From Thermoplasmata archaeon (GTDB lineage: Archaea > Thermoplasmatota > Thermoplasmata > Lutacidiplasmatales > UBA184): a DNA stretch of 38,395 bases. The translations under genes were made by a program, and so were the position numbers. Shown here piece by piece: positions 1 through 38,395 of the stretch. The notes below the pieces were generated by a model. That model worked only from the letters and a program-made list of their open reading frames with translations. It was not told where the DNA came from and ran no database searches. The first letter of the stretch is position 1; every line of letters begins with the position of its first letter. Where the stretch lies: positions 1 through 38,395 of the forward strand of contig JASHQF010000020.1 of the NCBI GenBank assembly GCA_030037695.1, in the 5' to 3' direction.

Positions 1-127
1 AATATCGAGCGGGGGCGTACGCGGCGATTGCGTAACCCCCGACGAGGACACCGCTAAGCGTGCTCGGCCAGTGGAGCAGAATTCCTACCGCCTGCCGCTC
101 CCGCTCATCGGGGTCGACGGGCGACAA
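1..127 (-). CDS. 5' part of a nucleotidyltransferase (AbiEii-like toxin candidate); runs off the left window edge; absent from the ORF track
   Basis: TTG at 127 preceded by GGAGG. Translates MSPVDPDERERQAVGILLHWPSTLSGVLVGGYAIAAYAPARY, containing the hhhGGhAhxxYxxxR start motif of pol-beta-like nucleotidyltransferases. Overlaps the 3' end of the upstream gene. Confidence 0.7.
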   Translation of the reverse strand, partial: MSPVDPDERERQAVGILLHWPSTLSGVLVGGYAIAAYAPARY

Positions 128-683
128 GGTCCTCCGCGTTGGCGAAGATGCCTGGATGATCTCGGATCAACTTGACCGCGGCTTCCCGAGTTACGACCGG
201 CTCGCCGTGTAGAACCGTGACTCTCAATGAGTCCACCGGGAAGAGTTCCACCCGCGCGCCAATTCTCTTACGACCCGCCACTGAAATACCGAGCCGTCCG
301 AGGTAGCGCCGCCAAATCTTCAATCGGCTTCGAGGAACAGCAAGCGAGTAAACTCGGGCAAAGACCGACGGACTGACCCTGTATCGGCCCCCGGACCAGA
401 GCTCGACTGCCGTTTCACCCGTCCAAGCCTTTGGGCTGGGGCCCCTCAAGACCGCCTCCCTGACGCGGCGCCATTCAACAGCACGGAGATCCGGCCTCTC
501 GGAGGGACCGAGGCGACGGTATCTACCTCGGCCAACGCGCGCGAGTTGACCACGGTGCTTCAGCTCACTGAGAGTCTTTGCCGCGCGGGGATTGGCTAGA
601 CGTACACGAAAATCTCGTGTCGTGAACTCGCCTTCTCCGTAAAGGTGGTCGATAGCGTCGAGATAGGTGATGGGCATAGGCAC
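105..683 (-). CDS. winged-helix protein, AbiEi-like antitoxin candidate (type IV TA)
   Basis: N-terminal wHTH-like segment FTTRDF...KTLSELKHRGQLARVGRGRY (LxRhxRGxY wing). Lies directly upstream of and overlaps a nucleotidyltransferase. Start could be GTG 683 or ATG 677. Confidence 0.6.
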   Translation of the reverse strand: MPMPITYLDAIDHLYGEGEFTTRDFRVRLANPRAAKTLSELKHRGQLARVGRGRYRRLGPSERPDLRAVEWRRVREAVLRGPSPKAWTGETAVELWSGGRYRVSPSVFARVYSLAVPRSRLKIWRRYLGRLGISVAGRKRIGARVELFPVDSLRVTVLHGEPVVTREAAVKLIRDHPGIFANAEDLVARRPR

Positions 684-695
684 TAAACATCGGAA

Positions 696-711
696 GTAGT
701 ATTAATACAAC
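696..711 (-). promoter_or_regulatory. TATA box embedded in a palindrome; candidate autoregulatory operator
   Basis: GT-A-GTATTAATAC-A-AC, with a perfect 10-bp core palindrome at 699-708, about 16-25 nt upstream of the antitoxin candidate start. Confidence 0.45.
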
Positions 712-951
712 GCCTATACGCGGGGGAACGCCATCTCGCTCCACTCAACCGGTCCCCGGCTCCAATGTTAGAAGATACTCCCGAGCTCCGGCGCATGTGC
801 AACGGCTCTTGCAGCTACCTCAACCCGCATGGTGTCGGCATCGAGTTCGAGGTTAGCGAGTCTCCATCTGAGGGGTATACCCTAGGTCGTCAGTCCTGAG
901 CCGGGCACCCTCTGACAGAAGTTTAAGGCAGAGTCGTCGTTTGAACCACGG

Positions 952-1998
952 ATGCCGTTTTGCACGCATTGCGGAAGGCCACGGCCCAGCGACGCAGCCT
1001 TCTGCCCTTCTTGCGGTAGTCCAGTGCCTGGCGCAAAGCCCTCGGAGCCGCCACGCTCACACTCATCGTCGCTGTTTCCCGCCCCCGTTGCAAGGATAGG
1101 GAGTTTCGGAGCGTCCGCACGTCTGGGCGAGAAAATCGACATTGGCAGGGTCGTGAACTTGTTCCCCGGTGCCAGGTTCTCGCCGAACCCGAAGTTCTCC
1201 CCCGCGATGAACTCAGAACTCGTCTACGAGCTCCAGGATTCAGAGTCCCATCGCAAGATGCAGGTTAGGATCGAGAGGTCTGGCGTAGTCAGCGTGGCTG
1301 GAGGCCGGACCGTAGACGATGCGGTCCGAATTCTTTCCGGGGTCCGGGCGACTCTTCAACGAGAATTGGGACTGCCGGGCAGTTTCAAATTTCAGATTCG
1401 GTTTGGGGCCAACCGGGTGTTCTACGGCCGGGGAATCCGGATCGCGTCGGTCCCCAGCGTGATTCCTAAGTCAATCTACCTGAACCTGGAGCCGGCGCTG
1501 ACGGGAGGGGATCCTGAGGGGTTGAACCTCGCTCCGAGCGGAAAGTACAATCGAGGCGGATCTGTTCATCCCGTGATCTCCGTCGACGAAGCGGTCCGGG
1601 TAACTCTCGAGGTCCTTACGGGGAGGCCCAGCGAGGGGTTGGTCCCTCAGAGCTTCTTAGGGTTCCTTGGCCTCCTCGACGTCCCCGACTGGTGCCGGCA
1701 TCTCGCCGTGTGCCGGCTACCGAGATCCTCGCTCGCCGCCATAATGCCCCGGAGCTTGGACAAAAGTGGTAACGTTGCCTTGACGGGATCAGTTCAGTTC
1801 ACCACGCCCGGCAGCATCGCGCAGCTTTCCCTTGCCAGGTCCGAGCTCCTTGAGCTGCTTGATCAGCACAACCTGTTCGGCACGCTCACGCCTTTCGATC
1901 AGATCCCTGCGGACGTGCAGCACGATGCCTCGGCCCTCGACTACAATGCAACTAATGAAGAATATTGGCCCGAGCAGAGCTGGACGACCGTGCCGTAG
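952..1998 (+). CDS. zinc-ribbon protein fused to a divergent TATA-binding-protein (TBP)-like domain
   Basis: N-terminal CTHCG...CPSCG zinc ribbon and Pro/Ser linker. Then ASARLGEKIDIGRVVNLFPGARF..LVYELQD..VRIERSGVVSVAGGRTVDDAVRILSGVRATL, which follows the TBP repeat pattern. Later SGK/TGS + helix motifs and an acidic tail. TATA-like TTTAAG near 922. Confidence 0.6.
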   Translation: MPFCTHCGRPRPSDAAFCPSCGSPVPGAKPSEPPRSHSSSLFPAPVARIGSFGASARLGEKIDIGRVVNLFPGARFSPNPKFSPAMNSELVYELQDSESHRKMQVRIERSGVVSVAGGRTVDDAVRILSGVRATLQRELGLPGSFKFQIRFGANRVFYGRGIRIASVPSVIPKSIYLNLEPALTGGDPEGLNLAPSGKYNRGGSVHPVISVDEAVRVTLEVLTGRPSEGLVPQSFLGFLGLLDVPDWCRHLAVCRLPRSSLAAIMPRSLDKSGNVALTGSVQFTTPGSIAQLSLARSELLELLDQHNLFGTLTPFDQIPADVQHDASALDYNATNEEYWPEQSWTTVP

Positions 1999-2094
1999 TC
2001 GCTCCACAGGGATTCGGGGTCGGTTGAGATGGTTATCAAGCGCGATTCCAAATGTCATCGCCGCCTGATCGGCCCCTTAGCTCCTCCAGCCCAA

Positions 2095-2832
2095 CTAAAC
2101 CACCCGGAATAAGTCGATTTTCGCGCGGACTCGCGCCATGAGATCCTCTACGTCGAGCGTCAGCCCGTACCGCTGGAAGTACCGGGACAGGGCACGCGCA
2201 CCCGCCGCTGCGGCCGTGAGCGCTTGATTGAGGCGAACCCAAGCAGGGGTCCCTAGTCGATCGATCCGGACTCCGGCAGCAAGATCGATGACCCACGGTT
2301 GACCGTCGTGTACTAGAATGTTGAAGGGACTCAAGTCGGAATGGACGATTCCTGCCTCGGCGAGGGCCTCGACAGCCGCCACCGTTTCCTGAAGAAACGC
2401 TTCGGGATCGCCAAGGCGGGCATGCTGAAGCATGGGCGCAGCCCCGGCGACGGTCCCTAGATACTGCATCGAGAACATATTTTCCACTCGACGTCCGGGT
2501 TGGGGAACCCGAGCTCCCCCTTGCCAGGCGTAGCTTAGGAGGTCATGCTCAATCAGCGCCCGCTGACCCATGGTCTCGAGTTTGATCGGCCGACCACCCC
2601 GGTGAGCGGTTCGATAGAGGCGGTACGCCTTTACAACGATCAGACGATGGTCGTCTCTGCAGAGATAGACATCCGCCTCCTTGCCGGAGCCGAGACGTTG
2701 GCCGACCTCGGTGGCCAGGCCACACTCCAGGATCGCGTCCGCTACCTCACTGTGGGTGGGCTCGGCGAAGCCGATCTGCCCGGTCCGCACCTTCCAGTGC
2801 ACGCTCTTGTCGAGGTACTCTTCGTTGGGCAT
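2095..2832 (-). CDS. RIO1-family serine/threonine kinase/ATPase
   Basis: Motifs LGSGKEADVY, VVKAYR, HSDLSPFNIL and VIDL. Confidence 0.9.
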   Translation of the reverse strand: MPNEEYLDKSVHWKVRTGQIGFAEPTHSEVADAILECGLATEVGQRLGSGKEADVYLCRDDHRLIVVKAYRLYRTAHRGGRPIKLETMGQRALIEHDLLSYAWQGGARVPQPGRRVENMFSMQYLGTVAGAAPMLQHARLGDPEAFLQETVAAVEALAEAGIVHSDLSPFNILVHDGQPWVIDLAAGVRIDRLGTPAWVRLNQALTAAAAGARALSRYFQRYGLTLDVEDLMARVRAKIDLFRVV

Positions 2833-3183
2833 CGGTTGACCCGGCCCAGGCTCGCAGACTCACGAGATTGGAATGCGGCGGCCTAGCCACGCGAGACCGA
2901 AAGAGGTCAGTCGGCCCACGGGGCGCCGGCATCCACATCGATTGCCATGATTCCCGTGAACCTCCTAGCCGTTGGCCGAATAGGAGACCCGCGAGGCCGT
3001 ATCTAAGGGCTTCGTCGACTCGGTAAGGGGATGACCGGTTCTGATGTTGCAGGTCCAGATCACGACGAGTCGCCTCTCTTTGCTCCTCGAGCGAGTAACT
3101 GTAGGCGAGTAACTGCCGCGATGGTGTCGACCTCGGACGCCTTCTCAAACCTCTAACCCTCTGACTCCTCGGGCGTTCCGGCT

Positions 3184-3543
3184 ATGCCGGTCGAGCGGAT
3201 TGCCAACGTAGACGAGATCCGAGCTGCGCGGATTCGACCGGACGCTGTCTACACGGAGGTCCTTCGACGCGAGTCGATGAGCGTCGGCATCTACGTCATC
3301 CCGGCTGGGGTTCCTGACGAGCAGGCCCCCCACAACGAGGACGAGGTCTATCTGGTCGTCAAGGGACGGGGAAGGTTTCGGCGGGGACCATCATCCACTC
3401 TTGTCGCTACCGGAGACCTGCTCTACGTTCGGGCACGCGATCCGCACCGTTTCGAAGAGGTCACCGAGGAGCTCGTGCTCGCGGTGTTCTTCGCCCCGCC
3501 CGAGGGGACCGCGGCCCCGAATAGAGCGCAAATTCAGCCTTAG
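3184..3543 (+). CDS. cupin domain protein
   Basis: Cupin motifs PHNEDEVYLVVKGRG and GDLLYVRARDPHRF. Confidence 0.88.
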   Translation: MPVERIANVDEIRAARIRPDAVYTEVLRRESMSVGIYVIPAGVPDEQAPHNEDEVYLVVKGRGRFRRGPSSTLVATGDLLYVRARDPHRFEEVTEELVLAVFFAPPEGTAAPNRAQIQP

Positions 3544-3869
3544 CCGAGGGAGTCCACATGGATCCGTTCAGCCACATCCTGCTTGCTTACCTTCTCGGGT
3601 TCGGGCTGGTCGGGGCGCACGGACACTCCAGTATGTTGTTGCGTCCGCCTTTGCGGGCGCTCTCCCCGACGCCGAAGTCGTGATCAATCCCTTTTCGAAA
3701 CGGTTCTCGCTAGTACGAAACCGGAGCATCTCCCACTCGATCCTTGGTGTACCGGCCATTGCACCCGGCTGTACCTGAGTCATGGAAGTCAGGGGCTGGA
3801 GCTTTCATTCACGCGCATCCGACCGTCTATATCCGTCGATGGGCGTGGTAAGTCGACTCGAGGTGAGCA

Positions 3870-4667
3870 ACGGCGCGACTACCTCCAATCCTCCAGAGCT
3901 ACCTTGAGTTCTGTGAGATTCGACGAAGCTTCAAGGACTCCGGGAGGCTCGAGCTCGATGCAGATTTTGTCTTCCCGACGACCTTACTTCCGCTCGCGGT
4001 ACTCATCTATCAAACGAATGCGGAGCTCCGCGTCTCGAATGCGGCGGTGAGAGGATACGTCAAGTGGATCTCGACTGCGGACAGCCCCCCTCCCGGAGGG
4101 ACATCGCTCCCCATCGTTCGACTTCCTCGGGACTTCGGAGAGTATCATGGAGTGATTCGCCGGCTCACGGACCTATCACAGACCACTCAACTCTTCTCTG
4201 AAAACCGAGACGCCTACCGATACCTTCTCTCTGAGCTGATCGACAACGTTTACGAGCACGCTCGTTCGAGGCGCTCATACGTCATGGCCCAGTACTACCC
4301 GAAGAAGGGCATGATCGAGGCGAGTTTCGTGGACGATGGCGTCACGATCCCGCGGAGCTTGGGTGAGGGAACCGGCGCTGAGTATGCCCCAGGCAAAGCG
4401 CATGAGGCCATTCTCGACGCCCTCCACGGGAAGTCGGCCAAGGAGGGTGAAGGTCGCGGGTTCGGGCTACAGTCGTCTGTGCGGCTGGTCAACGCTCTTG
4501 GCGGACAGGTGCTGGTAGTCTCTGGCAGCGGAGCCGTAGTTGCCGTGAGGAAGGGAGAAGTTCTGGCCTACTCCCTGAATCCGCAACTTGAGCTCGACGG
4601 CACTCTTGTGAGCCTGCGGCTTTCGGACACGCAGAAGAGAATAAATCTCTTCGACGAGGTTGAGTAA
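3870..4667 (+). CDS. GHKL/HATPase_c ATP-binding protein (anti-sigma-kinase-like); probable ACG start
   Basis: N box ELIDNVYEHA, G1 DDGVTIP, G2 GRGFGL. The frame stays open upstream of GTG 4047 back to TGA 3864 and encodes protein-like sequence (LQSYLEFCEIRR..FVFPTTLLPL). SD GAGGTGA at 3860-3866 precedes ACG 3870. Confidence 0.8.
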   Translation, partial: TARLPPILQSYLEFCEIRRSFKDSGRLELDADFVFPTTLLPLAVLIYQTNAELRVSNAAVRGYVKWISTADSPPPGGTSLPIVRLPRDFGEYHGVIRRLTDLSQTTQLFSENRDAYRYLLSELIDNVYEHARSRRSYVMAQYYPKKGMIEASFVDDGVTIPRSLGEGTGAEYAPGKAHEAILDALHGKSAKEGEGRGFGLQSSVRLVNALGGQVLVVSGSGAVVAVRKGEVLAYSLNPQLELDGTLVSLRLSDTQKRINLFDEVE

Positions 4668-4685
4668 GGCGAGGTGGGAGTTCCA

Positions 4686-5024
4686 ATGGCACTTGTCGTG
4701 ACCGTGCCGCGTCTAGAGATTCAGAAGGACGTCGGCAGCCTCCTCATGTTCAGGAGCGCGGTGACTCCCTTCTTCCGAAAGATCGCTCGATTTCGTTCTC
4801 ACCAGGTCGTGGTGGACTTCTCGAAGGTGGATTTCATGTCAAGATCCTTTGCTGATGAGTACCTTGCAGCAAAATCCACGTCCAAGAAACTCGTGACCGA
4901 AGAGCATGTTAGCCCTGAGGTCCGAAGGATGTTCGATCTCGTTTCCCGCCAACTTCTCGAGAAACAATCAAAGTTGATGAGAAGGCGGACTCCAATTCGG
5001 CAAACCCAGGTTGTGTCACTGTAA
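4686..5024 (+). CDS. STAS-like (DUF4325-type) protein
   Basis: VVVDFSKVDFMSRSFADE motif. SD GAGGTG at 4671-4676 before ATG 4686. Follows the GHKL ATPase directly. Confidence 0.8.
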   Translation: MALVVTVPRLEIQKDVGSLLMFRSAVTPFFRKIARFRSHQVVVDFSKVDFMSRSFADEYLAAKSTSKKLVTEEHVSPEVRRMFDLVSRQLLEKQSKLMRRRTPIRQTQVVSL

Positions 5025-5295
5025 CGGAAGACGCCAACGAACTGCAAGCGGCGTTGCGTGTTCGAAGTAGCGCGCGTTTCGAGGGAGGGTTGGTGCCCTC
5101 CGGCCGACCCCCGACCGTCTTCACGACTGGGAATGCGCGCTACTCTAGACCCGTAGAGTGCGTTGCACCCACTCCTCGTAGGGAGACATCATAGATCCTT
5201 CTCCCGCGTCTTCACGAGCTCATCATGTGCTCGGACTCGCAAGGAAAGAACCACGCAAGGGAGCCGTGCTCACCCGAGTAGGGTACGACAGTGGA

Positions 5296-6729
5296 TCAGC
5301 GAAAAATCGGCCGCCCTCGAGCCCACAGGACGAGTCCGACGATACCCGTGACTCCAACTCCGAGGACGATCCAAGGTAGCATGACGAATCCCCCGGGGCC
5401 TAGAGAAGTACATCCGCCTCCGAATCCTAACGAACTCGGTACGGACCCATTGATGACAGATACGTTGGAGGATCCGTCGTTGGCGACGAAGAGACTGCCC
5501 GCTCCGTACGCTGGTGCGAACGGCGCAACTCCGACATGAATTGTGGCCACGATCGAGTCATTGGACCCGTTGATAACGGAAACATTGCAGGACCCTGAGT
5601 TGGACGTATAGAGGTCCCCGTCGAGGGGATCTACGACGGGCGACGTGGGAAGAACGCCCACTCGGATCTCCTTGTCCAAACTGTACGTACCAGGCGACAC
5701 CGCGAAGACCAACGAACCCCCCCAATTGCAGCCATAACTACCGAGTCCGCCTTGACAGTAGGATACTCCTACGGGCACGAAGAGCTCCTTGGCGGCCTGA
5801 TCGAATACCGGTTGACCCGGTCGAAACGTCGCCGCCGACCCGGTCGCTCCGTACAGCGTCACGACCTTAACGACAGTGTCTGTTGCCCCCGAAATCACCG
5901 CCATCTGGGTATCGCCTGTCCCGGAGAGACCCACGACGTAGAGGTTGCCGTTGTCCGTATCGTACGAGACCCCGAGAGGCGCGAAGCCGACGGCCAACTG
6001 GGCCACGAGCGATTCGCTCAATCCCGAAAGCACCGCAACGCTTGCGTTATCGACGGCTAACACAAAGATATCTCCGGTCGCGGGATCGTAGGTAGGGTCC
6101 GTGACGTTTTCCTTCAGGTCGATCAGTTTGACGAGCGAGTCGTTCGACCCGTTAATCACTCCAATGTCCTGTCCCGGGGAAGGAAGGAATTGGTCGAACG
6201 AGAGGTACAGGTTGCCGTTTCCGGCATCGTAGACCGGAGTATCTGGATTATCGGTGAAGGTGATGTTGGCCAAGAGTTTCTCGGTGGTGCTCGACACGAC
6301 GGTAACCCGGGGCGGCGCACCGACCACAGCCTCCTCAGGAACGAAAAGGTTCCCGTTCGAAGTATCGACCGCCGGCTCAAGGGGATCCTGCCCTATGGAT
6401 ATCGTCGTAACAACTGAGTCGTTGAGTGGCGATATGACGCTAAGGCCCGAGTCGCTCACATAGACGTGCCCGTCCACCGAGTCGTACACCGCGGGCTGGG
6501 GGCCATTCCCCACGGGGATGCTTGGTAGAGGCGATGGGGAACCGGCCACGATAGCGCCCTCGCGAGGCGTAGAGGGCACTTGCGACCCTCGTGGGACCAT
6601 TTGCACGGAAACCCCGCCCCCGCCAACTGCCGGTTCAAACCCCTCGTCGATTCCCCCAACCAGCGCTAAAGCCGCTGCTGCGATCGCCAAGGTTGCCAGC
6701 GCGAGTGGCAAGAATCGCTGGGTTCGCAA
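5296..6729 (-). CDS. secreted, membrane-anchored YVTN/YncE-type beta-propeller surface protein
   Basis: Probable TTG start at 6729 gives the signal peptide MRTQRFLPLALATLAIAAAALAL. About 7-8 repeats of the type IxVGxxPxxxxYDxxxGxLYV..VSVINGSNDSIVATI. C-terminal TM helix followed by basic residues. Confidence 0.85.
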   Translation of the reverse strand: MRTQRFLPLALATLAIAAAALALVGGIDEGFEPAVGGGGVSVQMVPRGSQVPSTPREGAIVAGSPSPLPSIPVGNGPQPAVYDSVDGHVYVSDSGLSVISPLNDSVVTTISIGQDPLEPAVDTSNGNLFVPEEAVVGAPPRVTVVSSTTEKLLANITFTDNPDTPVYDAGNGNLYLSFDQFLPSPGQDIGVINGSNDSLVKLIDLKENVTDPTYDPATGDIFVLAVDNASVAVLSGLSESLVAQLAVGFAPLGVSYDTDNGNLYVVGLSGTGDTQMAVISGATDTVVKVVTLYGATGSAATFRPGQPVFDQAAKELFVPVGVSYCQGGLGSYGCNWGGSLVFAVSPGTYSLDKEIRVGVLPTSPVVDPLDGDLYTSNSGSCNVSVINGSNDSIVATIHVGVAPFAPAYGAGSLFVANDGSSNVSVINGSVPSSLGFGGGCTSLGPGGFVMLPWIVLGVGVTGIVGLVLWARGRPIFR

Positions 6730-7182
6730 GATCGCCGTTCGAACCGAAGGCGAATTGACGAAATAAGGCTTGTCGAATTGGGGTCGATGGCGCCCCCATC
6801 TTGGAAGAGTGGGGCCGATCGGATTGCAGTATTGGGCTCGAACAATGGATGTGATCGCAGAGGATGCTCGCACGGCGTCTGGCATCCCGAGGCTCGGGCC
6901 GATTCCATCCTACGGCCGAGACTCGGGGCTCGCGCCCAAGGGCAAATACGCTCTCCCTGGCCCCACAAAGCTCGACTGACGCACCGAAGGGCACCATTTC
7001 TCCCTCGGAAGGCGCGCCACTCTAAACTCGCAAGCGGCTTTTCACCCCCGGATGCGCCTCCGAGGTGGACCCGTTCGCGCGTGCGTGGCCCCACTGCGGT
7101 TGCACGCCCGGGCCGATACCTCAGATCATCCTTCGGGAGGCGAACCGGAGCGACAGGTCCGAACTTGTGTCGTGGCTGGATC

Positions 7183-9093
7183 CTAGCGAACCAGTCCGGC
7201 GGCAGCTCTCAACGCCGGGTACCGGGGATCCGCCCGGACCGCAGAGAACAGCGGCAGAACGGTCACCCAGTACATCGCGTTGAAGGGCAGCTTCAGGCTC
7301 TTCTCCATCCACGCGAAGAACTGGTCAGCGTCATGGAGAGCACCGTAGGCCCAGGCGAAGTCCAGCGGCGACACGTAGTTCTTCCGGGCCGTCTCGTGCA
7401 TCGCTTCGATGGCCCGGCGAGCCCCCTCCTGCTGACCCAGCGCGGCGCGGGCGATCGCATCGTACGCGTGACCCGCGTATCCGAGCTCGGGCGAACGCGG
7501 GAGCTCGAGCAGCTCGAGCGCTTCCGCCGTCCGGGAGCTTTGCGCCAGGACGGCGAGCCGGTACAGGTTCAAGGTCTCGGGTCGGTGGCCCTGCTGAAGC
7601 GCGGCGTCCCAGTCCGCCAGCGCATCGGAGAGCCGGTCCTCCGACCAGTGGAGCACCCCGCGATGCTCCAGCATACGCGGGGAGATGGGATCGATCTCAC
7701 GCCAGAGCCCGAGCTGAGCGGCGGCCTCGGGCTCCCGCACCTCCTGCCGGAGCAGCATGAAGTACCAATGTCGAGCCTGGGCGAGACCGGGGTCGAGCTC
7801 GAGGGCGCGATGGTACTCGGCCTCGGCCTCGACCCACCGCTTCTCGAAGGTGTGGAGGATCCCGAGGGAGGCGTGCGCTTCCGCGAGCGAGCTATCGAGC
7901 TCGAGCGCCTTCCGTGTGGCTTGCAAGGCGAGCGGGTACACGCTATCGGGCGGCGCGCTCCGGTTGTCGATCAGGATCGTGTAGCAGTCGGCAATGCCAG
8001 AGTACGCGCGGGCGAACGCCGGGTCGAGGCGGAGGGCCTCCTCGAAGAGCCGACGGGCGGCCTCGATCGACTCGGTCGTCCGTCGGTTCCATAGGGTCCG
8101 GGCCAGGAGGTAGCGTTGGTACGCTTCGACGTTCGAGGTCGGGGGGCGAGGCGCGGCACTCCCGGACGGCAGGACGAGACGCAGCGCGTTCGCCACGCGT
8201 TCGGCGATCTCGGATTGGATCTGGAAGATGTCGAGCACGCCCCGGTCGAACGTCTCGGACCAATGGTGCTCGTCGGTGGCGGGGTCGAGGAGCTGCACGG
8301 TGATCCGGAGCCGGTCCCCGGATTTCCGGACGCTGCCCTCGAGCACCGCATCCACCTCCAGTTCCGCCCCGATCTCGGCCACCGACTTCGTGGTCGACTT
8401 GTACCGGGCGGTGGAGGTCCGCGCCACGACGCGCAGCCCCTGGATCCGGGAGGTGACCGCGATGATCTCCTCGGTAAGCCCGTCGGAGAGGTACTCGTCC
8501 TTGGGATCCGGGCTGATGTTGGTCAGGGGGAGGACGGCGATCCTAGGCACGGAGGGAGCTCGGGACCGTGGCTCACCGGTGGCCCAAGGCAGGACCACCC
8601 GATAGATCGGTATCGGCTCCGGAATGCCCTTGAGGCTCTTCGGGCCAAGCGGCTCGAGGCGGTACGGCACCTTGTGCCGAACCTGATCGAAGACCTGGGC
8701 GGACAGGCAGACGCCCCCCGACTCTGCGAACGGCTCGATCCGGGAGGCAATGTTCACGGCATCGCCGAGGATGTCGCCGCCCCGGTCCTCCACATCGCCG
8801 AGGTGGATCCCTGCCCTCAGCCGCAGCGGGTGGGCGCCGGGCCTCGAGTTCCGTTCGTAGAGCGACCTTTGCAGAGCGACCGCACATTCCACCGCGTCTC
8901 GGGCGTTGGGAAATTCGAGCAGGAGCCCATCCCCGATCGACTTGATCTGCCGGCCCTGGTGGGCTCGAAGGATCGGCTCAAGGAGGGCCCCCTGCTCGTC
9001 CAGCAGGCGCAGGGCTCCTGGCTCGTCCTGGTGGGAGTCAGACGTGAATCCGGCGAGGTCGGTGAACATGATGGCGGCGAGTCGGCGGGCCAT
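7183..9093 (-). CDS. class III adenylate cyclase - TolB-like - TPR protein (copy 1)
   Basis: Cyclase: RRLAAIMFTDLAGFT, IKSIGDG, GDILGDAVNIASRIE. TolB-like: IAVLPLTNISPDPKDEYLSDGLTEEII..LEGSVRKSGDRLRITVQL. TPRs and terminal RADPR. Start may be 9093 or 9132. Confidence 0.92.
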   Translation of the reverse strand: MARRLAAIMFTDLAGFTSDSHQDEPGALRLLDEQGALLEPILRAHQGRQIKSIGDGLLLEFPNARDAVECAVALQRSLYERNSRPGAHPLRLRAGIHLGDVEDRGGDILGDAVNIASRIEPFAESGGVCLSAQVFDQVRHKVPYRLEPLGPKSLKGIPEPIPIYRVVLPWATGEPRSRAPSVPRIAVLPLTNISPDPKDEYLSDGLTEEIIAVTSRIQGLRVVARTSTARYKSTTKSVAEIGAELEVDAVLEGSVRKSGDRLRITVQLLDPATDEHHWSETFDRGVLDIFQIQSEIAERVANALRLVLPSGSAAPRPPTSNVEAYQRYLLARTLWNRRTTESIEAARRLFEEALRLDPAFARAYSGIADCYTILIDNRSAPPDSVYPLALQATRKALELDSSLAEAHASLGILHTFEKRWVEAEAEYHRALELDPGLAQARHWYFMLLRQEVREPEAAAQLGLWREIDPISPRMLEHRGVLHWSEDRLSDALADWDAALQQGHRPETLNLYRLAVLAQSSRTAEALELLELPRSPELGYAGHAYDAIARAALGQQEGARRAIEAMHETARKNYVSPLDFAWAYGALHDADQFFAWMEKSLKLPFNAMYWVTVLPLFSAVRADPRYPALRAAAGLVR

Positions 9094-9423
9094 CGGTGCC
9101 GGGTCCTTAGTCGGGGGGCCTTTTGCCCTCATCGCCCCTAGGTCAAGTCCGGTCCCTTGCTTCACGCTCGCTCGAACGAAGGTCCCCCCTCGCGCTCCCG
9201 TCCAAGCGAGGCGCAGCCTCCCTCCGCGCGACCGAGCGTTCGTTGCGCCTACGTTGTGTCCACATCGGACACGGGGTTCGCACTTGCGACCCTCCGCGTG
9301 CAGGTGGACAGCCTTGGCCCCCCCTCTCGTTCTCCCAGGCGGTGAGCCTTCAATCCGGCGAGAGCACGTGCAGGTCCGGCCCCTTAGGGAAGGCGCCGCA
9401 CGCCCCGGCCGAAGCTTGCTTGC

Positions 9424-9957
9424 CTACTCTAGATCCAGCGCGGCCTCCCTGCGGAGCAGACCTGCCACTTCCGCCTGGGTGGCCTCTTCCATGTTGAAGT
9501 CCGCGCCCAGCATCTTGCGATCGATCTGCTGGATCCGGTTGTACAGCCACTCGAACTCGTGCATGATCAACGGGTCCTTCGACGAGGTTCGGGCCCGTCC
9601 GATAACGTCCACCGGGCTCCGGAGCGCGACATAGTACCCGTCGATCCACGTCCCGAACGCTTCCCACACAAGGTAGGGGGTCAGAACGCGAGCATGCGTC
9701 AGGGAGCCCACCAGCTCGAAGAAGGCGGCCACCTCGAGGTTGACGATGTCGTCATGCCGGCCGGCCAAGAGGTGTTCGGCGAGGGTGCGCCGCCGTCGCC
9801 GGTAGGCCGGCGAGTCGAACCGTTCCCGGAGGGTCATCACGGCGTTGGCGCTGTTGAGGTGCTGGGAGACTCGGACCTGCCACCAGAGCAGGGCGACCGT
9901 GCCGACGGCGATCGCCCAAGCCGCGACCGCTGCGAGCGTAGTGGTGTTGAGATCCAT
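9424..9957 (-). CDS. membrane-anchored DUF4760-like protein
   Basis: N-terminal TM helix, then LRERFDSPAYRRRR..VAAFFELVGSL..LVWEAFG pattern typical of DUF4760. Confidence 0.65.
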   Translation of the reverse strand: MDLNTTTLAAVAAWAIAVGTVALLWWQVRVSQHLNSANAVMTLRERFDSPAYRRRRRTLAEHLLAGRHDDIVNLEVAAFFELVGSLTHARVLTPYLVWEAFGTWIDGYYVALRSPVDVIGRARTSSKDPLIMHEFEWLYNRIQQIDRKMLGADFNMEEATQAEVAGLLRREAALDLE

Positions 9958-10139
9958 CGGGCGCTGCGCTCTCGGCAGGCCGTCTCGGGTATAACCGTCG
10001 ACCCCGCTCGCTCCTCGGCCGGACGGTTCCGGTCCGCCGGCGCGAATCGGGAGGGAGCTAGCGTTATCTCCGCAGGGACTCCGGCGGACGGTCGGCCGGG
10101 TCCACGCTTCGAGTTTCTCCGGCCCAGCGGAAGCACACC

Positions 10140-11657
10140 ATGGAGAGTCAGGGGGCGGTTGCGGCTCCGTCGATGCGGGCCCGGGCCGGGTCGCCGCACC
10201 TCTCCCTCGGCAGCGAGGCGGGCATCATCGCGGCCCTCCTGATGGGGCTCCTGCTCGGCGCGCTCGACAACTTCATCGTCGCCACGGCGCTTCCGAACAT
10301 CGCCCGGGACCTCCACGATCTCTCCGGGCAGGTCTTCGTCGTCACGAGCTACCTCATCGCGCAGACGGTCGCGATCCCGATCTTCGGCAAGCTCTCCGAC
10401 CGGTTCGGCCGGCGCTCGTTCTACCTGTTCGGCCTCGTCATCTTCCTCGGCGGCTCGGTCCTCTCCGGCCTCAGCCAGAACCTCAACGAGCTGATCGCCT
10501 TCCGCGCCGTGCAGGGCCTGGGCAGCGGCGCGTTCTTCACGGTCGTCTTCTCCATCGTCGCCGACCTCTTCCCCCCGAAGATGGCGGCCCGCCTCGTCGG
10601 CATCCTGTCCGCCGTCTTCGGCATCGCGATCGTCGCGGGCCCCCTCATCGGAAGCTCGATCATCGACGTGACGACCTGGCGGTGGATCTTCTTCGTCAAC
10701 CTCCCCGTCGGCTTCGCCGCGATCGCGCTGGTGCTCTCGACGATGGGCCCGATGCGGCCCGCCTCGACCGTCGCCCGTCCGTTCGACACGCTGGGGGCGG
10801 GCCTCATGACGATCTGGGTCGGGACCCTGATCTTCGCCCTGGTCGAGGTCTCCAACGGCTGGGCGTGGACGGACCCGCGTACGGTCGGGCTCCTGGCCAC
10901 GGCGTTGATCGTGCTGCCCCTGTCGCTGTGGCAGGAGTGGCGGGCCGCGGACCCCCTGATCCCGCTGCGCTACTTCCGGATCCGCCTCGTGGCCGCCTCG
11001 AGCGGCGTGAACTTCCTTCGAGGGGCGCTCTTGGTCGTGGTCGTCACGTTCGTCCCCATCCTGGTCGTCGACGGCTTCGGGGGAACGGCCGACATGAGCC
11101 GGGACGTCCTCTACGCGATGATGGTCCCGATGGTCCTCGGGGCGGCGGTGAGCGGCCCCATCGTCACCCGCATCGGCTACCGGATCCCGCTGGTGATCGG
11201 GCTGGCCCTCGCGAGCGTGGGGACCTACCTGCTCACGCAGGTCCCGACGCTCCCGCCCCTGTTCCGGTTCGACTACGGGATCGTCCCGCTGGGGCTGGTC
11301 GGCGCCCTCGTTCCGGTCGGCTGGGGCGTGGGGATGACCTTCGCGCCCACGCAGCTCGCGATCCAGTACAGCGTCGCCAAGGACGACCTCGGGGCGGGGA
11401 CGTCGCTCGTCTGGTTCCTGTCCAACCTGGGCGGGGCGATCGTCGGCTCGCTCCTCGGCGCGTACCAACTGGGCGTCTTCCGGTCGCTCCGCCTCCCGTT
11501 CCCGCAAGCGTTCGCGGTCTCGATCCAGCACGTCTGGTGGGGGTTGGTCCCGGCGGCCCTCCTGGGCCTCGTGTTCGCGTTCATCGTCTCGGGCCGCCTG
11601 CCCAAGACCGCCGACGCCGAGAGCGAAGGCTCCGCCGGCGCGCCGGTCATGATGTAG
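10140..11657 (+). CDS. MFS drug:H+ antiporter, DHA2 (EmrB/QacA) family
   Basis: LDNFIVATALPNI, motif A GKLSDRFGRR, RAVQGLGSG, WRWIFFVNLPVG, and many TM segments. Confidence 0.93.
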   Translation: MESQGAVAAPSMRARAGSPHLSLGSEAGIIAALLMGLLLGALDNFIVATALPNIARDLHDLSGQVFVVTSYLIAQTVAIPIFGKLSDRFGRRSFYLFGLVIFLGGSVLSGLSQNLNELIAFRAVQGLGSGAFFTVVFSIVADLFPPKMAARLVGILSAVFGIAIVAGPLIGSSIIDVTTWRWIFFVNLPVGFAAIALVLSTMGPMRPASTVARPFDTLGAGLMTIWVGTLIFALVEVSNGWAWTDPRTVGLLATALIVLPLSLWQEWRAADPLIPLRYFRIRLVAASSGVNFLRGALLVVVVTFVPILVVDGFGGTADMSRDVLYAMMVPMVLGAAVSGPIVTRIGYRIPLVIGLALASVGTYLLTQVPTLPPLFRFDYGIVPLGLVGALVPVGWGVGMTFAPTQLAIQYSVAKDDLGAGTSLVWFLSNLGGAIVGSLLGAYQLGVFRSLRLPFPQAFAVSIQHVWWGLVPAALLGLVFAFIVSGRLPKTADAESEGSAGAPVMM

Positions 11658-11836
11658 CGGGCTGCCCCGACCTCGCCCCGCCGGTCCGTCGCCCCTCCGG
11701 GAGGGCCGAGCGCTCGGCGAGAGCCCCCTTCCGGGCGGGCGCCGATCGAACCGGTCCGGCTCCCTAACTTGCCCGCCAGGTCTCACCGGTCGGTGGGCCT
11801 TCGAGTCGCTGCGCAGGGCACGCGAGCCGAGCCGTA

Positions 11837-13813
11837 CTACGAGGGACCTTCCGGCGCCGACGGCTCGCGAAGCTGGCGCTGGCGTCGAAGAATGTCCTGG
11901 ACTCGGGGGTCCTGCCGGGCGGTCGCGTACAGGGGCGAGTAGAGGAGCTCGAGCAGCGGTAGCACCCCGTGCCGGAGGGCGTACTCCATCGAAGCGATGA
12001 ACGCGTCGACCTCGCCGAGCGCGTAGTGCAGGAAGCCGATGAAGAACACGACCATCTCGCCCTTCCGCTGCCGATCCTCGAGCTGGGCGATCGACCGGCG
12101 AGCGATCGCCGGGTCCCCCTGGCGAACGGCGAGGATGCCGCGGTACAGGAGCGTCCACGGGCTGTCCGGCCGTATCCGCTCCATCTCGCGGATCGAGGCC
12201 TCGGCCTGGCCGAGGTCGTTCTTCCCGAGGTAGTACTCGCTCATGTGGGCGTTCGTCCGGAACTGGACGCGGGGCTTCGACTCCTTCCAGAAGGCGAGGG
12301 CGTCGGCCTCCCGCCCGGCGTACACGAGCGCGCGGCCGTAGAACGAGAGGACGTTGGCGTCGTCCGGGTTCAGGTGGCGGGCGGCGTCCAGGAGGCGGAT
12401 CGCATCGCCGAGATCCCCGTCCCCCGCCGCCAGCTGCGCCAGCCAGCGGTACGGGTCGGCCAGGCTCGGGTTCAGCTCCATGGCCCGGCGGGCCTCGCGT
12501 TCGCATTCCACGAACCGGTCGGATCCGAGGCACAACGCCGCGAGGGTCGAGTGCGCCTCGGCGATGCTCTCGTTGATCTCGAGCGCCCGGTGGAGCTCCC
12601 GGTCGGCCCGGTCCTCCGCCTCCCGGAAGTGGATCGCCCCTTCCGTGGCGAGCCAGAGGAGGGTCTCCGCGAGGCTCACCCGGGCCCGGGCGAAGTTCGG
12701 GTCCCGCGCGACGGAGCTCTCGAACAGGGAGAGCGCGGTGCGGATCCCCTCGAGCGAGCCCTTCTCCCCGAACAGCTGGCGCCCGTGCAGAAACAGCGAG
12801 TACGCCTCCATGTCCGAGGTCTCCGGCGGGGCGGAGGGGGCCGGCGGGGGCGCCCCGGAGGGGGCCCCCCGAACGTGCGTCGTGACGGCCCGGGCGACGT
12901 GGCCGGCGATGTCGTCCTGGATCGCGAAGATGTCGTCGAGCGGCCGGTCGTAGCGCATCGACCAGATGCCGGCCTCCGACCGCACGTCCACCAGCTGCAC
13001 GGCGATCCGCACCCGGTTGCCCGACTTGCGGACGCTCCCCTCGAGCGCGACGCCGACGTCCAGCTCCTCGCCGACCTCACGGATCGACTTCGCCGAGCCC
13101 TTGTAGCGCTGGACCGACGTCCGGGAGATCACTCGGACCTGGGGGACCTGCGCCGTGCGGGAGATCAGTTCGTCCGTCAGGCCGTCCGCGAAGAAGTGGT
13201 CGGCCGCCTCGGTGCTCAGGTTGGCGAGCGGCAGGACCGCCAGTCGTAGCGGCTGGGGGCCCTCGTTCGCGGGCGAGGGGGCGGGGGTCCGCGGCGCCCC
13301 GACGGCGACGCGGTAGATCTCGACCGGCTCCTCGACGTTCTTGAGGCGCCGGACGCCGACCGTCTCGAACACCATCGGGAGCTTGTTCCGCACCTGCTGG
13401 TAGACGGTCGCCGAGAGGCTGATCCCGCCCGGGTCGGCCAGCGGCTCGATGCGGGAGGCGACGTTCACGGCGTCGCCGACCACGTCGCCGCCCTCCTCCA
13501 CGACGTCCCCGGCGTGCAGCCCGATCCGAAGGAGGAGCTGGTCCCGCGGCCCGACCGACCCGTTCCGACGTGCGTTCGCGCGTTGGATCTCCACCGCGCA
13601 CCGGACCGATTCCACCGCGCTCGCGAACTCGACCAGGAAGCCGTCCCCGAGCGTCTTCACCTCGTGGCCCCCGAAGGCGGCGAAGATCGGCCGCACGAGC
13701 GCCTGATGCTCTCGCCGTAGGCGCAGCGCCGCCTCCTCGTCCTCCTGCCCCAGCTTCGTGTAGCCGACGATGTCGGTGAACATGATCGCGGCGAGCCGAC
13801 GCGACGAGGCCAT
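11837..13813 (-). CDS. class III adenylate cyclase - TolB-like - TPR protein (copy 2)
   Basis: RRLAAIMFTDIVGYT, VKTLGDG, GDVVGDAVNVASRIE, LAVLPLANLS..FADGLTDELI, TPRs, terminal RQDPR. ATG 13813 lies about 25 nt downstream of TTAAT. Confidence 0.92.
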   Translation of the reverse strand: MASSRRLAAIMFTDIVGYTKLGQEDEEAALRLRREHQALVRPIFAAFGGHEVKTLGDGFLVEFASAVESVRCAVEIQRANARRNGSVGPRDQLLLRIGLHAGDVVEEGGDVVGDAVNVASRIEPLADPGGISLSATVYQQVRNKLPMVFETVGVRRLKNVEEPVEIYRVAVGAPRTPAPSPANEGPQPLRLAVLPLANLSTEAADHFFADGLTDELISRTAQVPQVRVISRTSVQRYKGSAKSIREVGEELDVGVALEGSVRKSGNRVRIAVQLVDVRSEAGIWSMRYDRPLDDIFAIQDDIAGHVARAVTTHVRGAPSGAPPPAPSAPPETSDMEAYSLFLHGRQLFGEKGSLEGIRTALSLFESSVARDPNFARARVSLAETLLWLATEGAIHFREAEDRADRELHRALEINESIAEAHSTLAALCLGSDRFVECEREARRAMELNPSLADPYRWLAQLAAGDGDLGDAIRLLDAARHLNPDDANVLSFYGRALVYAGREADALAFWKESKPRVQFRTNAHMSEYYLGKNDLGQAEASIREMERIRPDSPWTLLYRGILAVRQGDPAIARRSIAQLEDRQRKGEMVVFFIGFLHYALGEVDAFIASMEYALRHGVLPLLELLYSPLYATARQDPRVQDILRRQRQLREPSAPEGPS

Positions 13814-13950
13814 CGCCCCCGGAGTTGCCGGCCCTAGATTAACGGCCCGCCCCGGAACGCGACGCACCTAGCGTGAGGGCCCCTCGGCACGGCCCAGCCA
13901 CGCGCCGGTCCGCGTGGGGCCGGGGGTCGATCCGGCGGGCGCGGGCCAGC

Positions 13951-14868
13951 TCAGGTGGGGCCCGGCCGTGGGAGCAGGCGCGACCAGTCCTGAGCGCGGG
14001 ACCAGGCCCGGAAGGAGGTCCATTCGACCCCGGGGTAGTCCCTCTTCAGTTTCGGGATGTCCGCGCTGTAGCCGACGCGGTCGAACCACTCGAACATCTT
14101 CGCGGAGTCCGCGCTCTGCTTGCGGACCTCGTCGAGCGGCACCGCGGTGTAGCTGAGCCGGACGCCCGCGGCCTCCGAGATCTCCCGCGCCATCTCGACG
14201 GGCGTGAGCTCGTCGGAGGCAAGGTTGAACCGCTTCCCCCGGAACGCGGCGCGCCGCTCGATCGCGAGGGTCGTGAACTCCGCGATCTCGGGAAGGGAGA
14301 TGACCTGCAGCTTGCGGTTCGCGGGGATCCCCAGCGCCACGACGCCGTGGGCATAGCCGCCGCTGAACCTGGGCGAACGGAAGTTCTCCATGAAGAAGAC
14401 GGGCGCGACGATGGCGTGGTCAAGGCCGAGCTCCTTCAGGCGCCGCTCCACCTCGAGCTTGCTGTCGAAGTGGGGGATCCCCGTGTTCCGATCCGCATCG
14501 CTCACCGAAGAGTAGACGAGGTAGGGGACCCCCGCCGCGTGCACTGCCTCCGCACCGGCCTTCCCCCAACGAGCCTCGACCGCTGGCCCCTGCTCGAACG
14601 GCGTAGCTACGAGGAATGCGACGTCGAACCCCTTCGCGGCCCTCTCCACCGAGGCAGGGTCCCCGAGGTCTCCTGGCAGGACGTCGGCCCCGGCCTTCTT
14701 GAGCTCGGTCGCCGCGGGGCCGTCCGGCTTGCGGGTCAGAGCTCGAACCTGGTGACCCCGGCGAAGGAGGAGCCGGGCCAGCGCCCCGCCCTGCTGACCG
14801 GTGGCCCCCGTAACGAGGACGCGCTGGGGTTCGGAGGTTCGGCCCGAGAGCTCGTTCGAGGGCGTCAT
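13951..14868 (-). CDS. NmrA/HSCARG-family NAD(P)-binding protein
   Basis: VLVTGATGQQGG, VRALTRKP, VYSSV, PHFDSKLEVE, PVFFMENF. Confidence 0.92.
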   Translation of the reverse strand: MTPSNELSGRTSEPQRVLVTGATGQQGGALARLLLRRGHQVRALTRKPDGPAATELKKAGADVLPGDLGDPASVERAAKGFDVAFLVATPFEQGPAVEARWGKAGAEAVHAAGVPYLVYSSVSDADRNTGIPHFDSKLEVERRLKELGLDHAIVAPVFFMENFRSPRFSGGYAHGVVALGIPANRKLQVISLPEIAEFTTLAIERRAAFRGKRFNLASDELTPVEMAREISEAAGVRLSYTAVPLDEVRKQSADSAKMFEWFDRVGYSADIPKLKRDYPGVEWTSFRAWSRAQDWSRLLPRPGPT

Positions 14869-15003
14869 GTCCGACGGACTCCGGCGCGCTCGCAGATAAG
14901 CCCGGGCTGACGGCAGAGTAACTTGCCTCGGTCGCGGTCACCGTGGGGTCCTCCCGCCGCAGGCTAGGCGAAGGCGGGGCAGCGAGGGTTCGGGGCCCGG
15001 CGC

Positions 15004-16356
15004 TCAGCCCTGCGTGACCGAGTAGGTCTCCCAGCTGCCCTCGAGCCCCTTCAGGGGTTGCGACGGCCGTTCGCTGAAGCGGACCCCGGAGCCCACCGAG
15101 AGGTCCCGGACCGTCCGGGAGGTCGCGACCTCGCCCGCGCCTGCGGTGTCGCAGATCCGGGAGGCGATGTGGACCGCGATGCCGGTGATGTCCCCCGGGC
15201 CGACGATGCATTCTCCGGTATGGACGCCCGCCCGCAGGGCGAGGCCCACGCGCCGGGCCTGTTCGCTCAGGGCCTGGGCGCACCGGACGCCCCGCGTCGG
15301 TCCGTCGAACGTGGCCAGCAGCCCGTCGCCCGTGGTCTTCACGATCTCCCCACGGTACCGGGTCACCTCGGTCCGCGCTTCCGAGAGGAAGCGGTCCATC
15401 AGGCTCTTCCACGCCGCGTCCCCGACCGAGGCGGCCCGGCGCGTCGACTCCACCACGTCCACGAAGACGACCGTCTTCAGCACCCGGTCGCTCTCGTCCC
15501 CCGCGCGGGGCAGGTGCTCGAGGAACCCCCGCTGGGCCGCGAGCGACTCGCGTCGGGCCTCGGCGTTGGCCCAGAAGAAGTGGTCGTTCCCCGGGATCGA
15601 GACGAGCTTCGCCCCGGCGACGTGGGCGGCGACGTAATCGGACGCCTCCGCGCGAACGGACCGGTCGCCCGGACACTTCAGCACCAGGGTGGGGACATGG
15701 ACGACGGGCAGGGTGGCACGGACATCGATGTCCAAGTTCAGCCGGGCCAGCACCGCGGAGGCGGAGGGGGAGGAACCGAACCGGATCACGCGGCCGTACC
15801 AGCGTTTGAACTCCGCATCGTCGGTGCGACTCGGCGCCTGGAGCGCCACGAGCCGGTCGATGTACGCAGGAGTTCCCCACTCCTCCTCCGACTGCCGGAT
15901 CGACAGCTCGACCTCCTCCCGTGTCGGCGCGTAGGGGAAATCCGGTGCCCACGAGCCGCGCACGGTGGGCTCGATCAGTATGAGACCGAGGGTGCGCTCG
16001 GGGTACGTCGCCGCGAAGAGCAACGCCATCGCCGCCGTATCGGTGGCGCCGAAGATCACCGCGCGCTCGCAGTGGGCCGAATCCATGACCGCCCGCACGT
16101 CGTCCATCCGGTCCTCGAGCGTGGGGGTCCCGACGACCCGGTCGGAGAGCCCGACGCCACGCTTGTCCCAGAGGATCACCCGGGCGGACTTCGCGAGTTC
16201 CGCGAAGTACTGGGCGGTGGAGGGGTTCTCCCAGACCAGCTCGAGGTGGGAGATCGCCGTCCGTCCGTAGACCAGGTCGACCGGACCTGAACCGAACACG
16301 CTGTAGGCGATCCGAAGGTTGCCGCTCCGGGCGTAACGGACCTCAGGAGGTTCCAT
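15004..16356 (-). CDS. alpha/beta-hydrolase - class III adenylate cyclase fusion (LipJ/Rv1900c-like)
   Basis: Hydrolase: VRYARSGNLRIAY, WDKRGVGLSDR. Cyclase: VFVDVVEST, KTTGDG, GVHTGEC, GIAVHIASRI. ATG 16356 lies about 30 nt downstream of a CTATAT box. Confidence 0.9.
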   Translation of the reverse strand: MEPPEVRYARSGNLRIAYSVFGSGPVDLVYGRTAISHLELVWENPSTAQYFAELAKSARVILWDKRGVGLSDRVVGTPTLEDRMDDVRAVMDSAHCERAVIFGATDTAAMALLFAATYPERTLGLILIEPTVRGSWAPDFPYAPTREEVELSIRQSEEEWGTPAYIDRLVALQAPSRTDDAEFKRWYGRVIRFGSSPSASAVLARLNLDIDVRATLPVVHVPTLVLKCPGDRSVRAEASDYVAAHVAGAKLVSIPGNDHFFWANAEARRESLAAQRGFLEHLPRAGDESDRVLKTVVFVDVVESTRRAASVGDAAWKSLMDRFLSEARTEVTRYRGEIVKTTGDGLLATFDGPTRGVRCAQALSEQARRVGLALRAGVHTGECIVGPGDITGIAVHIASRICDTAGAGEVATSRTVRDLSVGSGVRFSERPSQPLKGLEGSWETYSVTQG

Positions 16357-16558
16357 CGGGCGCGACACCCCAGCGAAACGGTCGGCGATATAGCGGTTCC
16401 AACGGCTGGCCGCGCGCGGGAGCCTCCGGGACGTCGGCGGCACAGAGGGGGAGGAACCCCTGCCTCGGGGGGCCCTCCTGTCGCTCGGGCCCCCTCCCGC
16501 CGGACGGCCCCGCACGTCGATCGCGCTGGGAGGGAGGTAACGCCATGTACCGATTCCG

Positions 16559-17542
16559 ATGGACGTCGGCGCTGCGATGCGGGCCGCCGTCGTCCGTGCG
16601 TTCGGCGCCCCGCCATCGTGGAGCGACTTCCCCGAGCCCGCCCCCGAACCGGGCGAACGGGTGGTAGCGGTCTCGGCCGCCGCGGTGAATCCCCTGGTGC
16701 TCACCCGGGCGTCCGGGGCGCACTACAGTGCGGGGACCCAACTCCCGTTCGTGGCTGGGGTCGACGGGGTCGGCAGGTCCGCGGAGGGCGATCGAGTCTA
16801 CTTCAGGGTCGGTCGGCCCCCCTATGGGTCGCTGGCCGAACGCGTGCCGGTCCCGGCGAGCCGAACGCTCCCGGTGCCCGCGGGGGTGTCGGACGTCACC
16901 GCCGCGGCGTCCGCGATCCCGGGGGTCTCGAGCTGGATCCCGCTGACGCGGCTCGCTCCCGTTCGCACGGGCGAGGCCGTGCTCATCAACGGGGCGACCG
17001 GCTCGGCGGGGCGGATGGCCGTCCAGATCGCCCGCCACCTCGGGGTCGACTCGGTCATCGCGACGGGCCGGGACCCTGCGAAGCTCCACGAACTGAACTC
17101 GCTCGGGGCCTCGGAGGTCGTTCCGCTGGGGGAGCCGTGGGACGCCTTCCGGTCGCGCGTCCGGGAGCTCGTGCAGGAGGTAAGGGTCGGTGTGGTGATC
17201 GACTACCTCTGGGGTCCCTCGGCCGAGGCGATCCTCGCGGCGCTCGGCGGACCCGCGGCGCCCCGGGGAAGTGCGAGGGTCCGCTACGTCTCGGTAGGCG
17301 CGATCACCGCAGAGGCCGTCGCGCTCCCGTCGGCCGTGCTTCGGAGCTCCGGCGTCGAGATCCTAGGGAGCGGCATCGGGGCCTCTCCGGACGCTGAGAT
17401 CGTCGAAGGGACCCGTGAGTTCTTTGCCGCCCTGGAGCAGCGGAAGTTCCGGGTCGACGCCGAGGAGCAACCGATGCCGAGCGTCGAGCGTAACTGGGGC
17501 AGGACCGGCGGAGAGCGGCGGTTGGTGTTCACGCTCCCGTAG
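16559..17542 (+). CDS. MDR-family quinone oxidoreductase-like protein (zinc-binding ADH superfamily)
   Basis: AAAVNP, PFVAGVDGVG, VLINGATGSAG, VIDYLWG. Confidence 0.88.
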   Translation: MDVGAAMRAAVVRAFGAPPSWSDFPEPAPEPGERVVAVSAAAVNPLVLTRASGAHYSAGTQLPFVAGVDGVGRSAEGDRVYFRVGRPPYGSLAERVPVPASRTLPVPAGVSDVTAAASAIPGVSSWIPLTRLAPVRTGEAVLINGATGSAGRMAVQIARHLGVDSVIATGRDPAKLHELNSLGASEVVPLGEPWDAFRSRVRELVQEVRVGVVIDYLWGPSAEAILAALGGPAAPRGSARVRYVSVGAITAEAVALPSAVLRSSGVEILGSGIGASPDAEIVEGTREFFAALEQRKFRVDAEEQPMPSVERNWGRTGGERRLVFTLP

Positions 17543-17801
17543 GCGAGCCTTGGGCCGCCCCGACCGGGCCAGGGGGCGGGATCCGATTCCGGAGGGAGCC
17601 CCCTGGGATGGAAGTTTTCGGGCTCCATGGGCGAATCCTACAGCGAATTCGCAGGAGCTGGGGCGCGGGGGATTCTTGAGCCGCTACGGCGGAATCGCGT
17701 GGGCCCGGCCCGCGCTCTCTCTCCGCCCGGGGTGCGGCTGGTTTCGTTCCTCCCGCGAGCGCCTCCAGATGCGCTTAAGGAACCGGACGCATCGCAAGCC
17801 C

Positions 17802-19760
17802 GTGGCCGCCGACCGCCGCCTCGCGGCTGTGATGTTCACGGACACGGTCGGCTACACGGCGTCGACGCAGACCAACGAGGGGCACGCCCTCGATCTCCTG
17901 CGCCAGCAGAGCGAGCTGCTCCGCCCCGTCGTCGCCCTGCATCAGGGGCGCGAGGTGAAGTCGACGGGCGACGGGTTCCTGGTCGAGTTCGACAGCGCCC
18001 TGAAGGCCGTGCAGTGCGCCGTGAACATCCAACGGCGGATCTCCGAGCGGAACTCCGAGGGGGGCCAGAAGCCGATCCGGATCCGCATCGGCGTGCACCT
18101 GGGGGACGTCGTTCGGACGGGCCCCGACATCCTGGGCGATGCGGTGAACATCGCGGCCCGGATCGAACCGCTCGCCGAGCCGGGGGGCATCTGCGTCTCG
18201 GGGGCGGTCTTCGAGCAGGTGCGCTCGAAGGTCACGGACCAGTTCGAGAAGCTCGAGCCGCGGGTCCTCAAGGGCCTCGCCGCTCCGATCGACGTCTACC
18301 GCGTGGTGCCCTCGTGGGAAGGGAGCGGCGGGAGCGTCGCGAGGGACGCCGCGCTCCTCGCGGACAAGACCCGGATCGCCGTGCTCCCGTTCGCCAACAT
18401 CAGCCCGGACCCGAACGACGAGTACTTCGCGGACGGGCTGACGGAGGAGCTGATCGCCAACCTGTCGCTCGTACCGGGCCTCAAGGTGATCGCCCGGACC
18501 TCGGTGATCGGGTACAAGAAGGCCGAGAAGAAGGTCGCCGCGATCGGCAAGGAGCTCGGGGTCGGGACGGTCGTCGAGGGGAGCGTCCGGCGGGCCGCGA
18601 ACAAGATCCGGGTCACCGTGCAGGTGATCGACGTCGCCACGGAGGAGCATCTCTGGACGGCGAAGTACGACGACGATCTCGACGACATCTTCGCCGTCCA
18701 GAGCGAGATCGCCACGAAGGTCGCGACCTCGCTGCCCGGGAGCCTCGTCCAACCCCAGGTCCCGGTGCCGGAGCTCGAGCGCCCGAAGGAGACCCAGGCG
18801 TACCTCGCCTACCTCCAGGGGCAGTCGCTCATCTGGAAGACGGACGAGCCGTCCTTGCGCAAGTCGCTGGACCATTTCCAACGGGCGATCGAGACCGATC
18901 CGACGTTCGCGCGGGCCTACGCCGGCCTCGCCCGGGCGTACATCAACCTCGGCAACGAGGGGTACCTCACCTGGACCGGCGCGATCGAGATGGGCCAGGC
19001 GGCCGCCGAGCGGGCGAGCAAGCTCGATCCGGATCTCGCGGAGGCGCACGAGCTGCTCGGGGAGCTCGCGTTCATGGCCGACGCTCCGGCGGAGATCCTC
19101 GACAAGGAGCTGCGCCGGGCCCTGGAGCTGAACCCCAACCTCGCGCAGGCCCACAGCATGCTGAGCTCGCTGGCCGGCTCCTTCGGGATCCTGGAGTCGT
19201 ACCTCCTCCTCGCGGACGAGGCGTACCGGCTCGATCCGCTCTCCCCGCCGATGATCCGCCGGCAGGGCGAGGCGTACTTCAACTCGGGTCAGTACGAGGA
19301 GGCGCTGGCCCACTGGAAGAAGCACATCGAGTCGGACCCGCTCGACGCCTACCGCGGGATGGCCGAGTACTGCATCTTCAAGGGGGATCTCGCGGGGGCC
19401 GAGAAGATGGTACGCGAGGTCGAGCGCGTGGCTCCGAACAGCGACCCCGCGTTCCTCTGGCGAGGGTACCTCGCGGCGCTGCACGGCGATCGGGCCACCG
19501 CGGAGCGCATGATCGCCAAGATCGACGAGGTGTTCAAGAAGGGAAGTTCGCGCCAGTCGTCGATCGGGTACATCTACTACGCGCTCGGCGAGCTCGACCG
19601 GTTCTTCGAGTACATGGTCGCGGCGGCGAAGAACCACACGCTGCAGGCGGTGCGGGTCCGCCTCTCTCCGCTGCTGGCGGCGGCCCGGAGGGATCCGCGG
19701 TTCGTGATGCTCGTGATCCAGGCCGGGCGGCCGATGCAGGCCTCCAAGCACGCGGGCTGA
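17802..19760 (+). CDS. class III adenylate cyclase - TolB-like - TPR protein (copy 3)
   Basis: RRLAAVMFTDTVGYT, VKSTGDG, PDILGDAVNIAARIE, IAVLPFANISPDPNDEYFADGLTEELI, TPRs, terminal RRDPR. GTG 17802 lies about 23 nt after CTTAAG (alternative ATG 17769). Confidence 0.92.
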   Translation: MAADRRLAAVMFTDTVGYTASTQTNEGHALDLLRQQSELLRPVVALHQGREVKSTGDGFLVEFDSALKAVQCAVNIQRRISERNSEGGQKPIRIRIGVHLGDVVRTGPDILGDAVNIAARIEPLAEPGGICVSGAVFEQVRSKVTDQFEKLEPRVLKGLAAPIDVYRVVPSWEGSGGSVARDAALLADKTRIAVLPFANISPDPNDEYFADGLTEELIANLSLVPGLKVIARTSVIGYKKAEKKVAAIGKELGVGTVVEGSVRRAANKIRVTVQVIDVATEEHLWTAKYDDDLDDIFAVQSEIATKVATSLPGSLVQPQVPVPELERPKETQAYLAYLQGQSLIWKTDEPSLRKSLDHFQRAIETDPTFARAYAGLARAYINLGNEGYLTWTGAIEMGQAAAERASKLDPDLAEAHELLGELAFMADAPAEILDKELRRALELNPNLAQAHSMLSSLAGSFGILESYLLLADEAYRLDPLSPPMIRRQGEAYFNSGQYEEALAHWKKHIESDPLDAYRGMAEYCIFKGDLAGAEKMVREVERVAPNSDPAFLWRGYLAALHGDRATAERMIAKIDEVFKKGSSRQSSIGYIYYALGELDRFFEYMVAAAKNHTLQAVRVRLSPLLAAARRDPRFVMLVIQAGRPMQASKHAG

Positions 19761-19794
19761 CGCGCGGACGACGGCACCGCGGGCGCGCGGGGAC

Positions 19795-20190
19795 CTAGTC
19801 CTCGGGGTTCAGGGTGAGGACGTTCCCGTCCGGGTCCGCGATGCGGGCGAACTTCCCCCACGGTCGTTTCGTCACGGGCGCGTCCAGCCGGACCCCGCGG
19901 CGCTCCAGCTCGGCGACCTTCTTCTCGAAGTTGCCGCGCACGTGGAACGTGATCCCCTGGTTCCCCGGGCTCAGCTCTTCCCCGATCTCCGAGCCCTGGC
20001 AGAGATGGATCAGCCCGTTCTCGCCCCGGTGCCCCACGGTCACCCAGTGGCCGAGGTCCTGGACGACCTCGAGATCGAGCTGGGACGTGTACCAGGCCAC
20101 CGCTCGCTGGCGGTCCGACACCACGATCGTGATCGCGAAGAGGTAGAGCTCCGACTCGTGCGGGGACTTCGCCTTCGAGGTCGCTGCCAT
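19795..20190 (-). CDS. VOC/glyoxalase family protein
   Basis: ITIVVSDRQRAVAWY..LDL, ITFHV, PWGKFARIADPDGNVLTL. Start taken at ATG 20190. Confidence 0.88.
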   Translation of the reverse strand: MAATSKAKSPHESELYLFAITIVVSDRQRAVAWYTSQLDLEVVQDLGHWVTVGHRGENGLIHLCQGSEIGEELSPGNQGITFHVRGNFEKKVAELERRGVRLDAPVTKRPWGKFARIADPDGNVLTLNPED

Positions 20191-20562
20191 GGAGCGGGCA
20201 CGGCGCCTACGGTCAAGATGACGCGGGGGGTCCAGGGGAGGCGTTCGAGGGCGCCGAGGACGAGCGAGCCGCCGGGTCGACGCGCGCTCGGGACCGAGGT
20301 ATCGGGCCGGCGCACCGCGCGCGAGCCAGCCTACGACCGTCGTTTCAGGGCCCGGCGAAGGTGATCGTCGAACCAAGTACGGTACAACCAGAACCGGCGG
20401 GGGAAGAGGAGTTCGCTCGGAGCAGCTCCGGTCTCGCCGGAGCTAGCCGTTTCCCGCCACGACCCGATCTACGCTTTCGGGCCCGCCGGGGCAGCGCTCC
20501 GCGGTCCGGGGTCGGCAGTGCAACGCGTATCCCGAGCCTTCGCCTCCGGGACCCCGACGCAG

Positions 20563-21108
20563 ATGGAGAGGAACGCCTCTTCCGGCGCCGCGGGCACCGG
20601 GCTCGCCTCGTGCCGGCGGGTGCGTTGGCCGGACGATCTCCCGACGGTCCGTCGCCTCTTCCTGGACTACCGGCAATGGCTTGCGGACCACCAGGATCCC
20701 GACGCTCGATCGAGACCCAGGGTGCTGTCGGGGCTCTCCCTGGTCGACCGGCTCATCGCGGAGCTCCCCGGGGCCTACGGACCCCCGACCGGTGACATCC
20801 TGCTGTGGTTCCAGGACGGGAGCGTCGTCGCGTGCGGTGCGCTTCGTGAGCTAGTGCCCCGGGTCGGTGAGATCAAGCGCATCTACGTTCGACCGGAGTT
20901 CCGCGGCAAGGGGTTCGGGCCCACGTTCGTCCGAGCGCTCCTCGACCGGGCGCGGGAGGTCGGGTACGAGCGGCTGCGGGTCGACACGTTGCCGTCGATG
21001 CAGGCTGCGATCGAGTTCTACCAGGAGCTCGGGTTCCGCCCGATCCCCTCGTTCTGGCCCCACCCCGTGAGGGACGCGCTGTTCTTCGAGCGTCGCCTCG
21101 TCGACTGA
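20563..21108 (+). CDS. GNAT N-acetyltransferase
   Basis: GEIKRIYVRPEFRGKGFG and LRVDTLPSMQAAIEFYQELGF. Start uncertain. Confidence 0.9.
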   Translation: MERNASSGAAGTGLASCRRVRWPDDLPTVRRLFLDYRQWLADHQDPDARSRPRVLSGLSLVDRLIAELPGAYGPPTGDILLWFQDGSVVACGALRELVPRVGEIKRIYVRPEFRGKGFGPTFVRALLDRAREVGYERLRVDTLPSMQAAIEFYQELGFRPIPSFWPHPVRDALFFERRLVD

Positions 21109-21302
21109 TCTCAGGTGCCGCCGGTGCGGGCGTCTCCCGAGCCCCCGGGGACCCGTGGCTCGGATGCCCTCCCCCCTCGGGACCCGAGTAGGCGAGCGGA
21201 AGGGGACCTAGACCCACGGAAGGACCCCGATCTTGGCCCCCCTTCCGCGGGTCGCGAAGCACGCTCCTCAACGGCTTTCAGGTGCGGGGGGTAGCCCGCA
21301 GG

Positions 21303-21938
21303 GTGAGACCCACGACCCGAGGCGCCTGCTCGCCCCGCCACTGGCTCGGGTACTATCGATGGACGGCGGACCGACCGCCGCGGGAGCTCCTGCTCCAAAC
21401 GCTGAACCACATCGACTGGGAGGGCCGACGGCGACGCCGCCGCGAGGCGGTCGAGCTCGGGTTCGGCTCGGGGACCGACGCGCTCGAGCTCCTCCGCCGA
21501 GGCTGGCGCGTGCTGGCGATCGACGGGCAGGTGGCCGCCGCGAAGTTCCTGGAGCGTCGCGTGCCCCCGCGGCTGCGCGCCTCGCTGACCACGGTGGTCG
21601 CCCCGATGGAGGGGCTGGAGCTGCCTCCGACCGACCTCGTCTACGCCAGCTTCTCGCTCCCGTTCTGCGACCCGGAGCGTTTCCCCGACCTTTGGCGGAC
21701 CATCCGTACGTCGCTCCGACCCGGGGGGCATTTTGCGGGTCAGCTGTTCGGGACCGACGATGCCTGGGCCGGTCGCCGACCGTTCAGCTTCTTCGACCGG
21801 GCCGGAGTGCAGCGCCTGGCCCGGGGGTACACGATCGAGCTCCTGCGGGAGACGGTCGAGGAGGGCCGATCGTACCGCGGGCCGAAGCATTGGCACTACT
21901 TCGATGTGATCCTGGAAAAGCCCGGCCGTGTGCCTTGA
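21303..21938 (+). CDS. class I SAM-dependent methyltransferase (TehB-like)
   Basis: Motif I AVELGFGSGTD, VLAID, DLVYASFSLPF, LRPGG. Start is GTG 21303 or 21282. Confidence 0.88.
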   Translation: MRPTTRGACSPRHWLGYYRWTADRPPRELLLQTLNHIDWEGRRRRRREAVELGFGSGTDALELLRRGWRVLAIDGQVAAAKFLERRVPPRLRASLTTVVAPMEGLELPPTDLVYASFSLPFCDPERFPDLWRTIRTSLRPGGHFAGQLFGTDDAWAGRRPFSFFDRAGVQRLARGYTIELLRETVEEGRSYRGPKHWHYFDVILEKPGRVP

Positions 21939-21995
21939 GGCGGACCGCCCCGGCCCACGGCCGCCCGTTCGCGGCCCGTACGGCTTCGGAAGAAC

Positions 21996-23075
21996 TCACG
22001 CCAGGGCGTCCGGCCGTGCGAGATCCGGGGTCCGCTCCGAGTCGACGCCGGGTCCGTCCATCCGGAGCAGTTGCTTGCCCACGTTCTCCCCGGCGTACAG
22101 ACGGGCCAGCCCGCGAGGGGCCTCGCGAAGGCCCACGAGGACGTCCTCCTTGGACTTGAGGCGGCCCGACCGGAGCAGCGGCAGCATCGCCGAGATCGCC
22201 TCCTCCCGCCGAGGGATGTAGTCCCGGCCCAGCAGGCCCTCCATCCTTCCGTTGACCATGACGAGGTTGAGGTAGCTCCCCGGACCGGGGGGCGGGGGCT
22301 GCACGGCGTAGCGGGAGGTCGCGCCACTCAACACTACGCGCCCGCCCTGCCTCAACCGCTCCAGCGCGAGGTCGAGGAGGGGCCCGCCGTCGTTGTCGAA
22401 GAAGATGTCGATGCCGTCCGGGCAGAGGGCGGCGAGCCGCGGGCCGACGTCCTCGCTCTTGTAGTTGATCGCGGCGTCGACCCCCGCCTCGCGGGTCAGC
22501 CACTCGCACTTCGCCGCCGATCCCGCCACCCCGATCACCCGAAGGCCGTGGATCTTGGCGAGCTGCGAGGCGATCGAGCCCACCCCTCCCGCCGCCCCCG
22601 AGATGACGATCGTCTCCCCGCGCTTCGGCCGGGCGACCTCGTGGATGCCAAAGTACGCGACGAGGCCGGTGAGCCCGAACACTCCGAGCGCCCAGTTGGG
22701 GGGGATCCCGTCCGGGACCCGGTAGGTCGGGCTGAAGCTCTTTCCGTCGGTGACGGAATAGTCCTCCCAGCCCATATGGCCGTGCACGATCTGCCCGGGC
22801 GAGAACTCGGGGTGGCGCGACTCGACGATGCGCGAGACCGCGATCGTGCTCATCGCCTCCCCGAGCGGGATCCCGCCGGAGTCCGGCACCGCAGGGTCGG
22901 CCGGGGCGATCAGGAACCGCTGCGTGGGTTCGAAGGAGAACCAGAGATTGCGGGCGAGGAACTGCCCGTCGGCCGGGGTAGGCACAGGAGACTCGACCCA
23001 CCGGAAGTTCGCCTCGGAGATCTCCCCGGCGGAGTGCCGGGCCACGAGCCACCTCCGGTTCGTCCGGGCCGTCAT
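21996..23075 (-). CDS. NADP-dependent alkenal reductase (PTGR1/CurA-like MDR)
   Basis: NRRWLVAR, GLTGLVAYFG, VISGAAGGVGSIASQLAK, DGIDIFFDNDGG, GENVGKQL. Confidence 0.9.
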   Translation of the reverse strand: MTARTNRRWLVARHSAGEISEANFRWVESPVPTPADGQFLARNLWFSFEPTQRFLIAPADPAVPDSGGIPLGEAMSTIAVSRIVESRHPEFSPGQIVHGHMGWEDYSVTDGKSFSPTYRVPDGIPPNWALGVFGLTGLVAYFGIHEVARPKRGETIVISGAAGGVGSIASQLAKIHGLRVIGVAGSAAKCEWLTREAGVDAAINYKSEDVGPRLAALCPDGIDIFFDNDGGPLLDLALERLRQGGRVVLSGATSRYAVQPPPPGPGSYLNLVMVNGRMEGLLGRDYIPRREEAISAMLPLLRSGRLKSKEDVLVGLREAPRGLARLYAGENVGKQLLRMDGPGVDSERTPDLARPDALA

Positions 23076-23227
23076 GCTGGGTCCCCTCGCCTTGAGCGAT
23101 AGCGCTTCCGCGACGTAGTCTCCGCCACGGTCTATAGCTTGTCGAACCTTCGGGGAGGTTCGGTGCACGGCCCGAGGGTCGTGCGTGACTCGCGATTATC
23201 ATCCCCGCCGGCGTGGGCCCGCGGCAG

Positions 23228-23743
23228 ATGGACCCGACCGTCACCGTCCGGAGGATCGAGGAGCGGGAGTGGCTCGCGTTCCGCGCGCTCCGGCTCCGTT
23301 CGCTGAAGAGCGATCCGCTCGCGTTCGGCAGTACCCTCGCGAAGGAAGCGAAATACCCCGACGGAAAGTGGCAGGAGTGGTGCCGCTACGGCGCCATCAG
23401 CCCCGAAGGGGCGACGTTCGTCGCCGTCGACCGTGCCGACGCCCTCGTCGGGATGGTCGGATCGTTCACCGACACGGGCCGGCCCCACCTCTGGGGGCTC
23501 TGGGTGCGGCCCGAGCATCGCCGCCGATCGATCGGCCGGCAGCTGATGGACGCCGTGCTCGACTGGGTCGACCACGCCGGCCCGCCGCGGGCGGTGCTCC
23601 TCGACGTGAACCCGTCCCGGGACGGTGCCGTACGGCTCTACGAAGCGCTCGGCTTCGCCTTCAGCGGGATCGAGCAGCCGCTCGGTCACGATCCGCCGGC
23701 GATCGCTCGCCAGATGGTGCGACCGACGGCCGGCGGCCGCTGA
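23228..23743 (+). CDS. GNAT N-acetyltransferase
   Basis: RALRLRSLKSDPLAFGST, LWVRPEHRRRSIGRQL, AVRLYEALGF. Confidence 0.9.
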   Translation: MDPTVTVRRIEEREWLAFRALRLRSLKSDPLAFGSTLAKEAKYPDGKWQEWCRYGAISPEGATFVAVDRADALVGMVGSFTDTGRPHLWGLWVRPEHRRRSIGRQLMDAVLDWVDHAGPPRAVLLDVNPSRDGAVRLYEALGFAFSGIEQPLGHDPPAIARQMVRPTAGGR

Positions 23744-23776
23744 GCGAGGGACCTGATCGCGGTTCGCGGCCCAAGA

Positions 23777-24478
23777 TCACTTCGCCAGGGCCACGAGGTC
23801 GCGCGCGAGCTCCGCGGGTCGGGTGAGCATCGGCCAGTGACCCGCTTCGAGGATCCGGTGGGGCCCCTCGAGCTTGCCCCACTTGCCCGCGACGATCTCG
23901 TCGACCGGATCCCCGCTCAGGGTGCAGAAGATGTACGACTCCTGGACGCGGTCGTAGTCCGCCGAGAGGGTGATCGGGTCCGTCCCGAGCTTCACGGGCC
24001 AAGGTGTGGCGTGGGCCAGCATGCGCTTCAACGCCGGCCCCGTGACGTCCTTACCGATCCGTCCGACGATCTCCGGAGTGAGGGGGATCCCCGTCGCTCC
24101 CTCGGGAGCCGGGCCGAACTCCCGCGTGGGGTCGAACCCGCCCTGGGGCTCGCGCACCCTCTCGGGCCGGAACGCATCGACATAGATGACCGAGCGAACC
24201 TTGTCGTGGGCGCGGTCGGCCACGGCCGCAGCGACCTTGCCGGCGAAACTGTGCCCCACCAGCACGAGGTCGTCGAGATCGTTGTACCGGATCACGTTGA
24301 GCACATCCCGGGTCGCGGTCTCCATGCCCACCTCCTTCGAGGCGAGGTGGACCCGCTCGCCCATCCCGGTGAGGGTCACCGGGACCGCGACATGGCCCGC
24401 CTTCGCGAGCGGGGGAACGACCTCTTTCCAGGCCCACGCCCCGAGCCAGGCGCCCGGGATCAGGACGAACTGCGTCAT
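23777..24478 (-). CDS. alpha/beta hydrolase (methylesterase/salicylate esterase-like)
   Basis: FVLIPGAWLGAWAW, nucleophile elbow GHSFAG, catalytic His in AGHWPML. CTTAAG box about 25 nt upstream. Confidence 0.9.
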   Translation of the reverse strand: MTQFVLIPGAWLGAWAWKEVVPPLAKAGHVAVPVTLTGMGERVHLASKEVGMETATRDVLNVIRYNDLDDLVLVGHSFAGKVAAAVADRAHDKVRSVIYVDAFRPERVREPQGGFDPTREFGPAPEGATGIPLTPEIVGRIGKDVTGPALKRMLAHATPWPVKLGTDPITLSADYDRVQESYIFCTLSGDPVDEIVAGKWGKLEGPHRILEAGHWPMLTRPAELARDLVALAK

Positions 24479-24562
24479 CGGCGGCTGCGAGGAGCGGCCC
24501 GGCTTAAGACGCCCCCCGGGACGGCGTGGAACACCCCTCCTCGCGGCCCCATCGGGGCTAGC

Positions 24563-24982
24563 TCACGGGAAGGAGCCCGGGGGGCCGATGCCGGAGGGCC
24601 CCCCGATCCAGTTCCAGAAATCGTCCCGCCAGAAGTCGACCTCGGCCCGGACGTGCCGAAGGGGGATGACGTGGAGTCCGGCGTTCTCGGCCTCCCGAAG
24701 GCGATGCCGGAGCTGGTCGACGGTCTCGTCCGAGAGGACCTTCAGGACGGCCTCGAGCGCCGAGCGGAACCCGACGTCGAGGATCCGGTCCGGGTGGCGC
24801 AGCACGAGGCGGTAGTGGTGGTGACCGCCCGAGCCCTCCACGCGCAGCACCTGCCACTCGAGCCGCTCGCCGCGCTGCCCGGCGAGACGGAACGCGGCCA
24901 AGTTGCCGAGCGATTGCGCGACGAAGTTTTCCTCGCCGAGCCCGGCCCGAAGGTAGATCGCGACCTCGACCCCGCGGTGCAT
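24563..24982 (-). CDS. hypothetical protein
   Basis: 139-aa ORF with host-like GC3 bias and globular composition, ending in an aromatic DFWRDDFWNWIG motif. No family recognised. Confidence 0.65.
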   Translation of the reverse strand: MHRGVEVAIYLRAGLGEENFVAQSLGNLAAFRLAGQRGERLEWQVLRVEGSGGHHHYRLVLRHPDRILDVGFRSALEAVLKVLSDETVDQLRHRLREAENAGLHVIPLRHVRAEVDFWRDDFWNWIGGPSGIGPPGSFP

Positions 24983-25094
24983 CGGACCCCGGGGCGCTAG
25001 GTCCGCGGGTTCTTGAGAGCCGTCGTTCCCACGCTCGCCGGCCCCCGCGCGGGCCCCCCTCCTGCGCTAAGTCCTCGGGCTCGATGCCCCGGAC

Positions 25095-26081
25095 GTGCGG
25101 ACTCGACGCCTCGGTCGGCGCGGACCTACCGTCTCCGCGATCGGGCTCGGGTGCATGGGCATGTCCCAGTCGTACGGTCGGCCCGACGACCCGGAATCGC
25201 GGGCCACCCTCGATCGCGCCCTCGAGCTCGGGATCACGTTCCTCGACACCGCCGACATCTACGGTCCGTTCGCGAACGAGGAGCTCGTGGGCCGGGCGAT
25301 CCAGGGGCGACGCGAGCGAGTGTTCCTCGCCACGAAGTGCGGCCTGGCCCCGGGCGAGCCCGGCGGGCCGAACCGGGTCGACGGTTCCCCCGAGCACATC
25401 CGAGCGGCGTGCGAGGCGAGCCTGCGCCGGCTCGGGGTCCCGTCGATCGACCTGTACTACCTGCACCGCGTCGACCCCCGCACCCCGATCGAGGAGAGCG
25501 TGCGGGCGATGGCGTCGCTCGTGGCGGAAGGCAAGGTCCGCTACCTCGGTCTCTCCGAGGTCAGCGCGCGGACGCTGCGCCGCGCCCACGGGGTCCACCC
25601 GATCACGGCGGTGCAGAGCGAGTACTCCCTCTGGACCCGCGACCCCGAGGAGGGGGTCCTCGCGGCCTGTCGGGAGCTCGGGATCGGCTTCGTGCCGTTC
25701 AGCCCGCTCGGGCGGGGATTTCTCGCGGGCGGCGTCCGCTCGCTCGAAGGCCTACCTCCCGGGGACTTCCGTCGCACGCTGCCGCGCTTCTCGGCCGAGA
25801 ACCTGGACCGCAACCTCCGGCTCGCGGACGGGCTCGGGGCGCTCGCCGCAGAGCTCGGATGCCGGCCCGCGCAGCTCGCTCTGGCGTGGCTCCTCGCGCA
25901 GGGGGAGGAGATCGTGCCGATCCCCGGGACCAAGCGGCGGACGTACCTCGAGGAGAACGCGGCTGCGGTCGACCTGGTGCTCCCCGCCGCGACCCGCGAG
26001 AGTCTGGACGCCCTGTTCGCGCGCGAGGCGGTCGCAGGGGCGCGGTACCCACCGTCCTCCCAAGCGATGGTCGACCGGTAG
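25095..26081 (+). CDS. aldo/keto reductase
   Basis: [50 protein letters not shown]. Confidence 0.95.
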
Positions 26082-26223
26082 GCGACGACGACCCGCCGCG
26101 AGTCCCCCGACCCCGAGCCGCGTCGTGCCGACGGGCCCCTCGCGTCGTGGGGAGCCCGGGCCGCGTCGAGGTCCCCTCCGCGAGCCGACGCATGCCACCT
26201 CCGCCGGCGGTGCGGGGTCCCAA

Positions 26224-26231
26224 TTCATATA
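26224..26231 (+). promoter_or_regulatory. TATA box of tRNA-iMet
   Basis: TTCATATA about 25 nt upstream of the tRNA 5' end, in otherwise GC-rich sequence. Confidence 0.6.
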
Positions 26232-26255
26232 CGGCACCCTTCATGGCGGAGCCGC

Positions 26256-26356
26256 AGCGGGGTGGGGTAGTCAGGAAAGCGCCGGCGCTCCCGGCGCCCT
26301 GAAATCCCGACGGGCTCATAACCCGTAGATCCATGGTTCAAATCCATGCCCCGCTA
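26256..26356 (+). tRNA. initiator tRNA-Met (CAT) with an intron in the D-loop; CCA not encoded
   Basis: Acceptor stem AGCGGGG/CCCCGCT (A1-U72). Anticodon arm ACGGG-CTCATAA-CCCGT with three G-C pairs. T arm CATGG-TTCAAAT-CCATG. Removing 26278-26303 gives a canonical 75-nt tRNA. Confidence 0.95.
26278..26303 (+). other. 26-nt tRNA intron at position 20a/21 with a relaxed bulge-helix-bulge motif
   Basis: CAGG-AAA-GCGCCGG-CGCTC-CCGGCGC-CCTG-AAA: 4-bp central helix CAGG/CCTG flanked by two AAA bulges, plus a 7-bp intron stem. Confidence 0.88.
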
Positions 26357-26450
26357 CTCTCCCACGCCAGCGTTCGCCTGACGTTGGGGACGAGATCCCG
26401 GACCTAGAGACCGGAGGCTCGGGGGGCCCCGCTCCGCCGGGTACGGTCGT

Positions 26451-27599
26451 TCACTCGGTCAGGTTCGTCGTGATGATCCGGTCGAACGAGGCCGGCTTCG
26501 GGGGCCATCCGTCGGTCATGTAGGCGCGGAACCCGTCCCGGGTCGTGTCGCGGAGCGCATCGTTCGTCCTGCGCTCGAAGCCGATCGTCGTCGAGTACCG
26601 TTCGGGGGGCGGGAGCCCGTGGATCGCCCCGTAGTGCGCGGGGAACACCTCCGTGTCGTCCGGCAAGCGCAGCAGTTTCTCCGTGAGGCTCGCCCAGAGG
26701 AGGTCGACGTCTCCCGTGCCGAGGTCCGCGCGTCCGCACGACCCCGGCAGGAGCGTGTCGCCGGTCAGCACGGCCCCGTCCGAGCGCAGGCTCAGGTGGT
26801 CGAGCGTGTGTCCCGGCGTCTCGAGGACGGTCAGCTCCGCGCGCCCGTAGGGGATCGCCTCGTCCTCCGAGAGGGTCCGGTGCGGGTACTGCGCCTCGGA
26901 CCGGGTCCCGACGTAGATCGGGGCGTCGGTGCGGAGATGGAGCCGGGCGTGGCCCGAGAGGTGGTCGGCATGCGTGTGCGTCTCCACGATCGCTGCGAGC
27001 CGCAGCCGCCGGCGTCGTAGGGCCTGAAGGTACGGCGCGACCTCCCGACCCGGGTCGACGATCACCGCCTCCCGGGACGAGCGGTCGTAGAGCAGGTACG
27101 CGAGACATCCGGTCGAGACGTTCGGGAACTGCTGGAGGACCCGTCCCACGGAAGGGTCGCTCGCGTACCGTGGGATCGTAGGGTCGACGAGTCGTGCGTA
27201 ATCGTCGATCCCACCGGAGAGGAGCGCCACCTCGCTGCGGCCGGCGCGGAGCAGCAGCTCCACCGCCCGGCGTGAGGTGCCGCCGTGATGGCAGTAGACG
27301 ACGATCGGGACGTCCCGCGGGAGCTCGGAGGCGCGGGCGGGCAGTTGCTCGAGGGGGATCCAGCGATCGTCCGGCAAACGCGCGATCGCTCGCTCGGGGC
27401 GGGGCCGGACGTCCAGCAGGGTGGGGGGCCGGCGCCCGCCTACCAGCGCGGCCAGCTCGGCACAGTCGATCTCCGGGACGAACGGCCCTTCGGCCGTGGG
27501 AAATCCGTGGGCCGGCATCCTGCGGCGATGCGAGCCGCCCGCGGGGCGGGAGGACCGAAGACGGGCCCCCTGGGGCAGGTTCGCCGTACTGCCGGTCAC
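26451..27599 (-). CDS. rhodanese + persulfide dioxygenase-like metallo-beta-lactamase fusion
   Basis: N-terminal rhodanese LDVR..VYCHHGGTS..GGID..VDPTIPRY. C-terminal MBL ETHTHADHLSG, TPGHT, TGDTL, CGRADL, FPAH, TIGFERRTN. GTGA overlap with the upstream stop (alternative ATG 27518). Confidence 0.88.
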   Translation of the reverse strand: MTGSTANLPQGARLRSSRPAGGSHRRRMPAHGFPTAEGPFVPEIDCAELAALVGGRRPPTLLDVRPRPERAIARLPDDRWIPLEQLPARASELPRDVPIVVYCHHGGTSRRAVELLLRAGRSEVALLSGGIDDYARLVDPTIPRYASDPSVGRVLQQFPNVSTGCLAYLLYDRSSREAVIVDPGREVAPYLQALRRRRLRLAAIVETHTHADHLSGHARLHLRTDAPIYVGTRSEAQYPHRTLSEDEAIPYGRAELTVLETPGHTLDHLSLRSDGAVLTGDTLLPGSCGRADLGTGDVDLLWASLTEKLLRLPDDTEVFPAHYGAIHGLPPPERYSTTIGFERRTNDALRDTTRDGFRAYMTDGWPPKPASFDRIITTNLTE

Positions 27600-28753
27600 T
27601 CGACCACCACCGGCACCGACTGGATCGCGTTGTTGCCGTACTGGAAGTCGTTGTCGTCGGCGCTCTCGGGCTGCACCTCACCTTGGGCATCGGCCGCCCG
27701 TGCCCGCACCACGGTCGGGCCGGGCCTCGCGGGGGACCAGCTGTACGACCAGTCGGACCAGTCGTACGGTCCCTCGCCCGGGACGAGCTCGGCCGCTCTC
27801 CACCCTTCTCCGACGTCCACGTCGACCCGCGTCACGGGAGATCCCCCGGACCAGGCTCGACCGTGGACGACCTGTCGCGGTGCCCGGGCGATGCGCTCGC
27901 CCGGCGTCGGCGTGACGATGATCGACTTCACGCGCAGACGCGTGACCGGGCGGGAGACCGCGCGGCCGTCCTGGAGTCGTCGGTAGACGTACCGGGACCG
28001 TTGGTAGTAGCCGCGGAACGGGGAGCGACGGACGGCGATCTGCGTGAGCCACTTCACCCACGCCATGCCGTACCAGCCCGGGACGACGAGCCGGACCGGG
28101 CCCCCGTGCTCCGGCCGGAGGGGCTCGCCGTTCATCCGAAGGGCGACCACCGCGGTGCCGCGGGCGGCCTCGGGCACGGAGAGGCTCCTCGCGAACGCGC
28201 GACGGCGGCCACCGACCTCACCCCGGTCGGCGCCCGAGAAGACGACCTCGCGGGCCGGGCCTCGAGGCGCGGCGTGGTCTAGCAACGTCGAGAGCCGGAC
28301 ACCCTCCCAGAGGGCGGCCCCGACCGCGCGATCGTCCCATCGGAGCTCCCCGTCGGCGGCCCGCGCGAACCGGGTGCGGCTGTTCCCCGCGCATTCGAGC
28401 GTCGCGGCGACGCGCGCCTGGGGGAGCTCCTCCAGCTCCTCGAGGGACCAGCGCCTGGGGTGCGCGACCGCTCCCCCGACCTCGAGGCGCCACGGGGTCG
28501 CAGGCTCGGCGGGCGTCGGGAAGTGGGACCGCACGAACAGCCCCTCGGCGGGGGTGCGGGCGGGGCCGAGCGCCGCGAGCGAGGTCGCCGCGTTCCCCGC
28601 GTCGACCCGAACGGGGGCGAGGGGGCCCTCGGGGGTCGGGATCGGTGCCCGGGGCCCGCGGACGGCCAGGGTCCCGCCCGCCGCCAGGTGGGGGCCCGAG
28701 CTGGGCGGGAACCTCCCGCGGCTCGGACGACGGGGCGGGCGCCGGTCGCTCAC
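27596..28753 (-). CDS. sulfite oxidase-family molybdoenzyme
   Basis: FVRSHFPTP, LECAGNSR (Mo-ligand Cys), HGGPVRLVVPGWYGMAWVKWL, C-terminal dimerisation domain GRAWSG..RARAADAQGEVQP. GTG 28753 overlaps the upstream TGA. Confidence 0.9.
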   Translation of the reverse strand: MSDRRPPRRPSRGRFPPSSGPHLAAGGTLAVRGPRAPIPTPEGPLAPVRVDAGNAATSLAALGPARTPAEGLFVRSHFPTPAEPATPWRLEVGGAVAHPRRWSLEELEELPQARVAATLECAGNSRTRFARAADGELRWDDRAVGAALWEGVRLSTLLDHAAPRGPAREVVFSGADRGEVGGRRRAFARSLSVPEAARGTAVVALRMNGEPLRPEHGGPVRLVVPGWYGMAWVKWLTQIAVRRSPFRGYYQRSRYVYRRLQDGRAVSRPVTRLRVKSIIVTPTPGERIARAPRQVVHGRAWSGGSPVTRVDVDVGEGWRAAELVPGEGPYDWSDWSYSWSPARPGPTVVRARAADAQGEVQPESADDNDFQYGNNAIQSVPVVVE

Positions 28754-29619
28754 GCGAGGCCACTTCCTCGCTCGATCGGAGTGCGGACCAGGTTCCCCCA
28801 CTCCGTCCAGGAGCCGTCGTAGTTGCGGACGTCCGGGTAGCCGAGCAGGTACCGGAGGACGAACCAGGTGTGGCTCGAACGCTCCCCGATCCGGCAGTAC
28901 GTGATCACGGGCGCGGACGAGGAGATCCCCTGGGCCCCGTAGAGATGCTCCAGCTCCTCGCGGGTCTTGAACGTCCCGTCGTCCTTCACGGCCTGGGCCC
29001 AGGGGATGTTCCTCGCTCCGGGGACGTGCCCGCCCCGCTGCGCGTGCTCCGTGGGGTACTCGGGCGGGGCGGTGAGCTCCCCGGAGAACTCCTTCGGGCC
29101 CCGGACGTCCACGAGGTGGACCTTCCGTTCCTGGACCTTCGGCAAGGCCGCGCGCACGTCGTCGAGGAACGCCCGGAGCTTCGCGTCCGCCGGCGTCCCT
29201 TCGAACGTCCCCCGGGCGGGGCGCGGAACCTCCTTCGTGAGCGGCCGATCCTCGGCGATCCACTTCTTCCGGCCGCCGTTCAGCAGCTTCACGTTCTTCG
29301 CCCCGTAGAGCGCGAGCACCCAGTAGGCGAACGCGGCGAACCAGTTGTTGAAGTCTCCGTAGAGCACGATCGTCGTCGTCGGCGAGATGCCGGACCGCCG
29401 GAGCAGCTCGGTGAGGGCCTCCTGGGAGAGGATGTCCCGCCGCACCGGGTCGTTCACATCCTTGCGCCAGTCGATCAGGACGGCCCCGGGGATGTGGCCG
29501 AACTCGTAGTTCGCGGTCGGGTCGTAATCGACCTCGGCGACGCGCACGTTCGGGTCGGTGAGGTGCGCGGCGACCCAGTCGGTCTCTGCCAGCGTCTCGG
29601 GGTGGGCGTAGGCTGCCAT
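28750..29619 (-). CDS. two-domain thiosulfate sulfurtransferase (rhodanese)
   Basis: GHIPGAV, LLNGGRKKW, LVDVRGPKEFSG, active-site loop YCRIGERS, NYDGSWTEW. Confidence 0.95.
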   Translation of the reverse strand: MAAYAHPETLAETDWVAAHLTDPNVRVAEVDYDPTANYEFGHIPGAVLIDWRKDVNDPVRRDILSQEALTELLRRSGISPTTTIVLYGDFNNWFAAFAYWVLALYGAKNVKLLNGGRKKWIAEDRPLTKEVPRPARGTFEGTPADAKLRAFLDDVRAALPKVQERKVHLVDVRGPKEFSGELTAPPEYPTEHAQRGGHVPGARNIPWAQAVKDDGTFKTREELEHLYGAQGISSSAPVITYCRIGERSSHTWFVLRYLLGYPDVRNYDGSWTEWGNLVRTPIERGSGLA

Positions 29620-29638
29620 GATCCTACGGGGCCGCGCT

Positions 29639-29673
29639 GGCTCTTAAATCCGGTCTATCGGTCCGTAAGAGCC
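29639..29673 (-). promoter_or_regulatory. TATA box of the sulfur operon inside an inverted repeat
   Basis: GGCTCTTA-N19-TAAGAGCC. The left arm overlaps TTTAAG (minus strand) about 25 nt upstream of ATG 29619. Confidence 0.45.
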
Positions 29674-29856
29674 TGAAGGTATTCCACGCCCGGTGCACCG
29701 CTCGGGTCCGCCCGCCAAGACGGTGGTTTCGAGGAGGATCGGGGCCGGTCCCGTCTCGGGCCCGTTCCGGATAGAGCTAGGTATTTATTGTCCGAGCTCC
29801 GACCCTGGAGGTCGACCGGCGTTCGGTGTCCCCGGCGCGGCGCAGACCCGTTGCTC

Positions 29857-30411
29857 TCAGCTTTGCGTCGGAGGAGGCGCGGCCGCCTTCGGTCGGGCCG
29901 TCCGGCGCCGCGGGGGCTTCTTCGCCTCCGTGCCCGGCTCCGCATCGGACGTGAGCCCGCCCTCCGCGGCAGGGGCCGGTCCGGCGGCTCCGGGGGTAGG
30001 GGGGGCCGGTGGGTTCGGAGCGGGCGGCGGCATCGAGGGAGCGCTCGGATCGGCCGGCCTCGGGGGGGAGGGCGGGGCGATCGGCGGCGGCGCGGACGGA
30101 GCCAGGGGCGGACTGCTCGGCGTCGGGGCGGGTGCCGGGCTGGTCACGGGTTTCGTCGCAGGCGCCCCGGGGCGGGGCGGGATCGGAACGAACTCGCCCG
30201 GACGCCACGTATGGGGCTGACGCAGGATCGTAGGGTCCTTGAGGAACAGGTCCGCGTGCCCGCAGCTTCGGCAGATCCGGGTCCCGAGCGAGAGCTCCCC
30301 GCCGGCCCGCAGCGAAAGGCTGCCCCGGCCGATCGAGCCGGTTTTCAGATTGTTGACCCAGACGAACTCGCCCGCGCCGCAGTTCGAGCAGACCGGTACC
30401 ACCGACGCCAC
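29857..30411 (-). CDS. CxxC..CxxC zinc-finger protein with Pro-rich, basic C-terminal tail
   Basis: CSNCG...ICRSCGHADLF, then Pro/Ala-rich low-complexity sequence and KKPPRRRTARPK. GTG 30411 lies about 28 nt downstream of a TTTAT box. Confidence 0.7.
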   Translation of the reverse strand: MASVVPVCSNCGAGEFVWVNNLKTGSIGRGSLSLRAGGELSLGTRICRSCGHADLFLKDPTILRQPHTWRPGEFVPIPPRPGAPATKPVTSPAPAPTPSSPPLAPSAPPPIAPPSPPRPADPSAPSMPPPAPNPPAPPTPGAAGPAPAAEGGLTSDAEPGTEAKKPPRRRTARPKAAAPPPTQS

Positions 30412-30518
30412 CTGCGGGTCGGTAGGGTCCGTCGACTGGATAAAGTTCCCGCGGGGGCCCGGGGCCGCGGGCAACTCCCTTGTAATCCCAGGGATTCCGG
30501 GCACCGGGGGTACCGAGC

Positions 30519-30977
30519 GTGCCGTTCGCCACGATCGCGGTCGCGATCGACGGCTCCGACACCGCCCGCGCCGCGCTCGCGGAGGCGATCGTGATCGCCC
30601 GCGCGTTCAGCTCGGCGGTGAGCGTGCTCGCGGTCGCGCCGTTCGCGCCGGTCTACGTCGCCCCGAACGAGCCGTTCGTCGTCCCGCCGATCCCGGAGAG
30701 TCCGGCGCCGAAGTACCGGGAGATGGTCGACGCCGCGGTCCGCGAGGTCCAGGGCGCCGGCGTGGCGCCGGTGACCGGCACCTGCCTGGAAGGGGTCGTG
30801 GTCGACGAGCTGCTCGCCTGGCTCGACGCCCACCCGACCGACCTGCTCGTCGTCGGCTCGCGCGGGCTCTCCACCGCCCAGCGGTTCCTGCTGGGGAGCG
30901 TGTCGACCGGGCTCGTCACGCGGGCGCCGTGCCCGGTGCTCGTCGTCCGCCCGAGGCCTACGAAGCCGACGGCGTGA
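30519..30977 (+). CDS. universal stress protein (UspA family)
   Basis: IAVAIDGS, DLLVVGSRG, FLLGSVS, APCPVLVVR. Confidence 0.93.
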   Translation: MPFATIAVAIDGSDTARAALAEAIVIARAFSSAVSVLAVAPFAPVYVAPNEPFVVPPIPESPAPKYREMVDAAVREVQGAGVAPVTGTCLEGVVVDELLAWLDAHPTDLLVVGSRGLSTAQRFLLGSVSTGLVTRAPCPVLVVRPRPTKPTA

Positions 30978-31464
30978 CGTAGAGGCGCGTCGGCACCGGC
31001 AGTTTGTGGGCGGCGCCCCGCAGGGCCTCCTTCGCCACTCCGATCCGTGCCTCGGTCGTGTAGACGGTGAGGATCTCCGCGCCGATCGGGGCCCGGACCG
31101 CGTGGCCCACGGCCTTGCCGAAGGCGCGCCGCATCCCGTCGGAGATACGGTCCGCGCCGGCGCCCATCGCCATCTTGTGCTCGCGCAGGATCTGGTGCGG
31201 GAACCGCCGGACCTTGAGGTGGAACTCGTTCGGTGCGCCGCGCTCCAGGATCCGTACGGCCTTGATCCGTGCGGCCTCGAGGGCGATGTCGCGGATCTGG
31301 CCGGCCTCCTCCGTGCCCAGCGTGAGCGTCCAGGGGAACTTCGCCGTCAGGTTCCCCGTGTCGAACTGCGTGACACGGACCGTCGGGATACCCCCCATGT
31401 ACTCCTGCCGGGTGTACACCTGCCCCTCGATCTTGCGGTACATCCGGGCCGGCTTGCGCGTCAT
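30958..31464 (-). CDS. rpl10e: 50S ribosomal protein uL16 (archaeal L10e)
   Basis: RKPARMYR, QIRDIALEAARI, FPHQILREHKMAMGAGADRISDGMRRAFGKAVG. Confidence 0.97.
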   Translation of the reverse strand: MTRKPARMYRKIEGQVYTRQEYMGGIPTVRVTQFDTGNLTAKFPWTLTLGTEEAGQIRDIALEAARIKAVRILERGAPNEFHLKVRRFPHQILREHKMAMGAGADRISDGMRRAFGKAVGHAVRAPIGAEILTVYTTEARIGVAKEALRGAAHKLPVPTRLYVTPSAS

Positions 31465-31491
31465 GGGGCGCGGGCGAGACCCCCTTGCCCT

Positions 31492-32463
31492 CTAAAGAGT
31501 TGCCGTCGCGCGCCGGGCTCCGGCGGTCTCCCCCGGGCGGCGGACGGGGCCCCGGGAGCCCGGCCCGAGGCGGGCGACGTGGGCGCCGCGGCCGCCCACC
31601 GTGGTCTCGAAGAAACAGATGCGGGCCGACCGGAGCCACCGGGTCCCGGCCGCCCAGGCCGCCTCGCGCTCGGCGACCGCGACGAAGCTCTCGCCGAACA
31701 TCGCCTGCGCGGCGACGAGGCCGCTCGCCCTCAGCCGTGCGAGCGTGGCCCGCAAGCGGGGCGAGGCGAGGCCTACCCGATCGGTGAACCGTCCTGAGCG
31801 TCGGACGAGCTCGAGGAGGTCCGGCGGGCCGCGCAACGTGAGGAGGCGGGCGGCCTCCCGTCGGAGACGGGCGAGCGTCCGCGCGCTGCCGAGGAGTCGC
31901 GACGTGGGGACGGGGGGCCCGACGACCCCGACCAGCACCCTGCCGCTCGCGCGGCGACGGACGACGCTCCCGTGAGGGGGGAGGCCCGGACGGGTGCGAG
32001 CTTCGAGCCCCGCCCCGAGGATCGCCGCGACCCCTCCGAGACCTCCGCCGCCGTAGAGATCGGCGAGGTGGGCGATCTCGATCGCCCGGGCCCGGGGCCG
32101 GCGTAGCAGGTGCGCGACCGCGAGGGCGGTGGCGAGCGCTCCGGCGGCGCTCGTCCCGAACCCCTGGCCGATCGGGACGTCGTGCCGTAGTCGCACGCGC
32201 AGCGTACCGCGCGCGCTCCCCCGGAGGCGTCGCGCCACCTCCTCGGAGATCCGCAGCCGACGCCCGTCCTCGCCGCGCACGGAGAGGAGGGAGCGGTCGC
32301 CCGGGGACCAGGTGGCGTCGGCGGTGACGCCCAGGGCGAGGACGATCCCGATCCCCCTCGAGCCGCGGGCCCGGGGATCGCGCGCCCCGGTCTCGGGCCG
32401 GACGATGCCCGTGACGTGGGCCGGCGCGAACGCCACCGCATGCCGCGCCCGGGCCCCGCCCAC
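31492..32463 (-). CDS. pok: pantoate kinase (GHMP family)
   Basis: AFAPAHVTG, GSRGIG, GHMP P-loop PIGQGFGTSAAGAL, AHLAD..GLGGV, QAMFGESF. Confidence 0.82.
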   Translation of the reverse strand: MGGARARHAVAFAPAHVTGIVRPETGARDPRARGSRGIGIVLALGVTADATWSPGDRSLLSVRGEDGRRLRISEEVARRLRGSARGTLRVRLRHDVPIGQGFGTSAAGALATALAVAHLLRRPRARAIEIAHLADLYGGGGLGGVAAILGAGLEARTRPGLPPHGSVVRRRASGRVLVGVVGPPVPTSRLLGSARTLARLRREAARLLTLRGPPDLLELVRRSGRFTDRVGLASPRLRATLARLRASGLVAAQAMFGESFVAVAEREAAWAAGTRWLRSARICFFETTVGGRGAHVARLGPGSRGPVRRPGETAGARRATATL

Positions 32464-32493
32464 CGCCGCCCCGGCGGCCGCGGACGTTCACTA

Positions 32494-32501
32494 CTTATAA
32501 G
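32494..32501. promoter_or_regulatory. palindromic TATA box between divergent pok and pan
   Basis: CTTATAAG is the only AT-rich element in the intergenic region. Confidence 0.55.
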
Positions 32502-32556
32502 CCGCCTCGCCTAGTACGGTCGCGGAGATCGACGTGGCAGGGGGCCGGGGGCGTCG

Positions 32557-33762
32557 ATGAGCGATTCGGAGACGCCGCCGGCGACCCACGAGACGTTCGA
32601 CCGGGTCAACTTCCTCGAGCTTCGCAACACCCAGCTCGCCGAGGCGATCAAGCGCGTCGAGAGCGAGCGCCACTACATGGAGGCGGAGATCCTGCGCCTC
32701 CAGCGCGAGGTGAAGCGCCTCAAGACGGAGCTCGACCGGCTCCGCTATCCCCCGCTGATCGTCGGGAGCGTCCGCGACGTCCTCACCGACGGACGCGTCG
32801 TCGTGAAGTCGTCGACCGGGCCGGACTTCGTCGTCAACGCCGCCGAGACCGTCGAGCACGGCAAGATCACCGTGGGAAGCCGCGTCGCGCTCAACAAGCA
32901 GACCCTCGCGGTCATGGGCGTCCTCCCGGCGTCGCTCGACCCGCTCGTCACGGCGAGCGAGATCGTCGACAAGCCGTCCGTCACGTACCAGGACATCGGG
33001 GGGCTGCCGGATCAGATCCGGGAGATCCGCGAGGCGGTGGAGTACCCGCTCCTGCGGGCGGAGCTGTACAAGAAGGTGGGCGTCGATCCGCCGAAGGGGG
33101 TCCTGCTCATCGGCTCCCCCGGGACGGGAAAGACGATGATCGCGAAGGCGGTCGCGCACCACACGAACGCGACGTTCGTGCGGCTCGTCGGCAGCGAGCT
33201 CGTCCAGAAGTACATCGGCGAGGGGGCGCGGCTCGTCCGCGAGCTGTTCCAGCTCGCGCGCGAGAAGGCGCCGACGATCATCTTCATCGACGAGGTCGAC
33301 TCGATCGGCGCGAAGCGCCTCGAGGTGGCGACGAGCGGCGACCGCGAGGTCCAGCGGACGCTGATGCAGCTGCTCGCGGAGATGGACGGCTTCGAGCCGC
33401 TCGCGAACGTGAAGATCATCGCGGCGACGAACCGACCCGACATCCTGGACGACGCACTCCTGCGACCGGGCCGGTTCGACCGGATCATCGAGGTGCCGGT
33501 CCCGTCGTTCACGGGTCGGGTCGAGATCTTCAAGATCCATACCCGCGGGATGGCCCTCCGCGAACCGATCGATTTCGAGACCCTCGCGGGCCGGTGCGGC
33601 GAGGCGACCGGCGCCGACATCCGGGCGATCTGCACCGAGGCGGGGATGTGGGCGATCCGCGAGGAGCGCGACAGCGTGACGACGGCGGACTTCGAGCGCG
33701 CGATCGAGAAGGTCGTGGGCGAGGAAGAGCTCCGGAAGGAGTCCGTCACGATGTTCGCCTGA
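32557..33762 (+). CDS. pan: proteasome-activating nucleotidase PAN
   Basis: N-terminal coiled coil, PPLIVG OB domain, Walker A GSPGTGKT, pore loop KYIGEG, Walker B IFIDEVD, SRH AATNRPDILDDALLRPGRFDR, HbYX-like C-terminus MFA. Confidence 0.95.
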   Translation: MSDSETPPATHETFDRVNFLELRNTQLAEAIKRVESERHYMEAEILRLQREVKRLKTELDRLRYPPLIVGSVRDVLTDGRVVVKSSTGPDFVVNAAETVEHGKITVGSRVALNKQTLAVMGVLPASLDPLVTASEIVDKPSVTYQDIGGLPDQIREIREAVEYPLLRAELYKKVGVDPPKGVLLIGSPGTGKTMIAKAVAHHTNATFVRLVGSELVQKYIGEGARLVRELFQLAREKAPTIIFIDEVDSIGAKRLEVATSGDREVQRTLMQLLAEMDGFEPLANVKIIAATNRPDILDDALLRPGRFDRIIEVPVPSFTGRVEIFKIHTRGMALREPIDFETLAGRCGEATGADIRAICTEAGMWAIREERDSVTTADFERAIEKVVGEEELRKESVTMFA

Positions 33763-33776
33763 CGCCCGCGCGGGGT

Positions 33777-34724
33777 TCAGGCGGGCGCGATCGCGCCGAG
33801 GCCGAGCCGCCCCAGGATCCGAGGCCCGCTCGCGACGGAGAGGTCGAACAGGTAGGCGGGGGACCCGGGTCGCGCCGCGACCGGTCGGTCCGCCACGACC
33901 GCCCCCTCGGCCGGGAGGAGGTGATCGACGATCGCCGGAACGATCTGCAGCCCGACCGCGACCTGGAGCTGGGCGCCGGGGCCCGCGTCGCCCCGGTAGT
34001 ATCGGCAGCGGGTGAACGTCCCGGTGAGACGCTGCCCGGGCTCGAAGCTCCCCTCGGGAGCGAGGACCTCGCCGCGGCTGACCTCGTCCGCGTCGACCCC
34101 CTTCAGGGCGACCCCCACGCGCTCCCCGCACGTCGCGTCGGTCCGATCGACGTCGTGGACCTGGATCGAGCGGACCTCCACGGTCTTCGGTCCGGGCCAC
34201 AGGCGGAGCCGGTCGTGGGCCCGGAGGGTGCCGCGTCGGACCACGCCGAGCGCGACCGTGCCGACCCCCTTGACCGGGAAGACGTGGTCGATCGGGACCT
34301 CGACCGGTCCCTCCACCTGGGCCGCCGCGAGCGTGTCGAGATGGGCGCGGAGCCGCAGCGGGTCGAGCGGGAGCGCCGTCGTCCCCTCGAGCCGCGTGCC
34401 CTTGAGCACCCGGGCGAGGTCCGCCTCGCCCACCGCCGGACCCGCGACGACCGTCGTCGGCACGCTCGCGAGATCGACGACCGCGATCGTCTCGGCGATC
34501 GGGCGCGAGAGCTCCTCGACCACGAGGAGCGCCCCGTCGGCCATCCCGAGGGCGACCGCGAGGGGGGCGATCTTCTCGGGGAACTGCGTCGGGGCGACCA
34601 GGGTGACGGCCCGATCGCCGTGCACGTCGTGGTAGAGCGTGACGTCCGAGACGGTCCCCTTCTTGCCGAGCTCGCCCGCGATCGCGGTCCCCCCGACGAT
34701 CGCGAGCGTGAGCGCCGCCGTCAT
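33777..34724 (-). CDS. archaeal SelB-like elongation-factor protein (aSelBL) with degenerate G domain
   Basis: ELGKKGTVSD, FPEKI, and EF-Tu domain II IDHVFPVKGVGTVALG..VRSIQVHD..GERVGVALKG. No GxxxxGKT P-loop. Confidence 0.85.
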   Translation of the reverse strand: MTAALTLAIVGGTAIAGELGKKGTVSDVTLYHDVHGDRAVTLVAPTQFPEKIAPLAVALGMADGALLVVEELSRPIAETIAVVDLASVPTTVVAGPAVGEADLARVLKGTRLEGTTALPLDPLRLRAHLDTLAAAQVEGPVEVPIDHVFPVKGVGTVALGVVRRGTLRAHDRLRLWPGPKTVEVRSIQVHDVDRTDATCGERVGVALKGVDADEVSRGEVLAPEGSFEPGQRLTGTFTRCRYYRGDAGPGAQLQVAVGLQIVPAIVDHLLPAEGAVVADRPVAARPGSPAYLFDLSVASGPRILGRLGLGAIAPA

Positions 34725-37321
34725 CGCCCCTTCCCGGCGGGGGTCCGGGCGACGACGATCTCCCCGTCCTTCGCGTCGACGGCGACCGTGCTGCCGTCGG
34801 GCAGCTCCCCCGCGAGCAGCTTCGAGGTGAGCGGGTCGACGACGAGGCGCTGGATCGTGCGCTTGAGCGGTCGCGCCCCGAAATCCGGGTCGAAGCCGCG
34901 GCTCCCGAGGAGGGCGCGCGCCGGGTCAGTCACGCGCAGGGTGATCCGGCGGTCGGCGAGCCGGGCCTGGACCTGGGCGAGCTGGAGGTCGACGATCTCG
35001 GCGATCTCCTTTTCCGAGAGGGTGTGGAACAGCACGATCTCGTCGACCCGGTTGAGGAACTCGGGGCGGAAATGCGCGCGGAGCGCGGCCTCGACCTTGC
35101 GACGGCGCTCCTCCTCCCCGCTGCGGGTCCCGAGCGCCTCCGTGCCGAGGTTCGAGGTCAGGATGACGAGCGTGTTCCGGAAGTCGACGGTCCGTCCCTG
35201 GCCGTCGGTGAGCCGCCCGTCGTCCATCAGCTGGAGGAGCACGTTGACGACGTCGGGGTGGGCCTTCTCGACCTCGTCGAAGAGGACGACGGTGTACGGG
35301 TGGGTCCGCACCGCCTCCGTGAGCTGCCCGCCCGCCTCGTAGCCGACGTAGCCGGGGGGCGCCCCGACCAGACGGGCGACCGACGCCTTCTCCATGTACT
35401 CGCTCATGTCGATCCGGACGAACGCCCGATCCGAGTGGAACAGGAGCGCTGCGAGAGCCTTCGCGAGCTCCGTCTTCCCGACGCCGGTCGGCCCCACGAA
35501 CAGGAAGACGCCGACCGGTCGGTTCGGGTCGGCGAGGCCGGAGCGGGATCGGCGGACGGCGGCCGCCACCGCCGCGACCGCCTCCTTCTGGCCGACGACC
35601 CGCCGGGCGAGGTCGGATTCCAGGCGGAGGAGCCGGTCCCGCTCCCCCTCCAGGAGCCGGGTGACCGGCACACCGCTCCATTTCGCGATCACCCGCGCGA
35701 CGTCCTCTTCCCCGACCTCCTCCCGGAGCATCGCGGCGACCCCGGCACGCCCCGGGGAGCGGGCGGGGGCGGCCAGCTTCTTCTCGAGCTCGGGGATCGT
35801 GCCGAACCGCAGCCGGGCGGCCCGCTCGAGGTCCCCGGCCCGCTCCGCGCCCTCCTCCTCCGCCCGGGCGCGGTCGAGCTCGGCCCGGGCGGTCCGTACC
35901 CGCTCGACCTCCTCCTTCTCCTTGCGCCACCGGGCCTCGAGCTCGACGTTCCGCTCCCGGAGGGTCGCGAGCTCCTTCTCGAGCGCCTTCAGGCGGTCCC
36001 GGCTCGCGGCATCGCTCTCCTTGGCGAGGGCCGTCCGCTCGATCTCGAGCTGGCGGATCCTCCGGGTGAGCTGATCGAGCTCGACCGGCCGCGAATCGAG
36101 CGCGAGGCGCACCCCGCTCGCGGCCTCGTCGATCGCGTCGATCGCCTTGTCCGGGAGGTGACGGTCGGGGAGGTAGCGCGCCGAGAGGGTCGCCGCCGCC
36201 ACGATCGCCGCGTCGGCGATCCGCACGCCGTGGTGGAGCTCGTACCGCTCCTTGAGACCCCGAAGGATCGAGATCGTGTCCTCGACCGTCGGCTCCTCGA
36301 CCGGCACGGGCTGGAACCGGCGTTCGAGCGCCGCGTCCTTCTCGATGTAGCGGCGGTACTCCTGCGTCGTCGTCGCGCCGATGCAGTGCAGGGTCCCCCG
36401 GGCGAGGGCCGGCTTGAGGAGATTGGAGGCGTCGAGCGCTCCCCCCTCCGTCGCCCCCGCATGGACGAGGGTGTGGAGCTCGTCGACGAACAGGACGACC
36501 TTGCCCTCCGAGCGCTCGACCTCCTGGAGGACCGCCTTCATCCGCTCCTCGAACTCCCCGCGGAACTTCGCGCCGGCGAGGAGCGCGCCCAGATCGAGGG
36601 CGACGAGCCGTTTATCCCGCAGCGCCTCGGGGACGTCGCGGGCGGCGATGCGCAGGGCGAGCCCCTCGACGATCGCCGTCTTCCCGACGCCCGGCTCGCC
36701 GATCAGCACCGGATTGTTCTTGGTCCGGCGCGAGAGGATCTGGACGACCCGACGGATCTCCTCGTCCCGGCCGATCACCGGGTCGATCTTCCGATCCCGG
36801 GCGAGGGCCGTGAGGTCGCGGCCGTACTTCTCGAGGGCCCGGTACTGCGACTCCTCCTGACGGCTCTCGACCGGTCGGTCGCCACCGCGGACCGCCGCCA
36901 GCGCGGCCTCGACCGCCGGCCGACGTACGCCCGCCTCGTCGAGCACCTCCCGGGCGGGCGAGGGGACCGCGAGGAGCCCCTGGAGCAGCTGATCGACGCT
37001 CGTGTACCGGTCCTTCCGCTTCATCGCTTCCGCCTCGGCGGCGTCGAGGACCTGGGAGAGCGACCGGGAGAGGTACTGGTCCGACGCGGCGACCCGGTCG
37101 GAGGTCGGCAGCGAGGCGAGGCGCTGCTCGAGCCGCCGCCCGATCGCCGCCGGGTCGGCCCCGAGGCCCGCCAATAGGCTGGTCACGGTGCCGTCCGGCG
37201 ACGCGAGGAGCGCCGCGAGGAGATGCTCGGGCTCCACGGAAGCATGGCGGAGCTCGGCGGCGCGCTGGAACGCGGCCTCGAGGGCGGACCGGCTCGCGTC
37301 GGTCAGTCGATCGAGGTGCAT
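34721..37321 (-). CDS. clpB: ClpB/Hsp100 disaggregase
   Basis: Clp N domain. NBD1 [25 protein letters not shown]. Coiled-coil M domain ([11 protein letters not shown]). NBD2 [29 protein letters not shown]. No IGF ClpP-docking loop seen. Confidence 0.95.
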
Positions 37322-37347
37322 CGCTGCCGCATCATCCGGGCGAGCCG

Positions 37348-37354
37348 CTTTAAG
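37348..37354. promoter_or_regulatory. shared bidirectional TATA box for clpB and pyrD
   Basis: CTTTAAG near the centre of a 56-bp intergenic gap, about 23-26 nt from both start codons. Confidence 0.55.
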
Positions 37355-37377
37355 TCGCGCCCCCGTGCACGGCCGCC

Positions 37378-38337
37378 GTGGCCGACCTCGGCGTCCGGTG
37401 CGCGGGGCTCGAGCTGAGGAACCCGTTCCTGCTCGCCTCGGGGATCTGGGGCGAGACGGGGGCCTCGCTCGCCGGGGCGTGGCGCGCGGGCGCGGGCGGC
37501 GTGATCACGAAATCGATCGGCGCCGGGCCTCGACCCGGGTACCCGAACCCGACCGTCGAGACGTACGAACGCTGGGGGATGCTCAACGCGATGGGCCTCC
37601 CGAACCCCGGGATGGAGGGGTACCGCGCGGAGATCGCCGCCGCGCTCGCCTCCGGCGCCACCGTGATCGGCTCGGTGTTCGCCGGCGATGCGGACGGCTT
37701 CGCCGACCTGGCCCGCCGGATGGGCGCCGCCGGGGTCCATGCCCTCGAGCTGAACCTGAGCTGTCCCCACGCCGAGGGGTTCGGGACGGAGGTGGGCAGC
37801 GACCCCGCCGACGTCGAGGCGATCGTCCGAGCGGTCCGGGCCGCGACCGACCTCCCGGTGATCGCGAAGATCACCCCTAACTCCGCCGACCCGGCCGCCC
37901 TCGCCGCCGCCGCGGAGCGGGGCGGCGCGGCGGCCGTGAGCGCGATCAACACGTTGCGCGGGCTCGCGATCGACGTGCGGCTCCGCCGACCGATCCTCGC
38001 GCACGGCCTGGGCGGGTTGAGCGGGGCGGCGATCAAGCCGGTCGGGCTCGCCTGCGTCTGGCAGATCGCCGAACGGGTCTCGGTCCCGGTGATCGGGGTC
38101 GGGGGGATCCGCTCCGCCGAGGACGCCCTCGAGTACGTGATGGCCGGGGCGACCGCGGTGGAGGTCGGGACGGCGGTCGCGTTCGAGGGGATCGACGTCT
38201 TCGGGCGCCTCGCTTCGGGGCTCTCGCGACTCTTGGACGACCTCGGGATTCCCTCCGCGCGGGCGGCGATCGGCTCCGCGCGGAGCTCCGCCGTTCCGAC
38301 CGAGACCCGGCGGAACGCACCGCCTGGCTCCCCCTAG
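37378..38337 (+). CDS. pyrD: dihydroorotate dehydrogenase, family 1 (1B-like catalytic subunit)
   Basis: LRNPFLLASG, TKS, GMLNAMGLPNPG, ELNLSCPH (catalytic Cys), KITPN, INT, GGLSG, IGVGGI. Confidence 0.95.
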   Translation: MADLGVRCAGLELRNPFLLASGIWGETGASLAGAWRAGAGGVITKSIGAGPRPGYPNPTVETYERWGMLNAMGLPNPGMEGYRAEIAAALASGATVIGSVFAGDADGFADLARRMGAAGVHALELNLSCPHAEGFGTEVGSDPADVEAIVRAVRAATDLPVIAKITPNSADPAALAAAAERGGAAAVSAINTLRGLAIDVRLRRPILAHGLGGLSGAAIKPVGLACVWQIAERVSVPVIGVGGIRSAEDALEYVMAGATAVEVGTAVAFEGIDVFGRLASGLSRLLDDLGIPSARAAIGSARSSAVPTETRRNAPPGSP

Positions 38338-38395
38338 TACCGCGATCGGTCCGTGCGGTCCCGGAACGCCCGCCGGCGGCTCGGGCGCGCCGACG

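Follow-up and report, generated by a model that had tools for sequence, protein, structure and literature searches.

The open reading frame (ORF) at positions 952 to 1,998 of the window, the whole stretch of 38,395 nucleotides analysed here, raises the question whether a zinc ribbon protein with a diverged TBP-like region acts in basal transcription or serves another purpose. The ORF was confirmed. Its source is an archaeon from peat, and the runs listed for the source sequence, five from two studies, are all DNA and include no RNA run (four from peat, one from soil with a small share). The database gene call P0001 comprises 279 aa and starts at residue 70, within the first TBP-like lobe; this start was probably mis-called. 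The alignments of the relatives P0002, P0003, P0004 and P0009 to the query begin at residue 1. Copies in sister genomes (L006 and L008) carry a TTAAG-type hexamer upstream of the ribbon-opening ATG, at the same distance as a TTTAAG hexamer precedes the query. Judged by what is generally known of archaeal promoters, TTTAAG is probably the promoter of a leaderless mRNA. The following features were assigned, all on the forward strand:

922..927, +, TATA-like hexamer TTTAAG, read directly, 25-30 nt upstream of the ATG
952..1998, +, whole ORF, 348 aa plus stop
958..1026, +, N-terminal zinc ribbon, residues 3-25, CxxC...CxxC (Pfam Zn_Ribbon_1, E 1.7e-7)
1027..1086, +, Pro/Ser-rich linker, residues 26-45, without secondary structure (pLDDT 58 at residues 31-40)
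1087..1368, +, TBP lobe 1, residues 46-139 (family profile, hhalign, DSSP of the model, tree), with S1 46-57, H1 64-70, S3 89-96, S4 101-108, S5 112-118 and H2 121-139
1390..1494, +, first part of TBP lobe 2, residues 147-181, S1', H1' and S2' (profile alignment, structure)
1495..1698, +, insertion that splits lobe 2 at the C-terminal stirrup, residues 182-249 (alignment gap, DSSP, conservation)
1699..1866, +, second part of TBP lobe 2, residues 250-305, S3', S4', S5' and H2' (hhalign, shuffle control, structure)
1867..1995, +, conserved C-terminal tail, residues 306-348 (alignment A1)

Homology of the family to the two-lobe TBP

Compared with TBP on its own, the query gave weak matches throughout (E 0.008-0.4), among them those to the NCBIfam TBP models (E 0.008-0.013) and to TBPs of the PDB (E 0.23-0.42). 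BLASTP against the TBP of its own genome resulted in an E-value of 0.003. The query had no PF00352 match at E<=1 and was missed by a PF00352 search of its own genome. The comparison with Pfam and the PDB that the original prediction called for gave no PF00352 match for the query alone and succeeded with a family profile of the query and 17 metagenomic relatives. The best PDB match of this profile was the TBP 2z8u (E 1.4e-31), and TBPs or TBP fusions filled the best 35 rows (E 1.4e-31 to 4.1e-10). The TBP repeat proposed for residues ~47-140, weak in the query itself, became decisive with the profile. PF00352 was matched at E<=0.1 by 12 of 18 members (best E 5.1e-18), and P0006 and P0012, at 58.5 and 32.7 bits, exceeded the cut-off of 22.9. 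IMG automatic names label P0008 and P0004 as 'TBP', which overstates the function.

The homology extends over both lobes. Against 32 TBPs of the class, lobe 1 was aligned by hhalign with a probability of 99.3 (E 1e-20), and the second part of lobe 2 matched TBPs with a probability of 79 (E 1.6e-5). A single collinear local profile alignment placed TBP positions 3-182 on positions 4-244 of the body (probability 99.5, E 3.5e-22), with a high posterior at S1'. The TBP profile scored 32.6 against the C-module, compared with 12.3 +/- 2.6 (maximum 19.8) in 100 column shuffles (z about 8), and residues 324-353 of P0011 matched PF00352 positions 55-84 (E 0.0077), which supports the second part of lobe 2. 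The first part of this lobe, with the conserved motif GRGI.I..LP.R..DS.Y, could be matched in register to lobe 1 of the same family (z 6.4); its sequence match to canonical TBP was not significant (z 0.5-2.1; E 0.19). In a tree with canonical TBPs, lobe 1 of the family fell on the repeat-1 side, and the terminal branches of the family were 0.58-2.57 changes per column long, where the median of the whole tree is 0.11. The family is homologous to the two-lobe TBP of the PF00352 superfamily.

The AlphaFold2 model of the query (pLDDT 84.4, pTM 0.81; pLDDT 79-87 in the zinc ribbon region, residues 1-30) was, as were all structural models, predicted from a shallow alignment of 18-19 rows. With the whole model, the top five VIA-align matches were TBPs (Z 11-14; next match Z 8.5), with 1mp9_B at Z 14.1 and an rmsd of 3.2 A over 188 of 189 residues (model residues 34-312). 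All 44 Foldseek matches at E<=1e-3 were TBPs or TBP fusions, with a TM up to 0.76 when normalised to TBP length. The C-module alone also retrieved five TBPs at the top in VIA-align (Z 7.9 to 4.1; best non-TBP Z 3.8), the best of them over 88 residues with an rmsd of 2.1; Foldseek returned no match for it at E<=1e-3, and this TBP lobe was recovered by VIA-align only. According to the model, the query keeps a complete, pseudo-symmetric two-lobe TBP saddle of ten strands, in line with the retained TBP fold that had been anticipated. The lack of a significant TBP-fold match, an unrelated fold, or a match confined to other TBP-like folds such as the N-domains of RNase HIII or DNA glycosylase would have refuted the original prediction, and none of these occurred; the matches were to TBP itself. 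Neither N-domain was among the 50 VIA-align matches listed for each of the whole model and the C-module or among the Foldseek matches at E<=1e-3, an absence that does not amount to exclusion, and Pfam and NCBIfam contained no RNase H or glycosylase match for the query.

The domain layout agreed with the original prediction in its zinc ribbon, which was matched by Zn_Ribbon_1 in 9 of 18 members, and in its acidic tail, with a net charge of -7 over residues 310-348. A second repeat and a further half-repeat had also been proposed. The TBP-like segments are present, but they amount to two lobes and not to two and a half: residues 147-181 and 250-305 form one second lobe, which is split by the insertion. 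This insertion of about 65 residues (about 182-249, GKYNRGG...SVDEAVRVTLEVL...) consists in the DSSP assignment of the model of a beta-hairpin (193-208) and helices 211-223 and 235-241. In the alignment of TBP with the family it showed up as about 60 gapped residues, and in VIA-align the 88 residues of one TBP lobe were aligned across 166 model residues that span it. Where the insertion lies with respect to the concave face was deduced from alignments and is putative. Its resemblance to the start of H2 covers only 13-14 columns (z 2.5-5.3), which is too short to claim a partial repeat duplication.

Archaeal TBP (PF00352; 1mp9, 2z8u, 1ais/1pcz) shares the two-lobe saddle, is homologous over both lobes and provided the best matches by sequence and fold, but lacks the N-terminal zinc ribbon, the stirrup insertion and the conserved tail. 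A further insertion of about 10 aa distinguishes the S4'-S5' hairpin of the query. The tail comprises a G-P-L-T-P...IP linker and an acidic/aromatic motif (D..DYFA.D..VW in the family), and it is negatively charged in 13 of 15 members without a C-terminal fusion. Lobe 1 carries a net charge of +1 to +10 in the 14 members in which it is complete, compared with 0 in repeat 1 of the genome's own TBP.

Loss of the DNA-contact and TFB-docking positions

The DNA contacts of TBP are made by what we take to be the Asn and Val of S1, two Phe per lobe, and the Val and Thr of S5. Each of these 12 positions holds its residue in 25-32 of 32 class TBPs; within the family, no residue exceeds 6/17 at any of them. 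The query carries S51, G53, S83, E108, S114, A116, F151, A153, V244, P266, Q282 and T284. With the two Glu that dock TFB, 14 positions were checked; all are well kept among the class TBPs (13 of them in 30-32 of 32, one in 25/32), and none is conserved in the family, with the commonest residue at no more than 7/17. The suspected substitution of the DNA-contacting Asn and the intercalating Phe was real, and the query has lost the canonical residues for TATA contact. In lobe 1, the second of the two Phe positions is still Phe in 3 of 15 aligned domains and Tyr in one, so that some members may retain partial DNA contacts.

TFB/TFIIB is docked by two acidic residues of loop L3 in TBP lobe 2 (Ravarani et al. 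2020, PMC7221094). The positions C.L3.2 and C.L3.4, presumably the EPE of YEPEQF, hold Glu in 32/32 class TBPs and R225 and S227 in the query, and the family has K or R at the first in 10/17 and variable residues at the second, a mapping that depends on the alignment, which is uncertain because these columns form the insertion boundary. The docking Glu are not conserved and the region is taken up by the insertion, which argues against TFB binding via the canonical interface. A complex prediction of the body (residues 42-348, alignment A1) with the core of the best-scoring TFB of the genome (L043 ORF, residues 120-327) yielded 0.00 against a mark of 0.32, had no controls and bears neither way.

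The host genome encodes one canonical TBP (182 aa) and three TFB paralogues, and TBP was present in 41/41 class genomes. The query is most plausibly not a basal factor, because the residues that read and kink TATA and the glutamates that dock TFB are lost and the ordinary TBP serves; it probably has a different job from canonical TBP. We favour, with moderate confidence, the interpretation of the query as an accessory, horizontally acquired and fast-evolving archaeal TBP paralogue. It would be a regulatory or conflict-related protein whose ribbon and net-basic lobe 1 sit on nucleic acid without TBP-style bending, and its most conserved surface, formed by lobe 2, insertion and tail, may bind a partner or a small ligand and not the canonical site of TFB. 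The roles put forward in the original prediction, an alternative promoter-selectivity factor, a TFB/RNAP decoy or an antiviral mimic, gained no support from these results.

The three TFB paralogues beside only one canonical TBP also invite the proposal of a working alternative TBP, paired with one of these TFBs on a divergent (non-TATA or relaxed) promoter element of a special gene set. Haloarchaea, which have multiple TBP and TFB genes (PMC2121645), offer a precedent, as a comparable role has been proposed for their TBP/TFB sets. The complete saddle, the basic lobe 1 and the Phe or Tyr kept in a few members are consistent with such a factor. However, 0/14 DNA- or TFB-contact positions are conserved, the TFB-docking stirrup is replaced by the insertion, and the family, with some members devoid of lobe 1, occurs in only 3 of the roughly 43 genomes in this genus. 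We consider a working alternative TBP unlikely, albeit the foremost of the alternatives.

The loss of every canonical functional residue and the very long branches could also result from the decay of a functionless TBP duplicate. This is highly improbable in view of the 17 diverged relatives, which have intact ORFs of similar length, and of the conserved modules that were gained (ribbon, insertion and tail) in a confidently folded model. Outside the canonical TBP sites, 6 columns of the family alignment are invariant and 7 are near-invariant. S210 of the insertion, R267 and G279 of the extended S4'-S5' hairpin and T313 of the tail are invariant; G197, N200 and G203 of the insertion, D270 and G273 of the hairpin and L308 of the tail are near-invariant. 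S174 in the first part of lobe 2 also ranks among the invariant or near-invariant residues. The invariant residues are Gly, Ser, Asn, Arg, Asp and Thr of lobe 2, insertion and tail, and they look more like a pocket than like a DNA surface.

An accessory family in a compositionally foreign island

The family is rare. The homologue search returned 65 matches, 47 of which cover residues 1-88 (zinc ribbon) only; one of these ribbon-only matches, P0025, might reach into lobe 1. Word-indexed searches found the query alone or together with P0037, and the ESM Atlas has no entry for either. A locus search with the tighter alignment A3 revealed one genome locus, L008, and two metagenome loci, L009 and L010, of which L010 is identical with L008. 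The three genomes of the genus that carry the family encode three very different versions, some of them without lobe 1. The family was found in 1/36 other genomes of the same genus, in 0/24 further relatives and in 0/400 other genomes of the phylum. P0004, P0010 and P0003 are encoded on contigs of 88.9 kb, 22.5 kb and 12.2 kb.

The query gene has a GC3 of 0.71 and lies in an accessory, compositionally foreign island (GC3 0.61-0.73), in contrast to the core genes of the host (0.94-0.97) and its own TBP (0.96). Low GC3 and patchy distribution bear out the accessory island of the original prediction. The neighbouring gene at 105-683 matched AbiEi (E 1.6e-5), and an adjoining HATPase/STAS-like pair matched the phage protein families phrog_3364 (E 1.9e-25) and phrog_20761 (E 8e-9). 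Across three genomic contexts, no neighbouring gene was conserved.

These neighbours, the patchy occurrence of very different versions in one genus and the long branches would suit a TBP mimic in genetic conflict. Encoded by a mobile element, or by the host against one, it would titrate TFB, RNA polymerase or a TBP-binding regulator or block promoters unproductively and so silence transcription in the opponent. Giant viruses also carry divergent TBP-like proteins (BFVD matches; Ravarani et al. 2020, PMC7221094). Yet searches of IMG/VR viral contigs, of 50,697 phage records and of 72,556 plasmid records found no relative, the PADLOC-DB defence models gave 0 families at E<=0.01 for the query, and the 7-kb island showed neither an integrase nor any other mobility gene. 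The lost TFB-docking residues also speak against such a mimic. We rate the conflict mimic as improbable, and equally so its mobile form, a saddle without TATA-reading and TFB-docking residues but re-armed with ribbon, insertion and tail, with which a selfish element or a host defence would jam or redirect archaeal initiation via a new interface. If true, the latter would be the first archaeal case of transcription-factor mimicry in genetic conflict.

Lobe 1 is absent from 4 of 19 aligned relatives (P0005, P0010, P0011 and the L008 ORF), two of which, P0005 and the L008 ORF, still have lobe 2 with its insertion. The function common to the whole family can therefore not be that of a two-lobe saddle on nucleic acid. 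Helix-grip and TBP-fold ligand binders exist, and lobe 2, insertion and tail could form a small-molecule pocket, for instance for a cyclic nucleotide, with the TBP fold as scaffold. The dispensable lobe 1 and the strong conservation of Gly, Ser, Asn, Arg, Asp and Thr in lobe 2 and insertion agree with such a signalling protein, as does a class-III nucleotide cyclase domain (Guanylate_cyc, E 1e-13) fused to P0006, but this fusion is the sole one among 18 members. The window contains four cyclase genes within 16 kb; the first of them probably lies outside the island, since its GC3 is 0.85 compared with 0.61-0.73. No known ligand-binding family was matched in the Pfam, NCBIfam, PDB profile and fold searches. 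A protein whose TBP fold serves only as the scaffold of a ligand pocket appears unlikely; this reading ranks behind the alternative TBP and before the conflict mimic. P0006, P0010 and P0012 have a Cys-rich C-terminal extension; its only Pfam match was DUF5679 in P0010, and the extension of P0010 had no relative in the PDB.

Relation to known TBP derivatives

The accessory and compositionally foreign query stands in contrast to archaeal TBP, a core protein. Other non-canonical proteins beside a normal TBP are the monopartite TBP-domain proteins of Thermococcales and the haloarchaeal TbpA, which are described as stand-alone single domains of about 82-136 aa with unknown function (Brindefalk et al. 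2013, PMC3597702). With 348 aa, a ribbon, two lobes and an insertion, the query is not of this type (single domain, under about 150 aa), and even P0005 and the L008 ORF, which lack lobe 1, differ from a plain monopartite TBP domain by the insertion that accompanies lobe 2. The word 'zinc' does not occur in Brindefalk et al. (2013, PMC3597702). The TBP-like proteins of giant eukaryotic viruses are likewise highly diverged, two-lobed and carried by mobile genomes; as reported, their TFIIB-docking signature positions have diverged and their nucleic-acid-binding signature positions are kept, which is not the case in the query family (Ravarani et al. 2020, PMC7221094). The BFVD viral TBP-like matches reached a TM, normalised to the target, of at most 0.59, compared with 0.76 for cellular archaeal TBPs.

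Lobes of the TBP fold can also act as platforms that bind proteins and not DNA, as described for the adaptin/COPG appendage, archaeal adaptin-like proteins and arCOG08177, and one archaeal example also has a Zn ribbon (Makarova et al. 2024, PMC11188069). The adaptin/COPG-type platforms are single lobes with kinship to lobe 1 of the query at the level of the fold only (Z 7.2-7.6), whereas the query family is homologous to TBP in sequence over both lobes. A published description of a zinc-ribbon-fused TBP family was not found in the literature searched.

TBP is among the most conserved proteins in archaea and eukaryotes. To our knowledge, natural variants that keep the saddle and drop the interfaces to DNA and TFB are very rare. 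The family indicates that TBP can be co-opted for another role with both of its lobes, that these lobes can evolve at very unequal rates and disappear one without the other, and that TBP derivatives circulate in accessory DNA among uncultured Thermoplasmata. The absence of lobe 1 from some members bears on models of the origin of TBP from single domains. Should these proteins prove to have a new mode of binding DNA, TFB or RNA polymerase, they would offer a natural means to dissect archaeal initiation; if they bind a ligand, they would represent a new sensor that uses the fold of a transcription factor.

Gene start and relationship to TBP

The studied ORF (952..1998, forward strand) reads as a protein of 348 aa. 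A TTTAAG hexamer is located 25-30 nt 5' of its ATG, which, given the usual layout of archaeal promoters, is consistent with the TATA box of a leaderless mRNA. The family has two further copies in genomes (L006 and L008), and in both a TTAAG-type hexamer occurs at equal spacing from the ATG that opens the zinc ribbon; this shared placement backs a full-length start at ATG 952. The public gene call P0001 (279 aa) begins at residue 70 and would open inside a folded domain; its start is probably wrong. In the L008 ORF (5872-6609, forward strand), a homologue without lobe 1, the listed start is a GTG, and an ATG 12 nt further downstream opens MTTCPRCGG...; judged from where the ATTAAG hexamer lies upstream, this ATG is more likely the true start. 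The source genome, an archaeal MAG, measures 1.58 Mb and is 78% complete; peat metagenomes contain DNA of the same contig.

Against Pfam, the protein alone matched only Zn_Ribbon_1 (residues 3-25, E 1.7e-7), in agreement with the zinc ribbon of the original prediction. Residues 48-140 remained below threshold with TBP models. NCBIfam TBP models reached E 0.008-0.013 (15-16 bits; cut-offs 255-330), TBPs in the PDB E 0.23-0.42, and the TBP of its own genome E 0.003 in BLASTP. When 1.84 billion representatives were scanned exhaustively with phmmer (E<=1e-3), 65 matches resulted, one of them the query itself; 47 were confined to the ribbon (residues 1-88), while the body was matched by 17 relatives (P0002-P0016, P0022 and P0037) with 24-35% identity. 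The profile of these 18 family sequences matched the TBP of M. jannaschii with E 1.4e-31, and its best 35 PDB rows were all TBPs or TBP fusions. Pfam TBP was matched individually by 12 of the 18 members (best E 5.1e-18). By sequence comparison, the query alone is insufficient to establish the relationship to TBP, but the family profile is sufficient.

Two lobes, one split by an insertion

An AlphaFold2 model was built on the alignment of the 18 sequences (mean pLDDT 84.4, pTM 0.81).

Predicted structural elements (residues; S, strand; H, helix; primes denote lobe 2)
Lobe 1: S1 46-57, H1 64-70, S3 89-96, S4 101-108, S5 112-118, H2 121-139
Lobe 2, first part: S1' 147-157, H1' 164-170, S2' 174-181
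Insertion: hairpin 193-201/204-208, helices 211-223 and 235-241
Lobe 2, second part: S3' 250-255, S4' 262-267, S5' 280-283, H2' 289-305

The predicted TBP fold was borne out by the model as well as by the profile: all 44 Foldseek matches in the PDB at E<=1e-3 were TBPs or TBP fusions, headed by archaeal entries (1mp9_B: E 4.9e-9, TM 0.76 when normalised by TBP length, 274 alignment columns for 189 residues), and the first match after them had a probability of 0.13. A VIA-align search against 48,161 representatives aligned 188 of the 189 residues of 1mp9_B with model residues 34-312 (Z 14.1, rmsd 3.2 Å), followed by four more TBPs (Z 11.0-13.1) and a single-lobe match (Z 8.5). The C-module (residues 147-348), modelled alone on its own alignment (pLDDT 84.9, pTM 0.82), gave no Foldseek match at E<=1e-3. 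Its best five VIA-align matches were TBPs, namely 1mp9_B (Z 7.9, rmsd 2.1 Å, 88 residues or one lobe across 166 model residues) and four others (Z 7.2, 7.2, 5.6 and 4.1); the top non-TBP reached Z 3.8.

When the family profile was aligned with the PDB, both repeats of real TBPs fell on one profile region, and the alignment continued through the linker between the repeats as far as S1 of repeat 2. A canonical TBP profile, built from 32 sequences in genomes of the same class, was collinear over its full length (positions 3-182) with positions 4-244 of the family body (probability 99.5, E 3.5e-22). Posterior confidence was high at lobe 1, the linker, S1' and S5'-H2', and gaps fell between S2' and S3' (~60 residues) and in the S4'-S5' hairpin (10 residues). 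The C-terminal piece alone matched this TBP profile with probability 79 and E 1.6e-5, scoring 32.6 against 12.3 +/- 2.6 (maximum 19.8) in 100 column shuffles. Residues 324-353 of P0011, a relative without lobe 1, matched positions 55-84 of Pfam TBP (E 0.0077). The S1'-H1'-S2' piece resembled lobe 1 of the family itself (z 6.4) and showed no significant similarity to canonical TBP (z 0.5-2.1). The start of the second repeat and the further half repeat of the original prediction have to be reinterpreted: profile alignment and model make them two halves of a single lobe 2, separated, on the same basis, by an insertion at the C-terminal stirrup. The similarity between the insertion's helix and the beginning of H2 spans just 13-14 columns (z 2.5-5.3), too few to call the insertion a duplication.

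Neither a fusion of a zinc ribbon to TBP nor a TBP with an insertion at the stirrup turned up in full-text literature searches. Earlier studies describe stand-alone single TBP domains (Brindefalk 2013), TBP-fold platforms near archaeal ESCRT genes (Makarova 2024) and the divergence of viral TBPs (Ravarani 2020).

Lost interfaces and new conserved modules

The family is without the canonical DNA and TFB interfaces of TBP and has new conserved modules. The DNA-contact positions are those of the structural literature on TBP. The TFB-docking residue pair follows Ravarani et al. (2020). Fourteen positions were carried over from the genome's own TBP via profile alignment; 13 were conserved in 30-32 of the 32 class TBPs and the remaining one in 25. 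None was conserved in the family, where the commonest residue occurred in at most 7 of 17 members, so that the predicted substitution of the DNA-contacting Asn and Phe holds. The column of the first TFB-docking Glu, located at the insertion boundary where the alignment is uncertain, contains K or R in 10 of 17 members. Conserved residues were found in S1'-H1' (G159-R160-G161, P168, S174, Y176), the insertion (G197, N200, G203, S210), the extended hairpin (R267, D270, G273, G279) and the tail (L308, T313, P314 and D..DYFA.D..VW). In the 14 members whose lobe 1 is complete, this lobe is net basic (+1 to +10), compared to 0 in repeat 1 of the host TBP, and the C-terminal tail is acidic in most members.

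We infer that the protein is not a basal transcription factor. A working alternative TBP is still considered: the genome encodes three TFB paralogues (contigs C112, C5 and C43; loci L043-L048), and only one canonical TBP (182 aa, contig C87) was found in this 78% complete MAG.

Lobe 1 is absent from P0005, P0010, P0011 and the L008 ORF, and P0006 has a nucleotide cyclase at its N-terminus. In P0006, P0010 and P0012 the C-terminal 150 residues after the family tail form a common Cys-rich extension (PCYNC...VCPECGKCVICG...FYCK.H), which may be a further zinc-binding module; it had no match in Pfam, and a PDB search with P0010 gave no relative. A ligand sensor stays under consideration, since lobe 1 is dispensable and the invariant residues resemble those of a pocket.

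For a maximum-likelihood tree, lobe 1 of 14 family members was combined with the two repeats of each of the 32 TBPs (94 columns; P0005 and P0011 were left out for lack of lobe 1). The family and TBP repeat 2 each formed one clade (100/98 and 100/100). The family attached on the repeat-1 side, the exact attachment being unsafe given the long branches; its terminal branches measured 0.58-2.57 changes per column versus a tree-wide median of 0.11.

Genomic setting and possible role

The family has one copy in the query's genome and occurs in one of 36 other genomes of the genus (G006). It was detected in 0 of 24 further relatives and 0 of 400 other genomes of the phylum (five of the same genus). 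A third carrier (G473, with L008) appears to belong to the same genus; the same relatives are listed for it as for the query genome. The three versions have 348 aa, 318 aa (35% identity) and ~240 aa, the last without lobe 1, its ribbon passing directly into lobe 2. The proposed accessory island is corroborated by this patchy distribution among the genomes surveyed and by a GC3 of 0.71 for the query gene, 0.61-0.73 for island genes and 0.74 and 0.67 for the sister copies, versus 0.94-0.97 for ClpB, an MFS transporter and the genome's own TBP. The island (window 1-7000; GC 0.60 vs 0.72) lies at the contig end, which cuts its left side; no integrase was seen in it.

Neighbouring genes in the island
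105-683, reverse: AbiEi-like winged-helix protein (regulator); Pfam AbiEi_4 E 9e-6, PADLOC AbiEi E 1.6e-5; expected partner position beyond the contig end
2095-2832, reverse: divergent RIO-type kinase; RIO1 E 7e-17, far under the NCBIfam Rio1 cut-off
4047-4667 and 4674-5024, both forward: HATPase_c protein and adjoining STAS-like (DUF4325) protein; phrog_3364 E 1.9e-25, phrog_20761 E 8e-9
5296-6885, reverse: protein of 529 aa, with D..NG.LYV as a repeated unit and a membrane anchor at its C-terminus; Pfam match sub-threshold only

A cupin gene is also present. Both phrog families are phage families with no assigned function, and the pair is possibly a two-gene module of mobile elements; the 529-aa protein is probably a surface beta-propeller repeat protein. 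The three genomic contexts of the family had no common neighbour, and searches of viral contigs, phage records and plasmid records brought up no relative. At L008, genes for ClpB and PAN lie 2-6 kb upstream of the homologue; both also occur at window 32.5-37.3 kb. The island setting and the fast divergence leave a conflict mimic of TBP as a live alternative.

Beyond the island, the window contains four cyclase genes within 13 kb and a tRNA gene.

Other features of the window
7183-9165, reverse: class-III adenylate/guanylate cyclase
11837-13867, reverse: class-III adenylate/guanylate cyclase
15004-16704, reverse: class-III adenylate/guanylate cyclase
17415-19760, forward: class-III adenylate/guanylate cyclase
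26256-26356, forward: tRNA, anticodon CAU; Rfam 53.8 bits, no ARAGORN call

TPR repeats are the fusion partner of three of the cyclases, an alpha/beta hydrolase that of the remaining one; the first in the list is in addition a match to PycC, the Pycsar cyclase model (E 4e-8). The cyclase fused in P0006 is of the same kind. The tRNA has 33 nt in place of the 4 of the D-loop model and looks like it holds a non-canonical D-arm intron of ~29 nt.

The query protein derives from TBP and has two lobes; its gene is accessory, and in composition it is foreign to the genome. Most likely, the ribbon and the basic lobe 1 would contact nucleic acid, and the surface formed by lobe 2, the insertion and the tail would bind a partner or ligand.
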